In this document: piece after piece, positions 1 through 60,166 of the stretch
Position numbering within the stretch: position 1 is the first letter of the stretch
Layout: each line of letters starts with the position of its first letter
Source: an uncultured Candidatus Saccharibacteria bacterium
GTDB taxonomy: Bacteria > Patescibacteriota > Minisyncoccia > Phycocordibacterales > UBA12088
Length of the DNA: 60,166 nucleotides
Reading direction: 5' to 3'
Assembly (NCBI GenBank): GCA_964409035.1
Contig: CAYPBQ010000005.1
Coordinates: 1-60,166, forward strand
Translations under genes and position numbers: made by a program
The notes under the pieces: model-generated
The model's database searches: none
What the model saw: the letters and a program-made list of their open reading frames with translations, nothing else
What the model was told of the DNA's origin: nothing

Positions 1-718
1 ACACCCCTTAGCCTAAAGCCGCACATATAAACTCGCCGGCTCATTCTTCAATAGGCATGCCGTGACGGATATTGCTACCCGCTCCGACTCCTTGTAAGCA
101 TACGGTTTCAGTTCTATTTCACCCTCCTTATCGGAGTAATTTTCACCTTTCCCTCACGGTACTGGTTCACTATCGGTCTCAATGTGTATTTAGCCTTAGC
201 GGTTAGTTCCGCCAGATTCATTCAAGCTATTCGTGTCTTGAACTACTCAGGTGTGACGACAAAAGAGACATGTTCGTTTCGTTTACAGGCCTATCACCTT
301 CTAGGGGGCTTCTTTCCAAAAGCTTCTCCTACGAACATACTTTGTAACTCTTCTAGTACAAGTACTACACCGTCATCCTACAACCCCAACGTATTACTAC
401 GTTGGTTTGGGCTCTTTCCGTTTCGCTCGCCGCTACTAAGGAAATTCCTGGAACTTCTTCACTCATAAGGCAAACATGTCGCCTCACGAGTAAAGAAGCT
501 CACTGTTGGTTTCTTTTCCTCCGGGTACTAAGATGTTTCAATTCCCCGGGTTGACGCCAAACAAAAGTTTGGCAACTGCTATGCAGTTAGGTTTCCCCAT
601 TCGGACATCGCCGGATCGAAGGTTGCTAGGCACCTCCCCGACGCTTATCGCAGCCGTGCTACGTCCTTCATCGCCACATTGAGCCAAGGCATCCACCGTA
701 TGCTCTTATCAGAACACT
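1..718 (-). rRNA. rrl: 23S rRNA, 5' portion (gene continues past the left window edge)
   Basis: The reverse complement contains conserved 23S domain I strings: ACGGTGGATGCCTTGGC, GGGGAATTGAAACATCTTAGTACCCGG and CCGATAGTGAACCAGTACCGTGAGGGAAAGGTGAAAA. The 5' end was placed by aligning from memory to E. coli 23S. Confidence 0.9.
454..498 (-). other. Extra 17-bp hairpin (expansion segment) inside 23S domain I
   Basis: RNA-sense sequence is cuucuuuacucgugagg-cgacauguuug-ccuuaugagugaagaag. All 17 positions pair, several as G-U, which only works in the rRNA-sense strand. It lies between GGAAAAGAAACCAAC and TTAGTAGCGGCGAGCG, which are nearly contiguous in E. coli (from memory). Confidence 0.6.
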
Positions 719-959
719 TCTTACGTATTCTGAAAACCGCATATGTATGCTTTTTTTTGATTGATTGCTTGCGGGATATGGTAAACGCTTACTCATATCC
801 TCGCTCGGTTTTTTCTTCCCACGTCCCACCCCTACGAAAGACCGTAACGGAGTGGGACACTCACACAGTGCGTCGAAACACTATGTGAGTTAATTTTGGT
901 ATGTGATTGTCAACGATCTTCTTCGAATACTCTTTGTACCCGAACGATCTATGAGGCGC

Positions 960-981
960 AAAAAAACCGCTTGGAGCGGTA
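960..981 (-). terminator. Rho-independent terminator-like hairpin
   Basis: Minus strand reads accgct-cca-agcggt followed by tttttt. Confidence 0.4.
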
Positions 982-1131
982 CTCGGGAGACTAGCCAACA
1001 AAGGCGTTTCTACCGAAACCGCAACATAAAGTGGTTAAAATTGATACTCATATACCGTGTGATGAGTATATAGATATGAAGGAGTAATGTCAAATAAATA
1101 TACGTATATAAAGGTAATAGATTAGTGGCGC

Positions 1132-1159
1132 AAAAAAGCCCTGTATATGGGCTTTTTTT
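1132..1159. terminator. Bidirectional terminator hairpin downstream of the 1189..1887 gene
   Basis: aaaaaagccc-tgtatat-gggctttttt, with A and T tracts on both sides. Confidence 0.6.
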
Positions 1160-1188
1160 GCTATCATCTCAATATTCACCCTAAACAA

Positions 1189-1887
1189 CTACTTCTTATT
1201 TTTTCTTTCAGAAACCTCCTTTTCAAGATGCTCGAGATAACGTGATGCCGCCTCTTGCCCCCCAAGCCCAAACGCAAGTCCGAGCGCGAGGGATATTGCC
1301 ACCACCATCCCAGTAAAGAGTGTCTGCACAAAGACGCTTGCCACATTAAGTTGATCGAGCGCCGCAAGAATTGCAATTATCCAGATTGCCCACTTTGTAA
1401 TTTTTGAGAGAAATGACGCTGACGGAATCTCTGCAGCCTTAGCAGCTCCTGAGACAATATTTTGTACCACCTCCGCAATAACTGCAGCAGCAAGAAGTAT
1501 GAGTACCGCAACAATTATTCGTGGCAAATACAACAACACTACCTCCTGTAGAAAGATGGTTACCTGCGTAAGGTTGAGCACCTCGAGTGATGCAACAAGA
1601 AACACAAGGATAACAAACCACTTCACTAGACCTCCAAGAAATTTTCCCGCATCTAGTGTAAACCCTGCTTTAGTGAGTGCGTCCTCCACACCCGCAGAAC
1701 GAAGTGCGTTGTTTATCTTGAGTGACTCCACTACTTGCTCCACCACTTTGGAGAGCCCGGCACCGATGAGCCAACCAATAAGAAGGATGACAATTGCAAC
1801 AACTATGTTTGGTAAAAACCCAATAATACCGAACCAGAGATTCTGGAACGATTGCGAGAGCACTTCTGCCCAAGTTTCAATTAACAT
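1189..1887 (-). CDS. Membrane protein with conserved-TM-helix repeats (MscS-related TM_helix family)
   Basis: 232 aa with several TM segments. Motifs FLPNIVVAIVILLIGWLIG and YLPRIIVAVLILLAAAVIA resemble the PF05552-type repeat (from memory). A terminator follows. Confidence 0.7.
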   Translation of the reverse strand: MLIETWAEVLSQSFQNLWFGIIGFLPNIVVAIVILLIGWLIGAGLSKVVEQVVESLKINNALRSAGVEDALTKAGFTLDAGKFLGGLVKWFVILVFLVASLEVLNLTQVTIFLQEVVLLYLPRIIVAVLILLAAAVIAEVVQNIVSGAAKAAEIPSASFLSKITKWAIWIIAILAALDQLNVASVFVQTLFTGMVVAISLALGLAFGLGGQEAASRYLEHLEKEVSERKNKK

Positions 1888-1986
1888 GCGCGTGAGGCGT
1901 TACCGCCTTTAGTTATGAGTAATATCCCTATAGAAAAATTATACCACAAGGAGGAATGATACCTGGATCACTTTGTGCATATAACC

Positions 1987-2595
1987 TTACCCCAATCTAT
2001 CGAGTATCACCTTGTGTGGAAAATCAAATATGTCACGTAGTAGTCTATCTTTGAGATTACGTCGATATCGATAATCAGCAGTACCAAATGTTGAGTATCG
2101 TATTTCTCTTCCTAGGTATGACTCGAGCTCTCTCACTACCTTACTGAGTTTTCCCTCTTCGATGTGTTCGCCAACAATTAGTAAATCTACTCGCCGCTCC
2201 CATTCCCCAAGAAAGACACCAGCTGTCACTACTAATTTTATTTTTCCCACATGAGAAATTTTTCGTGCAATTTCCGCGTCAGGTATAATGCTTGTTCCAA
2301 GCAAAAATTCTCTTACTGATCCAATGTAGGGAGATCGTTCATCAAGCACATATCCAGTTACTCGCTTCTTCTTTCCTTTAGCTACACCTTTGGTATCCTC
2401 TTCTTTTGTAAATGCCTTTTTTCTAATCAACCCACATCGCGAGAGTAGTCCAATTTCATACGTTGCATCATCTGAATGCACTCTGGTTCGTTCGACTATC
2501 ATCTCTTTGTCAAACGCTACCCCAGGGTTAAGTACAAAAAGTCTAAGCACCTTTGGCAAGGCTGCACTAGAAAAAAGTTTTGTCAGGAAATCCAT
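1987..2595 (-). CDS. Hypothetical protein, possible winged-helix regulator
   Basis: Long ORF. I prefer the ATG at 2595 (MDFLTKLF...) because the longer form overlaps the upstream small ORF. The N-terminal LPKVLRLFVLNPG...YEIGLLSRCGLIRKK looks wHTH-like. Confidence 0.6.
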   Translation of the reverse strand: MDFLTKLFSSAALPKVLRLFVLNPGVAFDKEMIVERTRVHSDDATYEIGLLSRCGLIRKKAFTKEEDTKGVAKGKKKRVTGYVLDERSPYIGSVREFLLGTSIIPDAEIARKISHVGKIKLVVTAGVFLGEWERRVDLLIVGEHIEEGKLSKVVRELESYLGREIRYSTFGTADYRYRRNLKDRLLRDIFDFPHKVILDRLG

Positions 2596-2690
2596 CGTCG
2601 TTTCGTTACCGGTAATTATGACCGTAGTATACCATTCAAAAATAAAAAGGTTGAAGGGGGTCATGTTGACCCCCTTCAGCTGCACCTGTA

Positions 2691-2885
2691 TCACTGATTA
2701 TCGTATATCTTTTTGCACTTATAAAACAGGGGCACGTTTAGAATAATAGAAACCGCACCGAGAAGCGGCATTTGTAGCAAAATTGCATAAATCAGCACTG
2801 CAATGAGTAGACCTGACAAAATTGCACAAGGAATAAATACCCCCGAGACAATTAGAGCTTCCCGAATGACCTCACCCCAATCCAT
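2691..2885 (-). CDS. Small hypothetical membrane protein
   Basis: About 64 aa from the ATG at 2885, with two hydrophobic helices. The longer ORF start would lie inside the rplL terminator. Confidence 0.35.
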   Translation of the reverse strand: MDWGEVIREALIVSGVFIPCAILSGLLIAVLIYAILLQMPLLGAVSIILNVPLFYKCKKIYDNQ

Positions 2886-2920
2886 AACACCCTCCACATG
2901 TTGGCCACCACGAGCATACA

Positions 2921-2967
2921 CCAAAACAAAACACACGCCCAGGGTATGGACGTGTGTTTTGTTTTGG
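2921..2967 (-). terminator. rplL terminator (17-bp stem)
   Basis: CCAAAACAAAACACACG - 13-nt loop - CGTGTGTTTTGTTTTGG, directly after the rplL stop. Confidence 0.7.
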
Positions 2968-2975
2968 TGACATTA

Positions 2976-3386
2976 TTACTTAATAGTAACTTTTGCACCT
3001 GCCTCTTCGAGCTTTTTCTTAAGCTCTTCTGCGTCTTCCTTCTTAAGCCCCTCCTTAACCATTGATGGAGCAGCGTCAACCATGTCCTTTGCTTCTTTAA
3101 GACCAAGACCGAGTACCTCCTTAACCACCTTGATGACCGCAATCTTTTGCGCGCCAGCATCGGTAAGTTCAACAGATACAGTGGTAGGTCCTGCCTCTTC
3201 AGCGTCAGCGCTTGCCGCAGGTCCTGCTACTGCTACTGCAGCTGCAGAAACACCGAACTTCTTTTCAAGCGTCTTTACAAGCTCATGAAGCTCAAGCACG
3301 CTCATGGTTTCAATACTCTCAACAAGTGCCTTAAACTTAGCTGGCACTACTACCTCCTCACCTCCCACAATAGTTTCTTCTGTCAT
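2976..3386 (-). CDS. rplL: 50S ribosomal protein L7/L12
   Basis: 136 aa with an Ala-rich hinge and a C-terminal [24 protein letters not shown]...[11 protein letters not shown]. Confidence 0.95.
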
Positions 3387-3407
3387 ACTGTCTTTAATAA
3401 ATTAGTA

Positions 3408-3905
3408 TTATGCGTTTGCTTCTTTCTTTTTTGCAATCTGATCTACCGCTACTGCAAATTGCTGAATAGGGGTATTGATAAGATTTACAAACTGCGCGTA
3501 CAACACCTGACGAGATGGGATAGACGCAATGTCAGTCATCTCTGCTGCAGACATGTATCGTCCTTCAAATACACCGCCAAGTATCACAAGCTCATTCTTA
3601 TGCTTCTTTGCAAAAACCTGCACACTCCTTGCTGGAGCAACAAGATCCTCGCCATAGGCAATAGCGACTTCCCCACTCATGGTTGGAGCTTCTCCTTCAA
3701 TAGTCATGGTACCAAGCACTCGCTGTATAAGCGACTTCTTAGCAACCGTGTACGAAACCCCCTCACCCTTAAGTGCAGATCGCATTGCGCTTGTTTCTCC
3801 TACGCCAAGCTTGTGGAATCCCACAAATACCACTGATCCAGCAGTATTCATTGCGCCAGAAATCTTTTCTACAATCTTTTCCTTCTTTTCTCGTGTAATA
3901 GCCAT
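3408..3905 (-). CDS. rplJ: 50S ribosomal protein L10
   Basis: MAITREKKEKIVEKI... is the typical L10 N-terminus, and the gene lies directly upstream of rplL. I prefer the ATG at 3905 over the TTG at 3911. Confidence 0.9.
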   Translation of the reverse strand: MAITREKKEKIVEKISGAMNTAGSVVFVGFHKLGVGETSAMRSALKGEGVSYTVAKKSLIQRVLGTMTIEGEAPTMSGEVAIAYGEDLVAPARSVQVFAKKHKNELVILGGVFEGRYMSAAEMTDIASIPSRQVLYAQFVNLINTPIQQFAVAVDQIAKKKEANA

Positions 3906-4085
3906 AAACAAAAAATTGCTTTATTCAAAGCAACCGAAATGGAGTGTGTCGACCACAATGCGCATAGGCGCCTTGCTTACAGTTCCTCGACCGGTCTTCT
4001 TCCAGCCCCTTTCAGCGCTAGATGCCAGTTGTCTTCGGTGCTACAGGAGCATAGTGCCACATGTAGAAAATCTATGCAAGCGAGA
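3906..4085 (-). promoter_or_regulatory. Candidate structured rplJ (L10) leader
   Basis: 180-nt untranslated spacer, visibly more GC-rich than other spacers. It ends in the hairpin tgcttt-gaat-aaagca plus attttttgttt immediately before the rplJ ATG. L10 leaders are known in other bacteria, but no covariance model was run. Confidence 0.3.
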
Positions 4086-4559
4086 CTACTTTCCCTCTAC
4101 CTCCCTCTTTCTTCCTTCTGCATACCAACCAATGAGATTAGCAAATATTGCAAAGAGTGAGCCGACTCCAGCTATTGCGAGCATGATTATAGGAAACCAT
4201 GCAAATGGTGTGTAAAAATAGAAAAAGGTTATAAAAAGTGCCGCCCACACTCCTAGGCACCATGGGCAAAGAAGTAGATCAATTGCTGTTCTTCTAAATC
4301 CTCTTGCTGGCTTTGTTCTAATTACTTCCCCACCATTTACAGAGATATCGTAAAAAAAGTCTCGAAGCCATTCGGTTATTTTGTCATACGCAAATAGACG
4401 TACCACTCTAAATACAGAAAGTGAAAGTATTATAAACTCAAATTCACTAATTGCTGTAGGTATCCCCGGGCCAGTGTACAAAAGGTACATACATATGACT
4501 AGTAGCACGGCAAAAAGTAATGATGCGGCAAAATTTTTTACTCCTTGTTCGTTACTCAT
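4086..4559 (-). CDS. DUF1360-like membrane protein
   Basis: FRVVRLFAYDKITEWLRDFF and CPWCLGVWAA motifs (family recalled from memory), plus 3-4 TM segments. ATG at 4559 preferred; the ORF is open to 4610 with a TTG start. Confidence 0.65.
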   Translation of the reverse strand: MSNEQGVKNFAASLLFAVLLVICMYLLYTGPGIPTAISEFEFIILSLSVFRVVRLFAYDKITEWLRDFFYDISVNGGEVIRTKPARGFRRTAIDLLLCPWCLGVWAALFITFFYFYTPFAWFPIIMLAIAGVGSLFAIFANLIGWYAEGRKREVEGK

Positions 4560-4727
4560 GACTAGCGGTGTTATTGCTTGCGTTCTTATTTTTTCCTGAT
4601 GTATCACCAATATAGATAACGAGAGTAAAGGTGAGAACGATAATGGTTAAGAATCCAATCAGAAAATGTAAGAAGGTTTTGTTAAAAAGATTTTTCATGG
4701 GTATGTTTGTACCCGTAGTATATCACT

Positions 4728-5480
4728 TTAAAGTTTACTGAGTAATTCTTCTATGTAGGCAACGAGTCCTTCATCACCTTGTTCTTTCGCAATGACTAAC
4801 GCTTCGTTGTATGTTTTTTTAGCGTCAGCATTTCTTCCTGCCTCATCATAGTAACTAGCAAGCAGCATAATAAGCTCGATACCCTTTTGGTTTTCCTTTA
4901 TGCCGGCAAGTAATATTTGTTCATCAGCTCCAGAACCCTGCTTATACGCATAGTGGTATAGTTCGTATAAGTTTTGAAAGGTCGCGGTGTAGTGTGGATG
5001 AGTTTTTGTTGTGGCTAACAATATCTCCTCTGCTTTTGCATACTCCTTTGTATGCAGATAGTAGAGCATGCCGATATTGTTTTTTGGAATAGCATCTTCA
5101 GGCCTTATTTTTGAAGCAAATTCCCATGCCTCAAGCGCGCCTGTGTAATCCCCTATTTGCTTTCGATAAATGCCAAGTAGTATCCAATCATCAAAGCTGT
5201 TTGGTGTCTTTCTTATGGTTGCAATAGTATTTTGAATACTCTTTCTCATATCCTCACTTGGTGCGTACTCCTCGACTGATCTAGTGAGTGAGGGCATCTG
5301 AGGTAGGTCATTCTTTGGTATGTCGGTTACTACCGTCTCTGCTGGGTTAATATCCACCTCAGTAGAAACACCCTCAGGAATAGTAGATGGCGCTACTTTG
5401 GATTGAATATATAGATACCCAAGTCCAGCGAGGAGCACAATGATTGCAATACCCCAGATAACTATTGTGCGTAGATTCAT
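4728..5480 (-). CDS. TPR-repeat protein with N-terminal membrane anchor
   Basis: TPR-like repeats (GDYTGALEAWEFASKIRPED, KEYAKAEEILLATTKTHP, GRNADAKKTYNEALVIAKE). I prefer the start at ATG 5480 because the upstream terminator occupies 5550..5585. Confidence 0.75.
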   Translation of the reverse strand: MNLRTIVIWGIAIIVLLAGLGYLYIQSKVAPSTIPEGVSTEVDINPAETVVTDIPKNDLPQMPSLTRSVEEYAPSEDMRKSIQNTIATIRKTPNSFDDWILLGIYRKQIGDYTGALEAWEFASKIRPEDAIPKNNIGMLYYLHTKEYAKAEEILLATTKTHPHYTATFQNLYELYHYAYKQGSGADEQILLAGIKENQKGIELIMLLASYYDEAGRNADAKKTYNEALVIAKEQGDEGLVAYIEELLSKL

Positions 5481-5549
5481 AAAAAATATTGTTAGTACAA
5501 GCCGATTGTAGCCAAGTATGGCGTGTATGGCAATAGGCTCAAGTATTAA

Positions 5550-5585
5550 AAACACAAAACCGCCCGAAAGGGCGGTTTTGTGTTT
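5550..5585 (-). terminator. Terminator of the giant surface-protein gene
   Basis: aaacacaaaaccgccc-gaaa-gggcggttttgtgttt, a 16-bp stem with a T-rich tail. Confidence 0.75.
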
Positions 5586-5615
5586 GACCTTTTGATCCTA
5601 GGTCTACCAATAAGA

Positions 5616-8600
5616 CTAGTTAGTCTTAGAGATAGTTACTAGATCAGAACCAGTTGAGGTTAGACCAGATACCTGGTAACCGTTGGTCCAGTCTGCTGTA
5701 CCAGCAGCTGAAGATCCTGTCGCATTTGGTGACCAGATAAAGTCATCATCTGCGTCAGCATCAACGTTAGATGCTGTTTCTACCAAAGTTGAAGCGCCGT
5801 GGTAATCAGCATCACCGCTGATTCGAGTTGATACCTGGCTGGTACCAGTCGAAGCGGTAACGTTCACGTCACCAACAACCTTGAAGTAGTAGGTCGCACC
5901 TGCTGGGATTTCGAGTACTGATGAAAGTACTGCGTTGTTATCACCAGAAGATACGAGACCAGGGATAGTTGCAACAATCTGACCATCAGTAAAGCCTGCC
6001 ACCGGTGCTGAGAATCCAGAGTTGGTGTAAGCGAATACCTTTAGGTTAGTAGTTGTAGCAGTTGAAGTAGCTACGTTAACGGTGAGCTTGTAGAGGTTAA
6101 TACCTGATCCTGAGTTATTAGCCGATATTGAGAATCGGTAAAGCTCATTAGCAGTACCCTTAACAAGTGTAGTTGAAGGAATATCGATCTTAGCGAAGGT
6201 TGGGAACGATCGGAAGATTCGTACTCCATCAGTAGCAGTGTCAGTACCAGTTACAACAACTGAAGTACCTGAACCTGTTACACCAACAGCCTTAGTGTTG
6301 CCAGCTTGGCCAACACCATCCCAGTCAATCTTAAGGTGAGCTCCTTGAGTACCAGACTGTGAAGAACCGATATTCTGGAGGTCTCCCTTAATAGTGAGCA
6401 TTACATCAGTATCCTTAGTTAGGTTAAGAGGAGATGTAAGAGATACAAGCGTAGTTGTTGCGCTTGAAGTAAATACACCCTCACCTACCTTAGTTGAACC
6501 GTTGTAAAGCATTACCTTGCCACCAACTAGGTTGTTAGCAGAGCTTGATGCAGCTGGGCTAGTGATCTGAAGTGCGATGTCCTGAAGAGAAAGGTCTTCA
6601 TTTGCAGCGCGAAGTCGAAGAACACCAAGAGTTACATCAGTAGCACCACCCGCAACAATTCTATACGCAGGACTTGATGAGTCCTTAGAAATAGTAAGAG
6701 TTGGAGTAGTTACTGTCATTACCTGTCCGTTAGCAGCAGAACCACTCTCAGTTACTGACTGACTAGATGTTACTCCAGTTGTAGTCATTGCAGCAGATGG
6801 AGTGTTGATACCCCACTGGTACTGAGATGATGAGTGCGCGCTACCTGAAAGGTTACACTTAAGTGCAAGAGTTTTAACAGTACCCTTTGGAACAACAAAC
6901 GAGTTATCAAGAGTGAATGTTGAAGTCACTGGTGAAGTCGTTGCTGAACCAGATACGTTAACTACGTTTGAACCTGTGTTAAGTGCTGTTGTTCCATCAA
7001 AGAGCTGGCAGCTCGTCATGTTGCTTGGAGCACCTGCCTTTGAATTGTCACCACCGTCGTAGTAAAGAGCGATTGATGAGAATCGAACATCTTCACCAGA
7101 TGCTGTTGCATCAAGTTGGTAGTTAGCAAATGTGAATCCTTGTACACCAGCTACAATGTTTTGTGCCGCTGGAGTACCAGACACGCTAACAGCAAGAGCC
7201 GCAGCCTTTACTGTCATGGTGTTCATTGTGAACGATGTGTTTGTGAGAGTGATGGTATCACCAGTCACTTCACCCTTTACATTTGTCCAAGATGATGGAT
7301 CGGTTGACGCGATAACGGTTGTTCCATTACCGAAGGTAGAAGGAACACGTCCCTTTATCGTGTATGTGTGCTTGCCAAGAGGCAAGGTAACCGTATCAGA
7401 GAAGGTTGCCCTTTGAACTGATGCGCTAACATACGTTGCATCAACTGGACCAGCTACCACTGCGCCGTTTTCATCAACAAGCGTAATGTTGGTCATAAGA
7501 CCGTAGCTAGAACCTGAAGATGTAGCGAAGTTAACAATCATCTGTTGTACAGTGACCGCCTCTCCCTTTACATCGATATCAAATCCGCCAAGTGGCTGAC
7601 CAGGAACATTGATAGCAATGTTCTGAGCAGGTACCTTAGCTGACTTTGAGATAGTTGATACTGAACCAGCCTCAACAGTTACTTTAGAACCATCGAAGAA
7701 TGGAGTACCAGTAGTGAACTCAGATGCAGTATCTGTTGCTGATGCTGTTGAAGCAGCGGTTGGTGTTATACCGTAACCGAATGTCTCGCCAGTCATGAAC
7801 ACATCGTTAGATTCGTCGATATCGAAGAATACGGTGCGTCCAGCAGCATTAGATCCAGTGATGTCTCCGCGAACGTATACATCTACTGAGAATCCTTCCT
7901 GGATAAGAATACCGCTACCAAAAGTAGAGGTGTAGTACTTTCCACCCTCTGAAGCAACAGTTGGGTATGAAGTACCGTCAACTACAGTAACGATGTTTGC
8001 AAGGTCAGACTCTGAAACAGAACCAGTCTGGTTCCATCGTACTGACTTTAGGCGAACATCCTCAGCTGATCCCGCAGTAACTCGGATACCAGAGAAAGTG
8101 TACCCTGTGGTACCTACTTCCTTAGTTCGAGATGTGTTTGGGTCAAATGAAGAAACGTCAAGAGTTGCAGTTCCGATTGCAAGTGTTGCATTCGTAGTGT
8201 GATTTGCTCCGTTGATTGGAAGAGTTCCAGAAACAGTCGCAGGAGTGTTAATACCTACAACCTGAAGACCTCCTACTTCACCAGCGTAAGAATCAAGTGA
8301 TGTTGGTGCATTAGCCGCAACAGTGAATGTCTTTGACGTTCCCTTTGCGATAGTGACCTTCTCACCTACGATTGCCTCGTGGTTAGAGTTAAGAGTCTTT
8401 GAAGATCCAAGCTGCATGCCGTTCTCATCAAGAAGTACTATGCCGTTGAAAGCTGACTTGTTGATAAGACCAGTTTTCTTAACAGTAACGCTGTTCATCA
8501 CAACATCACCATCAGAACCTGCAGTTACAGTAAATCGTGTGAATGGTACACGAGCTGCCTTCTCTACGAATAGAGCGTTAGCAGGCTGTGAAGCCGAACT

Positions 8601-9176
8601 CACAGAAAGACCTGTTCCTGCTGGAGCAGTTGTTCCTCCAGTTGTTCCTCCAGTCGAAGTTGAGCAAAGTAGATTTGCCTTAGCTCGAGATGAAGAGAAG
8701 AAATTCGTTGTTCCAGTAGTAAGACCAACTGGAGAAAGAATTTCAGATGCGTACTTCTCCTGGAACTTCTTTACTGCAGCACCAGTAGCTGGGCCGTAGG
8801 TTGAAGTTTCGTTTCCTGGAGAACCAGCACCGCTCGCTGATACAGTAATACCCATATCATTGAGGAATTTCTGGAGCTTCATTACATCAGTACCAGTAGA
8901 TCCAATCTTTAGGTTTGTGTTCCAAACATAAGGACATACTGATGAAGACGAAGTTGAACCAGTAGTCGATGAGCTTCCTCCCTGTGAAGAGAGAACGCTT
9001 CGAGCCTGTGCCGCCTTATCCGCAGGAATAACTTCAAGCGCGATAAAGAGTTCTACAAGCTCACCAAGTGTTACAGCTTTTGCCTTCGGTGTTGCGAGAA
9101 CAAAAGCTACGCCAGCGATCATTGCAAATGCAACGACGAGTGCAGTGATTTTTGAGCTAACTATAGTAAGTTTCAT
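5616..9176 (-). CDS. Giant secreted cell-surface protein: signal peptide, PG-binding domain and about six beta-rich repeat modules
   Basis: 1186 aa. The N-terminal signal ends AKA-VT. A PG_binding_1-like segment reads GSTGTDVMKLQKFLNDMGI...GPATGAAVKKFQEKY. The remainder is T/S/G/V-rich with a recurring motif such as VTAGSAEDVRLKSV, ATASGEDVRFSSIAL and LRAANEDLSLQDIAL. Confidence 0.85.
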   Translation of the reverse strand: MKLTIVSSKITALVVAFAMIAGVAFVLATPKAKAVTLGELVELFIALEVIPADKAAQARSVLSSQGGSSSTTGSTSSSSVCPYVWNTNLKIGSTGTDVMKLQKFLNDMGITVSASGAGSPGNETSTYGPATGAAVKKFQEKYASEILSPVGLTTGTTNFFSSSRAKANLLCSTSTGGTTGGTTAPAGTGLSVSSASQPANALFVEKAARVPFTRFTVTAGSDGDVVMNSVTVKKTGLINKSAFNGIVLLDENGMQLGSSKTLNSNHEAIVGEKVTIAKGTSKTFTVAANAPTSLDSYAGEVGGLQVVGINTPATVSGTLPINGANHTTNATLAIGTATLDVSSFDPNTSRTKEVGTTGYTFSGIRVTAGSAEDVRLKSVRWNQTGSVSESDLANIVTVVDGTSYPTVASEGGKYYTSTFGSGILIQEGFSVDVYVRGDITGSNAAGRTVFFDIDESNDVFMTGETFGYGITPTAASTASATDTASEFTTGTPFFDGSKVTVEAGSVSTISKSAKVPAQNIAINVPGQPLGGFDIDVKGEAVTVQQMIVNFATSSGSSYGLMTNITLVDENGAVVAGPVDATYVSASVQRATFSDTVTLPLGKHTYTIKGRVPSTFGNGTTVIASTDPSSWTNVKGEVTGDTITLTNTSFTMNTMTVKAAALAVSVSGTPAAQNIVAGVQGFTFANYQLDATASGEDVRFSSIALYYDGGDNSKAGAPSNMTSCQLFDGTTALNTGSNVVNVSGSATTSPVTSTFTLDNSFVVPKGTVKTLALKCNLSGSAHSSSQYQWGINTPSAAMTTTGVTSSQSVTESGSAANGQVMTVTTPTLTISKDSSSPAYRIVAGGATDVTLGVLRLRAANEDLSLQDIALQITSPAASSSANNLVGGKVMLYNGSTKVGEGVFTSSATTTLVSLTSPLNLTKDTDVMLTIKGDLQNIGSSQSGTQGAHLKIDWDGVGQAGNTKAVGVTGSGTSVVVTGTDTATDGVRIFRSFPTFAKIDIPSTTLVKGTANELYRFSISANNSGSGINLYKLTVNVATSTATTTNLKVFAYTNSGFSAPVAGFTDGQIVATIPGLVSSGDNNAVLSSVLEIPAGATYYFKVVGDVNVTASTGTSQVSTRISGDADYHGASTLVETASNVDADADDDFIWSPNATGSSAAGTADWTNGYQVSGLTSTGSDLVTISKTN

Positions 9177-10061
9177 AGGATGTTTAATTCTGTAATCAGT
9201 TCGCCCCTTCGGCAGTTACTATTAATAATGAGTAATGATGCCACGTCAGCAACGAACCTAAATGAATGCAGAAAAAGCAACGTTGTTATTTCGACCAACG
9301 AAAACTTTTTCCTTTGTTAATAATTCGAAACACTCTCTTATATAGTGAGTAATTTCAAATTATTCACCAACTACAACTTACCAACGATTCAATTGCTGGC
9401 ATGGGCATGATCGACTCCCCCACACACAACAATGTTGGTAACAATATATAAGTCTGAATGCATCCGTAATTGCGACAATACCGGTAGTAGATAGTTCTAT
9501 TAAGAACATCACACCGGCGAGCAGAAAAATCATTTCAGGAAATTTTCTCGAATATGTAATTGTCGAGGTACAGGATATTCCGATTCTGTGTGTGCCAACA
9601 CTCACTAGTATTTATAAAAACAAATACACTATGAAAGTCGCACTCGGAATGTATGCAAAGTATAGCCCTCTATAAAGATCCGGGCAAAACATACTTTGTG
9701 GATAACTGCTTAATAGATAAAGAAATGTTTTGAAAGTTGTCTACAATGTTTACTGTTTATTATCAGTAAACACGTGCTTTGTGAAAGAGGTTTATGGCCA
9801 CCTTTCGTGTACTCCACACGCGAGTAAACACTCTCAACTCTTCCTCCACTAAAGAGCATCCATACACCATAGAATCTCACAAAAAGGCAACAAAGTCAAA
9901 GCGGTAAACACCATTGTGGCGTACAGCAATATTGTCGCAAATCGAGAGTTAGTATGATGTTCGATGCAAACAGTACACTCCTCTAGTACATTAAGACGCA
10001 GAAAAAACTATATAATTACTTATATCAATTACCGATGCTGATTAGGCAACAATCCTCATAC

Positions 10062-10838
10062 TTACGCAAGCTTATACGTACTCCATCTACGCTCTCCTTC
10101 TTTTGTTATATAACCCGATGCAACCATAGCCAGTAATTCTCGTTGAATGGTTTTTTCACTAAAGTCTTTTATCTCAGCAGAGATGTCCTTTATAGATACT
10201 ACCCCCTTTCGCCTTATAATATCTGCTATGGTTCTTTTTCTTAGATCAATTTTGTCTTCCCCACTTCGAATATTTTTGTCTGTTTCTACACTGGCACTAG
10301 ATGTCTTCTCTGCTCTTATACGAGAAAAAGGTCCGATAGGTGTCCCTGAGCTCATGGACACGCTTTTAGTTACCAGTCTTGTGTCCTTTTGAGTAATACG
10401 TAGTGCAAGGTCGACGGGCTCTACATATATATCGTCCCGCTCTAGGGTGATTCCTTCCAACCTCTCTGATGCTTCTTGTATGGTGGTGGCTAATAGTTGG
10501 TATTCCTGAATCAGAAGGTCAGCGTTCATTTGTGTTATCACCTTCGCATCTCTTGCTATGGTAAGCAGACTTGTTAGGTGAAGTATGGAGTAAACAATCT
10601 TCTCCCTCTGCAGGTGCGGATCCTCACACAGTGGCAAGTCGGCAATGTGTTCAAACGTGGTATAGCCCTTGTCCTTTATCTTCCTTAGGACATCCTTCTC
10701 GTGTCCTATTGTTAAAGTCAAAACCTCAAGTGCAGCAACTAGGCGCTCAGCCTTTTTAAGGACATACAAAAATATCTTATTTCTTGTGTTGCTCTGGGAG
10801 TTTGTCCCATTGTATTGGACATGACTTTTATTTACCAT
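10062..10838 (-). CDS. Hypothetical DNA-binding protein with C-terminal winged helix
   Basis: 258 aa. The C-terminus IADIIRRKGVVSIKDISAEIKDFSEKTIQRELLAMVASGYITKEGERRWSTYKL resembles a DeoR/MarR-type wHTH. Confidence 0.6.
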   Translation of the reverse strand: MVNKSHVQYNGTNSQSNTRNKIFLYVLKKAERLVAALEVLTLTIGHEKDVLRKIKDKGYTTFEHIADLPLCEDPHLQREKIVYSILHLTSLLTIARDAKVITQMNADLLIQEYQLLATTIQEASERLEGITLERDDIYVEPVDLALRITQKDTRLVTKSVSMSSGTPIGPFSRIRAEKTSSASVETDKNIRSGEDKIDLRKRTIADIIRRKGVVSIKDISAEIKDFSEKTIQRELLAMVASGYITKEGERRWSTYKLA

Positions 10839-10997
10839 TTTTGTCCTTTAATCTGCCGCTCGTTAATAAGACGTTAGTTGCAGTGATTATAGGGTTCTTT
10901 GTCTTTTTTACAATTGTCCAAAAGAAAGAAGTGTTGCGTGGTAACGGGGCGCTAATAAATAGCTCTATATCAAAGTATTTGGTATTATTACCTGACT

Positions 10998-13250
10998 ATG
11001 GCGCGTAAAAAGAAAAATCCTCCTACTCAAGATATAGAGCGTACTTCTTATTTTCATGACTTAGAAGAAGAGACTGTACGAGTGTTGTTTGCGATAGTGT
11101 TTTTTGTACTGGCGGTACTACTTACCCTTGCGGCGTTTGAGCTATCGGGCGTGCTGGGTTCATATATTTTTAAGGGATTAAGTTATTTGTTTGGTGTTGG
11201 TTATTACATAATGCCAGTGCTTCTATTTACCCTCTCTATCTCTTACCTATTTAGTTTAAGAAGGGACCTGAGACCACTTAGAGTGATAGGTGCGGTTATC
11301 TTTTTTATTGCAAGCCTCGGCATGATCGAAATGGTACACGCAGGAAGTGGCGGCATTGCAGGCACCTACATAGCAAGACCTCTTGCCATGCTGGTAGATG
11401 TTTATGCTACCGTGCTTCTTCTTGGCTCACTCATGCTGATCTCACTTTTGGTCATACTTGAAACTCATCTACTGCTGGCTCCAGCAAAATTATGGTCTCG
11501 AATTAAAGAAGCTCGTGAACAAGATGAAGGTGAAGAAGATGTCGAGGTTGCAATTACTGCGCCGCTTACACCCCCACAAGTAGAGACGCAGGAGAAGGAG
11601 ACTCAAGAAGTACACGACGAGGAAGTTAGTACCTCAAGTGCTGGAGATAAGGTAAAGCAGTTTTTGGGATTTGGTGAAAAGACAGATGGAGCAGTGGCAT
11701 TTGTACCTGATAGATCATTCAATGTATACACCCCTCCACCCGTCTCTCTTCTTGAGAAGGACAGAGGAAAGCCTGGTGTTGGTGATATCAAAGCAAATGC
11801 AAATATCATAAAACGAACACTGCAAAACTTTGGTATTACCGTTGATATGGATGAAATATCTATAGGCCCCACAGTAACAAGGTATGCACTAAAACCAGCT
11901 GAAGGAGTTCGAATATCAAAAATAGTTTCTCTTCAGAGCAATCTAGAATTAGCCCTTGCCGCATCCCCTATTCGTATAGAGGCGCCGATTCCTGGAAAGT
12001 CCCTTGTTGGTATAGAGGTGCCAAACACCGCAAAGACCACCCTCGGGCTTGCATCACTTCTTGGATCAGATGATTTTGTATCAAGTCCAAAATCATTACT
12101 AGTAGCACTTGGCAGAAACATTACCGGCACCCCCTACTACGCCGACATCGCAAAAATGCCTCACTCACTTATTGCCGGCGCTACGGGGGCTGGTAAATCT
12201 GTATCTGTGCACGGCATTATCACCTCTCTATTATATAGAAACGGGCCTGAGAAGCTGAGACTCATACTTGTTGACCCTAAACGAGTTGAATTGACCTCAT
12301 ACAACGGCATACCGCACCTACTCACCCCTGTAATCACTGATCCTAAAAAGGCGATACTCGCACTAAAATGGGCAACAAAAGAAATGGAGCGACGATATGA
12401 TGTTCTTGAGACAGAGCAAGTTCGCGATATTCATTCGTACCATACCAACATACTTGCGCCTGCCCTCACAAATTATGCGGAGCGGGCTAAAAAGGGAGAC
12501 CTCACTGAGGAAGATGAGTCACGCCTCCCCGAACAGATGCCATATATTGTTGTGGTTATTGATGAGTTGGCTGATCTTATGAGCTCATACCCGAGAGAGC
12601 TTGAAGCATCAATCGTACGCCTCGCACAGATGTCGAGAGCGGTCGGCATTCACCTACTACTTTCTACACAGCGCCCATCGGTGAATGTAATAACTGGTCT
12701 TATAAAAGCAAATATCCCTACTCGGCTCGCACTTCAAGTTGCATCGCAGATTGATTCAAGAACCATTCTTGATAGCGCAGGCGCTGAAAAACTGCTCGGT
12801 GCAGGAGATACACTTTACCTTTCAGCAGAAATGGCAAAGCCGGTGCGTCTGCAAGCGCCTTACATATCTGAAAATGAAGTAAAGAATGTAGTGCAGTTTA
12901 TCAAGAAGCATAATGACTACGTTCCTGAAGCTGGTATTGATCTTTCAAGCGATCACGTCTCAGGAGCTGCATTTAGCGCGTCAGTTGGTAGCGATGAAGA
13001 GAATGATGATCTTTATGATGAGGCAAAGGCATATGTTATAGAAGCAAAGCGAGCGTCTACATCGTATTTGCAGCGAAAACTCCGCATTGGGTATGCACGT
13101 GCAGCACGCCTTATGGATATGCTTGAAGAACGAGGGGTAATAGGCCCACAAGATGGAGCAAAACCAAGAGAGATCATGAATGGCACTCAATCAGATGAGG
13201 CATCAACAGTTGATGAAGATCATTCTTATGGAGAGACAAAATCATCATGA
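10998..13250 (+). CDS. ftsK: DNA translocase FtsK/SpoIIIE
   Basis: 750 aa with N-terminal TM helices, Walker A GATGAGKSV, VVVIDELADLM, and a C-terminal gamma wHTH (YLQRKLRIGYARAARLMDMLEERGVIG). Confidence 0.95.
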   Translation: MARKKKNPPTQDIERTSYFHDLEEETVRVLFAIVFFVLAVLLTLAAFELSGVLGSYIFKGLSYLFGVGYYIMPVLLFTLSISYLFSLRRDLRPLRVIGAVIFFIASLGMIEMVHAGSGGIAGTYIARPLAMLVDVYATVLLLGSLMLISLLVILETHLLLAPAKLWSRIKEAREQDEGEEDVEVAITAPLTPPQVETQEKETQEVHDEEVSTSSAGDKVKQFLGFGEKTDGAVAFVPDRSFNVYTPPPVSLLEKDRGKPGVGDIKANANIIKRTLQNFGITVDMDEISIGPTVTRYALKPAEGVRISKIVSLQSNLELALAASPIRIEAPIPGKSLVGIEVPNTAKTTLGLASLLGSDDFVSSPKSLLVALGRNITGTPYYADIAKMPHSLIAGATGAGKSVSVHGIITSLLYRNGPEKLRLILVDPKRVELTSYNGIPHLLTPVITDPKKAILALKWATKEMERRYDVLETEQVRDIHSYHTNILAPALTNYAERAKKGDLTEEDESRLPEQMPYIVVVIDELADLMSSYPRELEASIVRLAQMSRAVGIHLLLSTQRPSVNVITGLIKANIPTRLALQVASQIDSRTILDSAGAEKLLGAGDTLYLSAEMAKPVRLQAPYISENEVKNVVQFIKKHNDYVPEAGIDLSSDHVSGAAFSASVGSDEENDDLYDEAKAYVIEAKRASTSYLQRKLRIGYARAARLMDMLEERGVIGPQDGAKPREIMNGTQSDEASTVDEDHSYGETKSS

Positions 13251-13591
13251 TAGCCCTATCCTTTAAACAAAAAATACTGCTTATCTCTCTTATTTCGGGT
13301 ATGTTTCTTAGCTATTGCATATTTGCATTTCGTTCATACATACTGGGGCCCTCTCTTGTGTTATTTGAACCAACGCATGGTGGTATTGTTGAATCTCCAC
13401 TGGTTACCATTCGCGGAAATGCGCATTCTATATCTGAGATTTCGGTAAACGATCGCCCAATATTTGTAAGTCCAGACGGCAACTTTGTAGATCAATTGTT
13501 GCTCTCATACGGCTATAATATAATTGAAGTAACGGCAAAAGATAGATACGACCGATCTGTGCAAAAACAATTATTACTTACCTTACGATAA
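13247..13591 (+). CDS. Small membrane-anchored hypothetical protein
   Basis: 114 aa. It overlaps ftsK through an ATGA junction and ends 1 nt before recA. It has an N-terminal TM helix followed by a beta-rich domain. Confidence 0.6.
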
Positions 13592-13592
13592 T

Positions 13593-14636
13593 ATGGCAGA
13601 AAAAGAGAAGAAAAATAAAAAAGTAGCCGCAGTAACAGACCTCCCTACTGGCGAAGTTCCGTTTGTATCAAAAAAATTAGAGGACGCACTCAAAGCGGTG
13701 AAATCAAAATTTGGAGAAGAGTCAATAATGAAACTTGGCGACACGCCAAAAGTTAATGTTGACGCCATTGCATCTGGTTCTATTGGGCTTGATTGGGCGC
13801 TCGGCATTGGTGGTTACCCACGTGGACGCATTATCGAAATATTTGGTCCAGAGTCATCAGGAAAAACCACACTCTCTTTACACGCCATCGCTGAAGCTCA
13901 GAAATTGGGTGGTATCTGCGCGTTTATTGACGCAGAACATGCGCTTGATCCTGAGTATGCTGCAAAAATAGGAGTACGTACCGATCAACTGTTGGTATCA
14001 CAACCAGATACTGGCGAGCAAGCACTTGAAATATGTGAATCGCTTGTTCGTTCAAATTCAATCGACATCATTGTGGTTGATTCTGTGGCAGCACTTACTC
14101 CAAAAGATGAAATCGAGGGAGACATGGGAGCCTTTCATGTTGGAAAGCAAGCTCGCCTTATGAGTCAGGCACTTCGAAAACTTACTGCAATCGTACACAA
14201 ATCAAAGGCGGTGGTCATATTCATTAACCAAATAAGAATGCAGATAGGCGTCATGTTTGGAAATCCAGAGACTACCCCAGGAGGAAAAGCGCTTAAATTT
14301 TACACTTCTGTTCGTTTAGATATCCGCCGAATAGCGCAAATAAAGAAAGGTGAGGAGGTGGTTGGTGGCAGACACCGAGTAAAGGTGGTGAAGAATAAGG
14401 TTGCTGCCCCGTTTAGACAAACTGAGTTTGACCTCATGTATAACGAAGGTATCGCGCGCGAGGGAGAGCTTCTCGCTCTTGGGGAGAAGTACGGCATAGT
14501 AGAAAAATCAGGTTCTTCCTACTCATACAAAGAAGAAAAGCTAGGCAGAGGCTACGACGCGTCAAGAACCTATCTTAGAGAGAACAAGAAAACTGCACAA
14601 GCAATTCTCGCAGAAATTCGCACGCACCTAGACTAA
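13593..14636 (+). CDS. recA: Recombinase RecA
   Basis: [38 protein letters not shown] and [22 protein letters not shown]. Confidence 0.97.
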
Positions 14637-14959
14637 GCGCTATAGCTTCTCTGTAATGCTTTTGTTGGACGCACTACATCTCTTAGTACCATCATACCAA
14701 TCAGCGCTGATGCAACCACAATTAGTTGGACGGGTAATTCGGTATGAGTAAATGCCACCACAACATAGGTGAGAAATCTCTCATACTCAACAACATTAGG
14801 AACATTGCTGAGGATATTTGATACTGACACCATTGAGGTGAGTAGTACTGAAAATGTTGCGAGTGCATAAAGGCGAAGTGCTGCAGGAGAGACCAGTGTA
14901 CGTAAAAAGGATAGTACCCTCACCCTTCTCATCACCGTTACTTCAATTCTTGAATTCAT
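14633..14959 (-). CDS. Small membrane protein, possible anti-sigma partner
   Basis: 108 aa with 2-3 TM helices, immediately downstream of the ECF sigma gene. The function is inferred from position only. Confidence 0.45.
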
Positions 14960-14983
14960 AGCAAATGTTGTATAGCTGATAAT

Positions 14984-15550
14984 TTACCATTCCCCCACTG
15001 CTTTTTTAAAGGCATGCTTAGCTCGATGCATGCGTGTCTTAATAGCACCAACACTTATGTTTTCGCTCTTTGCTATTGCTTCGTACGGTAACCCTTCTAA
15101 GTATGATAGACGAAGCACCCTCTCAAAGCTCTCTGGCAACTTAGAGAGCGCGAGCATAACCGCATCAGTAACTTCAAGCTTTTCAAACTGCCTCATCTGC
15201 GTATCTGGGAGGGCTTCAAATGCTTCTGGCTCTATGTCTGCTGACCGCGCACGATCACGCTTACTCTTTTGATACTTGGTAAAGGCAGTATTCATGAGTA
15301 TTCGATATGCCCATGAGCTAAATGAAGCTCCTTCTTGCTCGTTGAATTTACTTGCATTGATAAAAATTTTAGTAAACGTGTCTTGCACCACATCTCGAGC
15401 ATCATCTTCATTACGAAGAACAGTTCTTGCCTTTCTCATAAAGGCCTCTTCATATCGCCTTACCACAAGGGCAAATGCCTCAGGCGTCACCAATGAAGCC
15501 CGCAGGGCTTCTGTGTCAGAAAGTTCTTTGTTGTCTTCTAGGTACTCCAT
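14984..15550 (-). CDS. ECF-type sigma-70 family RNA polymerase sigma factor
   Basis: Region 2 (DVVQDTFTKIF, FSSWAYRILMN) and region 4 HTH (LSYLEGLPYEAIAKSENISVGAIKTRMHRA). Confidence 0.9.
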   Translation of the reverse strand: MEYLEDNKELSDTEALRASLVTPEAFALVVRRYEEAFMRKARTVLRNEDDARDVVQDTFTKIFINASKFNEQEGASFSSWAYRILMNTAFTKYQKSKRDRARSADIEPEAFEALPDTQMRQFEKLEVTDAVMLALSKLPESFERVLRLSYLEGLPYEAIAKSENISVGAIKTRMHRAKHAFKKAVGEW

Positions 15551-15642
15551 AGTAATAGTATGCTAACTCGACCTACACATATTGCAACTACCCACAAGAG
15601 AAAAGGTTGCAAAGTATTAAAAAAACGGCATAATCATTCGGT

Positions 15643-16212
15643 ATGTTGGACTATAATGAAATAATACCAAAGAAGATAATCGATATTGAAGGAGAGCCAT
15701 ATCTAGTGCTTGCCTCGCATGTATTTAGAAAGCAACAGCGAAAACCTGTTAATCAGACTACCCTTAAGCACCTTAAAACTGGAAAAGTGACAGAGCGGTC
15801 ATTCCATCAAAACGAAACAATTCCAGAAGCTGATATAGAAACTAAAACACTTATCTACATATACACCCAAAAGGGTGAAAGCTGGTTCCATAACGTCACT
15901 AACAAGAGCGAGCGTTTTATGATTCCAAGTAGCACCATTGAACATGAGCTACTATACCTAAAGGCTAATACTGAGGTTACCGCCCTTTTCTTTAATGAAG
16001 CGCTTATTAGTATTACTATTCCCGTTAAAATGGAGCTCTTGGTTGCTGATACCCCACCTAATGTAAAAGGTAACTCGGTACAAGGCGGCAACAAAATCGC
16101 AACACTTGAAAGCGGAGCCGCGGTAACCGTACCAATGTTTATCAATGTCGGCGACATCATTCGAGTAAATACTGACTCAAATGAGTACGTTGAGCGAGTA
16201 GAGAAAGCATAG
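15643..16212 (+). CDS. efp: Elongation factor P
   Basis: 189 aa. The length, GEPYLVL...KPVNQTTLKHLKTGK and C-terminal OB repeats are typical of EF-P. Confidence 0.9.
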   Translation: MLDYNEIIPKKIIDIEGEPYLVLASHVFRKQQRKPVNQTTLKHLKTGKVTERSFHQNETIPEADIETKTLIYIYTQKGESWFHNVTNKSERFMIPSSTIEHELLYLKANTEVTALFFNEALISITIPVKMELLVADTPPNVKGNSVQGGNKIATLESGAAVTVPMFINVGDIIRVNTDSNEYVERVEKA

Positions 16213-16231
16213 TAACAAACACTCCCCAACA

Positions 16232-16269
16232 CAAAACCACTATAGCGATATATCGCTATAGTGGTTTTG
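16232..16269. terminator. Bidirectional terminator, near-perfect 38-nt palindrome between efp and rpsR
   Basis: CAAAACCACTATAGCGATA|TATCGCTATAGTGGTTTTG. Confidence 0.75.
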
Positions 16270-16292
16270 CTTAGAATAAATACTCTTCACTA

Positions 16293-16484
16293 CTATCGCT
16301 CAATGTACGGAAGAAGTGCCATAAAGCGAGCCCGCTTTACCGCACCAGCAAGCACTCGCTGACTGCTTGCGGTAAGTCCTGTTCTCTTTCGAGAGAGAAT
16401 GCGACCATACGGGTTAAGATAGCGCTTCAAGAGCTCTAAATCCTTGTAATCTATATGCTTATGACTATGTCGTTTCTGTTCCAT
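16293..16484 (-). CDS. rpsR: 30S ribosomal protein S18
   Basis: LLKRYLNPYGRILSRKRTGLTASSQRVLAGAVKRARFMALLPY. Confidence 0.95.
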   Translation of the reverse strand: MEQKRHSHKHIDYKDLELLKRYLNPYGRILSRKRTGLTASSQRVLAGAVKRARFMALLPYIER

Positions 16485-16508
16485 GGTGAGTAAGTAAACT
16501 TACAATGT

Positions 16509-16943
16509 TTAAAAAGGAATATCCTCTGGGTTAATGTCGTCTTCTGGGTACTCAATAGCTTCAGGTTCCTTGGAGTCTTTCTTTGGTGCTCCGCCGGTAG
16601 CAGCTGCTCCCGCCTCCCCACCCTTTGGTCCAAATTGGACGCGTTCAGCAACCACTTCTGTGCGATACTGCTTTTGTCCGTCCTTCTCCCAACTTCTAGT
16701 CTGCATGCGGCCTTCAATAAGGACAGAGTTTCCTTTGCGCAAGTACTGTGCAGATGTCTCTGCTTGCCTTCCAAACACCACCACATTGTGATACTCGGTT
16801 GCGTCTTGCCAGGTGCCCGCTTGATCTTTGTATCGACGATTAGTTGCTACTGAAAAAGAAGTGACTTTCATTCCAGAAGGAAGTGCTTTCTCCTCAGGAT
16901 CACGTGTGAGATTACCAATGAGATATACTTTATTGAGATACAT
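16509..16943 (-). CDS. ssb: Single-stranded DNA-binding protein
   Basis: OB fold NKVYLIGNLTRDPE...YHNVVVFGRQAE, and an acidic tail ending DIPF. Confidence 0.95.
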   Translation of the reverse strand: MYLNKVYLIGNLTRDPEEKALPSGMKVTSFSVATNRRYKDQAGTWQDATEYHNVVVFGRQAETSAQYLRKGNSVLIEGRMQTRSWEKDGQKQYRTEVVAERVQFGPKGGEAGAAATGGAPKKDSKEPEAIEYPEDDINPEDIPF

Positions 16944-16988
16944 ATGTGTAGACTTCTAAAGAATAATGACACTGATAATGGTATCAGA

Positions 16989-17501
16989 TTATTCTTTCTT
17001 AGTCGCTACCTCATCCTCAATGATAAGTTCATCAACCGCCTTTGTGATTTCTTCTTCTGATACATCTATATCCCCTGCTCCAGCGGCGCCGATACCCTTA
17101 CTCTCTGGCGCTTCCTTTTCTCTCTCTATAATCTTTGGCGCAGTTGGCTCATACGCATCCGCATTGGTCTTAACCACTATGTAGCGCACAAGATCAACTA
17201 CATGATCCAAACCCTCCTTAAATACACCCTGCCCCTCTGGCATAGCCTCAAACTTAAACCAACCGAAATACGAATCATCGAACTTTTGATACGCACCTTG
17301 AATGCTCTTTCGTATCGTGTATGCAAGATCGTGACGCTCCGGAAATCCTTCGTGGAGAATCGTTCCGCCCGCTTGTGCTATAAGCGCGCGTAGTTCCTGC
17401 ACACGAAGTTCGAGCTCGTCATCGGTGAGCGTTGGAACAAGGTGATATCCTAGCTCATATACCATAAGCTCTGATGCCTTGTCTTCGTGTGTCTGTGTCA
17501 T
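16989..17501 (-). CDS. rpsF: 30S ribosomal protein S6 with C-terminal extension
   Basis: Standard rpsF-ssb-rpsR order and an S6-like core (MVYELGYHLVP...). The start is ambiguous among ATG 17501, ATG 17465 and TTG 17513. Confidence 0.85.
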   Translation of the reverse strand: MTQTHEDKASELMVYELGYHLVPTLTDDELELRVQELRALIAQAGGTILHEGFPERHDLAYTIRKSIQGAYQKFDDSYFGWFKFEAMPEGQGVFKEGLDHVVDLVRYIVVKTNADAYEPTAPKIIEREKEAPESKGIGAAGAGDIDVSEEEITKAVDELIIEDEVATKKE

Positions 17502-17614
17502 ATGTACTGACAAAACTAACTAATAACGCACGAACTGTACCACATACACCCAATATCGGCAATGTATGTGATTATATTGCGTACACCCCCGCTTTCTTTG
17601 GTGGAGCCTAGAGA

Positions 17615-18457
17615 TTATCTCGCAAGATTGAATAAAGAGGTGGCGTTTGTAAGGAGAATTTCCTGCAGTACCGCTTCTTCAATACGCTTTACTCGGGCAA
17701 TACAGCGAATTACCTCACGCACATAAAGTGGATTATTTCGTTCCCCTCTAAAAGGAATTGGGGTAACGTATGGCGCGTCTGTTTCGGCATGAATACGATC
17801 TGTGGGAGCATATTGAATCACCTCATCATATTCCCTTGCAAAGGTGATAACGCCGGTAAATGAGATTGAGAATCCGATATCAAACAAACGAGCCGCGACC
17901 GCGACGTCGCCTGCAAAAAAGTGACTATTACCCCTTAGCGATGGATATTGTTGTACGTATGATTCAAGTATATCGAGGGCATCGTGATATGCATCGAGCG
18001 TACCTTTAGTTGGACGCATATGAAGCATAAGCGGAAGGTTGTGTGTAATCGCAAATTGTATTTGTGCCTCAAATAATGCCTTTTGCTTTTGGTACACGTC
18101 ATCCCTTGGCGCGCGAAAATAATCTAGTCCGCACTCACCTATGCCCACCACCCTTGTGTGAAGTATCTTCTCATATGCCTCACTTTTAAACACCTCTCCT
18201 GCTCCATCCTCGGGATGCACTCCTACGCATGCCCATACATGATTATTCTCTTTAGCAAGAAGGCTTGCCTGTGTTGAGCTTTGGAGAGTAGTACCAATGG
18301 TAATGACACCAACATCACTCTCTCTGAGCACTCTTAGTACATCTCCTCGGTCTGCATCAAATGCAATGTCATCAAGATGAGCGTGTATGTCTATATATCT
18401 CACAGAAATGGTGTTAGTCCTTTCGCAAAAAAAGTGGTTCAGGCTTTTTGTTATCAC
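17615..18457 (-). CDS. TatD-family metal-dependent hydrolase
   Basis: YIDIHAHLDD, GECGLDY, HMR... and AETDAPYV motifs. The true start may be the GTG at 18403, which avoids the overlap with metG. Confidence 0.9.
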   Translation of the reverse strand: MITKSLNHFFCERTNTISVRYIDIHAHLDDIAFDADRGDVLRVLRESDVGVITIGTTLQSSTQASLLAKENNHVWACVGVHPEDGAGEVFKSEAYEKILHTRVVGIGECGLDYFRAPRDDVYQKQKALFEAQIQFAITHNLPLMLHMRPTKGTLDAYHDALDILESYVQQYPSLRGNSHFFAGDVAVAARLFDIGFSISFTGVITFAREYDEVIQYAPTDRIHAETDAPYVTPIPFRGERNNPLYVREVIRCIARVKRIEEAVLQEILLTNATSLFNLAR

Positions 18458-19853
18458 GTACTGCGTTGACTATCTTTTCACTCGTCTCAGGGAGCATAGG
18501 AGCTAATAAGAATCCGATGGTGTAGATCGCCGTGCGGAGCTCATGTATACACTTCTTTGCTTTCTCGCTGTCAGTTTTTATAAGTTTAAATGGCTCCTCA
18601 CTAGTCATTCGACCGTCAGTTTCTTTGATTAATTTCCAGATATAATCCATTGCCTCATTATATTTATACTCATTTAGGAGTGCTGAAAACTCTTCAGGTA
18701 TTTCTGTGCTGGGTAGAGGCTCTCCCTCAAGATATGTTTCAGCGAGCTTCATCACTCTCGAGACTACATTCCCTAACCCATTAGCAAGATTTGCATTATA
18801 GACTTCCTTAAAACGCTCGAAGGTAAAATCCCCATCCTCAAATGGATGCACCTCGCGCAACAGATAGTATCGCACTGCATCAGTACCATACTCAGCAATA
18901 AGTGATAGTGGGTCAACCACATTACCAATTGTTTTTGACATTTTTTGTGCATTCACCGTGATGTAGCCATGCACCACAAGCTCTTTAGGTAGGGCTATGC
19001 CAGCGGATAGTAGCATTGCTGGCCAGTAAATTGCATGGAATCTGCTTATGCCTTTTCCAATCATGTGGATAGTTCTAGCTGCATCATTCTCCCAGTAGTG
19101 GGTGAAGTTTCGTCCATTTGTTCCGTACTCAAGTGCGGTGATGTAATTTGATAGTGCATCTACCCACACATACATAACCTGTGATGCATCGCCCGGCACT
19201 TTCACTCCCCACCCGTGGGCGCGCGCCATGCTACGCGAGATACTTAAATCTTCAAGTCCGCCGCGCAAAAAACTAAGCACCTCATTCTTTCTGGTGTGCG
19301 GAGTAATACGCAGTGTGTCTTGCTCAATGCAGGCAATTAATGCGTCTGTGTAATTACCTAACTTAAAAAAATAGTTCTCTTCGAGTATTCGTTCGGGTTT
19401 TTTCCCTGGATGTTCAGGACATTCTCCATTCACTAAATCCTTTTCTGTTTTAAATTCTTCACAACCAACACAGTAAAGTCCCTCGTATTCCTTTTTTGCA
19501 ATATCTTCATCTTTGAATGATGTCCATAACTTTTGCGCGCCGATGGTATGACGGACATCGTGGGATGTACGTATAAAATCATCATTAGAAATATTTAGCT
19601 GCTGTAATAGCTCTTTAAAAATAAGCGCGTGACGGTTCACGTACTCGCGAACATCTTCACCTGCCTCCTCAGCCTTGAGTACATTTTTTAATGCGTTGTC
19701 ATCTGTTCCCGAAAGGAAAAACACATCGTATCCGGCAATTCTTGCAAATCGAGCAAATGCATCAGCCTGTACAAATTCAAGCGCATGTCCAAGGTGCGGC
19801 TTTGCGTTAACGTACGGTATCGAGGTTGATATAAATAAAGGTTTTTTCACCAT
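18414..19853 (-). CDS. metG: Methionyl-tRNA synthetase (short form, no C-terminal tRNA-binding domain)
   Basis: PYVNAKPHLGH, ISNDDFIRT, VWVDAL and KMSKTIGNVVDP. Close by eye to B. subtilis MetRS. Confidence 0.93.
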   Translation of the reverse strand: MVKKPLFISTSIPYVNAKPHLGHALEFVQADAFARFARIAGYDVFFLSGTDDNALKNVLKAEEAGEDVREYVNRHALIFKELLQQLNISNDDFIRTSHDVRHTIGAQKLWTSFKDEDIAKKEYEGLYCVGCEEFKTEKDLVNGECPEHPGKKPERILEENYFFKLGNYTDALIACIEQDTLRITPHTRKNEVLSFLRGGLEDLSISRSMARAHGWGVKVPGDASQVMYVWVDALSNYITALEYGTNGRNFTHYWENDAARTIHMIGKGISRFHAIYWPAMLLSAGIALPKELVVHGYITVNAQKMSKTIGNVVDPLSLIAEYGTDAVRYYLLREVHPFEDGDFTFERFKEVYNANLANGLGNVVSRVMKLAETYLEGEPLPSTEIPEEFSALLNEYKYNEAMDYIWKLIKETDGRMTSEEPFKLIKTDSEKAKKCIHELRTAIYTIGFLLAPMLPETSEKIVNAVRDNKKPEPLFLRKD

Positions 19854-19862
19854 TGTGCCAAT

Positions 19863-20918
19863 CTAAGCACTCTTTGAGGCGCTATTCAAGCTAGCTCGCT
19901 CTCGAGAGATCTCAGCAACCAACTCTTGTAACACCGCAGCAAGAGGAACTGCCAAAATTATGCCCAAAAAGCCTGCTAAATGCCCTCCTACAAGCAGTGA
20001 AAGGATTATTAGTATTGGTGGCACTCCTACCACCTTTGATACCACCAGAGGGTGAATTAGGTGGTTTTCAAACTGCTGAATGATGAGGTATAGGCCAATT
20101 ACGAGAAGACCAAGCGATGGTCCCCCGTCCACAAACGCAAGCGCGATAGCAGGAATAGATGCAAGTACCGGACCAAAGAGTGGAATGATCTCAAGTAACC
20201 CAGCAATGATGGCAAAGAGGAGGCTGTAGCGAACACCAAGAACCGTAAGGCCAAGATACGTAAGCACTCCAACAATTAACCCCAAGAGGAGCTGACCTTG
20301 CATCCATAGGCCGATCTTCTTTTGACTTCTCTTCCACAGATCAAGCACTTTGTTGGTGTACTTAGCTGGTACAACCAAACGAAGAAAGTCGTCGATACCC
20401 TTATCTTGCACAGAAAAATAAAATGAAAAGATAATGATAAGCACAAAACTCACAAATCCACCGAACACTATTGATACCGTCTGCACAAATCCATCTGATG
20501 CATTTGTGAGTGCGTTTCGTAATTCTATTACTCCATCACGCAGAGAAAATACCGCACCAGCCTCATCATGCACCACCTCGCCAGTCATGGGATTTGAAAT
20601 ACTTACCTGCTCAAGGTAAGTGGGCAATATATCAAGAAAGCCAGACATTTCATCTAGAACTGGTGGGATAAAAAATGCAATAAGTCCGGCAAAAAATCCT
20701 ATGATAGTGGCGTATACAGTAATTACCGCCACCACGCGTGGCACCCTGTATCGTTTAAACCAGTCGACCGCAGGCTCTATTGCACTTGCAATAACAATAG
20801 AGGTAAGGAGTACAAGCACCAAATCTTTAAGTAGATAGAGCGTATAAAGACCCAAGACAATTGCTGTCGCTAAAAAAAGAGTCTTCGGGCTAATAACAAT
20901 ACTGGTGTTTCCTTTCAT
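19863..20918 (-). CDS. AI-2E family (PerM-like) transporter
   Basis: 351 aa with about 8 TM helices and the family-typical LIQQFENHLIHPLVVSKVVGVPP. Confidence 0.85.
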   Translation of the reverse strand: MKGNTSIVISPKTLFLATAIVLGLYTLYLLKDLVLVLLTSIVIASAIEPAVDWFKRYRVPRVVAVITVYATIIGFFAGLIAFFIPPVLDEMSGFLDILPTYLEQVSISNPMTGEVVHDEAGAVFSLRDGVIELRNALTNASDGFVQTVSIVFGGFVSFVLIIIFSFYFSVQDKGIDDFLRLVVPAKYTNKVLDLWKRSQKKIGLWMQGQLLLGLIVGVLTYLGLTVLGVRYSLLFAIIAGLLEIIPLFGPVLASIPAIALAFVDGGPSLGLLVIGLYLIIQQFENHLIHPLVVSKVVGVPPILIILSLLVGGHLAGFLGIILAVPLAAVLQELVAEISRERASLNSASKSA

Positions 20919-20978
20919 GCGTATATAGTAGCATGTTGCAATGTAGCGAGACTACACACTTTCCCCACTAATAAGTAA

Positions 20979-22367
20979 TTATTTTGAAATCAGCGTAGAA
21001 AGCTCTGATATTAAAACACGCACCTGCTCTCCAGTGTCTCTATCTCGAACTGTTACTGTATCTTTGTGTGATGCATCCTCAGAGCCTAGCGTATCAAAAT
21101 CGATGGTAATACAAATTGGGGTACCTATTTCATCTTGTCGCCTATAGCGTTTGCCGATGTTACCGTTATCATCAAAGGTGATTCGAGGAAAATCTTTCTT
21201 TAGTAGCGCGTACACCTCACGCGCTTTTGCCTGTAGCTCGGGCTTATTTTTTAAAAGTGGAAACACCGCAGCCTGATAAGGCGCAAGGTGCTTAGGAAGC
21301 CTAAGGACAACTCTCTCCTCGCCACCCAAGGCATCCTCATCGTACGCTTTTGCGAGCACCGCAAGTACTAATCTTCCAAGACCGAAGGTTGGTTCAATAA
21401 CATGCGGTACAAATTTTTCGTTACTTGTTGCATCATGGTAGCGCAAGTCCGCACCACTCTTTTCAATATGATTGTTAAGATCAAAATCACCTCGATACGC
21501 AATACCTCCAATCTCCTTATATCCAAATGGGTAGTTGAAATAAAAGTCGAGCGTTCTTTTGCTGTAGTGCGCTCTGTCTCCCTCCCCTACTTCTACCTCC
21601 TTAACATCATCAGAAGAAAATCCAAGGAGGGTAAACCATTCATGTGATCGCATTCGGAGTGTTTCAAATACCTCTTGCCAATTTTTTTCTTCTAAAAAGT
21701 ACTCAAATTCCATTATTTCAAGCTCGCGTACTCTAAAAATAAAATCTCGAGGGGCAATTTCATTTCTAAAGTTTTTTCCTATTTGGGCAATACCAAATGG
21801 TAATTTTGGATGAAAGGTATCAATGATATTTTTAAAATTGACAAACATACCCTGCGCGGTTTCTGGACGAAGGTACACTGTTTGCTCTGGTCCCTCCACT
21901 GAACCAACCGAGGTCTTAAACATCATATTAAATTGCTGCGGACTTGAGAGCGGATTTCCATCAACACTTTTTATGTTTTTTTCTTTTAGAACTTCCCCCA
22001 TTTGGGCAAGCGACATACCTGCGACATCAACCCCAGCATCTTCAAGAAGGTGATCCGCTCTATAGCGCTTGTGATTTACCACATCCTCAACAAGTGGGTC
22101 CGAAAAACCGCCAACATGCCCTGATGCTTCCCACACTCGAGGATTCATAAGTATTGCGCTGTCTATACCGTAGATTTCATCTCTACTATCTACAAAGTGC
22201 CTCCACCAAAGTGCTTCTATATTCTTTTTTACCGAAAGTCCTAGTGGACCATAATCATATGTACCAGCAAGTCCACCGTAGATTTCTGACCCAGGAAATA
22301 TAAAGCCTCTTCGTTTACAAAGTGACACTACCTTCTCAATAGATGATTCTTTTTGTGGTTCTTTCAT
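20979..22367 (-). CDS. glyQS: Glycyl-tRNA synthetase (dimeric GlyQS type)
   Basis: RGFIFPGSEIYGGLAGTYDYGPLG, YLRPETAQG, FRNEIAPR, and a C-terminal anticodon-binding domain. Confidence 0.95.
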   Translation of the reverse strand: MKEPQKESSIEKVVSLCKRRGFIFPGSEIYGGLAGTYDYGPLGLSVKKNIEALWWRHFVDSRDEIYGIDSAILMNPRVWEASGHVGGFSDPLVEDVVNHKRYRADHLLEDAGVDVAGMSLAQMGEVLKEKNIKSVDGNPLSSPQQFNMMFKTSVGSVEGPEQTVYLRPETAQGMFVNFKNIIDTFHPKLPFGIAQIGKNFRNEIAPRDFIFRVRELEIMEFEYFLEEKNWQEVFETLRMRSHEWFTLLGFSSDDVKEVEVGEGDRAHYSKRTLDFYFNYPFGYKEIGGIAYRGDFDLNNHIEKSGADLRYHDATSNEKFVPHVIEPTFGLGRLVLAVLAKAYDEDALGGEERVVLRLPKHLAPYQAAVFPLLKNKPELQAKAREVYALLKKDFPRITFDDNGNIGKRYRRQDEIGTPICITIDFDTLGSEDASHKDTVTVRDRDTGEQVRVLISELSTLISK

Positions 22368-22371
22368 GCGG

Positions 22372-24333
22372 TTACGGCGTCACCTTACCTGACCCTCGTC
22401 CATGCGCTGGATCAAGAAGTAATTCAGTTGTTACGGGAGCGTAGGTGGATTGTATCTGCGTCTTTGTAAATGAGTCAAGTCCAGAGACTGACTGCTGACC
22501 AACAAGGAGTGGCGACTCATCAACCTGCGAGAGGCTTGGGGTAATCGCAATCTGAAATGACACCTCTCTTGATTTGGTGTTAGTGCCTACCCCTGCCCTT
22601 AGTGTCCCCACATTCCATGTCACTCTTCCTCCCACTGGATTGTAGACCACGTCTTCCCCAATAGGGTTAATTGCTCCGAGCCATTTTACGTACGACGGAA
22701 TATTGGCAACCACCTTCACGTTTTCAAGATCGTTAACGCTATTACCAAGCGACCACACCACTGTATAGGTTGTTTGTGTCTCTGCCTTTGGTGGTACTGG
22801 TCCACTATTACTAAAAACGCCGGTGCTGTATAGCGAGCGAGAAGTGAAAATAAGATCAGTAGCAATGAGCGCTCGCTTACTCACAAGTGACTCTATTTCT
22901 TCTGGAACATTTACTTCATTAATTCTTCGTCCTCGTATGCGAGTATCAAGAGAAAGCGTTTGATTGTTGGTTCTGATATCCGCAATGGCTAGTGTTTTTA
23001 TGCTGTAAGAAACACTTCCCCGCTCTCCTGGAGCAATCTCTTTAAGTTCAGGAATCGTCTCTGAAGTCCACCGAATGGTGTTGGTGTTTGAATCATAGAA
23101 ACCACTTGATGCGGCAACCGATTTTCTATCATAACCATCACCTGAGAGTGAGACTATTATTTCACCGTCCAAAATTTTTGTTGGTAAATTATTTTCCCAG
23201 ACAATATCTACTCGAACAGCCTCACCTCCTTTTACCACTGCATCTCCTTGTGTGGTAGCGCCATTTATACCCACCGCAAGCCCTATAAATGGCTTTTTGA
23301 TGACAAATGAAGATTCATTAGTTCCAAATGTTGCGGCAAGCTCTCGTTCATTGCTCTTGCTTTGCACTCCCACATTAAAGCGAATAATTCGAGACTCGAG
23401 ATTTTGCCCTATTACTACCCCACGCAGTGTTACAACCTTTTTTGTTTTTGGTTCTAGCGACCCTAATGCCCAAATGTGTGAATCAAATGACGCCTTTGGA
23501 TTACTTTCAGTAAGCTCAAATCCTTGCGGGTATTCAGCAACAAGGAGAACATCCTCGATAGTTTGCGTAGAATTAGATATGAGCTCAACGGTAAATTCAA
23601 CATCCTGTCCTGAAACAACCTCCTCAAGTGCCCCTACTCTAACCGCTATTGGAGCCGCACTAAGAACAAGATCGTGTGAAGCTTCCTTTACAAAAATTGC
23701 ATTTGAATCCTGTATTCGATACTCAAGAGTTACAAGAATTTGCTGGGAAGAATTCTCCGGACCAAAAAGTATTGCTCGCGCTGTTTTCTTTACTTTCTCA
23801 CCAGGCTTAATTGTGCCGATAGATTCTCTCGTGCGAGGTAACTCAGCGTTGAGATTGCCGGACATTCTTGTGCCGTCTGGATACTCGACTATAAGATCAG
23901 CAAGTTCTAGGGGTATTGAGTTTCTGTTAATAATTTCAATTTGTAAGACCAATTCCTGTCCACCCTCAATAGCAACCGGACCCACAATTTCGATATCTAT
24001 GTTACGAGCCGATACCACGTTCGAGCCTCCAAAAAATAGTATAAGAGAGACAATCGAAGAGAAGACGAAAAACACCACAGAAGCAATGAGGAGTATCTTT
24101 ACTGACGGGAGCATTTGTTCCTTGCGCTTTGCATCTGAAGCCCTTGCTCTCATCTTTGAGATAAGCATGGTGGTATATGAAGTATCAGCAACCACCTCGT
24201 CACTCCCCCACTCTTCTGAAACCTGGTGTGTATCAGGTGCAAGTACCCTACGCTCTCTTGGCTCTATCGCTTGCTTCCTCGAATAAAGCTTTGATTGCAC
24301 CTTATGTATTGCATCATCATCTTTTTCATTCAT
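22372..24333 (-). CDS. Large membrane-anchored hypothetical protein with repeated beta-sandwich (CARDB/DUF11-like) modules
   Basis: 653 aa with a cytoplasmic N-terminus, one TM helix (ILLIASVVFFVFSSIVSLILFF), then repeated modules such as GQELVLQIEIINRNSIPL and GQDVEFTVELISNS. Confidence 0.75.
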   Translation of the reverse strand: MNEKDDDAIHKVQSKLYSRKQAIEPRERRVLAPDTHQVSEEWGSDEVVADTSYTTMLISKMRARASDAKRKEQMLPSVKILLIASVVFFVFSSIVSLILFFGGSNVVSARNIDIEIVGPVAIEGGQELVLQIEIINRNSIPLELADLIVEYPDGTRMSGNLNAELPRTRESIGTIKPGEKVKKTARAILFGPENSSQQILVTLEYRIQDSNAIFVKEASHDLVLSAAPIAVRVGALEEVVSGQDVEFTVELISNSTQTIEDVLLVAEYPQGFELTESNPKASFDSHIWALGSLEPKTKKVVTLRGVVIGQNLESRIIRFNVGVQSKSNERELAATFGTNESSFVIKKPFIGLAVGINGATTQGDAVVKGGEAVRVDIVWENNLPTKILDGEIIVSLSGDGYDRKSVAASSGFYDSNTNTIRWTSETIPELKEIAPGERGSVSYSIKTLAIADIRTNNQTLSLDTRIRGRRINEVNVPEEIESLVSKRALIATDLIFTSRSLYSTGVFSNSGPVPPKAETQTTYTVVWSLGNSVNDLENVKVVANIPSYVKWLGAINPIGEDVVYNPVGGRVTWNVGTLRAGVGTNTKSREVSFQIAITPSLSQVDESPLLVGQQSVSGLDSFTKTQIQSTYAPVTTELLLDPAHGRGSGKVTP

Positions 24334-24354
24334 TGCAGTAAGTATAGCGCGTAT

Positions 24355-24951
24355 TTAATGACTTCGGTACAACTGTGATGCACCTATTGCGTGATTTATT
24401 TCACCAACTAGAGTTGATTTCTTTTTCAGCATTAGGTCAATGGTTTCTCTGCTTATCATTGCAGTGATGGCATGGATGGAGGTGGCATCTTTTTCCATAT
24501 AACCAAGTTCTCCGAGAATATATCGCACCATATAGAGTTCTCTAAGAGCTCGAATAGTCTCCTCAGGCTCTTGTGCTATACACCGCATACCTTCTATAAA
24601 GGCGGTATACAGTGAGACGCTCATATCCTCTTCAACCACTAGTGCTTCTATCAGGCTTCCGATGCGTCGCATTTTCTCTCTATCTATCCTTCGCTCTAGA
24701 ATGGATTGCCACTGCAGTACCACTTGTACTCCAGTAACTCTCCAGAGTAATTTACCTCGCACCAACGAAAGCTCTATCTGTGAGAGTGGTTGTACCCCAT
24801 ACCTTAGACGTGAAGACTCTTTTCTACCACTTGTCACCACCGCTCGCACCACCCCCATCTCACGAGTAAGAAATGTGGCAAGTATATGCGCCTCTTTATA
24901 AGGACGCGCAGCAAGCACTATGGCTTCTGTCCGATATATATGGTGGCTCAT
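24355..24951 (-). CDS. recO: DNA repair protein RecO (short form)
   Basis: N-terminal OB YRTEAIVLAARPYKEAHILATFLTREMGVVRAVV, typical of RecO. Confidence 0.8.
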   Translation of the reverse strand: MSHHIYRTEAIVLAARPYKEAHILATFLTREMGVVRAVVTSGRKESSRLRYGVQPLSQIELSLVRGKLLWRVTGVQVVLQWQSILERRIDREKMRRIGSLIEALVVEEDMSVSLYTAFIEGMRCIAQEPEETIRALRELYMVRYILGELGYMEKDATSIHAITAMISRETIDLMLKKKSTLVGEINHAIGASQLYRSH

Positions 24952-27900
24952 GTAGCAATCGAAAAGGATAGTGAGTATCCTTCCGCATCGTGGCGATACG
25001 GCTGTTCAGTTTCAGAATATATAATATTGATGACCTTAGTTGTTTTCATTATCTCAGATTGATACCGTTCAATAAACGCGCGTGTCTTTAGTTCCGCACA
25101 AACAGTAAGTGACGCGCTATCAAATGGAGATAGTCCCTTCTCTTTTCTTGTGTCTTGGATTGCGCGCAACAAGTCTCGGAGTATTCCTTCTTCAATAAGA
25201 ATTTCATCAAGCGTAGTATCAAGAGAGACTTCCTCACCCTCCTTCCTGTCGTATATCACCTCTTTTACGTTCACCTCTTCCTTTATCAATTCTGGATATA
25301 TTGCGATATCGCTATGCAACAACAACGCCCTCAGTGGTTGTCGTACTTTTATACCAGCACTTGCGCGTAGTTTAAGCGCGCGTGATACCACTCCCCGAGT
25401 AGCCTCCATCGTGGTGATAGCCTCTTGATTATCACCCTCAGCTTGTGGCCAACTTGCAAGATGAACGCTTAGCGGACTCTCTTTGGTGCGAACCTTTTGA
25501 TACACCTCTTCAGCAATAAATGGTGTAAATGGCGCCATTACTTTTGCGAGTGTCTCAAGCACGTACCGAGTGGTTGCAAGCGCATACATTGTGTCTTCAT
25601 CAGAATCACCCTTATACCTATCTCGTGAACGACGTACATACCACTGTGATAAATCAGCAATAAATTCTCGTATCGCTCGGGAAGATTCAAGCAGTCTATA
25701 TTCATCAAGAGCCTTTGTGGTAGTAGTGATTAGCCGAGAAAGTGTTGCTAGTATCCACACATCAAGTACGTGTGGACTCTCAAATGGATTCACCGTTGTT
25801 TCCTTTGCGTAAAGCTCATACAAGGCAACGGTATTTATAAGTGGGTTAAATACTTTTTTAGTTATGTCATCAACGGTACTTTGATCAAAATTTTTGGAGT
25901 CACCAGGTTGATTGACGCTATACATAAACAACCTAAGCGCATCCACCCCATGAAGCGCCATCATCTCCCATGGATTTACAATATTTCCAAGAGATTTTGA
26001 CATTTTCTTTCCTTTATCATCAAGGATGTGTCCCAAACAAATGACGTTTTTATACGCTCTGCCGCGGCCCAATATTACTCCTACCGCATGGAGGGTATAA
26101 AACCACCCCCTCGTCTGGTCGATTGCTTCTGCAATATAATCAGCAGGAAACCCGTGAGTATCTACCCATTCTTTATTCTCAAATGGGTAATGGTCTTGGG
26201 CGTAAGGCATGCATCCGCTATCAAACCACACGTCCATTACTTCCTTTACCCTTGTAAGGGTGGTTCCATTATCGCTATAGAGTATGACATCATCTACATA
26301 CGGGCGGTGTAAATCTATCTCGTATGATTCATTGTATGGAAGTGGGACAAACGAAACCTCTCTCACTTCTGCCGTTTTGGGAAAATCTCCTTCGTCGTAC
26401 GCCTTCTTTGAGCGATCCTCGCTATACCCTTTTGAAATAGCAAGACTCATCCATACTACATCCGCGTGGGTAACCACAAGAATAGACTCATTTTCATGTT
26501 CGTTGTTCCTCTGTGTTAAAAAGGAGCCTACTCGAGTGCGAACATCTCTGATGGTTTCCCCACCCTCTGGCGCGTGGGTAAATGACTTATGGTGAGGAAT
26601 TTGCGCATCCATTTCATGGATAGGTCTTCCATCAAATACTCCAAAATTTGTTTCTCGTAAGCGTTCATCAATTATTGCAGCAGGGAGTCCTAACGCTTCT
26701 GTGATAAGCGCGGCAGTTTCTAGCGTTCGAGGAAGTGGTGATGTGTAGACTTTTGTTATACCGAGGGAGCGCAATTCTTCAATGCGGGCTAGTACTTGTC
26801 TCCTTCCTTCATCAGTAAGGGTATTGTGTTCATCAATACTACTATTGAGATAGTGGTTAACGTTTGACTCTGCTTCTCCGTGTCGCATGACTACAAATTT
26901 ATTCTTCGGAGGCTTCATGTGTGCCCTCATGGTTTCAATAGAATCAACCACGAGTCGCTCTTTATTATCTGATGATACCCACACTGGTAGTGGTGTGCCC
27001 CAGTATCGCTCGCGTGAGAGTGCCCAATCTTTTACTCCACTGAGCCACTCGCCAAATCGCCCATCTTTGATATGGGATGGCTCCCAATTTATTTTTTGAT
27101 TTTCTTCAACAAGGGCGTCGCGAAGTGTAGACATGGCAAAATACCATGAGTCATGCGCGTAATAGATTATTGGCTGTTTACATCTCCAGCAAAATGGATA
27201 CGTGTGAGTAACTTTTTCTTTTTTAAATATACGCTCACCTAGTTCGCGTAATATTGTTTTTTCTGCTTCAGAAAAAACATCTTTTTCCTTTGCTACAAGC
27301 CCAGAGAGTGGACCAGTACCTTCAACAAATTTTCCACTCTCATCAACAAGGTGAAATTTTGGAAGCCCTGCTGTAGTACCGAGCTCAAAGTCGTCCTGAC
27401 CATACATTACGGCAGTGTGTACTATGCCAGTACCATCAAGTGTAGTAACAAATGATGCATCATATACTTTATATGCTCTTTCCAATCGTTCTTTTTGATC
27501 TTCTGGCAACAAGGTACCTAGGTATGGAAACAGTGGTTCATACGAAGTACCGACAAGATCCTTACCCATTAGGGTACGTATCACTTCTGTATCTTCTCCA
27601 AGCACCGCTATGCGATCTTTTGCTACGTAATAATACTTGGTGTCCTTTTTAACTTTTACATATTCAACTGAATCGTTTACTGCAAGCGCGACATTGCCGG
27701 GCAATGTCCATGGTGTCGTTGTCCAGGCAAGTAAGTAAGTATCATCTTCCCCCACCACCTTAAACGCCACATACACTGACACATCAGAGACCTCGTCATA
27801 TCCCTGCGCGAGCTCATGACTTGATAACCCCGTCCCACAACGAGCACACCATGGCACCACTTTGTAATCCTTATATAAAAGATTCTTCTTGTCTGCTTCT

Positions 27901-28406
27901 TTTACCACGTGCCACACTGACTCGATGTAATCACTTTTATAGGTGACATATGCATCATCAATATCTACCCAATACCCTATACGCTTGGTAAATGCTTGCC
28001 ACTCACTCGCGTACGTCCATACACTTTTTTTACACTCTTCATTAAATGCCGCGACACCGAATGTTTCTATGTCTTTTTTGTTTTTCAGACCAAGACGCTT
28101 TTCTACCTCAAGCTCAACAGGTAGACCATGTGTATCCCATCCACCCTTTCGGCGAACATGATATCCCTGCATGGTTTTATATCGAGGGATAATATCTTTA
28201 AATGATCTAGCCTCAATGTGGTGTATACCTGGGCGGCCATTTGCGGTTGGCGGACCTTCATAGAAAATAAATTCACCCCTTGGGGAGTCTTTCTCAAGTG
28301 TTTTTTTGAATACCTCGTACTCGTCCCAAAAAGCGAGTATGTTGCTTTCCCGTTTTGCTGCCTCGCCAGAGGCATATTCTTTCATAAAATCGTTATAGTC
28401 TTTCAT
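24948..28406 (-). CDS. ileS: Isoleucyl-tRNA synthetase (type 2) with an inserted histidine-phosphatase domain
   Basis: PPTANGRPGIHH, WCARCGT, WTTTPWTLPGN, WGTPLPVW, DVWFDSG and KMSKSLGN. An insert of about 190 aa carries VMRHGEAESN, SPLPRTLETA, RLRETNFG and VVTHADV. Confidence 0.95.
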   Translation of the reverse strand: MKDYNDFMKEYASGEAAKRESNILAFWDEYEVFKKTLEKDSPRGEFIFYEGPPTANGRPGIHHIEARSFKDIIPRYKTMQGYHVRRKGGWDTHGLPVELEVEKRLGLKNKKDIETFGVAAFNEECKKSVWTYASEWQAFTKRIGYWVDIDDAYVTYKSDYIESVWHVVKEADKKNLLYKDYKVVPWCARCGTGLSSHELAQGYDEVSDVSVYVAFKVVGEDDTYLLAWTTTPWTLPGNVALAVNDSVEYVKVKKDTKYYYVAKDRIAVLGEDTEVIRTLMGKDLVGTSYEPLFPYLGTLLPEDQKERLERAYKVYDASFVTTLDGTGIVHTAVMYGQDDFELGTTAGLPKFHLVDESGKFVEGTGPLSGLVAKEKDVFSEAEKTILRELGERIFKKEKVTHTYPFCWRCKQPIIYYAHDSWYFAMSTLRDALVEENQKINWEPSHIKDGRFGEWLSGVKDWALSRERYWGTPLPVWVSSDNKERLVVDSIETMRAHMKPPKNKFVVMRHGEAESNVNHYLNSSIDEHNTLTDEGRRQVLARIEELRSLGITKVYTSPLPRTLETAALITEALGLPAAIIDERLRETNFGVFDGRPIHEMDAQIPHHKSFTHAPEGGETIRDVRTRVGSFLTQRNNEHENESILVVTHADVVWMSLAISKGYSEDRSKKAYDEGDFPKTAEVREVSFVPLPYNESYEIDLHRPYVDDVILYSDNGTTLTRVKEVMDVWFDSGCMPYAQDHYPFENKEWVDTHGFPADYIAEAIDQTRGWFYTLHAVGVILGRGRAYKNVICLGHILDDKGKKMSKSLGNIVNPWEMMALHGVDALRLFMYSVNQPGDSKNFDQSTVDDITKKVFNPLINTVALYELYAKETTVNPFESPHVLDVWILATLSRLITTTTKALDEYRLLESSRAIREFIADLSQWYVRRSRDRYKGDSDEDTMYALATTRYVLETLAKVMAPFTPFIAEEVYQKVRTKESPLSVHLASWPQAEGDNQEAITTMEATRGVVSRALKLRASAGIKVRQPLRALLLHSDIAIYPELIKEEVNVKEVIYDRKEGEEVSLDTTLDEILIEEGILRDLLRAIQDTRKEKGLSPFDSASLTVCAELKTRAFIERYQSEIMKTTKVINIIYSETEQPYRHDAEGYSLSFSIAT

Positions 28407-28465
28407 GTGTTTTGCCTAAATCTGCGTACATCACCCATAGTAGTATTGTGCGCCCTATTTGTCAC

Positions 28466-28496
28466 GCAAAAAAGATAGCTCACTTTCGTGAGCTAT
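28466..28496 (-). terminator. Terminator after the 28493..28888 ORF
   Basis: atagctcac-gaaa-gtgagctat followed by cttttttg on the minus strand. The stop codon lies inside the stem. Confidence 0.6.
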
Positions 28497-28888
28497 GTTT
28501 GGAAACGTCTTAAATAAACAACATTATTTTCTGGTTCAGGAACCGAACATGAGGCGGTAAGTACAAGCTTGGTGTAGAAACCAGACAATAGCTGGGACTT
28601 TATTTTGGCTATGTCTATTGCTAATTTACTTGTAAGTGTATGGGTACAGTACCAAAATTTATCCTCAAAAAGAGAATCTCTCTGTTCTGGAACTTTTAAT
28701 TCCAGCCTCAGAAATCCACAAGCATTATACCTCTTGGTCAGCTGAATTATATGTGCCCCGGCCTGAAGAATCATCATCTCCCACTCACACCCTGTTACCA
28801 CAGCGGTGTGTAGCTGATCTAGTGAAGAAAATTGCACAAGCAGCACTTTTGTGTCGATGCAAACAAGCTTTCTTGAACGACTAAGCAT
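28493..28888 (-). CDS. Hypothetical Cys-containing protein (orphan)
   Basis: 131-aa ORF filling the ileS-argS gap, on the same strand as its neighbours and with its own terminator. I recognise no family. Confidence 0.4.
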   Translation of the reverse strand: MLSRSRKLVCIDTKVLLVQFSSLDQLHTAVVTGCEWEMMILQAGAHIIQLTKRYNACGFLRLELKVPEQRDSLFEDKFWYCTHTLTSKLAIDIAKIKSQLLSGFYTKLVLTASCSVPEPENNVVYLRRFQT

Positions 28889-28944
28889 GAGATGTCTCCC
28901 TTTTGCCTACAGAAGAAAATACCTCGTGGTATATTTTTGCGCAA

Positions 28945-30624
28945 CTACATTTCCGTAGGCGCTTTCATACCCAAAAGGTACAACCCTCTCTCTAGGGTGA
29001 TTCTGAAGGCGTCGGTAACCGCCACTCGATACGGAGCATACGCATCATCTGCAACAACGATTTTTTCTTGCGCGTACATGCTGTTAAACAACGCCGCGAG
29101 TTTTATAAGGTACGTAGTAAGATGATGTGGTTCATACTCGTTAAGTGCTCGCGCAATAACATAGGGAAAATGCGCAAGTTCTTTTTCAAGTGGCGATGCA
29201 GTATCTGGCACTATCTCATGTGATGCCTGTACCTCCATAGCCGCCGCCTTACGAAGCACGGAGCACGCCCGAGTGTGGGCATACTGTAGATAAGGACCTG
29301 AGTTTCCTTCAAATGAAAGTGATGCGTCTTGGTCAAAGGCAATATTTTTTCCCATTCTCTGTTTAAGGATGGAATACTTTATTGCTGCTACCGCTACTGC
29401 ATCTGCTATTTCTGTCTTCTTGTCACCAAGCTCCCTGTCCTTCATTTTTTCATACGCCTTCTCTCGCATATCATCTATGAGTGATTCGCCAGTGACAACA
29501 TTCCCCTTTCGTGAGGACATTTTACCTTCTGAAAGTTGCATCATGCCGTGAGATATGTGCCGATAGGTACCTGCATGCGCTGGCCACAACATATCCATCG
29601 CTTTTGTTACCACCTTAAAGTACTGTTCTTGCTCTACCGCAGTTATGGTTATATTTTCATCGTATGAAAACGCTTTTCTCTTTAATACCGCAAGACCAAG
29701 CTCTTTGGTTTCGTATGTTGGGGTACCTTTTGAAGTAATGAAGACTCGAGTATGGAGTCCATATTGCTCACCGTTAAAAACAACAGCGCCATCACTTTCT
29801 TCGAAGATTTTTTTTGCAAGACCTTCCTCAACTACTTCACGCCCCACTGGGGCTGTTTCTGTTTCAAAAAAATAGTAGTCAAATGTGGTGCCAAGCACCG
29901 CATACAACACCTCAAAGCGCGCCAGTGAAGTTTCTCTACCTTGTATATACAGTGGCGACTCACGCAGCTCACCGCTATATAGACGTTTGTTGATATCATC
30001 TATTTCTTTTTTTGCTTCAGCATCCTCTTCATACGCTGCAGTTCCCTCTACATATGCATCAGCAAGCACCGCTACATCATCTGCAGAAGCTCCACGCTTC
30101 ATGAGCGCCCACATAGTTTTTGCCACATGAGGACCTATGTCGCCCTGATAGTTAGCACGCTTAATGGTGGCGCCAGCATTCTCTATAAGGCGAGAAATCG
30201 ACTCGCCAATAGTGTTAGACATGAGGTGTCCAATATGAAATGGCTTGAAAGGATTTGGCTGCGTATACTCAACCAATATATTTCTACCTTTTAGCGAAGT
30301 TGATGATCCCCACTCATTTCTACCCTCTCGTATTGATCTAATAGTGGAACTAAAATAGTCTCTCGCGAATGAAAAATTGATATACCCGGGTTTTGCAACC
30401 GTAGCGGTTTCAATATAAGGAGGTAATTGTATATAAGGCAGTATCCGCTGTGCCTCTTCGATTGGTGTAGCCCCTGTCACGCTTGCCACCACAAATGCAA
30501 CGTTTGAAGCAAAATCTCCATAAGTAGCGTCATCAGTTACACCAACTGAAAAATCACCCGCAGGTATTTGAAGCCCTGCAAGCGCTCCTCGAATTGCTGA
30601 TGTTAATTCTTCCGTTTCCTTCAT
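28945..30624 (-). CDS. argS: Arginyl-tRNA synthetase
   Basis: NPFKPFHIGHLMSNTIGES, a C-terminal DALR anticodon-binding region, and a ...KAPTEM end. I prefer ATG 30624 (MKETEEL...) over the TTG at 30642. Confidence 0.93.
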   Translation of the reverse strand: MKETEELTSAIRGALAGLQIPAGDFSVGVTDDATYGDFASNVAFVVASVTGATPIEEAQRILPYIQLPPYIETATVAKPGYINFSFARDYFSSTIRSIREGRNEWGSSTSLKGRNILVEYTQPNPFKPFHIGHLMSNTIGESISRLIENAGATIKRANYQGDIGPHVAKTMWALMKRGASADDVAVLADAYVEGTAAYEEDAEAKKEIDDINKRLYSGELRESPLYIQGRETSLARFEVLYAVLGTTFDYYFFETETAPVGREVVEEGLAKKIFEESDGAVVFNGEQYGLHTRVFITSKGTPTYETKELGLAVLKRKAFSYDENITITAVEQEQYFKVVTKAMDMLWPAHAGTYRHISHGMMQLSEGKMSSRKGNVVTGESLIDDMREKAYEKMKDRELGDKKTEIADAVAVAAIKYSILKQRMGKNIAFDQDASLSFEGNSGPYLQYAHTRACSVLRKAAAMEVQASHEIVPDTASPLEKELAHFPYVIARALNEYEPHHLTTYLIKLAALFNSMYAQEKIVVADDAYAPYRVAVTDAFRITLERGLYLLGMKAPTEM

Positions 30625-30670
30625 AGTGGAAGCATGCCACAAAAATCTAAATGCTCAACCAGCAGCCACT

Positions 30671-30853
30671 CTACTCCTCTGTAACCATCTGTGCTTGTGT
30701 TTGTGGAACAATACCAAATACTTGATATTTTTTATCAAGATCAACAAGTAATTTAAGAACTTCAAAGGTAAGCGCGAGTACCGCAAAAAATGCCAGTAGC
30801 TGGAGTTTTTTGTTCCACTGCTTTTCAAATACTAAATCATCAAATTGCGCCAT
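30671..30853 (-). CDS. Small hypothetical membrane protein
   Basis: 60 aa with one TM helix, tightly spaced between neighbouring same-strand genes. Confidence 0.4.
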   Translation of the reverse strand: MAQFDDLVFEKQWNKKLQLLAFFAVLALTFEVLKLLVDLDKKYQVFGIVPQTQAQMVTEE

Positions 30854-30870
30854 GACACTCTTAGTATACG

Positions 30871-31992
30871 CTATCTTGTTTCAATATTGAATGCAGCATC
30901 TCTCTCTTCGGAAAGCTTGGTAAATGTCTTTCTTCCAATAAGCTGCCCTCTCGTGGTCTCGACATCGCATCGCCATTTACCAGAGTTAAGATTATTTCTG
31001 TAGGTATATCCCCTAAAACCTCCATCTCTTCCACCCGATAGCGTGAATGGGATTTTTGAAACTACCTCCCACTCACCTTGCGCCTCATTAAAATACTCCC
31101 AACTATGCACCACGGTGGTTGAAAGAGCATTAGGAGCAAATACTGATGAGAAGCAATATACCGGGTCAGTGCTAGGATATACCACCCTATCTGAATGGGT
31201 GAAGCGAGAAAGTACTTTATCAAGTAGTGGCAGGCCTGCTTCGGGTAGTCTATAGATAACTTCATAATTACCGTCTGATGTACGTGCCACAGAATGAAAT
31301 ATGCTTACCTCTTTTACCGCAAGCGGTATGGGTGGGATTATGTTTGTAAAATACAACCCAATGAATATCGCAAGTTCTGCAATAATAACCCCTCGTATAT
31401 ACCACTTACCTTCTTTGTATCGCCGTGGCGCGACCCTGCGAACCCCCTTAAGCACTATCATCATCCACACCCACGCAGCGGCTGTACTTAGTAAAAATAT
31501 CTCCGGAGACATCTTTTTTAATAAGACGGGAGTGATAAGCGCGCTAAGCGAAAGAGCTGCCACAAAGTATATCGCCGTCTGAAAGACGATACCTTGATAC
31601 CGTCTCCTAAAAAATTCATTCCCAATAAGCAGCAGCGTGATGCACAACACAAAAGGCCACCCAGAAGCAAGCGACCCGCTGCGTGAGTAAAATACAAACA
31701 ACCCACTGAAAAGTCCTCCGAGCGAAAACTGCATAATGAGAGGGAGCCATGCAGAAATTTTTGATATTACTTCAGGCTTTCTAAGCTCGCTCTCTGCGTA
31801 TGCCACCGCAAGCATGCCGATAGTAGCGACCATAAGTAGCCCGGATAAAATTAGCAGGTCAAATAGTCTATCAATACGGCCGAGGGTAAGGTTGTCCCAT
31901 GTAAAGCCAGTGAGGAATGCTACCCATGAAAGGATTTTTTCATTTCTCTCGACAAAGAGATAAAGCTGTTCGTATACCTTCATCATTATCAT
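30871..31992 (-). CDS. Polytopic membrane protein with C-terminal DUF2914-like domain
   Basis: 373 aa with about 7 TM helices. The C-terminal beta domain has VVHSWEY...GEWEVV...GKWRCDVETTRGQLIGRKTF, a pattern I recall for DUF2914. Confidence 0.7.
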   Translation of the reverse strand: MIMMKVYEQLYLFVERNEKILSWVAFLTGFTWDNLTLGRIDRLFDLLILSGLLMVATIGMLAVAYAESELRKPEVISKISAWLPLIMQFSLGGLFSGLFVFYSRSGSLASGWPFVLCITLLLIGNEFFRRRYQGIVFQTAIYFVAALSLSALITPVLLKKMSPEIFLLSTAAAWVWMMIVLKGVRRVAPRRYKEGKWYIRGVIIAELAIFIGLYFTNIIPPIPLAVKEVSIFHSVARTSDGNYEVIYRLPEAGLPLLDKVLSRFTHSDRVVYPSTDPVYCFSSVFAPNALSTTVVHSWEYFNEAQGEWEVVSKIPFTLSGGRDGGFRGYTYRNNLNSGKWRCDVETTRGQLIGRKTFTKLSEERDAAFNIETR

Positions 31993-32314
31993 GATTTAAG
32001 CATGAAAAACTTCTATAAGAAATAAGCCCCATTACTGGGGCAATATATTCGCATAAAGGAATCTCAATCTGAGAAGTAGCAATCTTAGAATTATTGGGAA
32101 AGGGAGAGCTTTGCTGATGTTTGCATCTTGATATGAAAGTATTTCACTGATGACAAACAACGCTATTTCTTGCTCTCTGCCGCTGATACTGGGGCAATTT
32201 GTTGGTAGTTCATTTCTACAGAGTAGCAAAATATTTCCAGCTACCTCTGCATATAGTTGAGGATGCCTCCAGAGAGACGACTGCATGGCAATCTCCTTCT
32301 TAACTACCAGGATA

Positions 32315-33577
32315 CTACACGAAAGATGCGGGGATAGGAAATGCGCGAGCTATTTCAGTCACCTCCTTTTGTGCAGCTGCTGCGGTTTTTGTCTCCCTCT
32401 TTTGTAATACGTCAACAATAAGCTCTGCTACTCTTTTTGCTTCTTTTTCCTTTAGCCCTCTTGTGGTTATTGCAGGAGTACCAAATCGTATACCACTTGG
32501 ATCAAGCGCGCTTCGAGTATCATCCGCAATTACATTTTTATTAAGAGTAATACCTACTGAATCTAGTAGTGTCTGTGCTTCCCCTCCAGTAATACCAAGC
32601 GAGCCATACACATCAGCAAGGATAAGATGATTGCTGGTACCACCACCAAGCATTCTTATTGATGCATTCATAAATACTTCTTCCATTGCCTTTGCATTCT
32701 TTAGTATCTGCTGTGCGTATAGCGCAAATGACGGGTGAAGCGCCTCACCAAACGCAACAGCCTTCCCTGCTATCGCGTTCATATGGGGACCACCCTGTAG
32801 TCCCGGAAATATTGCTTTGTCGATTTTCTTTTTTATCTCTTCATTGTCTCGTACCAAAATCATACCGCCACGTGGCCCTCGCAATGTTTTGTGGGTGGTA
32901 GTAGTCATGATATCAACACCACTTGTAAAAGGATTTTTTAGAACTCCTCCTGCAATAAGTCCTGCAATATGTGCAATGTCCGCCATAACATATGCACCTA
33001 CCTCTCGCGCGATTCGCACAAACGCCGCATAGTCGAGCTCTCGTGAATAGGCACTAAATCCCGCAATAATGAGTTTTGGCTTTTCTCGCACAGCAACTTC
33101 TCGCATTGCCTCATAATCTATTTCTCCAGTATCTGGGTTCTTCATTTTATACGTAACGAAGCGAAATAGTTTTGAAGCAACCGTCATGGGATGTCCATGA
33201 GTAAGATGACCACCGTGTGATAGATCCATTCCCATAATAGTATCTCCAGGATTTAGGAGCGCGTGATACACCGCAAGATTTGCAGGTGCGCCAGAGAGTG
33301 GTTGGACATTTACATACTCCGCTCCAAAAAGCATTTTCGCGCGATGTATCGCGAGGTTTTCTATTTCATCGGTAAATGTTTGCCCGCCATAATACCGCTT
33401 CCCAGGAAGTCCTTCAGCGTATTTATTGGTAAAGACACTTCCTACCGCTTCCTTCACGGCCTCAGACACATAATTCTCAGATGGAATTAATTCGAGTCCG
33501 TCTCGCTCTCTGATTTCCTCGCCCATTACCGCCCTAAACGCTTCTGGGTCTTGTGATTGTAGATGGTCAATATTCAT
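32315..33577 (-). CDS. glyA: Serine hydroxymethyltransferase
   Basis: ELIPSENY, GLPGKRYYGG, TTTTHKTLRGPRGG. Confidence 0.97.
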   Translation of the reverse strand: MNIDHLQSQDPEAFRAVMGEEIRERDGLELIPSENYVSEAVKEAVGSVFTNKYAEGLPGKRYYGGQTFTDEIENLAIHRAKMLFGAEYVNVQPLSGAPANLAVYHALLNPGDTIMGMDLSHGGHLTHGHPMTVASKLFRFVTYKMKNPDTGEIDYEAMREVAVREKPKLIIAGFSAYSRELDYAAFVRIAREVGAYVMADIAHIAGLIAGGVLKNPFTSGVDIMTTTTHKTLRGPRGGMILVRDNEEIKKKIDKAIFPGLQGGPHMNAIAGKAVAFGEALHPSFALYAQQILKNAKAMEEVFMNASIRMLGGGTSNHLILADVYGSLGITGGEAQTLLDSVGITLNKNVIADDTRSALDPSGIRFGTPAITTRGLKEKEAKRVAELIVDVLQKRETKTAAAAQKEVTEIARAFPIPASFV

Positions 33578-33645
33578 GTTTTTTCAATATAGCATGAGGG
33601 CTACACCTCGCCCACTTATTGCTCTGTGCGGTATACTAGAGCTCT

Positions 33646-34335
33646 ATGGCACTTTCAGATAAAAAAATTCTTGAGGAAATAGCGCGTGGGGATATTATTA
33701 TTGAGCCATTTACAAAGGAAAACCTCGCCACCTCAAGCTATGATGTTACCTTAGGAGAGTGGTACTTTAGAGAGCAACCAATTGAACACAATCACTCGCT
33801 CTATAATATTTGGAGTAAGTCGCACATGGAGCATGTGTGGGGAGCAAAAAATCCACACAAGGCAATGAGCGCGAAAGAAGAATTTAAAAAATACAATTTT
33901 GAGTGGGAGGGCATATCCCCAACGGATAAGGTTATTTTACTTCGCCCAGGAGAAACTATTTTAGCTCACACTAATGAGTTTATAGGTGGCAGAAACCACA
34001 TCACCACCATGATGAAAGCTCGATCATCACTTGGTAGAAATTTTATTGAGGTATGTAAATGTGCTGGGTGGGGTGATGTTGGATACGTAAATCGCTGGAC
34101 AATGGAGATAACAAATAACAGCAGCAACTATCTCATTCCACTTGTGGTAGGTAGAAGGATAGCGCAAATAATATTTTTTGAGACTGGGTCAATACAAGGC
34201 AAGGACTATGCAGAAACGGGTAAATACAACCCGCACAAGGAATTGCGAGAACTGAAAAAACACTGGAATCCTGAGATGATGCTCCCTAAGCTATACATGG
34301 ATAGAGACATAAAAAGTGACAGAAAAAGGAAATAG
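33646..34335 (+). CDS. dcd: dCTP deaminase family protein
   Basis: ILEEIARGDIIIEPF, SSYDVTLGEWYF, RSSLGRNFIEV and GWGDVGY...MEITNNS. At 229 aa it is longer than the typical Dcd. Confidence 0.85.
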   Translation: MALSDKKILEEIARGDIIIEPFTKENLATSSYDVTLGEWYFREQPIEHNHSLYNIWSKSHMEHVWGAKNPHKAMSAKEEFKKYNFEWEGISPTDKVILLRPGETILAHTNEFIGGRNHITTMMKARSSLGRNFIEVCKCAGWGDVGYVNRWTMEITNNSSNYLIPLVVGRRIAQIIFFETGSIQGKDYAETGKYNPHKELRELKKHWNPEMMLPKLYMDRDIKSDRKRK

Positions 34336-34356
34336 CCTACAAAAAGAAAAGGCGGC

Positions 34357-34959
34357 CTAAGCCGCCACCTGAATGTACATTCCACATATTCGTAACGCAG
34401 AAACTATTGCACTCACAAGGTATTTCTCCCTGTCTGGGGGCTGTCTATGACTAGCCAAAAATTCGACAACCGTTCTTGCAGTCATCAAATAAATTTGATC
34501 CGGCGGTCCATCACCGCTATCATTCGGTATTACTTCAAAATCCTCAGTACAAGTACACACAACTGGCAGCATTAATTTTTGTTGCCAACCATCTCTTTTT
34601 GTTGCCACCAAACTCGGACCGAGGAATTTCGCCTCATCCCAATTAATGCTTCCTCTAATGACCCTTAGCTCTTCTGCTACCTCCCGCTTGAGTGCAGGAA
34701 GTAAATCCTCCCCAGTAATGTGATAATCAATACCGCCCCCAGGGAGACAGAGCCGTTTCGCGTCTCTTTTTTTGTTTCTTGAAATAATCACTACTCTACT
34801 GTCAGGCAGAAGCAATACAACTTTTGCAGTTGGGCGTGCCCCTTCCTTCAGGCCAAGTTCATAGGCGATGTGTGCCAAGTAATCAATCATATGAAATGAA
34901 GCGTGATGTCCTTGTAGACTATCAAGATCAGCAACACAACTCTTGAGATTTTTACCCAT
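34357..34959 (-). CDS. NUDIX hydrolase
   Basis: Nudix box LPGGGIDYHITGEDLLPALKREVAEELRV. I chose the ATG at 34959 because AAGGAGGG lies 4 nt upstream. Confidence 0.8.
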   Translation of the reverse strand: MGKNLKSCVADLDSLQGHHASFHMIDYLAHIAYELGLKEGARPTAKVVLLLPDSRVVIISRNKKRDAKRLCLPGGGIDYHITGEDLLPALKREVAEELRVIRGSINWDEAKFLGPSLVATKRDGWQQKLMLPVVCTCTEDFEVIPNDSGDGPPDQIYLMTARTVVEFLASHRQPPDREKYLVSAIVSALRICGMYIQVAA

Positions 34960-35001
34960 CTTGCCCTCCTTTAGCTGCCGTGACCATACCACAAAATATT
35001 G

Positions 35002-35043
35002 AACAACAAAAGAGCGCCGGCAAGCCGGCGCTCTTTTGTTGTT
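35002..35043 (-). terminator. rplK terminator (19-bp stem)
   Basis: aacaacaaaagagcgccgg-caag-ccggcgctcttttgttgtt. Confidence 0.75.
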
Positions 35044-35054
35044 TGTGGTATGTA

Positions 35055-35480
35055 TTACTTTACGTCTACCCCCATTGAACGAGCAGTACCCGCAATAATC
35101 TTCATTGCCTGCTCCACATCATTGGTATTGAGATCCTCCATTTTTTCAAATGCAATTTCCTTCAACTGATCTTTAGTGAGGGCTCCAATTTTAGAAACGT
35201 TTGGCTTTCCAGACCCACTCTCTTTACCAAGCTTTTTGAGAATAAGGTTAGATGCTGGAGGCTTCTTTAGTTCAAAACTGAATGATCTATCATCGTATAC
35301 AGAGATAACTACAGGAATCACAGAACCCATAAATTCCCTTGTTTTCTCGTTGAATTCGTTTACGAATTGACCAATATTAATACCCGCCTGTCCAAGCGCT
35401 GGGCCTACTGGCGGCGCTGGGGTAGCTTTACCCGCCTGTATTTGTAGCTTCAATTGTTTTACTGGAATTTTTTTCGCCAT
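35055..35480 (-). CDS. rplK: 50S ribosomal protein L11
   Basis: [27 protein letters not shown]... Confidence 0.97.
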
Positions 35481-35501
35481 ATGTGTGTATGAGAGAGTAC
35501 C

Positions 35502-36047
35502 TTAAATACGCCTTACCTGCAAGAAATCTAGCTCGACTGGGGTTTCCCGACCAAACATAGGAACAAGCACCTTAACCTTGCCCCGCTCCTCGTCTATTTC
35601 ACCAATCTTTCCTTCAAGTTCTTTAAATGGACCGTCCACAATAGTAACTGGATCATCAACTGAAAAGTCTATCTGGTGTTTTACCGTGTCCGAATGCATA
35701 CGTGAGAAGAGTCCCTTAATCTCCTCTTCAGTAAGAGGTACTGGTTGCACCCCACTCCCCACAAAACCAGTTACTCTTGGGGTGTTGCGCACCACATACC
35801 ACGAATCATCCGTTACCACCATCTTCACCAAGACATATCCAGGGTAGATTTTTTCTTCCTCCTCCACTCGCTTACCAGCCTTGATGCGAATTTTTTTCTC
35901 AGTAGGAACTACTACTTCAAAAATCCTATCTTCCATTCCTAGAGATTCAATGCGCTGTTTGAGATTGCGCTCTACCGCATTCTCATACCCAGCATAGGTA
36001 TGAATCGCGTACCAGTGTGGATCATTATCTGTTGTTTGCTTTGCCAT
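35502..36047 (-). CDS. nusG: Transcription termination/antitermination factor NusG
   Basis: NGN domain WYAIHTYAGYENAV and KOW domain VTIVDGPFKELEGKIGEID. Confidence 0.95.
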   Translation of the reverse strand: MAKQTTDNDPHWYAIHTYAGYENAVERNLKQRIESLGMEDRIFEVVVPTEKKIRIKAGKRVEEEEKIYPGYVLVKMVVTDDSWYVVRNTPRVTGFVGSGVQPVPLTEEEIKGLFSRMHSDTVKHQIDFSVDDPVTIVDGPFKELEGKIGEIDEERGKVKVLVPMFGRETPVELDFLQVRRI

Positions 36048-36055
36048 AGAGCGAA

Positions 36056-36238
36056 TTAAATAAAGAATTCACCAACAAGAATGAGGAAGAGTCGGTCAAA
36101 AAGACCAAGGTATATTGCGGTGAGTACAGAAATAATAATTACAAGCGCAGTAAACACGCTTGCTTGTTTTTGCGTAGGCCACGATACGTGCGATAACTCC
36201 GCTTTTGTATCCTTCAAATAATTGATAAATCTGTTCAT
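36056..36238 (-). CDS. secE: Preprotein translocase subunit SecE
   Basis: 60 aa, KDTKAELSHVSWPTQKQ followed by a single TM helix. Standard secE-nusG-rplK order. Confidence 0.9.
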   Translation of the reverse strand: MNRFINYLKDTKAELSHVSWPTQKQASVFTALVIIISVLTAIYLGLFDRLFLILVGEFFI

Positions 36239-36333
36239 AACATTAAGTATAGTGAATATACGTCCTCATGACCAATTTAAAAACCCCTGCCGGGGTTACA
36301 CAACTGCATACTACCATACCATTCAATAAAGTC

Positions 36334-36365
36334 AACAAAAAGGCTCCCTGAGGAGCCTTTTTGTT
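36334..36365. terminator. Terminator after the SIMPL-domain gene
   Basis: aacaaaaaggctcc-ctga-ggagcctttttgtt. Confidence 0.7.
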
Positions 36366-36383
36366 CAGCGTAACTAAAATCAT

Positions 36384-37181
36384 CTAGCGAATCTGATACG
36401 TAATGGATACTGTTGAGCTTATTTTATTTTCACCCATAGGTAGCGAAGGTACTGATTCCGCTCCCCCCATACCTAACGCCATATCCTTTGCATAGTACAT
36501 TGGAGAATTGCCGTTTTCGCTAAAAGCGACAATACGTACAAGTCTTACTCCCAAATCATCAGCAAGTATTTTTGCTTTTTCTTCTGCATCATGAATTGCG
36601 TCCTTTCGGGCTTGTGCTTTTAGCGCCTCCTCATCGTCAACGGTGAAGGTTAGTCCGCTTATATCAGTAGCTCCACGCTCACCCGCACCAGCAATTAGAG
36701 TTCCGGCCTTTTCTGTCTCTCTTACTTTTACATGTATAGTCTGAGTCACCGTGAAGCCTTTTAGCACCCGCTCGCCTTCAGGACAAGAAAATTGATTGCA
36801 TGGCATAGTTCGAACATAGTCGTACTGGGGATAAAGATTGTATCCAGTAGTCTTTATGTCCTCATCTTCAACACCCGACTCCTTTATGTATGCCAAAATA
36901 GCATTCATTTTTGTTGCGCTTTCCTCTTGCGCAGCACTTGCTTCCTTGGACTCTGCGGTAACTGAGAAAGTAAACTCAGCCACATCAGGAACAGCAAATA
37001 CCTCACCCTCGCCAGAGACACTTATTGTGGTTGTTGCTGGTATATCAGCACCAATGTACTGGTATTCCTTTACGCCGTTAACCACAAGAACGGAAAGGTA
37101 TGCCGCCGCTGCGAGCAACACAATAACAAGCATCTTTCCGAAACGACTTTCCTTTAAAAACTGAACTAGTGATTCATTCAT
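36384..37181 (-). CDS. SIMPL (DUF541) domain secreted protein
   Basis: N-terminal anchor, ISVSGEGEVFAVPDVAEFTFSV, and a C-terminal ISSTVSITYQI, typical of DUF541. Confidence 0.8.
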   Translation of the reverse strand: MNESLVQFLKESRFGKMLVIVLLAAAAYLSVLVVNGVKEYQYIGADIPATTTISVSGEGEVFAVPDVAEFTFSVTAESKEASAAQEESATKMNAILAYIKESGVEDEDIKTTGYNLYPQYDYVRTMPCNQFSCPEGERVLKGFTVTQTIHVKVRETEKAGTLIAGAGERGATDISGLTFTVDDEEALKAQARKDAIHDAEEKAKILADDLGVRLVRIVAFSENGNSPMYYAKDMALGMGGAESVPSLPMGENKISSTVSITYQIR

Positions 37182-37206
37182 ACAATATATTATTAATTAG
37201 CGTTAT

Positions 37207-37752
37207 CTATAATGACGAGCTCTTTACCACGTATCTTACAGCATACTCCCTAAACATCCCCGTAGAAAGCAGTGTTGCGCCGCCAAAAATAACGCCTGCA
37301 TATAGCAGGTCCCCTAACAACATATAGCCATAAAACGGTAAGGCAAGTGTGTATGCGCTAATAAGACCCTCAGATGTGAGTGGGTACATTCCTGAAAATG
37401 CCCATACACCAAGATTGGTAATAATAAAAAATATACCTGAACCAATAACAGAAAGCGCCATTGGCATAATCACGCCATGCCGCATGGGTATAAGTAAGCC
37501 AAGAATAGAAACAAAAATGAATGACCCGTATACGAGAGCCATGAGCATAGGTTGATAAAAGCCGAGCACTATATCACCAAGCACCATTGCAATAACAACC
37601 GTAACAGCTGCGCACTTAGCGCCACAATATCGTGCGGTAAAAAGCGCAATGGCTCCTGTCGCGGTTGCATTTGGTGGGTGTGGAATTATTCGTGAAAGTA
37701 CAATCACAAAAATCCCCACAATCATATGCGCCGCATTGAGTAAGATTTTCAT
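37207..37752 (-). CDS. Small polytopic membrane protein, DUF6580/ECF-S-component-like putative (cobalamin?) transporter
   Basis: 181 aa, 5-6 TM helices, and an N-terminal SRIIPHPPNATATGAIALF motif recalled from DUF6580 proteins. The substrate is inferred from neighbouring genes. Confidence 0.6.
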   Translation of the reverse strand: MKILLNAAHMIVGIFVIVLSRIIPHPPNATATGAIALFTARYCGAKCAAVTVVIAMVLGDIVLGFYQPMLMALVYGSFIFVSILGLLIPMRHGVIMPMALSVIGSGIFFIITNLGVWAFSGMYPLTSEGLISAYTLALPFYGYMLLGDLLYAGVIFGGATLLSTGMFREYAVRYVVKSSSL

Positions 37753-37772
37753 GTTCTATTATGTACTACCGA

Positions 37773-38213
37773 TTAAAATGCCGATGCTGAAAAGGTCCAG
37801 ACAATAGAGTCGCCCTCTCTGGGAATGTAGGCGTCTGCCCCAACAGAGGCGGCAACACCGTTTACAGAATACTGCCAATATTTTCCGTCGGTACCATTTT
37901 CAAATTGTCCTATAGCCACCACAAGGGTACCGAGCCCTGTGTACTCTTGTGTCGCTATTGGGATTTTTCTCCCATCTGCTATTGCGCGCAGTATTGCGAG
38001 CGCTGATGCATCAGCCATTGCAACATAGGGCACTTCTTCCATAACACCATCAACAGAAAGGGTTCCGTTTTTCAATGCAATATCTTCAGTAGAGATTGTA
38101 GTTTCTTTGTGTCCAGCACCCGATGCTCCATACAAAAGATACCCTCCCCCACAAAGAGAGGCTACAACTACTGCAAGTCCAGCTATAGTGGCAAAATTAT
38201 TTTTGATATTCAT
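37773..38213 (-). CDS. DUF4430 (transcobalamin-like) secreted binding protein
   Basis: Signal or anchor sequence, then GKYWQYSVNGVAASVGADAYIPREGDSIVWTF, the DUF4430 signature as I recall it. Confidence 0.65.
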   Translation of the reverse strand: MNIKNNFATIAGLAVVVASLCGGGYLLYGASGAGHKETTISTEDIALKNGTLSVDGVMEEVPYVAMADASALAILRAIADGRKIPIATQEYTGLGTLVVAIGQFENGTDGKYWQYSVNGVAASVGADAYIPREGDSIVWTFSASAF

Positions 38214-38237
38214 ACGTGATATGTGTATAGTGCAAGT

Positions 38238-38786
38238 ATGTCTTGGTACACAGGAAAAGGTGATAATGGCGACAGTAAATGGTTTGACGGCAAGGATCGT
38301 ACTCCAAAGGATGATGCTCGGTTCGAGGCGCTTGGCACACTTGATGAGCTTTGCTCAGTACTTGGGTCGCTTCGCGCAGACCTTACTCATGCTACTAATT
38401 CCGCTGAATATAACACAATAACCTCGGCTATTCTTTCGATACAGAATGATTGCTTCTCCCTTCAGGCGGAAGTTGCTGGGGCTGATAAACGCCTCCCGCA
38501 AGAAAGAGTTGCTTTTCTTGAATCACTCATTGCCGACATAGACAAACAGCTTCCTCCACCTACTGCATTTATTGTTCCGGGTGAAGATGTGCTGTCCGCA
38601 AAATGTGACATAGCGCGAACGGTAGCACGTAGAGCAGAGCGAAGAATGGTGACCTTTTCTAGGACCACCACCCTATCGCACAGCGCGCTTGCGTATATCA
38701 ATCGGCTTTCTAGTGTATTGTACGTATTCGCCCGTTACCTCATCCACCTCAGGGGTATTACCGAGAAAAACCCGCGCTACTTTTAG
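38238..38786 (+). CDS. pduO: ATP:cob(I)alamin adenosyltransferase, PduO type
   Basis: MSWYTGKGDNGDS...RFEALGTLDELCSVLG...CDIARTVARRAER...LNRLS. I prefer ATG 38238 over GTG 38223. Confidence 0.88.
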   Translation: MSWYTGKGDNGDSKWFDGKDRTPKDDARFEALGTLDELCSVLGSLRADLTHATNSAEYNTITSAILSIQNDCFSLQAEVAGADKRLPQERVAFLESLIADIDKQLPPPTAFIVPGEDVLSAKCDIARTVARRAERRMVTFSRTTTLSHSALAYINRLSSVLYVFARYLIHLRGITEKNPRYF

Positions 38787-38802
38787 TCTTACACCCCTGT
38801 CT

Positions 38803-41094
38803 CTAGACTATTTCGCACGTACCGCCGGTGCATGCAAGTGTCTTTGCGCCCTCTGTTACATCTTCCTGTTCATATACATAGAGCTTTGAGAAATCTATCG
38901 CAGGAAATGCCTTTGCTCGCGCCTCATATTCTTCAGCAGAAATCTCTTCATATGGAGCAAGTTGATAGATGTGCTCGCTTCGTGGAAGGAATGAAAGTCC
39001 GCCGACAATATCCCAATTTTTGTATACCCAATCACCTACCGCAAGCCACTCATCCTCTCCTACTGAGATGGTAACTGATGGGTTATGCTCGGTATAATTT
39101 TCTTTTGCTATCTTCCAATATGCAAGGTGATCAAGCGCCGACACGTCATCCTTTACCACCGCTCCCGCAGGGGCCTTTACTGGGAATTCAAGTACCCATG
39201 TTTTTGCATTCTCTCTTGTCTGCCCCACCTCAGGATGATACGGAACCCCTTCATCAACGAGCATTTTAAAGAGTGGGTTATGACCCTCTATACGCACTCG
39301 GCGAATGTAATACTTTGCGTGACGTGGGTGCAATCCTGATGAACAGTTGAAAAGTTGTGAACCATTACCAGAAGGTTTTACGGTAGTAACACATGTTGAT
39401 GGGTTAATACCAAATCGCGCTGAATATTCTCTATTTACTTCAACAGCAATCTCCTTCAGCTTTCTTAGTGTTTGCGGATTTCTTACCACTGGAGAATCCC
39501 ATTGTCCGGTGATTGATACACCCAGAAGCGCTTCCTCGTCACAATTATTCTTCCAATCTTCTGATAGGTAGTTGAATTTGGTAAGTGATGCCTGATACGT
39601 ACCAAGTATAGTTGCGATACGCACCTTCTTCATAAGTGTTTCTTCTGTATCCCCTGCTCGAGCTACCACCTCACTCAAGTTGCAAAATTGTTTTGACTTC
39701 AACACAATTTCTCCACATGGGTTAGTACCCGTCTTCCATCTCTCCTCTTGTGAAAGATTTCTCCATCGTCGAGCTGGTACCTGCTGGGTAAGGCTTCCTC
39801 TGTTGAAGATACCCCGTTCTCCAGATCCTGATATCGCAAGGTTTGTCCACTCATCAAGAAATTGACGCATGGTAGGCTTTTCGTTATAGGCAACAGAGTT
39901 GTTTGCCATTGATCGCTCTGGACTAGTGAGGTAAAACTGGCCATTCTTTGCTGTTCGCAGATCACTATCATCAAGATCAGAGAGTGAGATAAGCGCGCTC
40001 CTTCTCACGCCGCCTGCTACTACAATTTCTCCAATCATGCAGATGATGTCGTGTACATCAAGTGTGGTGAGATGTCTCCCTTGTCGGGCGATCATTTTCT
40101 CGCGGGTGTAGTTGATCAATTTTATAAGTGGGTCTGGTCCTGATGCTCTGCCCCCCATAGTCTTTAGTCGCGCGCCCTGAGGACGAATCTTACTGTAATC
40201 AAATTGTATATCTTTGCCTGAGGACCAAACATCAAGTGCTTTTACAAATGCGTTTGCCCATCCTTCTTTGCTATCTTCAACCACATGAGTAGGGAGCATC
40301 TCTCCGCGCTGACGCTGTATGAGCGGTAACTGCTCTACTGTTTGCCTCTCCACTGAAAATCCCATACCAGTACCGCACATAAGCACGTACATGATTTCAC
40401 CAAAGTCACGCCACGCTGATGGCGCCACGTAGGCACAGTTATACACACAGACATTTGTTTTACGCGCCGCCTCCCCAGCACTCCACAATAGACGCATAGA
40501 GCCCATCGCCTCCATCTTGAGCATACTCTCTCTTACCTCGGCATACTCTGCCTCAGTGAGCTTGGAGCCGATATTCTCTCTCATGAAGTCAATGTATCTG
40601 TCTATCGCCTCTATCCATGACTCTCTTCTGCCTTTCTCAGGGATCCAGCGGGCATACATGGTGTAGAAAATGAATTCAGAAAGCTGGTTTTGGAAATACT
40701 TCTTACTTGAATCCACCAGTTCCTTAACTTCTTGAGGCACTGAAAGAACCTGCTTTCTCTCTTCTGCTCGTTTTTGTCGATACAAAATATACGCCTTCGC
40801 AGTTTCAGTGAGCCCAAGAAGCATGAGCTCCTTCTCTACCAAATCCTGTACATCCTCAACTGTAGGAGGATTGCTCGAAGCGTCCTTTCTGTGTGATAGC
40901 GCAACAACCACCGCATCTGAAACAACCGATGGTAATCCTGTTTTGTACTCTCCCGTTTCTTTAAGTGCTTTTTCGGCGGCACTTGCGATTTTTGTCTTAT
41001 CAAAAGTAACCGGCTTACCATCTCGCTTTATTATGCTGGTTGGTAATGGTAGCGACTTTTTTTCTGTCGCCATGCGTGGGGTGCTTTCACTCAT
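38803..41094 (-). CDS. nrdJ: Adenosylcobalamin-dependent (class II) ribonucleotide reductase with N-terminal ATP-cone
   Basis: 763 aa with an ATP-cone (IIKRDGKPVTFDKTKIASA), NPCGEIVL, FCNLSEV, and a C-terminal CTGGTCEIV tail. Confidence 0.92.
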   Translation of the reverse strand: MSESTPRMATEKKSLPLPTSIIKRDGKPVTFDKTKIASAAEKALKETGEYKTGLPSVVSDAVVVALSHRKDASSNPPTVEDVQDLVEKELMLLGLTETAKAYILYRQKRAEERKQVLSVPQEVKELVDSSKKYFQNQLSEFIFYTMYARWIPEKGRRESWIEAIDRYIDFMRENIGSKLTEAEYAEVRESMLKMEAMGSMRLLWSAGEAARKTNVCVYNCAYVAPSAWRDFGEIMYVLMCGTGMGFSVERQTVEQLPLIQRQRGEMLPTHVVEDSKEGWANAFVKALDVWSSGKDIQFDYSKIRPQGARLKTMGGRASGPDPLIKLINYTREKMIARQGRHLTTLDVHDIICMIGEIVVAGGVRRSALISLSDLDDSDLRTAKNGQFYLTSPERSMANNSVAYNEKPTMRQFLDEWTNLAISGSGERGIFNRGSLTQQVPARRWRNLSQEERWKTGTNPCGEIVLKSKQFCNLSEVVARAGDTEETLMKKVRIATILGTYQASLTKFNYLSEDWKNNCDEEALLGVSITGQWDSPVVRNPQTLRKLKEIAVEVNREYSARFGINPSTCVTTVKPSGNGSQLFNCSSGLHPRHAKYYIRRVRIEGHNPLFKMLVDEGVPYHPEVGQTRENAKTWVLEFPVKAPAGAVVKDDVSALDHLAYWKIAKENYTEHNPSVTISVGEDEWLAVGDWVYKNWDIVGGLSFLPRSEHIYQLAPYEEISAEEYEARAKAFPAIDFSKLYVYEQEDVTEGAKTLACTGGTCEIV

Positions 41095-41372
41095 ACAGTG
41101 TGGACAGTCAATCTGCTTGCCCGTATAGAAACAAACTGACCGTGGTAAATAAATTAATAATGCGTGTATTTGATTGTCCCACCTTGAGCACTTGCCTCCA
41201 AGAAAATCCCCACTAGATCAACTCTCGAGGTACTTGTCCAGATCACACGAATTTGTATTTGTAAAATGAGCTTACGCCTCGTGACAAATTTTGCCCCCTC
41301 TCCACATATAAAAAACCAAAAAATTGGTGTTGATAAAAATCGTGAAAAATACCCTGTGGAAAACTTTTATCC

Positions 41373-42335
41373 CTACTCAGGTAGGTATACCGCACTTTGT
41401 GGATGTGCGTTTTTCCACGCAAACCAATACGCCATAGTATACATAAGTGGTATATCTCCTCGCGGTGTGACCACATACAGCCTTGTATCTCCATAGGACT
41501 TACGCTCAATTTTGATGGTATTGCCCGCAAAGCTGTCATGAGTGACCCCCTTAGCTAATGCGTATAGCGGATATGCTTTTGTCTTGCCGTTATATTGAAC
41601 CCCTAAGACCAACTGCTTTGGGTGCATACTTGGAGAGACTTCCTCTTTTGCGCCATACGCTATATCCCATGAGGTGTAGTATCCACCAATCCCATATGGA
41701 TCATCTGCGTAGTTTCTTCCATACGGAGTGCGTATTGATAATATCTTAGTATCTGGATGGAGCGCTTTCCACGCACTGTAGGGCAACACATCATATGGTC
41801 GTATTGCAAGTTTCTCACCTGTGTTTATGCCCACCACTGCCTCACCCAGTATCTGCGACCACAGTGACTCATCTTTTAAAGACTCTGATTTGTTATACAT
41901 AAGCAAATTAGATTTCCAGAATCTGCTTGAAACTTTAAATTCATACACGACCCCATTTATACTCCTATCAAAGACTACCGCAGTGCCCGATAGCGGGTTA
42001 TATGTCACCAAAATAGGCACTCCTGCAATAGTGTCGTTTATCACCTCGTGCCAGAGCATGATACTAAAAGGATAAAATCGTTTCTCTCCCTTATATTCAA
42101 TACCAATACCTATTGTCTCTTGAAGCAAAAACACATCCGCCTCTTCAGTGGTGGTAAACAAAGGATTAGTGAGTGCGGGAACTCCCCCTTTGGGAACCTT
42201 GCTTGAAATAATCTCACTAAGCGGTATGGAGTGGCGTACACCGCCCGTTACGTCGTACGCATACGCAGGAACCGCAAGTAATAACAGCGATGATAGCAAC
42301 ACCGAAATTGCAACTCGTCGATAAACAATACTCAT
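41373..42335 (-). CDS. DUF3179 domain secreted protein
   Basis: Signal peptide from ATG 42335 (MSIVYRRVAISVLLSSLLLLAVPAYA). PALTNP, FYPFSIMLWHEVINDT..VPILVTYNPLSGTA and MYAWFAWKNAHP-type motifs. Confidence 0.8.
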   Translation of the reverse strand: MSIVYRRVAISVLLSSLLLLAVPAYAYDVTGGVRHSIPLSEIISSKVPKGGVPALTNPLFTTTEEADVFLLQETIGIGIEYKGEKRFYPFSIMLWHEVINDTIAGVPILVTYNPLSGTAVVFDRSINGVVYEFKVSSRFWKSNLLMYNKSESLKDESLWSQILGEAVVGINTGEKLAIRPYDVLPYSAWKALHPDTKILSIRTPYGRNYADDPYGIGGYYTSWDIAYGAKEEVSPSMHPKQLVLGVQYNGKTKAYPLYALAKGVTHDSFAGNTIKIERKSYGDTRLYVVTPRGDIPLMYTMAYWFAWKNAHPQSAVYLPE

Positions 42336-42343
42336 AGTGGATA

Positions 42344-42772
42344 TTAAAGTATCACAAAATGGGCAGAGTACACACTCACGGCAACAATTGTAGAAATAAT
42401 CACCCCCCACACAATATCCACAATAACCAGTCTCATTGGCCAACGAACAAGCGTTGCTCTGTTGGTAAGATCATACGTCATGTAGGTGAAAAATCCGTAT
42501 AATCCGCCGAGCACTGCTGCCACTACTAATTCTTGCGTATACAAGGCAGGTATTACCGCAAACACGATAATACCCGCAACAAAAAGTAGGTAAAATAGTA
42601 TCGCGCTATTCCAGCGTATTGTAGGAGCAAGTAGCCCTTCCATTTCCTTTGCGTAAAACTTTTTTGCTACAATCCCGAGCCACAACATATCTATAATAAA
42701 AAACGCAACTAGCCCCACAATATATAGAAGCAACACATCGCTATAGCTATTTGGAAAGATGATCGAGGTCAT
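42344..42772 (-). CDS. DUF2177-like membrane protein
   Basis: 142 aa from ATG 42772, starting 2 nt after the upstream stop. It has 4 TM helices and FIIDMLWLGIVAKKFY. Confidence 0.7.
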   Translation of the reverse strand: MTSIIFPNSYSDVLLLYIVGLVAFFIIDMLWLGIVAKKFYAKEMEGLLAPTIRWNSAILFYLLFVAGIIVFAVIPALYTQELVVAAVLGGLYGFFTYMTYDLTNRATLVRWPMRLVIVDIVWGVIISTIVAVSVYSAHFVIL

Positions 42773-42774
42773 AA

Positions 42775-44043
42775 TTAGTAGGTTACTTTGTCTACTTGAT
42801 TGCCAAATTGATCGAGAAGCACAAGCTCTTCCCTGCTTTTTCTCCACAACTCATCTGAACGGTTTAGATATATTCGCCACTCGTCTTTCCAAAAATCTGA
42901 GTCTGAAAGATGCTTATCTATGCACGCGTTGTAGTTGATGTTGTTTTCTACAAAATACCTACACGCGAGCGATATAGTGGTTGGGATTTCAGATGAAAGT
43001 GGCGCTTTGCATGATGAAAGTCGTGATACATATGTCCTGCATGAATCATCAGTGAGAGGGATTTTGCCATATGCCTCAAATTCATCCTCTGGGTCTGGGC
43101 ACGAAGTAGTAATCGAGGGCTTAAAGGTGTAATAGTTACGCAAGTAACCCATGCACTTATTCTCTCTGAAGCTCTTTTGAGTAAGTGGCGACATACCCGT
43201 CACAATGGTAAGGGTATCTTTCGGCTTCATTCTAAGCTCGTCTGTGGTGCCAGATCTACCAAATCTAAATAGCGGCGACACTGTATCAAGAGTAATCACG
43301 TTATTGGTGATATTACTCTGCACCTTCCATCCAGAAAGGATTACATCCGAGCCTGCTTTGTCGTCAATTTCTATTTCTATGTATTCATCTTTAGCGAGTG
43401 CATTATTTGCGCTTGCTTTCTTTAATACAACCTTCCCGGCGTAAAATGATGTGTTTCCTTCATTTTTGGTTCCATTATCACTTGTCGAGGTATCATTTAT
43501 CGGCTCATTACTAACAATACCTGGCACAACTGATCCAGAAATAATTGCATTCATTGCCTTTCTTGTTGAAGGGCCGAGCATGCCGTACCCAGTAGTGCTT
43601 GCATCACCACTGGTCACAATACCCTTGGCTGATTGAAAACGTTTGAGCGCGGTAACTGATAACTCACCAAAATACCCGCTAAACACTCCTTCAGGGTAGT
43701 ACCCAAGCTCATTAAGAATGAGCTGCAAATTTTTTACATCCTCACCAGTTGAGCCATATCCGATTGCTCGTGTAAATGCGGTGTACTCACGCATCAGCAC
43801 GAGCCCTGATGGACTTCCTCCTGTTGCAGTAGAGAGTTGTGTAGATTGATCCTTTTGCGCTTTGGCAAGGGTTTCTCTAAGTGCTTTGAGTTGCTCTTGC
43901 AAAATAAGTATCTCCTGCTCTTTTTGTTGGATAGATCGCTGGATATCGCTAATGATTGTTTGTCCAAATGCAAATGGTACAAGAGTGGTTATTGCAATCA
44001 CACACACTCCTATAATGGATAGGTAATATACACTTTTTTTCAT
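42775..44043 (-). CDS. Secreted peptidoglycan-binding protein with lamin-tail-like (LTD) and Cys-rich region
   Basis: Signal peptide, a coiled coil, PG_binding_1 (GSTGEDVKNLQLILNELGYY...ALKRFQSAKGI), then EYIEIEIDD...LSGWKVQS and ELVLLDQFGNQVDKVTY with 8 Cys between them. Confidence 0.8.
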   Translation of the reverse strand: MKKSVYYLSIIGVCVIAITTLVPFAFGQTIISDIQRSIQQKEQEILILQEQLKALRETLAKAQKDQSTQLSTATGGSPSGLVLMREYTAFTRAIGYGSTGEDVKNLQLILNELGYYPEGVFSGYFGELSVTALKRFQSAKGIVTSGDASTTGYGMLGPSTRKAMNAIISGSVVPGIVSNEPINDTSTSDNGTKNEGNTSFYAGKVVLKKASANNALAKDEYIEIEIDDKAGSDVILSGWKVQSNITNNVITLDTVSPLFRFGRSGTTDELRMKPKDTLTIVTGMSPLTQKSFRENKCMGYLRNYYTFKPSITTSCPDPEDEFEAYGKIPLTDDSCRTYVSRLSSCKAPLSSEIPTTISLACRYFVENNINYNACIDKHLSDSDFWKDEWRIYLNRSDELWRKSREELVLLDQFGNQVDKVTY

Positions 44044-44096
44044 ATAACCCAGTATAGCAAATAATCTTGCCTTACTTGGTGTGTACTGTGTATAGA

Positions 44097-44468
44097 CTAC
44101 TTTCTGAGTGAGTCTCTAATCTGCTTCAATAGCTCAACCTCTTCACTTGGTTTAGCAGGTGCTTGTGGGGCCTCCTCTTCCTTTTTCTTCATTGCGTTAA
44201 TTGCCTTAATTAGCACAAACAATGCAAATGCAACAATTACAAATACGATAGTTGCCTGAATAAACTTGCCGTACGCAAGTGTTGCAGATCCAACAGTAAA
44301 TGAAAGTCCGCTAAAGTTAATTCCACCAGTGAGTACACCAACAATCGGCATCAAAATATCACCCACTAGTGAGTCAACAATTTTACCAAAGGCACCTCCA
44401 ATAACGACACCGACTGCTAGGTCAATAACATTACCTCGCATCGCAAACTTCTTAAATTCTTCAATCAT
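44097..44468 (-). CDS. mscL: Large-conductance mechanosensitive channel
   Basis: [41 protein letters not shown]. Confidence 0.95.
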
Positions 44469-44526
44469 GTAGATGGTACTAGCTATTAATTTGCCTCGAT
44501 AGTAGCATATAAATACTATAGTATCT

Positions 44527-44934
44527 ATGTTTTTGGACCAAATAATTAAAGGAAATAAACAAGCATTTATCCCCTACTCCCTTGCGGGTACGGCACTTTT
44601 TAGTATAGAGCTATTCTCCCTCTGGATACTTATTGACTACCTTGGTGTCCCATATCTATACGCCACCGGTCCTACATTTTTTATTGCGGTATCAATACAC
44701 TATTATCTATCAAAAAAATTCGCCTTCGGGAGGCACCGTGGTAAAAACCGATTTTCCTATGTAAAATTTTTACTCATTGCCTTTAGTGGCGCAATTGCAG
44801 TTACTACAGTGATTTACTTATTGACTGAACACACCCACATCAATCCACTTAGCGCACGTGCATTACTGGCAACACTAACCGGTATCGGCACATTCTTTCT
44901 TCATAAACACATCACGTTTAAGCCTACTCATTAG
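44527..44934 (+). CDS. GtrA-family membrane protein
   Basis: 135 aa, 4 TM helices, and a YYLSKKFAF motif typical of GtrA-like proteins. Confidence 0.75.
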
Positions 44935-44935
44935 A

Positions 44936-45436
44936 CTATTGGGTTCGATGCCGGCGTTTTGGACCCAATTGCCTACCAAACTGCATATCAAATGGTGCTA
45001 CCGCCATTAGCCACGCTACCATTCCTTGCCCCTTCCATTTTTCTATAAAGTGCTCTCTCTCGTAGCGAATTTTTGGACCATGCCATGGATCGCGTAGCGT
45101 GATGTATGTAGGCCCATATCCTGATACCACTGCATAATGTTCATCTTGAGAAAGTGAACGCTCAATAAACCTTACAATCACAGGTATTTTTCTATGAAGA
45201 AAGTAGCCGATTTCTTCTATGTGTGCAGATTCATTCACATACACATAAAGACCATGACGCCTCGCTTCTTCTTCCATCGCAGAACGTAAGGTGCCGACTG
45301 AGTAATTAGTACCCATCCATCTTGCTAGTCGCTTTTCGCTATCATCAATCCCCCAATACGCGAGCGCCATTTGGAGCGATGCGGCTCCGCAGGTATATAC
45401 GGTGTCTTGTTTAAAGTACGGTATAGATATTCTCAT
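44936..45436 (-). CDS. Peptidase C39-like (papain-fold) protein
   Basis: YFKQDTVYTCGAASLQMALAYWGI carries the catalytic-Cys context of C39-like domains, and HYAVVSGY supplies the His. Confidence 0.75.
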   Translation of the reverse strand: MRISIPYFKQDTVYTCGAASLQMALAYWGIDDSEKRLARWMGTNYSVGTLRSAMEEEARRHGLYVYVNESAHIEEIGYFLHRKIPVIVRFIERSLSQDEHYAVVSGYGPTYITLRDPWHGPKIRYEREHFIEKWKGQGMVAWLMAVAPFDMQFGRQLGPKRRHRTQ

Positions 45437-45470
45437 ACATTACAAAGCTATGTGCATATAAAACACTACA

Positions 45471-46166
45471 TCACCACGGTCTGTATATCTTAAACAATTT
45501 AACACTGCCTACTGCAATACTAATAGTTGCGACAAGTGCGATGGTGAGAAATCCTTCTTCATTACTGATGGTATGAATGTCAATTACATATGGCACAAGT
45601 AACGCTCCAACTGTCGCCACCGCGACAACCATTGTCTTGACTCGAAGCGAAGAGAGAAATACTTTGCGTACATTTCCACCCTCGGTAATTTGTGCTACCT
45701 CATAATTTGCCCTAAATGCCGGAAACCATGTGGTAAAAAGTCTATCGTGTACCGAAACAGACTCTGATCTGACTGAAGAGATCATTTTTTTATAGTATGT
45801 TTTTGCAAGATAAATATTAATAATCCCTGCGCTGTACCATCCTAATAGTACACACATGATAGTTACTATAAACACACCAAGTCCGCTCACCTGGGAAAGA
45901 ATGGTGAGGATAACAATAAGTGTTGTGCCAGGGAAAAAATTACCAACAAGGTATGTGCCTTCAATTAAAATAGAAACGAATGCAGCAATATATAGATGTG
46001 TTCCACTTGCGGTTGAAAGGTACGCAACAAGTTCTTCTACTCCTGGTATGGTAGCGCTGAGTATTCCCATCGTTCCGTAGGTGATAAGTCCCACTCCAGA
46101 GACAATCCATGTCATTGCGGAGTAAAATGATTCTTTGTTTGAAACTTTGCCTATATTCCCTTCCAT
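45471..46166 (-). CDS. Polytopic membrane protein, DedA/VTT-like
   Basis: 231 aa with about 6 TM helices. ILIEGTYLVGNFFPGTTL resembles the DedA signature. Confidence 0.6.
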   Translation of the reverse strand: MEGNIGKVSNKESFYSAMTWIVSGVGLITYGTMGILSATIPGVEELVAYLSTASGTHLYIAAFVSILIEGTYLVGNFFPGTTLIVILTILSQVSGLGVFIVTIMCVLLGWYSAGIINIYLAKTYYKKMISSVRSESVSVHDRLFTTWFPAFRANYEVAQITEGGNVRKVFLSSLRVKTMVVAVATVGALLVPYVIDIHTISNEEGFLTIALVATISIAVGSVKLFKIYRPW

Positions 46167-46235
46167 TTGGTAACTATATCAAATTACCTCCTTTTTTCTC
46201 CACTTCGTTTCGCAAAATCGTAGACCGCCTCCGCC

Positions 46236-46260
46236 GTTCGATTCCCGTACTCACTCCAAA
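46236..46260 (+). pseudogene. Decayed tRNA 3'-half fragment (T-loop plus acceptor-like), inverted relative to tRNA-His
   Basis: GTTCGATTCCCGTACTCACTCCAAA compared with the tRNA-His 3' part GTTCGATTCCCAGTAGTCGCCCAAA: an 11-nt exact core and about 22 of 27 positions overall. It has no matching 5' half or T-stem. Confidence 0.5.
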
Positions 46261-46304
46261 CGGCAACAACCGAAACGCATTCGCGTATTCGGTCTGCCGA
46301 TTTG

Positions 46305-46377
46305 GGCGACTACTGGGAATCGAACCCAGATCAGGGGCTCCACAAACCCCTGTGTTGACCATTACACCATAGTCGCC
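46305..46377 (-). tRNA. tRNA-His (anticodon GTG) with encoded G-1
   Basis: Manual fold: G-1, acceptor GCGACTA/TAGTCGC, U8, D-stem GTGT/ACAC, anticodon arm GGGGT-TTGTGGA-GCCCC, T-arm CTGGG-TTCGATT-CCCAG, discriminator C. CCA is not fully encoded. Confidence 0.9.
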
Positions 46378-46432
46378 ATGCAAAATACTTTATATACACA
46401 GTCCCCTACTGCTCATGATTTATAGCAGACTC

Positions 46433-46468
46433 CAGACAAAAAGGAAACGCCCACTCTTTCGAGTGGGC
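46433..46468 (-). terminator. Terminator after spoVR
   Basis: gcccactc-gaaa-gagtgggc followed by gtttcctttttgt on the minus strand. Confidence 0.7.
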
Positions 46469-46474
46469 TCCCTC

Positions 46475-47875
46475 CTAGGTGTTTGTTATTCTAAATTTTC
46501 CGTTTTCCGTTCTCAGTAGCTTTTTGAATGCTCCGACCACCGTCTCAAGGCAGACATCACCACCCCACAAAGTTGAGAGGTGGACCAAAGTCTTCTCGGC
46601 CTGTGCCACTTCGAGATCCCGTCCGTCGTGCTCGTGGACGAGATAGAGGGTACGCGTCCCGCCGTAGTTCGCGTCCTTTATCTTGATAACCGGGAAGCTG
46701 TTCGACCCGATCTGCGCGAGCAGGTGGTTCTTCACGCTCTGCCAATGGTCCTCGTCGCTCACCTCCGTAACGACCAAGTGGTCGCCACGAGGCTTGTAGG
46801 CGAAGAGGTCGAGCTCGTGCATCAACTCGGGCGTCAGGAAGCGGCGTAGGAACGAGACGTCACGCTCCGCCTCACGGATCTGCATCAGCTTGTCCCTTGC
46901 TTCCTTGCTCTCGACCCCGCCGAAGCGCTTCTCCAGCATCGTCCAGAGCACAAAGCCCACATGGTAGGGATTGAGGCCGCCCAGATGTGGGCAGACCACC
47001 TGGTTGTGCCGAACCAAGAACTCCATGTGAAGCTCTGGCGGCAGCTCGATCGCGTTCATGAGCTTGTGGTGCCAGAAGCTGGCCCAGCCCTCGTTCATGA
47101 TCTTGGTATCAATCTGGGGCAGGAAGTAGCAGGTCTCCTCATCGACGATGGTGAGGATATCCCGCTGCCAGGCAGCGAGGTCCTTGTTGTTGTCACGAAC
47201 AAACAGAAGGATGTCCTGATCGGGCTCCAGCGGGAAGCGTGATAGATCGGGCGGATTGTGGACCGCGGTCTTGTGGATGGCGGCAAAGGGATCGCGCCTT
47301 GGCTCCGCCAGATCCCACAGCCGCTCACGCTGACCCTCAGTGTTGAGCTTCTTGATCGCCTGGTTCCGCGTACGATTGAAGGCCAGCGCGTGCGCGGCAT
47401 CAAGGAACAGCTCGACCGCGTCCGCGCCTATAGAGGGATCCTCCATGTAGCGGCGGATCCGATCGGCTCTGGTCTTGAAGGAGGCGATCGTCTCACTGGC
47501 GCGCGTGGCGCTGGTGAAGGTGAAGTTGTTCTTGAAGAAGTCGTTGTGCCCGTAGACATGCGCGATCGTTAGGATTTGTAGGCACAGGCTGTTGTCGCGC
47601 ATGAGGTATGCAAGGCAGGGGTCGGAATTTATCACGAGCTCATACGGGAGGCCTGTCACCCCGTAGTCGTACATCGTCTTGGTCTGCTCGTATGCCTTGC
47701 CATAAGACCAGTGCGGATAGTGCGAGGGCATGCCGTGATATGCCATGTAACCGAGCATGGCATTTTGATCGCAGACCTCAAACTCCTGACGGTAACAGTC
47801 GAGCCCGTATTCGGCGACCTTCACCTGAATCCGCTTGTCCCATTGCTCGAGATCCTTAAGACTCCATTCAGACAT
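46475..47875 (-). CDS. spoVR: SpoVR/YcgB family protein
   Basis: 466 aa from ATG 47875, with AAGGAG 7 nt upstream. It has family-typical AHVYGHNDFFKNN and IMNEGWASFWH motifs. Confidence 0.9.
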   Translation of the reverse strand: MSEWSLKDLEQWDKRIQVKVAEYGLDCYRQEFEVCDQNAMLGYMAYHGMPSHYPHWSYGKAYEQTKTMYDYGVTGLPYELVINSDPCLAYLMRDNSLCLQILTIAHVYGHNDFFKNNFTFTSATRASETIASFKTRADRIRRYMEDPSIGADAVELFLDAAHALAFNRTRNQAIKKLNTEGQRERLWDLAEPRRDPFAAIHKTAVHNPPDLSRFPLEPDQDILLFVRDNNKDLAAWQRDILTIVDEETCYFLPQIDTKIMNEGWASFWHHKLMNAIELPPELHMEFLVRHNQVVCPHLGGLNPYHVGFVLWTMLEKRFGGVESKEARDKLMQIREAERDVSFLRRFLTPELMHELDLFAYKPRGDHLVVTEVSDEDHWQSVKNHLLAQIGSNSFPVIKIKDANYGGTRTLYLVHEHDGRDLEVAQAEKTLVHLSTLWGGDVCLETVVGAFKKLLRTENGKFRITNT

Positions 47876-47937
47876 GCTGATTCTCCTTGTAGCCACCCAT
47901 GATGAGTGGCTTCTGTCGGCAGAGTATACTAAATGTA

Positions 47938-47977
47938 TAAAAAGAAAAGAGAGAGTCGGACATTGTCCAACTCTCTG
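47938..47977 (-). terminator. Terminator after yhbH-like gene
   Basis: gagagt-t-ggaca-atg... hairpin (stems GAGAGT/ACTCTC and GGAC/GTCC) followed by cttttcttttt on the minus strand. Confidence 0.55.
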
Positions 47978-48000
47978 AATGCGCTACCATCTTCTTATGT

Positions 48001-49203
48001 TTACGTTCGGGCTGTATCCTTTTTGATCATACTAGCCACGGCAGGCCAGACGTCCCTTCGGTGCGTGATCAACGCCGTATGGAAATTGTCACGACTCAGC
48101 GCGCGGAACCGCTCGAGCATCGAGCTTTCATAAGAAGCACCCCCATTCGGCTTGATCTCGCCGTAGCCAAAGAGGTTGGCGATGTTGCATAGCGCCTTAG
48201 CGCTAGCCAAAGTCTCCTCGTTGTCGCTCTCGAAGTTATCGCCGTCCGAGCAGTGGAATGCATAGATGTTCCAATGCTCTGGATGGAATCGCTGCTCGAT
48301 CACCTCGAGCGCCTTCTTGTAGCCCGACGAAATCATCGTGCCGCCCGATTCACCCTTGTGGAAGAACTCGTCCTCCGTCACCTCGCTGGCCTCGGTGTGG
48401 TGGCCGATGAAGACGACCTCTACCTGATCGTAGCGTGTACGGACGAACTGATAGAGCAGGAAGAAGAAGCTCCGCGCCAGATACTTCTTTAATCGATCCA
48501 TGGAGCCCGACGTGTCCATGATGCAGATGACGACGGCGTTACTCTCTTCCCGCGGCTCGTCGACCAGACGGCGATAGGTCAGATCCTCCTTGCGGAAGGG
48601 AAAGCTGTTATCGCTTTCCTCATTTTCGGGCCCGTCGGTCTCATCCTCCGTGTCGGTCAGGGGCATGCCCTGGGCGATCTGGCGCCGGATCTTGGACATG
48701 ATGGTGCGTTTGCGATCGAGATGCACACGAATGCCGGCCTTGCGGTAGCCCTTGCGCTTCGAAGTCCGCTCGGCCAGCGCTTCCTTGAGGATCTTGCGTT
48801 CCATGTCCGGGAGCTCCAGATCCTCGAACATGATGTCGATCAGCTCGTCGAGTGTGATCTCGGTCTCGTAGATGTCCTGACCCGGCTCATTACCGGCCGG
48901 CCCCTGGCCCTTCTCGCCCTGTCCGGCCGGACCGACGATCTGACCGGGCTCGGTGTCACCTTTGCCGGTGCCGACACCACCTGAATTGGTGCCGAAAGTG
49001 AAGCGGTACTCCTTCACCCCTCGGATCGGCACCTTGATCACCTTGCCTCGATCCCGCCCTATGATGCTCTCCTCGGCGATAATGTCGGCGATATTGTCCT
49101 TGAGCGAGCGTCGCAGCTTCTCCCGATGGCGCTTGCGGTCGCCGGCACTGCGATCAGATCGTAGCGCCTCCGTTTCGTTGTAAGGTCGAAAGACAGTAGT
49201 CAT
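48001..49203 (-). CDS. yhbH: YhbH/YeaH (DUF444) family protein with vWA-like MIDAS motif
   Basis: 400 aa from ATG 49203, with GGAGG 6 nt upstream. RHREKLRRSLKDNIADIIAEESII, and a DxSxS motif in VVICIMDTSGSM. Confidence 0.88.
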   Translation of the reverse strand: MTTVFRPYNETEALRSDRSAGDRKRHREKLRRSLKDNIADIIAEESIIGRDRGKVIKVPIRGVKEYRFTFGTNSGGVGTGKGDTEPGQIVGPAGQGEKGQGPAGNEPGQDIYETEITLDELIDIMFEDLELPDMERKILKEALAERTSKRKGYRKAGIRVHLDRKRTIMSKIRRQIAQGMPLTDTEDETDGPENEESDNSFPFRKEDLTYRRLVDEPREESNAVVICIMDTSGSMDRLKKYLARSFFFLLYQFVRTRYDQVEVVFIGHHTEASEVTEDEFFHKGESGGTMISSGYKKALEVIEQRFHPEHWNIYAFHCSDGDNFESDNEETLASAKALCNIANLFGYGEIKPNGGASYESSMLERFRALSRDNFHTALITHRRDVWPAVASMIKKDTART

Positions 49204-49246
49204 TAGAGGCCTCCTATGGTTCAACTTTTTTGAGCATATATCTTTA

Positions 49247-49292
49247 TAAAAAATTGACAAGAATGAGCCACACAAGTTTCCTTGTGTGGCTC
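49247..49292 (-). terminator. Terminator after prkA
   Basis: Perfect 12-bp stem gagccacacaag-gaaa-cttgtgtggctc, followed by attcttgtcaatttttt on the minus strand. Confidence 0.65.
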
Positions 49293-49391
49293 AAATTGAT
49301 CAGCGGAGTGTTCTTGCGCTCCACCGAGACCATCGAGGCTTTTCACGCCTCAATAATCTCTCAAAAAATTGTTGTTGCTGGAAGGAACTCA

Positions 49392-51314
49392 TCAGTCCTT
49401 CCAGAGGTGATTGGCAGCATACTTCAGCACCGTATCGATGCTGTCATCATTGTAACCCTGCTCGAGGAGATTCTCGACCATAGCCGAGTACTTCTGCCGC
49501 TGCTCCTCGTCACGGGTACGCGACTTGGTGATGATGCGGCTGATGTCGCGAACAGAGTTCATCAGCTTCTTCTCAATGGCCTCCTTCAGCGGCTCGTAGG
49601 CGGAGTAGCTTAGCGTCTCACCGCGACGCATACCAGACCACAGGTAAGCGATCACCTCCTGGCGGAAGCCATCGGCGGCCGGGCCGATGATCGCGATCTG
49701 CTCCTCGATGGATTTGAGGAACCCCTCGTCGGGCTGCATCTCCTCCTTGGTCACGTGATCCTTGACCTTGGTCTTGGTCACGTAGGCCTCGGCATTGTCG
49801 AGGTAGTTCTGGAACAGGGTCTCTGCTTGATCCTTGAAGCTGAAGACGAAGGCCTTGGTGATGTCCTTCTCCAAGAGCTCCAGATAGACCTTGTGGAGCG
49901 TGTCCTGGAGAAACTCCAGATGCTGCCGCTTCGTGTCCTCGGAGAGGTCCGTCTCCTTGACCATGCCGATCAACGCCTCACGGACATTGATGGGATGGAT
50001 GGAACCGCCGTTCTGCGTGAGAGCCGTGTCGAGGGCCTTCATGACAAAGCGCGTGCTGATGCCGAACAGGCCCTCCCGCTTGGTATCTTCACGAAGCTCG
50101 TGCGCCGTGATCTTCTTGGGTCGGCCCTTTTCTAGTACCTCCTCCCCGTTGTAGATCTTGAGCTTGGTGAGGAGGTCGCACTTCCCGGTGGGCTCGAGCC
50201 GAGTGAGGATCGCAAACATCGAGGCAATCTCGAGCGTGTGCGGCGAGATCTTGAGATCAAAGCGGGACCGCTTGAGGAACTTCCGATAGATCTTCACCTC
50301 TTCCGAGAGGCGGAGATTGTACGGCACCTTGACGACGACGATACGGTCGAGAATGGCCTCGTTGGTATGGTCGGCCTTGAACCGCTGCCACTCCGCCTCG
50401 TTGCTGTGCGCGACGATGACTGTGTCGACGTAGATTGTGCCATGCCGGCCGGGTGCCGGGACCATCTTCTCCTGTGTCGCCGTGATCATGGTGTGGAGAT
50501 ACTCGGTCTCGTTCTTGAAGACCTCGATGAACTCCACCATGCCTCGATTGCCGACGTTGAAGGCGCCGTTCAGCTCCAGCACCCTCGGATCACCCTCGGA
50601 AAAGCGGTCGAGCTTGCTGATGTCCTCCGAGCCGATCAGGACCGAGGTGTCCTGGTTGTTGGGATCGACCGGCGGGACGACACCGATGCCCTTACGGGCC
50701 CGGATCGAGAAGGACATCGTGCAGATCGGCATCTTCTCGTACTGACCGGCGAACTCGTTCATCAGGCGGTGCCTGGTGATCGGATCAATGTCTCCCTCGA
50801 TCCTCACGCCCAGCATCTCCTCGAACGCGCTCCGAAGGTGGCGCGGGATGAGGCAGAGCGGATTGCAATAGTTGGGCGAGCCTTCGATCACATAGATCGG
50901 GTCGAGATCCTCGAGGCCACGCTTCAGGCGGTCGACCAGCGAGCTCTTTCCTGAGCCGACCGGCCCCATAAGATAAAGGACTTGGCGAGCCTCCTCGCCG
51001 CCCATCGCGGAAGAGTGGAAATAGCGTACGATCTTGTCGAGCGTGCGCTCCATACCGAAGAACTCGTCCTTGAAGAACCCGTACGTCTTCGGGCTCTGAT
51101 CCCCGAAGACGCGCTTGGCGCGCGGGTCGGCCTCGACATCGACACTCTCCGTGCCGCGATCAACGATCATGTCGTACATGCGCTTGTGCGAGAAGTCGGC
51201 GAGCCGTGGGTTCGCCTTGACCAAGTCCAGATAGTCCAGCAGCGTGCCGCGCCAGTGCTTCTTCTGCCGTTCCTGGCGATCTTGCTTAATCAGTGTCGCG
51301 TAATCACTAGACAT
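49392..51314 (-). CDS. prkA: PrkA/YeaG family serine protein kinase (AAA+ N-domain plus kinase-like C-domain)
   Basis: 640 aa with Walker A LMGPVGSGKSS and FFGMERTLDKIVRYF. The overall layout resembles E. coli YeaG (from memory). GGGAG lies 6 nt upstream of the ATG. Confidence 0.92.
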   Translation of the reverse strand: MSSDYATLIKQDRQERQKKHWRGTLLDYLDLVKANPRLADFSHKRMYDMIVDRGTESVDVEADPRAKRVFGDQSPKTYGFFKDEFFGMERTLDKIVRYFHSSAMGGEEARQVLYLMGPVGSGKSSLVDRLKRGLEDLDPIYVIEGSPNYCNPLCLIPRHLRSAFEEMLGVRIEGDIDPITRHRLMNEFAGQYEKMPICTMSFSIRARKGIGVVPPVDPNNQDTSVLIGSEDISKLDRFSEGDPRVLELNGAFNVGNRGMVEFIEVFKNETEYLHTMITATQEKMVPAPGRHGTIYVDTVIVAHSNEAEWQRFKADHTNEAILDRIVVVKVPYNLRLSEEVKIYRKFLKRSRFDLKISPHTLEIASMFAILTRLEPTGKCDLLTKLKIYNGEEVLEKGRPKKITAHELREDTKREGLFGISTRFVMKALDTALTQNGGSIHPINVREALIGMVKETDLSEDTKRQHLEFLQDTLHKVYLELLEKDITKAFVFSFKDQAETLFQNYLDNAEAYVTKTKVKDHVTKEEMQPDEGFLKSIEEQIAIIGPAADGFRQEVIAYLWSGMRRGETLSYSAYEPLKEAIEKKLMNSVRDISRIITKSRTRDEEQRQKYSAMVENLLEQGYNDDSIDTVLKYAANHLWKD

Positions 51315-51394
51315 TGATTACTCCCTAATGTGGCTTTTGCCACATTGCCCCACCCACAATGGGGAGGCTCTAACGCAGAGAGTATAGAAATATC

Positions 51395-51419
51395 ATTATC
51401 TGTCAAAGTGACAGATAAT
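51395..51419. promoter_or_regulatory. Perfect 11-bp-arm palindrome at the island/host junction
   Basis: ATTATCTGTCA-AAG-TGACAGATAAT, 4 nt after the response-regulator stop. On the minus strand it contains TTGACA, 14 nt upstream of TATACT. It could be the regulator gene's terminator or an operator. Confidence 0.4.
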
Positions 51420-51422
51420 AAG

Positions 51423-52223
51423 TTATTGCAACTTCCCCTTTCTTTTTAAGATAACAAGAATTCTGTCGAGTACCTCCTGAGGAGTAACCATGGCTTTTAT
51501 CAAAAAATCTTCTGCCCCTGCTTTGGTGCACTCCTCAATCTCGTGCTCTTGCCCTAAGTTTGAAAACATAATCACCGACACATCCTTATACCGAGAATCT
51601 GCTTTTATTTTCTTTAAGACATCGATACCGCTAATGCCAGGCATGATAATATCGAGGAGTATTAGATCAGGCACCTCCTTTTCAAGTAGCGCAAGTGCGT
51701 TTTCTCCATCTACCGCAACAGTTACCGAGCAACCCTTTTTCTTTAGATGCATTGCTGCAATTGATGAAAGAAATGGATCATCTTCAACAATAAGCAATCG
51801 AGCCAAAGGATTTGAAAGTACCGATGATGTGGTTGCGGTGTTCTTTGGATCAGTGTTTGGTGATATATATTTATGCACCTTTTCTAGTACTTCTGCAGGA
51901 CTAAACTGTGCCTTGATGATGTAATCCTTCACTCCCATATCCAAAATGTGTCGTATCTCAACTGGTTGTCCTGAGTTAGAAATGACAATGACTGGTACCT
52001 CCTTTATATCTTCATCCGAACGGATTTTTTCCAATGTTTCGTACCCATTCATTTTTGGCATTACCATATCTAGCAATACCACGTCTGGCTTTACTTCTTT
52101 AAGTTTTGCTACTCCCGCTTCTCCATCCTTTTCCCAGTAGGTCTCGTACCCTTCGCTTGTGAGATGATCACGTAGGAGTTCACCGAGCACTTCTTCGTCT
52201 TCAATGATAAGAATTTTTTTCAT
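51423..52223 (-). CDS. Response regulator with two receiver (REC) domains and no output domain
   Basis: Two REC units, KKILIIEDEE...VVLLDMVMPKMNG...IIKA and RLLIVEDDP...LILLDIIMPGISG...LIKA. I prefer the ATG at 52223. Confidence 0.9.
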   Translation of the reverse strand: MKKILIIEDEEVLGELLRDHLTSEGYETYWEKDGEAGVAKLKEVKPDVVLLDMVMPKMNGYETLEKIRSDEDIKEVPVIVISNSGQPVEIRHILDMGVKDYIIKAQFSPAEVLEKVHKYISPNTDPKNTATTSSVLSNPLARLLIVEDDPFLSSIAAMHLKKKGCSVTVAVDGENALALLEKEVPDLILLDIIMPGISGIDVLKKIKADSRYKDVSVIMFSNLGQEHEIEECTKAGAEDFLIKAMVTPQEVLDRILVILKRKGKLQ

Positions 52224-52285
52224 ACTGTTTGATATCGCTTTTTGAAAGTATATCATCAATTTAATATTGCGATGCTAGCTTGAGA

Positions 52286-53338
52286 TTACTGTGATAACGG
52301 TATAGGAAGTGAGAAGTAAAAAGTAGTCCCCTCACCTTCTTTACTTTCAAAGCTAATGGTACCCCCATGCTTATCAACAATATTTTTTGCAACAAATAAT
52401 CCAAGCCCCGTTCCATCAGTTTTTGCTTTAAGCGCATTGTCTGCTCTAAAAAACTTTGTAAATATGGCAGATTTTTGATGCTCTGGAATCCCAATACCAG
52501 TATCAGAGACAGATACTACAATATGGTTACTATTACGAGTTGCTCGCACCATCACTTTTCCTCCTGATTTAGTATACGAAAGCGCGTTTTCAATTAAATT
52601 TTGAAGTACTGCGCGAATCTTTTCTGAGTCAATTTTTACAGGTGGAAGTTCCTGCTGTGGTGGCTCAAACTCAAGTGTCACATGATGTTGTGATACATAA
52701 CCAGCAAAATCTAGTAGTACCGATTCAATTACATGTTCAATATGAACAAGCGTGAGTTCGTATTCTAATTTTCCAGATTCAATTCTTGTAACTACCAACA
52801 TTTTGTTGATGAGATTTATGGTTCGCTCTGTACTTGCGTATGCTTTGAGAATAAGGCTTCGCTGATCTATGGTGAGATTTTCAGAAGAATCATCACACAT
52901 AAGCGACAATGCCCATTTAATTGCAGAGAGGGGTGTGCGCAACTGGTGGGCGGCAACTGAGATAAATTCAGATTTTACCTTATCCAATTCAAGCAGCCTT
53001 GTATTTGCTTCAGTTAACTGCGCCTCTTGCTGGGATAGCAACCGATTGCTTGCATCAAGCTCTTCTATTTTTAGATGCAACTCTTGCGTGCGCTCCACCA
53101 CTTTTCTTTCCACACTTTCTTTTTCGCTCTGTAGTTCTGAAAGAAGTGCGAGTACCTTTGCGTGCAATTCAGAAAACTCTTTTGAGCTAATATCAAAAGA
53201 GTGGTCAAGCAGTCGCCTGTCTTGATCGTACCCTTCATAGGTGGTACTTACCGCCTCAAGTAGTTGCATACATTCCTCAGGGATATGAACATCTGCACCT
53301 ACATATTTTTTTAATTGGCGCTCAAGAAGGTGGTGCAT
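52286..53338 (-). CDS. Soluble sensor histidine kinase (coiled-coil, HisKA, HATPase_c)
   Basis: H-box ISVAAHQLRTPLSAI, N-box NLIENALSYT, G1 VSDTGIGIP and G2 GTGLGL. No TM segment. Confidence 0.92.
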   Translation of the reverse strand: MHHLLERQLKKYVGADVHIPEECMQLLEAVSTTYEGYDQDRRLLDHSFDISSKEFSELHAKVLALLSELQSEKESVERKVVERTQELHLKIEELDASNRLLSQQEAQLTEANTRLLELDKVKSEFISVAAHQLRTPLSAIKWALSLMCDDSSENLTIDQRSLILKAYASTERTINLINKMLVVTRIESGKLEYELTLVHIEHVIESVLLDFAGYVSQHHVTLEFEPPQQELPPVKIDSEKIRAVLQNLIENALSYTKSGGKVMVRATRNSNHIVVSVSDTGIGIPEHQKSAIFTKFFRADNALKAKTDGTGLGLFVAKNIVDKHGGTISFESKEGEGTTFYFSLPIPLSQ

Positions 53339-53340
53339 AC

Positions 53341-54492
53341 CTATACTTCCCTCAGGGTGGTTATGGTCATCGTCTGATTATGAAGCTGGCACTGCCGCTC
53401 AGTTGGTGTGGTTGGGCTAATCTCTCCATAGGAGTAAAACCCGATCATGTTTGCTCGTTCGCCCACCACCTCTCTTACAGCTTCAGTCTCATCTTCAACT
53501 CTATCTTTTAATACGAGCTTCCTTCCTATACAGCTTACCAAAACGGCTAGTTCTGCCTTGCCCTCCCCTAGTGATACCGTGCTCATACTTGCAGCACCGG
53601 AGGCGCCATCTATAAGGCGGTCAAAGTTTGCCTTCATAAAACGAGCAACAACACCAACTGGCATATCCCCCGCAAAAGTAACGGACTGTGTTGCCTCATC
53701 AACACCAAGCACTGTACGAACAACCTCCACCTCAACACCAAGATCGGTGGTGATTTTTAAGCTAAGCGGAAACAATAGCCCGCTTGCGGGTAAATCTTTA
53801 GCTAATTCACCAAGATATTCTTTATAAAGAACAAGCGCTGGCTTGTCATCCAATTCATACAATACGTTTCCTTGTGCTTTGGTTATCGTACGAGAGACAC
53901 CAAATGAATCCCACCCTCCTAGTGAACCGTATCCTACTTTAATAGACTCACCATAAAACCCAACACATACAAGCCTCTTTTGTGCTGCCATAGTATCAAG
54001 CCCCACCATAGTCTCTTTGAACCGAGGTCCATCACCTACCAACCCTCCGGTTACAGAAACGGCTTGTGGAAGTTCTGCCAACAAACCTTTTACAAGCGCG
54101 GTACCGTTAACAAATAATCCATCTGAGAATATCATTACATGCACAAGCCCCTCTTTAGGTAGCGCCTTTGCAAGTGTATTGCCCACCTCCTCGCTGTGGT
54201 CTGCTGAATCTATGGTTGCCTCTACGCACTGTATTGTGGTTTTTTCAAATGCGATTGCAGATAGCACTAGCGCATCATCTGATACCTCGGTATCAATAAT
54301 TTCACCCGCTGTTGTTGCGCTTACTATTTTTGCTGATGGATACCACGCTCTAATCTCTTCAAAAAGAGTTTTGTCTTTTAATGCCTCATTGCCACCAAAC
54401 ACCAACACCAGTGTGGGTGGTAAAGGAAGGGGTGTGTTGGTAAAAGTAGTCCAACCATTTTGCTTAGTCCATTTTTTTTGTTCTATGTGCAT
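53341..54492 (-). CDS. FIST-domain signal sensor protein
   Basis: 383 aa. The length and pattern (LVLVFG..., VTGGLVGDG, FYSYGEISP) are typical of FIST_N plus FIST_C. Its stop lies 2 nt before the kinase ATG. Confidence 0.8.
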   Translation of the reverse strand: MHIEQKKWTKQNGWTTFTNTPLPLPPTLVLVFGGNEALKDKTLFEEIRAWYPSAKIVSATTAGEIIDTEVSDDALVLSAIAFEKTTIQCVEATIDSADHSEEVGNTLAKALPKEGLVHVMIFSDGLFVNGTALVKGLLAELPQAVSVTGGLVGDGPRFKETMVGLDTMAAQKRLVCVGFYGESIKVGYGSLGGWDSFGVSRTITKAQGNVLYELDDKPALVLYKEYLGELAKDLPASGLLFPLSLKITTDLGVEVEVVRTVLGVDEATQSVTFAGDMPVGVVARFMKANFDRLIDGASGAASMSTVSLGEGKAELAVLVSCIGRKLVLKDRVEDETEAVREVVGERANMIGFYSYGEISPTTPTERQCQLHNQTMTITTLREV

Positions 54493-54602
54493 ACAAGCAT
54501 GTTATCTATATACATATAGCATACCCCATTTCGGTGTTTTTTTAGAATGAATACATCCTATTGAAAATAGTGCTCGGGCAAGGCATACTACAGCAGTCTT
54601 AT

Positions 54603-54686
54603 GCCCAGGTGGTGAAATTGGTATACACGCTACCTTGAGGTGGTAGTGGCCGCAAGGCTGTGCAGGTTCAAGTCCTGTCCTGGGCA
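54603..54686 (+). tRNA. tRNA-Leu (anticodon GAG), long variable arm
   Basis: Manual fold: acceptor GCCCAGG/CCTGGGC, anticodon arm CTACC-TTGAGGT-GGTAG, variable arm TGGCCGCAAGGCTG, T-loop TTCAAGT. Confidence 0.9.
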
Positions 54687-54808
54687 CAAAAACAAAAGAG
54701 CCGGATGCGTATGCATTCGGCGATTATTGTTTTGTCGTCCAGATAGGACTTGCACCACAAGAGTACTTCCATTTTTATCTCCCCACGGTCGTAAAAATTA
54801 GGTGGCAC

Positions 54809-54847
54809 AAAAACAAAAGCGAGCCATTGTGGCTCGCTTTTGTTTTT
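54809..54847. terminator. rplS terminator (17-bp stem)
   Basis: aaaaacaaaagcgagcc-attgt-ggctcgcttttgttttt. Confidence 0.75.
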
Positions 54848-54848
54848 A

Positions 54849-55457
54849 TTATTTATCTTCCTCTTTCTTTTCTTTAGCAGTAACCTCTGTTTCTTCTTTT
54901 GGAGCTTCCTCAACAACTTCTGGTTCTGCTGTTGCTTTCTCTGCTTCCTCCTTAGCCTTTTGCTCTGCCTCTTCTTTAGCACGAGCTTCGTCTTCAATTC
55001 TCTTCGCTTCAGCTTCTGCCTTTTCTATCTCTGCCTTTGCCTTTGCTGCTTCGTCTTCAACCCTTCGAGCTTCTGCTTGTTCACTAAGTGTTCCCTCAGC
55101 AACAATACGAGTCTTTCTCATTTGTCGTCTGATCTCTTTAGATGCCTTGTCTCTGATGTAGTAAAGCTTAGATCGTTTTACCCTTGTTCTCTTTACCACT
55201 TCTATTTTATCAATCAGTGGAGAAAATAGCGGAAACACCCTCTCTACACCATACCCTCCTGCAGACCTGCGAACAGTAAAGGTGGCGCCAGGCTCATTGC
55301 CGTGCTTAGTAGCAATAACCACTCCCTCAAACATCTGTATACGGGTCTTGCCCTTATCCTGAATCTTAGAATATACGCGAACAGTGTCTCCCGAGGAGAT
55401 AGCTACCTCCTTTCGGGATTCTATATTAATAGATGTATGAATTTCTGCCGTTTTCAT
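54849..55457 (-). CDS. rplS: 50S ribosomal protein L19 with about 85-aa E/K/A-rich C-terminal extension
   Basis: Core GDTVRVYSKIQDKGKTRIQMFEGVVIA...FTVRR...GVERVFPLFSPLIDKIEVV...KLYYIR, followed by a low-complexity EAKAE tail. I prefer the ATG at 55457. Confidence 0.92.
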   Translation of the reverse strand: MKTAEIHTSINIESRKEVAISSGDTVRVYSKIQDKGKTRIQMFEGVVIATKHGNEPGATFTVRRSAGGYGVERVFPLFSPLIDKIEVVKRTRVKRSKLYYIRDKASKEIRRQMRKTRIVAEGTLSEQAEARRVEDEAAKAKAEIEKAEAEAKRIEDEARAKEEAEQKAKEEAEKATAEPEVVEEAPKEETEVTAKEKKEEDK

Positions 55458-55489
55458 AATGTTTGCGTACGATACCACGAACTTTTTTA

Positions 55490-56242
55490 TCAGGCAATCT
55501 CTTTATTAAAAATACGAAGCGCTTCCTCAAAATCTCCTGGGAGTGGGGCCTCTACACGTACCCGCTCTCCTGAGGAAGATTCAATCTCAATTACCCTACT
55601 ATGAAGTGCTTGTCGCGTAAACCCAAGCCCACACTGTTGCGTATTTGCGTATTGGGTATCACACAAAATTGGGTGATTTATTGCTTTTAGGTGTACACGT
55701 ATTTGATGGGTGCGTCCTGTTTTTGGCATAGCCTCTATATAAGTATATTCATTGCTGCGCCCCACCACTCGCACATCAGTGCGGGCATCTCGCATAGTAC
55801 CCCGCGCTCCGCGTGTCGCTGACCACTTTCTGAAATCACTTCCAGACCTACCGATAGGTCTGTCTATAGTTAGACGATCATCCTTTATCACTCCCCACAC
55901 AAATGCAACATAAGTTTTTTTAACTAGTCTATCCTTAAATTGATGTTTCAAATGCAAAAAACTCTCTTGTGTCTTAGCAATTACTAATGCTCCTGAGGTG
56001 TCTGTATCTAGCCGATGAACTATACCAGGCTTTTCTATTATTGAGCCGTCTTGAAGACTAATAGGCTCACCAACACCAGCAATTGAAGGAAAGGTACGAA
56101 GTAGCCAGTCAATAAGCGTAGGTGCTTGTGCTCGACCGTCGGGATGCACCATGAGCCCGGCGGGTTTATTGATCACCACCATGTCGTGGTTTTCAAATAG
56201 TATTGTGGGGTTAGGCGCCTCGCCTTCTTTCTCTATTTCCAT
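55490..56242 (-). CDS. RluA-family pseudouridine synthase (no S4 domain)
   Basis: VVINKPAGLMVHP, GIVHRLDTDTSGALVIAK, GRTHQIRVHL. Confidence 0.92.
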   Translation of the reverse strand: MEIEKEGEAPNPTILFENHDMVVINKPAGLMVHPDGRAQAPTLIDWLLRTFPSIAGVGEPISLQDGSIIEKPGIVHRLDTDTSGALVIAKTQESFLHLKHQFKDRLVKKTYVAFVWGVIKDDRLTIDRPIGRSGSDFRKWSATRGARGTMRDARTDVRVVGRSNEYTYIEAMPKTGRTHQIRVHLKAINHPILCDTQYANTQQCGLGFTRQALHSRVIEIESSSGERVRVEAPLPGDFEEALRIFNKEIA

Positions 56243-56897
56243 ATTCGCTCAGTATGGCGTTAAATGTCTCTTTTGAAAATGCCGGCCAATATTCGTCAAC
56301 AAAAAACAGCTCCGAGTAGACAGATTGCCACGGAAGAAATCCAGAAAGTCGTTTTTCTCCTCCAGTACGAATAATGATATCTGGGTCTGGAATACCTTGT
56401 GTCCAAAGCGCATTTGTGACATCTGCCTCAGTCACCTCTTTTTTTCCAGATGCAATTAACCTGTTTACCGCTTCAGTTATTTCTGCCCTTCCTCCATATG
56501 AAAGAGCTAAGGTGACAGTGCATGCTGTATTGCTGTTTGTTATTTCTTCCGCGCGCCGCATACTTGCTTGAAACACCTCATCAAATCTATCTTTTTGTCC
56601 TACGCACCTGATACGTACACCCTCCTTACTTAGCTCATCTGCGTAGCGCTCTATGCCACGGGTAAGCATAGTAAAGAGATGTGTCTTTTCTTCTTCGGTA
56701 CGCTTCCAATTCTCAGTCGAAAATGTGTAGATGATAAGGTGCGCAACTCCAGCTTCTTTTGCCCACAACACCACATCTTTTATACGCTCACCCCCCTCTT
56801 GGTGCCCCTTATATGTTGGGTAGCCATGCGCTGTTGCCCATCGCCTATTGCCATCAATGATAATACCGATACATGTAGGGGTGTTATGTGCTGCCAT
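56211..56897 (-). CDS. uppS: Undecaprenyl diphosphate synthase
   Basis: IGIIIDGNRRWA, FSTENWKR, IRTGGEKRLSGFLPWQ. Confidence 0.95.
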   Translation of the reverse strand: MAAHNTPTCIGIIIDGNRRWATAHGYPTYKGHQEGGERIKDVVLWAKEAGVAHLIIYTFSTENWKRTEEEKTHLFTMLTRGIERYADELSKEGVRIRCVGQKDRFDEVFQASMRRAEEITNSNTACTVTLALSYGGRAEITEAVNRLIASGKKEVTEADVTNALWTQGIPDPDIIIRTGGEKRLSGFLPWQSVYSELFFVDEYWPAFSKETFNAILSEYGNRERRRGA

Positions 56898-57177
56898 CAG
56901 TAGTGATAACTATATCAAAGTAGGAAAAGGTTTCAGATAATTCCTTTTTCCAGACAACTTGCACAAATGAGATTTCTGAAAGCGCGTTTCCCTTCTCTAC
57001 CTCCTTAAGAAACTTTTTCAAAACGGCTTCATACCCTTGAGCTATCACTCGGACAGAGCCGTCTTTTTGGTTAGAAACACAGCCAACAACACCCAGTTTT
57101 TCTGCGGTGTCGTGAACAAATTCCCTAAAAAATACCCCTTGCACCTTCCCAGTAATACTGATTAACACCTCTTTCAT
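56884..57177 (-). CDS. acyP: Acylphosphatase
   Basis: ITGKVQGVFFREFV...GCVSNQKDGSVRVIAQG. Confidence 0.85.
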   Translation of the reverse strand: MKEVLISITGKVQGVFFREFVHDTAEKLGVVGCVSNQKDGSVRVIAQGYEAVLKKFLKEVEKGNALSEISFVQVVWKKELSETFSYFDIVITTDGST

Positions 57178-57215
57178 ACCACCACCCTATCACACCTCCA
57201 CACCAATAAAAGCAA

Positions 57216-60152
57216 CTACTCTACTATCACCACTCTAGTACTCGTTGCACTATTCCCTGCAAGGTCAGTAGCCACATACACCACTTCATGCTCACCTGCT
57301 ACTGCGGTATCAATAGATACGGCAGTTACTTCCACATTGTTGTAGTAGGTTCTTAATATGGCGACGCCACTATCATCTACTGCTACCGCGCCTAAATCTG
57401 CATAGGTGTCTCCCACAAGTACATTAGCGGGGTTGTTTCCAGAGATGGTGATGGTGGGAGGGGTTGTGTCAGATGGAGTCTCTGGTGGGGATTCTGGTTC
57501 ATTACTATTACCCAATCCATTTTCTAACTCTTCTATTCTAAGGCGCAACTCTGCTATTTCTGCATCATGCGTATCAAGCCGTGCAAGTATATTATAGAGT
57601 GTGTCATTTATCTCTAAGAGAGAGTCTCTCACCTCCCTAAACCCCTTCACAAGGAGCGCAAGCACCGCTCTGTCGTCAATACCAGATATCGTACTTGAGG
57701 CATTGTAGGTAGCAAGATGTGGGTTAACCACTGCTACATCTTCTGCAATGAATCCATAGCGAGTACGTCCATCTCCTTCATTATATATAAATGACACTGG
57801 TTGTAGCTGTTCAAGGATGGCACTTGCGCTTTGTGCAAGTGGGGTGATGTCGTGTTTTGTTTCTCTTAGTGATGGTAGGCAACTATCTGATGCGCTGTTG
57901 TATACCACTTGCTTATTTGCAGTGAGACACAGTGACCCTGCTCCCGTGGAGCCGGTGAGTCCGTCAAAGCCTACAGTGCCGGTTACTGAAAGTGTACGCC
58001 ATGGGGTGGTGGTGCCGATGCCGACAGAGCCGGTTTGCTGAATAACCATTCGCGCCGAAAAATCAGCCTGATTGTCAGCGGCACTCGCATTGGTTGCGCT
58101 ACCAAAATACAAAGTTCCGCTCGCTCCAACTATTCCCCATGTATCTGCCGTTGATGGTTCCTGCAAATATATTCCACCAAGAAAATCGGATGTGGATTGT
58201 TTTATACTCAATCTCCCATAAGGCCCCGTCGTCCCAATGCCGACGTTGCCGCCATTTGGGTTCAAAGCCAAATTATAGTTTACAGCCAAGTTACCAAAGT
58301 TGGTTGACTGTATCCAACCATAAGACGAGGTAACATTCATTCCGAAATCAAGAGTTTCGCCATATCCACCACCAGGAGTTAAGCGTAGTATTCCATTCTG
58401 AGTTGTGCCACTTGTTGCCGGAACACCTTGACCAGTACCACTCACTCCTTGGTTAATTTGCAATTTCTGTGTCGGTGTCGCGGTCCCAATACCGACAGAG
58501 CCGGTGCTATCTACCCTCATCCGTTCACTAGCTGCAAAATTTCCGCCAACTGAGTTCGTCCAAAAGGATATAGCCGTCCCTGCAGCACTGTCACGGTTAA
58601 AGGCAACCGCAGCGCCACCACCACCACCCGATTCAAACGTCAATGCTGAGTAATTGGTGTTGTTATAAGTTCCACGTAAATGAATGCCGGAGAAATCCAA
58701 TACACTCGATGAATACGATCTCGCAGAGTTTGCCATTGCAACGTCTAACTTCGCCCCTGGCGCTGTCGTCCCGATACCGACAGAGCCATTAGCTTGAATC
58801 TTCATAAGGTCACCACCACCCGCACTCGTAAATAGCCAAGACTCCGTCGTGCCACAACCAGAAGTTCCAAACTTCAATTGCCGTGTTCCTTCAATATAAT
58901 CTGCATACATTCCGCATGAGTCTGTTGCATTACTTGCAAAGTACAGCGCCCCACCCCCAATATCCAAGGCGCCTGCCGGATTCGTCGTCCCGATACCGAC
59001 GTTGCCGTTATCTGAATCAATTACCAAATAGTCAGTCATTCCCTCATGGCCGGAAGCATTTGAGCCAATTGCAAAATTATTGGCATCATTATCGTGCGTT
59101 CCTACTCCCCAATAAACAGAACTTGCATTTGAACTATTAAAGACTATCCGCGGGACAATATTTCCCGATACGGTGATACCGTCATAGGTGTTAGTAGAAG
59201 CAACTACCAACTTCGCCCCTGGCGCTGTCGTCCCGATGCCTACAGAGCCGCCCGCCCTCAGAGTTAGTGCATTGATGCCGGTGTTCTGTTCGTAGAAACG
59301 AAGATCTGTTGCTGAACCGTTCGTATAATTATAAATAGACCAGTATTTACCCACCGAATTATTTTCAAGTGTGAGTGCGTTTCCGTTGTGAGCTGCGCTC
59401 ACAACAAATTTACCAGTCGTTGGGGTTGTTGTTCCGATACCGACGTTGCCACCATCTGGATTAAGCACTAGCGGTGATGACGCCCCAAAACCTGCTGTGT
59501 ATGATTGGATCCTACCAGCATTTGAGTCTGCACCAATTGCTGTTAACCTACCTGCAGCACCAAGCTGAAATACACCCACATTAGAACTTCCGCTATCTAC
59601 AACATGCAGCTTATTACTTGGCGTTGTTGTCCCAATACCAAGCCTTCCGGCATTTGTTAATACCATTTTTTCTGAACCTGCTGAACCGTTATATCCAGTG
59701 TAGAATCTATGATTAACTTGTGAGAAATAGTCTAAATCACCTTCACTGATTCCAAAACCAAAATAATTATTAGCACCACTACTCCAAAGTGTTATCTTAT
59801 TTGGATAGGTACCCGGGTCGGAGTAGTTTGTTCCTAAATCTAATTTAGAAACAGGTGCTGTTGTCCCGATACCGACGTTGCCGCTCGTGTCTATTCTCAC
59901 TTTCTCTGCTCCATTCACCCCAAACAACATTGGCGTATTGGAACGATTCCACAAATAGACATAGCCTGCATCCTGTTGAATATCAAAAGATGCTGCGCCA
60001 AGCGCATTTCCATTACCGGCAATAGAAATTCCCGCTGTTCCAGTGGCAGGAGCAATAGCAGAAATTTGAGTTCCGCCAGTTGTATAGACCTGTAATCTTG
60101 TCCCCGGCGTCGTTGTCCCGATACCGACGTTGCCAAGTTTATCTATAAACAT
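57216..60152 (-). CDS. Tail-fibre-like repeat protein with Peptidase_S74 intramolecular-chaperone domain and C-terminal Ig-like (DUF5011-like) domain; probably 5'-truncated by the window edge
   Basis: Ten (G/S)-(N/S)-VGIGTT-x-P repeats and an S74-like block SLRETKHDITPL...LQPVSFIY...YGFIAEDV. These are followed by a coiled coil and then DTTPPTITISGNNPANVLVGDTYADLGA...VATDLAGNSAT. The frame is still open upstream of 60152 to base 60166. Confidence 0.85.
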   Translation of the reverse strand: MFIDKLGNVGIGTTTPGTRLQVYTTGGTQISAIAPATGTAGISIAGNGNALGAASFDIQQDAGYVYLWNRSNTPMLFGVNGAEKVRIDTSGNVGIGTTAPVSKLDLGTNYSDPGTYPNKITLWSSGANNYFGFGISEGDLDYFSQVNHRFYTGYNGSAGSEKMVLTNAGRLGIGTTTPSNKLHVVDSGSSNVGVFQLGAAGRLTAIGADSNAGRIQSYTAGFGASSPLVLNPDGGNVGIGTTTPTTGKFVVSAAHNGNALTLENNSVGKYWSIYNYTNGSATDLRFYEQNTGINALTLRAGGSVGIGTTAPGAKLVVASTNTYDGITVSGNIVPRIVFNSSNASSVYWGVGTHDNDANNFAIGSNASGHEGMTDYLVIDSDNGNVGIGTTNPAGALDIGGGALYFASNATDSCGMYADYIEGTRQLKFGTSGCGTTESWLFTSAGGGDLMKIQANGSVGIGTTAPGAKLDVAMANSARSYSSSVLDFSGIHLRGTYNNTNYSALTFESGGGGGAAVAFNRDSAAGTAISFWTNSVGGNFAASERMRVDSTGSVGIGTATPTQKLQINQGVSGTGQGVPATSGTTQNGILRLTPGGGYGETLDFGMNVTSSYGWIQSTNFGNLAVNYNLALNPNGGNVGIGTTGPYGRLSIKQSTSDFLGGIYLQEPSTADTWGIVGASGTLYFGSATNASAADNQADFSARMVIQQTGSVGIGTTTPWRTLSVTGTVGFDGLTGSTGAGSLCLTANKQVVYNSASDSCLPSLRETKHDITPLAQSASAILEQLQPVSFIYNEGDGRTRYGFIAEDVAVVNPHLATYNASSTISGIDDRAVLALLVKGFREVRDSLLEINDTLYNILARLDTHDAEIAELRLRIEELENGLGNSNEPESPPETPSDTTPPTITISGNNPANVLVGDTYADLGAVAVDDSGVAILRTYYNNVEVTAVSIDTAVAGEHEVVYVATDLAGNSATSTRVVIVE
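57990..60145 (-). repeat. Ten dispersed coding DNA repeats (about 25-45 nt conserved cores) spaced roughly 195-280 nt apart
   Basis: The plus-strand core gtcgtcccgataccgac(g/a)(t/g)(t/a)gcc recurs near 58020, 58245, 58490, 58770, 58995, 59240, 59440, 59635, 59865 and 60125. The 58746-58790 and 59211-59255 copies share cttcgcccctggcgctgtcgtcccgat. Confidence 0.85.
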
Positions 60153-60166
60153 TGATGAGGTGAAAG

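Follow-up and report, generated by a model that had tools for sequence, protein, structure and literature searches.

The ileS gene of this patescibacterial genome very probably encodes a bifunctional protein, in which a complete type-2 isoleucyl-tRNA synthetase (IleRS) carries, at the tip of its CP3 subdomain, an autonomously folding and catalytically competent phosphomonoesterase of the PhoE/PspA type. The gene lies in the window, the 60,166-nucleotide stretch of DNA analysed here. An earlier note had proposed that a surface loop of the synthetase holds an in-frame branch-1 histidine phosphatase with an intact catalytic site, and the continuous reading frame and the invariance of the predicted catalytic residues bear this out. 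The parts of the protein are as follows:

24948..28406, minus strand: ileS, type-2 isoleucyl-tRNA synthetase of 1152 aa with the nested phosphatase (continuous open reading frame)
26907..28406, minus strand: N-terminal IleRS part, aa 1-500 (Pfam and NCBIfam matches, 1ILE alignment)
28218..28229, minus strand: class I signature motif in the non-canonical form GIHH, aa 60-63 (sequence)
26319..26906, minus strand: insert, aa 501-696, 196 aa (alignments to 1ILE, 6LDK and 8C8V)
26421..26894, minus strand: His_Phos_1 (branch-1 histidine phosphatase) catalytic domain, aa 505-662 (Pfam PF00300)
26880..26885, minus strand: R508-H509 of the RHG motif, H509 being the predicted phospho-acceptor (orthologue alignment)
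26727..26729, minus strand: R560, second phosphate-binding arginine (orthologue alignment; comparison with PhoE, PspA and TIGAR)
26652..26654, minus strand: E585, predicted proton donor (orthologue alignment, E, rarely D; comparison with PhoE, PspA and TIGAR)
26466..26468, minus strand: H647, second catalytic histidine (orthologue alignment; comparison with PhoE, PspA and TIGAR)
26319..26420, minus strand: return arm, aa 663-696, a helix and short strand leading back into CP3 (alignment, structure model)
24951..26318, minus strand: C-terminal IleRS part, aa 697-1152 (Pfam matches, 1ILE alignment)

The protein scores 860 bits against the NCBIfam ileS model TIGR00392 (cut-off 621), and 860 also with its neighbours in frame. 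The N-terminal part comprises the first Rossmann half, the CP core, the CP1 editing domain, CP2 and the first strand of CP3, with the threonine-rich editing peptide of CP1 (TTTPWTLPGN) at aa 229-238 and the CP3 first strand (WGTPLPVW) at aa 469-476. The C-terminal part holds the rest of CP3, the second Rossmann half, Anticodon_1 and DUF5915, with DVWFDSG at aa 725-731 and KMSKS at aa 801-805 (window 25992-26006). The GIHH signature conforms to G/AXHH, the accepted IleRS2 variant of the class I motif (PMC10485003). The type-2 organisation is evident from Anticodon_1 together with DUF5915 and from the lack of the IleRS1 zinc-binding C-terminal domain. In Foldseek comparisons of the structure model, IleRS2 and eukaryotic IleRS are the best matches (1ILE, TMt 0.93; 8C8V, TMt 0.83; 31-37% identity), whereas IleRS1 structures match less well, with an rmsd of about 10 A. 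The gene is single-copy, with no second IleRS in the 748-kb, 99.8%-complete genome. Since it is the only ileS there, the enzyme presumably aminoacylates tRNA(Ile) with isoleucine.

The boundaries of the insert were defined by alignment with type-2 IleRSs, the limits of CP3 being taken from PMC7191050. Residue 500 pairs with residue 483 of the Thermus thermophilus enzyme (Tth IleRS, 1ILE) and residue 697 with residue 488, so that the insert spans aa 501-696 and takes the place of a 4-residue turn in CP3 (Tth IleRS 484-487). The position first proposed, 26316-26900, was correct within a few bases (26319-26906 by the 1ILE alignment), but the loop length of 25-30 residues given for type-2 enzymes was not: about 60 residues lie between WGTPLP and DVWFDSG in Tth IleRS, and only the 4-residue turn is replaced. 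The junctions read KNK/FVV and SYE/IDL. An intein or mobile element was considered and rejected, as the junctions lack intein-type residues and neither flanking repeats nor a compositional break are found, with a GC content of 0.44-0.46 across the insert that equals that of the flanks. The four zinc-ligand cysteines that flank the insert in Tth IleRS and the family consensus have all been lost from the CP3 encoded in the window, although insert and cysteines coexist in most orthologues.

The insert is recognised as a phosphatase with high significance. The PF00300 match to aa 505-662 (E=1.4e-33, 116.7 bits, cut-off 21.7; 120.9 bits in a second search) interrupts the match to the tRNA-synt_1 domain, and the matches to PF00300 and PF00133 are both significant. 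All four motifs quoted in the earlier note are present, namely MRHGEAESN at aa 507-515, SPLPRTLETA at aa 556-565, ERLRETNFG at aa 581-589 and VVTHADVV at aa 644-651. Residues R508, H509, R560, E585 and H647 line up with their catalytic counterparts in PhoE (1EBB), to which the insert is similar with E=1.6e-14, and the insert was also aligned with PspA (4IJ5) and TIGAR (3E9C). NCBIfam equivalog phosphatase models matched only below their cut-offs. The AlphaFold model of the protein is confident (pLDDT 91, pTM 0.84), with values of 80-97 in the blocks of the insert, and it shows the phosphatase domain as alternating strands and helices with pLDDT 80-97. The return arm is a conserved feature of nested forms (consensus AE.....F...P.N...E.DLHRPY) that free forms lack; nested homologues match up to query residue 206, while free ones end at about residue 165-185.

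The predicted catalytic residues are conserved far more strictly than the domain that carries them. R508-H509, R560, E585 and H647 are invariant in 51/51 orthologues, in which the identity of the insert is 29-50%, and R508-H509 is conserved in all 225 of 225 full-length domains from all contexts. Apart from truncated fragments and E-to-D changes, the set R-H-(N)-R-E/D-H is kept throughout, in 187 IleRS site-A, five IleRS site-B, 11 ValRS, two AlaRS and 10 tandem-copy domains. Compared with a same-genus genome, dN/dS is about 0.04 for the insert, close to the 0.05 of the remaining enzyme.

A scan of genome contigs, based on a closer 6-sequence alignment, found the insert in at least 479 species-level genomes. 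Among 401 sampled genomes of the phylum, 61 have the domain in a long ORF, and all 27 of the 27 long host ORFs inspected are aminoacyl-tRNA synthetases (aaRSs). These hosts are IleRS, either at CP3 or at a second site near aa 870, ValRS at the homologous loop and the class II enzyme AlaRS; one further fusion was found, to a 442-aa VTT-domain protein. Tandem arrays of two to four phosphatase copies also occur, every copy with the catalytic set. The domain tree requires at least three independent switches to ValRS and at least five switches between free and nested forms on starred branches. A close homologue is absent from about 60% of sampled Patescibacteria, and IleRSs without the insert occur within the same class, so that the phosphatase activity is no intrinsic part of isoleucylation. 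Besides the insert, the genome has a single His_Phos protein, which is free and 209 aa long. That the insert might be a recent duplicate of this free gene was rejected, the two sharing 30% identity over 83 aa only and falling in different clades.

In relatives, a free phosphatase gene is placed between argS and ileS. The neighbours of ileS in the window, identified by gene-order comparison, are:

28945..30642, minus strand: argS (ArgRS), conserved upstream neighbour
24355..24951, minus strand: recO-like gene, conserved downstream neighbour, in the same order in L134
22372..24333, minus strand: gene for a DUF11-domain protein, in the conserved order argS-ileS-recO-DUF11

The free gene of the clade adjoins ileS in five of six informative look-ups and in three sister-family genomes. 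One relative has the order argS-HP-ileS-recO-DUF11, where HP is the free phosphatase gene, with spacers of 1-3 nt and an order that matches the window exactly. In another lineage a free HP and two free Nudix genes lie between argS and an IleRS with a nested NUDIX domain. More distant free paralogues (L010, L014-L019) have heterogeneous gene contexts, and the genes that separate HP from ileS in sister-family genomes (AOX-like, hemerythrin, Fic-like) are uninformative. A relic of the free gene in the 538-bp gap between argS and ileS of the window was looked for and dismissed, the gap giving no HMM signal and being unconserved within the genus; a 131-aa ORF in it has no Pfam match. Neither the Rfam scan nor the tRNA scan of the window gave a match near ileS.

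As to its role, the phosphatase may be a nucleotide- or tRNA-end-directed clean-up module that operates in partnership with the synthetase, a reading that we prefer tentatively. H509 would attack a phosphomonoester to form a phospho-histidine, which would then be hydrolysed by water with the assistance of E585. The expected substrate would be a nucleotide-type species that arises at, or blocks, the aminoacylation reaction. Candidates are a 2'/3'-phosphate on the tRNA acceptor end, or the phosphate that would remain there after pyrophosphate cleavage, and adenylate-derived by-products such as breakdown products of dinucleoside polyphosphates or pAp-like nucleotides. The Nudix hydrolases found in the same gene or neighbourhood in sister lineages could represent the pyrophosphatase half of a two-step clean-up. 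Tethering or operon coupling would hold the activity near the synthetase and in stoichiometric proportion to it. A closed substrate channel is probably not involved, given that some lineages use the domain as a separate gene product.

A partnership with the synthetase is suggested by the near-exclusive aaRS hosts, the catalytically intact tandem arrays, the repeated switches and the free gene beside ileS. A nucleotide-type substrate is suggested by the Nudix genes of relatives, by the SR1 IleRS with its Nudix and two phosphoglycerate mutase (PGM) domains, and by the weak MutT1 match of the free paralogue. Against clean-up, the closest characterised relatives (PhoE, PspA, TIGAR, GpgP and CobC) are small-molecule and not nucleic-acid enzymes, and both the many Patescibacteria that lack a close homologue and the insert-free IleRSs of the class speak in the same direction. 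Furthermore, the Nudix link comes from relatives and not from this genome, and Pfam finds no Nudix domain in this IleRS.

The main rival, which is a real possibility, holds that the domain is a passenger: a housekeeping phosphatase for an ordinary small phosphometabolite, unrelated to aminoacylation, for which an essential, constitutive gene as host or neighbour guarantees expression in a regulator-poor genome. The nearest characterised relatives, being broad-specificity or metabolite phosphatases, fit this well, as do the function of the domain as a free gene in some lineages and its absence from many Patescibacteria. IleRS and ValRS loops of CPR bacteria also host GNAT and Nudix domains, which agrees with permissive loops serving as general docking sites. 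However, every long host inspected is an aaRS, although aaRSs amount to about 1% of the proteome; the hosts span three synthetase families with two protein folds, and no other large essential proteins are among them. In addition, the free gene stays with ileS in several clades.

Much less probable is a glycolytic role, in which the nested domain would be the cell's missing phosphoglycerate mutase, of a short dPGM-like kind. The genome has an enolase but no iPGM or any other member of the Metalloenzyme superfamily (PF01676), which is missing from seven of the eight genomes of its order as well, and the best NCBIfam phosphatase-family match of the insert is to archaeal short dPGM (93 bits, against 37 bits for the free His_Phos paralogue). 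Against this, the scores of 89-93 bits for NF038349 compare with a cut-off of 225, TIGR01258 is unmatched, and models of the GpmA type either give no match or fall far short of their cut-offs. The residues that define dPGM by retaining its substrate are H-G-N after the second histidine and an RR motif. The insert has T-H647-A-D instead of H-G-N, and no RR motif lies between E585 and H647. Replacement of a missing PGM was also rejected as the general reason for the insert, as an iPGM-sized PF01676 gene is present in 40 of 61 aaRS-embedded carriers and 242 of 340 non-carriers, so that no complementarity exists across the 401 genomes. Moreover, aaRS-specific hosting would be left unexplained.

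Similarly improbable, and conjectural throughout, is a protein phosphatase or regulator like PGAM5, Sts or SixA that would remove an inhibitory phosphate from IleRS or a translation factor, for instance by reversing HipA-like phosphorylation near KMSKS. Branch 1 does include protein and phospho-histidine phosphatases, the SixA model weakly matches free relatives, and an antidote tethered in cis would account for fusion to several aaRSs; nevertheless, the insert has no specific similarity to SixA or PGAM5, its best matches are metabolite phosphatases, and the gene neighbourhood shows no evident kinase partner. Two further roles were rejected separately: that of a pyrophosphatase surrogate, the genome having a soluble PPase (PF00719, 197 bits), and that of processing 5'-triphosphate tRNA ends after loss of RNase P, the RNase P RNA being present (137 bits).

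An inert spacer or selfish insertion, that is, a tolerated non-functional passenger or a structural substitute for the lost zinc knuckle, is highly improbable. It would suit the loss of all four zinc-ligand cysteines in the window and the location of the insert on a surface subdomain, but the catalytic residues do not vary among more than 200 diverged domains, duplicated copies included, dN/dS is 0.04, intein-type junctions, flanking repeats and a compositional break are lacking, and most orthologues combine insert and cysteines. The domain-level parasite raised in the earlier note is likewise unlikely, because of the low dN/dS and the conservation of the catalytic set even in tandem copies. 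Finally, an assembly chimera or frameshift artefact, for which the metagenomic origin of the sequence is the sole argument, is excluded: contigs from four separate runs of a single bioreactor study, possibly with the source sample among them, carry the stretch unbroken and free of joints or differences, and independent support comes from the same architecture in a same-genus genome at 87-89% identity and in orthologues of at least 479 further species-level genomes. No RNA run holding the stretch was found among those searched.

Aminoacyl-tRNA synthetases are among the best-studied enzymes, and added catalytic domains, such as CP1 editing and the appended domains of eukaryotes, have repeatedly revealed new biology. 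Here, three synthetase families, belonging to two structural classes, have repeatedly captured an apparently active phosphatase, which is otherwise kept in an argS-HP-ileS operon, in hundreds of species at least of the largest uncultivated bacterial radiation. If its targets are tRNA ends or adenylate by-products, this would constitute a new step of translation quality control or repair, and perhaps also a device against toxins; if it is a passenger, it would still be a clean natural case of nested-domain engineering in an essential enzyme. A more far-reaching and rather doubtful extension is that Patescibacteria added to their aaRSs a third catalytic activity, beside synthesis and editing, that conditions nucleotide substrates, the phosphatase being embedded in IleRS, ValRS or AlaRS, or else coupled to ileS in translation, and sometimes accompanied by Nudix hydrolases. 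Possibly, it would clear the A76 end of tRNA of a 2'/3'-phosphate or pyrophosphate block left by toxins of the toxSAS/CapRel or RNase type; alternatively, adenylate-derived by-products or poisons might be destroyed at the source. On a practical level, the automated label 'phosphoglycerate mutase' can falsely complete glycolysis in CPR reconstructions, a hazard that applies to this genome because it has enolase and no recognisable PGM.

In the literature, one mention of phosphatase domains nested in IleRS was found, and no functional study. The IleRS of SR1, another lineage of Patescibacteria, was described in one sentence as split by a Nudix and two phosphoglycerate mutase domains (Kantor et al. 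2013, PMC3812714). The remark of the earlier note that such an enzyme is not known to be described has to be qualified accordingly. The JGI pipeline also names some orthologues 'isoleucyl-tRNA synthetase/bisphosphoglycerate-dependent phosphoglycerate mutase'. The SR1 enzyme represents the same phenomenon, but with two phosphatase domains and a Nudix domain instead of the single CP3 domain here. A curated precedent for an unrelated enzyme nested in IleRS is NCBIfam NF040702, 'isoleucine--tRNA ligase, N-acetyltransferase domain-containing', which concerns another enzyme family at another site, inside CP1, and is also functionally uncharacterised; one relative (P0178) combines two GNAT domains and the present phosphatase in one IleRS.

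The whole body of the synthetase resembles the type-2 IleRSs of T. thermophilus (1ILE), Priestia megaterium (IleRS2, 8C8V) and Candida albicans (6LDK), with the Rossmann halves, CP core, CP1, CP2, CP3, KMSKS and the anticodon-binding and C-terminal domains in common. It differs from these references by the 196-aa enzyme domain in place of the 4-residue CP3 turn, from Tth IleRS also by the loss of the CP3 zinc ligands, and its signature motif is GIHH instead of HxGH. The insert, in turn, shares the catalytic residues, their order and a core of about 160 aa with Geobacillus PhoE (1EBB/1H2E), Hydrogenobacter PspA (4IJ5), TIGAR (3E9C), GpgP (4PZ9) and CobC. Unlike free short branch-1 phosphatases, it is nested in another enzyme, has a 34-aa return arm and stands outside the curated equivalog families.

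The CP1 editing domain of class Ia synthetases is likewise a hydrolytic Rossmann insertion that provides a second active site. However, CP1 is universal and ancient and acts on an aminoacyl ester, whereas the insert is lineage-specific, appears interchangeable with a free gene and is predicted to catalyse phosphoryl transfer. Histidine phosphatases are also joined to nucleotide or nucleic-acid enzymes in mycobacterial MutT1 (NF052459), a Nudix-histidine-phosphatase fusion, and in the Rv2228c-type RNase H/acid phosphatase (NF005567). NF005567 matches the insert at 82 bits and the model of MutT1, an 8-oxo-(d)GTP phosphatase, weakly matches the free paralogue, both far below cut-offs. In contrast to these end-to-end fusions, which contain no synthetase, the phosphatase described here is nested within its host enzyme.

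The sole isoleucyl-tRNA synthetase (IleRS) of this genome (one copy in 748 kb on 7 contigs, 99.8% complete) carries, nested in its CP3 connective peptide, a real, conserved and selected histidine phosphatase domain that, judged from its residues, is apparently active. The features of the enzyme are:

24948-28406, minus strand: ileS, an uninterrupted open reading frame for the 1152-aa IleRS (P0001)
26319-26906, minus strand: insert, aa 501-696 (196 aa), delimited by HMM alignment to solved IleRSs
26940-26985 (aa ~474-489) and 26250-26290 (aa ~706-719), minus strand: segments with lost zinc ligands, from the alignment
28218-28229, minus strand: class I signature motif GIHH (aa 60-63), of the non-canonical G/AXHH form, from the sequence

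P0001 scores 860 bits against the NCBIfam ileS model TIGR00392 (cut-off 621) and contains the Pfam domains tRNA-synt_1, Anticodon_1 and DUF5915. Its AlphaFold model (mean pLDDT 91.3, pTM 0.84) superposes on the type-2 IleRSs of Thermus thermophilus (1ILE, TMt 0.93) and P. megaterium (IleRS2, 8C8V, TMt 0.83). The tRNA-synt_1 match is interrupted at aa 505-662 by His_Phos_1 (PF00300, E=1.4e-33) within the unbroken frame, which bears out the earlier note's claim of an in-frame phosphatase insert. The insertion point, which that note had left to an alignment with type-2 enzymes, is now fixed by pairwise HMM alignment of P0001 to solved IleRS structures: residue 500 aligns with T. thermophilus residue 483 and residue 697 with residue 488, and therefore 196 residues stand in for a four-residue turn (484-487). 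In the C. albicans IleRS, the replaced turn is located at ~497-504, within the CP3 subdomain (473-534; PMC7191050), which in the T. thermophilus enzyme also holds the zinc motif (PMC7191050). Both the T. thermophilus enzyme and the consensus of the insert-bearing orthologues keep the CP3 zinc-ligand cysteines, whereas P0001 has lost all four, showing VSSDNKE and ILYSDNG around the insert in place of C..C pairs. The xxHH signature motif is also the consensus of the insert-bearing IleRS family, and in IleRS2 the G/AXHH form is tied to an up to 1000-fold higher Ki for mupirocin (Brkic et al., PMC10485003). Elsewhere, the window contains a bacterial 23S rRNA gene (1-719, minus strand), of which only the 5' part lies inside the window edge, and genes for tRNA-His (46304-46376, minus strand) and tRNA-Leu(GAG) (54603-54687, plus strand).

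An assembly artefact, considered in the earlier note, is countered by contigs from four runs of one bioreactor study, all of which carry the stretch contiguous and identical, and IleRS and insert are arranged alike in a same-genus genome. Against that genome, dN/dS (Nei-Gojobori) comes to 0.038 in the insert and 0.050 in the remaining enzyme; synonymous sites are nearly saturated in this comparison. GC content stays level through the insert, and no flanking repeats were found around it. The full branch-1 catalytic set is in register with PhoE (1EBB); among 51 orthologues with an insert identity of 29-50%, R508, H509, R560, E585 and H647 never vary and N515 hardly does. The catalytic signature is apparently intact, as first proposed.

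The domain is widespread among related genomes. A word-indexed search returned 59 clusters, every one an IleRS with PF00300, which their sources name Parcubacteria, Paceibacterota, Sungbacteria, Vogelbacteria or Spechtbacterales. Scanning a single genome from each species gave at least 479 matching stretches, with Kaiserbacteria, Nomurabacteria, Taylorbacteria, Lloydbacteria, Adlerbacteria, Minisyncoccia and Parcubacteria RAAC4_OD1_1 among the titles of the matches listed. In an even sample of the phylum (401 genomes), the domain lies within a long ORF in 61, including every one of the eight genomes from the window's order and 12 of the 16 others from its class. All 27 long-ORF hosts inspected, out of these 61, are synthetases. 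Besides the CP3 site, IleRS can carry the phosphatase at a second site, around P0001 aa 870, where the stem-contact fold meets the anticodon-binding domain (L022, L024, L027), as two tandem copies, or at both sites (P0139 and P0166). P0178 (1561 aa) is an IleRS combining two GNAT acetyltransferase domains with one His_Phos, and NCBI curates a model for IleRS with GNAT. In 10 genomes the host is ValRS, with the domain in the homologous loop; one truncated metagenomic ValRS (P0062, 1161 aa) has four His_Phos domains, with catalytic residues in all. In the class II AlaRS (2 genomes, only 6 clusters found), the insert lies between residues 207 and 210 in Aquifex numbering, occupying the hairpin that joins the active-site strands WNxVFMQ and IDTGMGLER. 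The AlaRS hosts and one host of another kind lie at:

L031 3645-5969 and L032 3802-6129, plus strand: AlaRS with His_Phos at aa 220-395 (NF002436, 875 bits)
L126 3340-4665, minus strand: 442-aa fusion of a VTT/DedA-type membrane domain with His_Phos_1, the single non-synthetase host seen

Across these contexts, the catalytic set is intact in 187 IleRS-CP3, 5 second-site, 11 ValRS, 2 AlaRS and 10 tandem-protein domains, the sole departures being truncated fragments and E-to-D changes.

The phosphatase also occurs as a free gene. One family of the window's class has an IleRS free of the insert, together with a separate homologue of 189-213 aa whose gene lies in the same orientation between argS and ileS. 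Among free representatives taken from different clades of the domain tree, the gene adjoins ileS in five of six informative look-ups: it overlaps the ileS start (L133), lies 119 nt (L137) or a few genes (L130) upstream, or converges with ileS across a 3-nt gap (L129). L134 is a tight operon, argS-HP-ileS-x-recO-DUF11, identical in gene order to the window, but with the phosphatase (HP) as a separate gene. In the window itself, the argS-ileS gap (28407-28944, 538 bp) holds a 131-aa ORF (28493-28888, minus strand) without a Pfam match; no remnant of a phosphatase gene is seen in the gap, which is not kept in the same-genus genome. On the 120-row domain tree, the sister-family free genes fall within the IleRS-CP3 clade, and context labels switch 22 times, a rough figure given the short domain and many open forks. 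The starred branches force, as rough counts, at least six changes for IleRS-CP3, five for free and three for ValRS contexts. More distant free paralogues are not near ileS, including that of the window's own genome:

G000:C1:48790-49278 (L010 1366-1995), minus strand: 209-aa second His_Phos_1 gene, free-standing, 1 nt downstream of dnaX

This paralogue shares merely 30% identity over 83 aa with the insert and groups, on a long branch, with a ValRS-embedded clade.

Recurrent fusion and conserved adjacency argue strongly for an evolutionary partnership of the phosphatase with synthetases, above all IleRS. A pointer to nucleotides comes from Nudix partners in relatives. At L130 (8129-10564, plus strand, and 5001-7318), IleRS carries a NUDIX domain at aa 226-325, nested in CP1, and argS, a free His_Phos gene and two free Nudix genes lie upstream of it in the same orientation. 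A Nudix step followed by a phosphatase is a well-known way of processing nucleotide-pyrophosphate substrates in two steps, and mycobacterial MutT1 is a fusion of both; the NCBIfam MutT1 model weakly matches the own genome's free paralogue. We tentatively lean toward a clean-up activity, directed at nucleotides or tRNA ends, that may serve the aminoacylation reaction. Since free forms exist, such a phosphatase would act by proximity to the synthetase, not by channelling. The main rival, a housekeeping phosphatase carried along by an essential gene, agrees with the nearest relatives being small-molecule phosphatases and with the absence of the domain from ~60% of the phylum; we hold it to be only somewhat less likely than the clean-up reading.

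A replacement for phosphoglycerate mutase (PGM) has some local appeal. The genome encodes enolase (C1:22022-22786) and no iPGM, apgM or any PF01676 protein, leaving the insert and the 209-aa free His_Phos as its only PGM-superfamily candidates, and this gap is common to seven of the eight genomes of the order. However, an iPGM-sized PF01676 gene is about equally frequent in carriers of the aaRS-embedded domain (40/61) and non-carriers (242/340), the insert's top NCBIfam phosphatase-family match, archaeal short dPGM, reaches 93 bits against a cut-off of 225, and the insert lacks the H-G-N and RR features that we take to define mutases. PGM replacement is therefore ruled out as the general reason for the insert, and PGM moonlighting may occur locally in the window's order. 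Metabolic reconstructions could be misled where automated annotation labels an IleRS 'phosphoglycerate mutase'. A surrogate pyrophosphatase and clean-up of leaderless 5'-triphosphate tRNAs are both rejected, because the genome encodes a soluble PPase and an RNase P RNA, respectively.

The insert goes unmentioned in a 2026 preprint on the evolution of IleRS domains. In a full-text search (IleRS or aminoacyl-tRNA with histidine phosphatase, phosphoglycerate mutase, Patescibacteria or CPR), the printed record of an aaRS-nested histidine phosphatase comes down to a single sentence in Kantor et al. (2013); the known system is the IleRS of SR1, which is divided by a Nudix and two PGM domains (Kantor et al. 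2013, PMC3812714).

Follow-up and report, generated by a model that had tools for sequence, protein, structure and literature searches.

A Pfam search of the window, the whole 60,166-nt stretch of DNA that was analysed, identified three ORFs on the minus strand at 46475-51314 as SpoVR/YcgB, DUF444/YeaH and PrkA/YeaG, in agreement with the identities and coordinates given in the initial annotation. HMM coverage was near full-length for all three proteins. PrkA matched PF08298 (E=9.3e-144) and PF06798 (E=5.6e-77), as well as the PDB entry 9xip, "Serine protein kinase" (E=3.4e-85). DUF444 matched PF04285 (E=1.9e-121), and SpoVR matched PF04293 (E=1.7e-136) and PF24755 (E=1.6e-13). The motifs quoted earlier for these families were all present: Walker A, GPVGSGKS, at PrkA residue 117; DTSGS, a MIDAS-type DxSxS motif, at DUF444 residue 230; and, in SpoVR, AHVYGHNDFF at residue 105 and NEGWASFWH at residue 261. 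The predicted start codon of yeaH is ATG 49203. An upstream TTG at 49275 was ruled out because the MTTVFRPY N-terminus aligns with all orthologues and because the TTG-extended ORF would contain the prkA terminator. The features of the locus are listed below.

46304..46376, minus strand: tRNA-His (GUG), native boundary marker (ARAGORN; Rfam RF00005, 65.2 bits)
46449..46468, minus strand: terminator-like hairpin after spoVR, 8-bp GC-rich stem and T-run, at the low-coordinate edge of the island
46475..47875, minus strand: ycgB/spoVR, 466 aa, GC3 0.77; the C-terminal tail evolves fast and is lower in GC
47891..47928, minus strand: -10-like TATACT box and 5'-UTR hairpin before spoVR (TATACT in the window, TATACA in the sister-species dataset L002)
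47950..47976, minus strand: intrinsic-terminator-like hairpin and T-run after yeaH, 12-bp stem, -18.6 kcal/mol, z=-5.1
48001..49203, minus strand: yeaH (DUF444, VWA-like), 400 aa, GC3 0.76
49233..49260, minus strand: promoter-like element before yeaH (TTGTCA-N16-TATGCT), from a consensus scan
49265..49292, minus strand: intrinsic-terminator-like hairpin after prkA, in the prkA-yeaH spacer, 13-bp stem, -24.2 kcal/mol, z=-6.75
49392..51314, minus strand: prkA/yeaG, AAA+ ATPase with kinase-like C-terminal domain, 640 aa, GC3 0.83
51328..51368, minus strand: two predicted 5'-UTR hairpins before the prkA ribosome-binding site (GGGAG), in three lineages
51379..51406, minus strand: promoter-like element before prkA (TTGACA-N14-TATACTCT), in the RR-prkA spacer, putative function
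51423..54492, minus strand: FIST - histidine kinase (HK) - double-REC response regulator (RR) cassette, native (Pfam), GC3 0.32-0.38

ARAGORN, Rfam and Pfam agreed on the position first described, between tRNA-His and a two-component operon. The FIST-HK-RR cassette lies immediately upstream of the island in the same orientation, with the two-REC response regulator at 51423-52223 followed by the HK and FIST genes. Because the island lies 5' of tRNA-His, it does not fit the classic pattern of insertion at the 3' end of a tRNA. As had been noted before, integrase and transposase genes were not found in the window, nor were flanking direct repeats; a phage or plasmid vector gene and an att-like repeat were also absent from it. 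In a sister lineage at 77%, the tRNA-His neighbourhood holds a toxin-antitoxin pair and a 17-nt remnant of the tRNA-His 3' end. The host, with its tiny genome, is classed here as a Kaiserbacteria-like member of the Patescibacteria (CPR) by the names on flanking-gene orthologues, not by marker-gene phylogeny; two of the native flanking proteins have orthologues that carry the names Candidatus Kaiserbacteria, Paceibacterota or Patescibacteria.

Multiple independent assemblies span both junctions. Those of two runs in Logan (L001 and L178) match the window at 100% identity over the junctions. In a sister species with ~83.5% nucleotide identity, the island occupies the same position, between RR and tRNA-His. 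This species was represented by five datasets (L002, L003, L173, L174 and L175), of which L173 is a 71.7-kb NCBI MAG contig, and the adjacency of island and tRNA-His is kept in all five and in L178. The FIST-HK-RR cassette is conserved across many Patescibacteria without the island; in more distant ones (FIST 71-79% identical), it is followed by unrelated genes and there is no triad there. A true empty site, with RR directly adjoining tRNA-His, was found in no relative examined. The absence of the island is, therefore, inferred from distant genomes in which synteny is also altered. Comparing synteny, as proposed in the initial annotation, thus yielded an occupied interval in the sister species and an empty one in no relative.

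As first reported, the trio forms a GC-rich block in a low-GC genome, here one of CPR type. Its GC content is 57-59% (0.57-0.59 per gene) and its GC3 is 0.74-0.83, compared to 0.435±0.024 and 0.387±0.061 in the 50 other window ORFs that are 90 aa or longer. GC2 does not differ from that of those ORFs, placing the GC excess of the trio at silent sites. In 1-kb windows, GC was 0.53-0.60 over 46001-51000 and 0.39-0.49 elsewhere. A 100-nt scan gave values above 0.5 between ~46500 and ~51300, and the drop to 0.35-0.49 within this range was confined to the two intergenic spacers. None of the 50 other ORFs shares the composition of the trio, and the tetranucleotide correlation of the island to the host was r=-0.24, versus r=0.88±0.07 for other 4.8-kb windows.

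The closest non-CPR PrkA sequences are Geminicoccaceae-like and alphaproteobacterial, with 87-88% amino acid identity, and the 88% cluster includes NCBI proteins named Geminicoccaceae. The donor-like PrkA contigs have 67-70% GC and carry TctABC, PutA and similar genes. Across the three proteins, identity to these alphaproteobacterial copies is 70-88%, and by phylogeny the trio groups with them and not with the host lineage. The CPR PrkA copies were monophyletic in 30/30 bootstrap replicates and nested among the Geminicoccaceae-like sequences, with L004 as their sister in 29/30. Because the CPR copies form one clade nested in this way, the data support a single cross-phylum transfer of the trio from what would be a GC-rich Geminicoccaceae-type alphaproteobacterium. 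The tetranucleotide signature of the island likewise correlated with that of the donor-like loci (r=+0.74). The low-GC ends of spoVR and yhbH described earlier were also seen: GC3 is 0.43-0.60 over the final 40-60 spoVR codons and 0.60 over the final 20 DUF444 codons. The spoVR tail is equal in length to that of the donor-like copies and divergent in sequence. We take these low-GC codons to be homologous, fast-evolving tails and reject replaced sequence.

Spacing within the island differs from that at the donor-like loci. In the CPR clade, the prkA-yeaH spacer is 188-229 nt and the yeaH-spoVR spacer 115-125 nt, with GC of 0.36-0.46, compared to GC-rich spacers of -4 to 51 nt at the donor-like loci (0.69-0.97 for the 15-51 nt ones). 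The window has 188 nt and 125 nt at these two positions and an AT-rich RR-prkA spacer of 108 nt. The AT-rich spacers with a -10-like box reported before prkA and spoVR were recovered, with TATACT at 51381-51386 and 47923-47928. TATACT was not enriched in the window (30 seen vs 49 expected). These promoter calls are at the level of a consensus, and the prkA TTGACA and TATACT boxes are separated by 14 nt, a suboptimal spacing for sigma-70. The window, L002, L003 and L173 share an identical 28-nt prkA promoter-like block even though their synonymous sites are ~50% diverged, and its TATACTCT box is also preserved in L176, a third lineage. The yeaH promoter-like element is conserved in L002 and L003 and not in L176. 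Proteobacterial relatives of the operon are under sigma-54, NtrC and (p)ppGpp control. No sigma-54-type promoter was found at the CPR loci, and one plausible GG-N10-GC box was present upstream of prkA in L004 only.

The hairpin terminator ascribed to each gene was seen at all three positions, with folding energies of -18.6 to -24.2 kcal/mol and z-scores of -4 to -6.8. In L002, the hairpin after prkA carries a C:G-to-T:A change that is compensatory, and L176 has another stem at this position. After yeaH, L002 and L003 have a stem of entirely other sequence (-19.9 kcal/mol) at the same position beside a conserved CTTTTCTTTTTATA, and after spoVR, L002 has another stem of equal strength (-21.4 kcal/mol). 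The spoVR 5'-UTR hairpin changes from AGCCACTCATCATGGGTGGCT to CCCACTCATGATGAGTGGG in L002, with paired changes that preserve it. In L176, the prkA 5'-UTR keeps the layout of two hairpins with other stem sequences (-31.1 kcal/mol, z=-5.95); an Rfam search of the prkA 5'-UTR hairpins gave no family match. From these comparisons, the predicted hairpins are retained by compensatory change or stem replacement, and the promoter-like boxes are conserved. A compact donor operon would have become three separately punctuated genes, with the non-coding parts rebuilt in the style of the host. prkA and spoVR each have an AT-rich spacer, a -10-like box, one or more predicted 5'-UTR hairpins and a GGAG-type ribosome-binding site, and yeaH has a promoter-like box and a ribosome-binding site. 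With an intrinsic-terminator hairpin after each gene, the trio may form separate transcription units, as judged from sequence.

The initial annotation called the island freshly acquired. Acquisition is upheld by the alphaproteobacterial phylogeny and foreign composition; freshness is not supported, as the site is also occupied in the sister species, against which flanking-gene dS is 1.2-1.9, and as L176 shares the remodelled architecture. The island, therefore, appears to be older than the split of the sister species and not a fresh arrival. GC3 is 0.88-0.93 at the donor-like loci, 0.88 and 0.81 in L176, 0.76-0.83 in the window and 0.71-0.80 in L002, a shift from ~0.90 to 0.71-0.83. For polarised synonymous changes, the ratio of GC-to-AT to AT-to-GC was 65:2 in the lineage of the window and 96:4 in that of L002, with 46 GC-to-AT changes shared. 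These counts indicate that the island is ameliorating in each lineage, though it is still strongly unameliorated. dN/dS against the sister species was 0.03 for prkA, 0.105 for yeaH and 0.10 for spoVR, compared to 0.02-0.08 for native neighbours, and neither species had stop codons in the trio frames. Purifying selection on the trio is thus estimated to be as strong as on native genes, in keeping with long-term functional retention and not with recent arrival.

Island dS was lower (0.53, 0.82 and 0.91) than that of the flanks, as were four-fold-site differences (0.32-0.44 vs 0.48-0.53). The island could, on this evidence, postdate the split somewhat, having spread between sister lineages by homologous recombination via conserved flanks or having been homogenised by occasional gene conversion, and its GC3 of 0.71-0.83 does exceed a simple amelioration estimate under full flank divergence. 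We consider this unlikely. The adjacent RR (dS 1.22) and native 231-aa membrane protein (dS 1.32) have no dip in divergence and so give no sign of a recombined tract, and the differing dS of the three genes is better explained by gene-specific constraint than by one later transfer date. Flank dS is also near saturation, estimators behave differently at skewed base composition, and the lineage-specific GC-to-AT changes (65 and 96) exceed the shared ones. Delivery by a phage or plasmid that carried the triad and was later lost is a quite doubtful alternative. PrkA homologues occur in the Ralstonia jumbo phage RsoM2USA, which additionally encodes a SpoVR-family protein, in Thermus phages and in several huge uncultured phages; many plasmids or chromids of alphaproteobacteria carry prkA, the triad itself is encoded by jumbo phages and rhizobial megaplasmids, and the tRNA-His area of the 77% sister lineage holds other insertions. 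However, phage and plasmid PrkA are at most 33% and 40% identical, respectively, versus 87-88% for the chromosomal Geminicoccaceae-like copies, the island sits 5' of the tRNA, and integrase, att-like repeat and other vector genes are lacking.

Strong purifying selection and a GC3 that is still high after speciation would also suit native, vertically inherited CPR genes whose GC-rich codons are maintained by selection or biased gene conversion. This is very improbable given that the nearest outside relatives are alphaproteobacterial with the CPR clade nested among them, that other Patescibacteria have the cassette without the triad there, and that the tetranucleotide signature is like that of the donor-like loci; the net silent-site flux toward AT argues that the composition is not maintained. 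The abrupt GC shift at both ends and the absence of mobility genes could point to a proteobacterial fragment misjoined to a CPR contig by chimeric assembly or binning contamination. The chance of this is negligible, since the junctions recur at 100% identity in two runs and are found again in the five sister-species datasets, island and flanks have co-diverged, and the spacers are host-like in composition, unlike the donor-like loci. Taken as a whole, one alphaproteobacterial transfer followed by retention, AT drift and rebuilt spacers, with a stress role by homology, is in our judgement highly probable. The prkA-yeaH-ycgB(spoVR) operon would have moved once into the ancestor of a small Kaiserbacteria-like CPR clade and landed between the FIST-HK-RR operon terminator and the tRNA-His promoter. 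Its three intact frames would then have been retained as a working module while silent sites drifted toward the low GC of the host.

The trio resembles the operon of Proteobacteria (E. coli yeaGH + ycgB; Rhizobium etli CH02817-CH02815) in its Pfam families, order and orientation and in its intact Walker A, MIDAS-type DxSxS and SpoVR motifs. It differs in residing in a Patescibacteria genome, with AT-rich 115-229-nt spacers and its own hairpins and promoter-like boxes where donor-like loci are tight. The sporulation-associated PrkA/YhbH/SpoVR of Bacillus belong to the same families, but the window PrkA is ~40% identical to the Bacillus copies and the trio is far closer to the alphaproteobacterial ones. 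Horizontal transfer into Patescibacteria has been documented, with Pseudomonadota donors in 3 of ~131 events (PMC12455944). Like those islands, this one has foreign composition, phylogenetic incongruence and patchy distribution. In contrast to them, it has no integrase, att repeats or tRNA 3'-end insertion, its cargo is a complete regulatory/stress module rather than single metabolic or transport genes, and it is shared by sister species while still strongly unameliorated.

A Saccharimonadia MAG with "spoVR" was taken to form spores (PMC11484240). No signs of sporulation were found in the window, and the gene name should not be read as a sign of spore formation here. In six bacteria, the genes of the triad are tightly linked by cofitness (10.1101/072470). 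In Rhizobium etli, they make up a three-gene operon that depends on (p)ppGpp and RpoN (PMC3188799), and cells adapting to sustained nitrogen starvation require YeaG (PMC4664914). PrkA of B. subtilis and B. anthracis has AAA+ plus kinase-like architecture, and the biochemical role of PrkA as a kinase, an ATP-dependent protease or neither is contested (PMC9512850, PMC13001217), even for model organisms. By homology, PrkA/YeaH/YcgB would be a stress and starvation module of an oligomeric AAA+ ATPase, a VWA/MIDAS partner and a SpoVR-family partner that would reprogramme metabolism or proteostasis in growth arrest. Most plausibly, the trio would aid the CPR cell through nutrient-poor or host-free periods.

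The three ORFs of the GC-rich island encode SpoVR, DUF444 and PrkA, as the initial annotation had named them, and each gave a strong Pfam match (E-values of 1e-77 to 1e-144). The features of the region, numbered on the window, are as follows.

46304-46376: tRNA-His(GUG)
46475-47875, minus strand: SpoVR/YcgB, near full-length Pfam match
48001-49203, minus strand: DUF444/YeaH, near full-length Pfam match
49392-51314, minus strand: PrkA/YeaG, near full-length Pfam match
51423-54492, minus strand: double-REC response regulator, histidine kinase and FIST protein

In PrkA, PF08298 (AAA_PrkA) covered residues 24-378 (profile 2-356 of 358, E=9.3e-144) and PF06798, the C-terminal PrkA domain, covered residues 382-632 (profile 1-255 of 255, E=5.6e-77). 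PF04285 covered residues 39-419 of the TTG-extended YeaH ORF (profile 9-417 of 418, E=1.9e-121), and SpoVR matched PF04293 (E=1.7e-136) as well as the C-terminal domain PF24755 (E=1.6e-13). All the family motifs quoted earlier were found in the island proteins: the PrkA Walker A motif (GxxGxGK[ST]) as GPVGSGKS at residue 117, the MIDAS-type DxSxS motif as DTSGS at residue 230 of the 400-aa YeaH protein, and both AHVYGHNDFF and NEGWASFWH in SpoVR. PrkA residues 11-635 matched the PDB entries 9xip, 9xiq and 9xir, described as 'Serine protein kinase' (E=3.4e-85), and no relative of YeaH or SpoVR was found among solved structures. The genes prkA, yeaH and ycgB are adjacent and co-directional, and their order is that of L004-L006, three donor-like loci of Geminicoccaceae-like alphaproteobacterial type. 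Judged by these domains, motifs and gene order, the island is a PrkA/YeaH/YcgB module.

The mean GC of the window was 44.7%. Five consecutive 1-kb windows (46001-51000) had a GC of 0.53-0.60 and all the others 0.39-0.49, while 100-nt windows showed high GC from about 46500 to about 51300 with dips only in the two intergenic spacers. GC3 was 0.77 for SpoVR, 0.74-0.76 for YeaH and 0.83 for PrkA, compared to 0.387±0.061 for the 50 other ORFs. GC2 of the island was unchanged and, therefore, the GC shift sits in silent sites. Tetranucleotide usage of the island correlated negatively with the rest of the window (r=-0.24, compared to 0.88±0.07 for other windows) and agreed with that of L004 and L005 (r=0.74). 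Sliding-window GC, per-gene GC3 and tetranucleotides thus all confirmed a GC-rich island in low-GC surroundings.

Other parts of the window were also unusual. The sole other tetranucleotide outlier, 4841-9680 (r=0.60 to background), coincides with a giant PG_binding_1 protein (1186-aa ORF, 5616-9176, minus strand). Because GC2 of this ORF is unusually high (0.53) and its GC3 is normal, the outlier is probably caused by biased composition or repeats in the protein sequence and not by foreign DNA. At 2852-3172 (minus) and 3147-3836 (plus), two ORFs that overlap on opposite strands had a GC3 of 0.62-0.66, a low GC1 (0.30-0.37) and normal overall regional GC. We rejected 2852-3836 as a second island, since this GC3/GC1 signature is typical of a real gene shadowed by ORFs in the wrong frame or antisense to it. 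The ORF at 24948-28406 (minus strand) encodes a class I tRNA synthetase of 1152 aa whose domain set suggests IleRS. Its architecture is unusual, with a histidine-phosphatase domain (PF00300, residues 505-662, E=1.4e-33) inserted between the halves of the catalytic domain. The FIST N+C protein (53341-54492, minus strand), for which the scan gave at least 596 confirmed matches (including loci L007-L086), is strikingly conserved, with 50-57% identity across phyla. Among the matches listed, it occurs in Acidobacteriota, Bacteroidota, Planctomycetota, Pseudomonadota, Omnitrophota and contigs labelled archaeal, and its gene is usually followed by a histidine kinase.

Orthologues of the FIST protein and of a lineage-specific 231-aa membrane protein in the native flank were named Candidatus Kaiserbacteria, Candidatus Paceibacterota, Yonathbacteria or 'Patescibacteria group'. 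Elsewhere in the window, the gene content is typical of Parcubacteria, for example large surface proteins (PG-binding, LTD and DUF11) and a B12-dependent RNR. Together, these names and this gene content indicate that the host is a Kaiserbacteria-like bacterium of the Patescibacteria (CPR).

The island proteins pointed elsewhere. The large-database search covered PrkA, and YeaH and SpoVR were compared with the neighbours of PrkA matches. Three sequences were the closest PrkA relatives (94-97% identity), followed by a large set at 78-88% identity. Contigs of this second tier had 67-70% GC, proteobacterial neighbours (TctABC, PutA, HpcH) and a tight prkA-yeaH-spoVR operon, and the cluster at 88% identity contains NCBI proteins labelled Geminicoccaceae. 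A neighbour-joining tree was built from 120 PrkA sequences. In it, those of CPR formed one clade in 30 of 30 bootstrap replicates; this clade was nested among the second-tier sequences, and its sister was L004 in 29 of 30. YeaH and SpoVR were 70-77% identical in amino acids to the genes adjoining the PrkA matches. The search and phylogeny therefore identified Geminicoccaceae-like sequences as the nearest outside CPR. With a foreign composition and PrkA nested among these sequences, the proposal of horizontal acquisition was right.

A chimeric assembly had been raised as a concern. A Logan contig from SRR14271331 was 100% identical to window positions 43569-54648 and spanned both junctions, and the SpoVR-tRNA-His side was also present in a second run, SRR14271335. 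A sister species, with about 83.5% DNA identity across island and flanks, has the same layout of response regulator, prkA-yeaH-spoVR and tRNA-His in Logan contigs from other runs, a 71.7-kb NCBI MAG contig, another NCBI metagenome contig and a JGI contig. Since the junctions are spanned in separate runs and in a sister species, the island is not an assembly artefact. A third lineage, L176, has PrkA at 94% identity and shares the architecture with long spacers. At L176:1-216 (Logan ERR14369873), the sequence upstream of the TATACTCT box is unlike the response regulator C-terminus of the other lineages and, therefore, the upstream neighbour of the island may differ in L176.

More distant Patescibacteria (FIST 71-79% identical) retain the FIST, histidine kinase and response regulator genes, which are then followed by unrelated genes. 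An empty site, with the response regulator next to tRNA-His, was not found in the few CPR sisters among the listed matches of a GTDB genome scan with a FIST alignment. The response regulator, scanned against JGI metagenomes, gave nothing above about 42% identity, and in the closest outgroup lineage (FIST 84%, membrane protein 77%) the contigs end before the junctions and provided no empty site.

One MAG of the sister species initially seemed to lack intact genes. The equivalent of window 48001-51314 is L173:4590-7953 (GCA_964562615.1, contig CAZLUD010000003.1), where PrkA and YeaH are uncalled and unannotated antisense ORFs are given instead. Pseudogenes were rejected, as the tblastn match is uninterrupted and the in-frame translation is free of stops; this is a gene-calling artefact. 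Acquired genes of high GC seem to be mis-called by gene finders that were trained on a low-GC host, so CPR MAGs may contain more such acquisitions than are reported.

The island had been described as freshly acquired, which was not borne out. Between the window and the sister species, native neighbours had a dS of 1.2-1.9 with dN/dS of 0.02-0.08, and the island genes had dS values of 0.53, 0.82 and 0.91 with dN/dS of 0.03, 0.105 and 0.10 and zero stop codons. Selection has kept the three island proteins intact. GC3 steps down from the donor-like loci (0.88-0.93) through L176 (0.88 and 0.81) and the window (0.76-0.83) to L002 of the sister species (0.71-0.80). When synonymous changes were polarised with L004 and L005 as outgroups, GC-to-AT changes outnumbered AT-to-GC changes by 65:2 on the window branch, 96:4 on the L002 branch and 46:6 among changes common to both, mostly because the polarisable sites nearly all start as G or C (709 vs 21); per-site rates in the two directions were similar. 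The composition of the island is out of equilibrium and is decaying independently in each lineage. The common site in the sister species, the selection and the GC3 decay therefore indicate that the acquisition is old and domesticated but still far from ameliorated.

That dS is lower in the island genes (0.53-0.91) than in the flanks (1.2-1.9) could mean that the island entered somewhat later than the species split and was passed between the sisters by recombination, but the native genes adjoining it show no dip in divergence. Alternatively, silent sites in the island may evolve more slowly, or the estimator may be biased when composition is skewed.

The route of entry was also considered. Atypical composition, phylogenetic incongruence and patchy distribution are all seen, as in genomic islands. 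As had been noted earlier, gene content and a search for boundary repeats gave no integrase, transposase or flanking direct repeat. Between the response regulator and tRNA-His there are three cargo genes only, with no mobility gene (integrase or recombinase); no transposase was found in the island, and no direct or inverted repeats or att-like copies of the tRNA-His 3' end were found at its boundaries. Because the island adjoins the 5' and not the 3' side of tRNA-His, it does not fit the classic integration at a tRNA 3' end. A phage or plasmid vector is unlikely, as PrkA copies in phage and plasmid collections were at most 40% identical. In L171:1-870 (Logan SRR29748427), from a sister lineage at 77% identity, 17 nt of the tRNA-His 3' end remain (16 of 17 identical) upstream of the orthologue of window 45471-46166. 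Next come the conserved spacer that separates the tRNA from the membrane protein gene and an inserted pair of antitoxin and ParE-like toxin, and an intact tRNA-His was not detected on this contig. The tRNA-His neighbourhood looks like a recurrent site of insertion and rearrangement in the host clade.

The spacers of the island were compared with those of the donor-like loci. Intergenic distances in the donor-like loci are -4 to 51 nt with 69-97% GC; those of the CPR clade are 188-229 nt and 115-125 nt with 36-46% GC. Price et al. (10.1101/072470) found the triad as a single compact operon in most bacteria, and in R. etli a single operon was confirmed by RT-PCR. With spacers of 188 and 125 nt, each with a strong terminator-like hairpin and a promoter-like box, the triad in the window does not appear to be such an operon. 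Its split layout resembles the yeaGH/ycgB split of E. coli and is a layout variant.

A 28-nt block upstream of prkA (TTGACAGATAATGATATTTCTATACTCT, 51379-51406) shows no change between the window and the sister species, which differ from each other at about half of the 4-fold sites, and the TATACTCT box upstream of prkA is also kept in L176. In all three lineages, two predicted 5'-UTR hairpins precede the prkA ribosome-binding site, with the same layout and different stem sequences in L176, and a similar hairpin before spoVR is kept via paired changes. The hairpin terminators proposed after each gene are present as predicted structures with T-runs (-18.6 to -24.2 kcal/mol, z of -4 to -6.8). For the prkA terminator, L002 has a compensatory C:G-to-T:A change and L176 another stem, and the yeaH terminator in L002 has a wholly different stem adjoining the same conserved T-run. 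That structure was kept while sequence was replaced argues that the hairpins are functional. From these spacers, we infer that the operon may have been re-punctuated into three units.

Rfam matched the tRNA only, and no known RNA family was found in the spacers. A sigma-54 promoter search of the donor-like loci gave a single weak candidate, a GG-N10-GC box with 2 mismatches in L004, and none in L005 or L006. A host-wide TATACT promoter consensus was rejected because the hexamer is not enriched in the window. The low-GC C-terminal tails were also rejected as replaced DNA: their alignment lengths equal those of the donor-like proteins, so the tails are homologous, fast-evolving and poorly conserved ends.

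The triad genes usually form one operon, and in six bacteria they have mutual cofitness above 0.7 (10.1101/072470); E. coli requires YeaG to adapt to sustained nitrogen starvation (PMC4664914). The biochemical activity of PrkA (ATPase, kinase or protease) is disputed even in model organisms. PrkA has been called a Ser kinase and, in the case of the B. subtilis protein, an ATP-dependent protease (PMC9512850). The B. anthracis protein was described as a AAA+ ATPase of clade III whose kinase and protease activities are negligible (PMC13001217). The best reading is that the CPR lineage would use the module for adaptation to growth arrest or starvation, which hints that some Parcubacteria invest in such control. 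A 'newly acquired spoVR' in a Saccharimonadia MAG, from a different CPR class than the host of the window, was read as sporulation (PMC11484240); this is probably a misreading of the gene name.

Horizontal transfer into Patescibacteria is known, with the majority of detected transfers into CPR being within-phylum and Pseudomonadota being rare donors (PMC12455944). The island does not reveal a new kind of system. It is a compositional island with a known conserved module, which is notable for its persistence through speciation with very incomplete amelioration and for the regulatory rebuilding of its operon. It represents a clean, well-controlled cross-phylum transfer into a reduced CPR genome, and its cargo is a complete, enigmatic stress-adaptation module that has been under selection through speciation. 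Meanwhile its silent sites and regulatory DNA are being rewritten, and it thus offers three stages for comparison: the donor-like loci, an intermediate (L176) and a more ameliorated form (L002). We consider it unlikely that the Geminicoccaceae-like donor was the physical host or partner of an epibiotic CPR bacterium and that the captured triad serves as an autonomous starvation or dormancy programme aiding host-free survival. On that reading, the lineage, which keeps the module under strong selection and has very few regulators and potential substrates, would be a natural minimal background for finding the targets and biochemistry of PrkA, YeaH and YcgB. A sigma-54-type operon turned into three sigma-70-style, singly terminated genes would likewise be a clear example of regulatory domestication following transfer between phyla. 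The case nominates Geminicoccaceae-like bacteria as ecological neighbours or hosts of this lineage.
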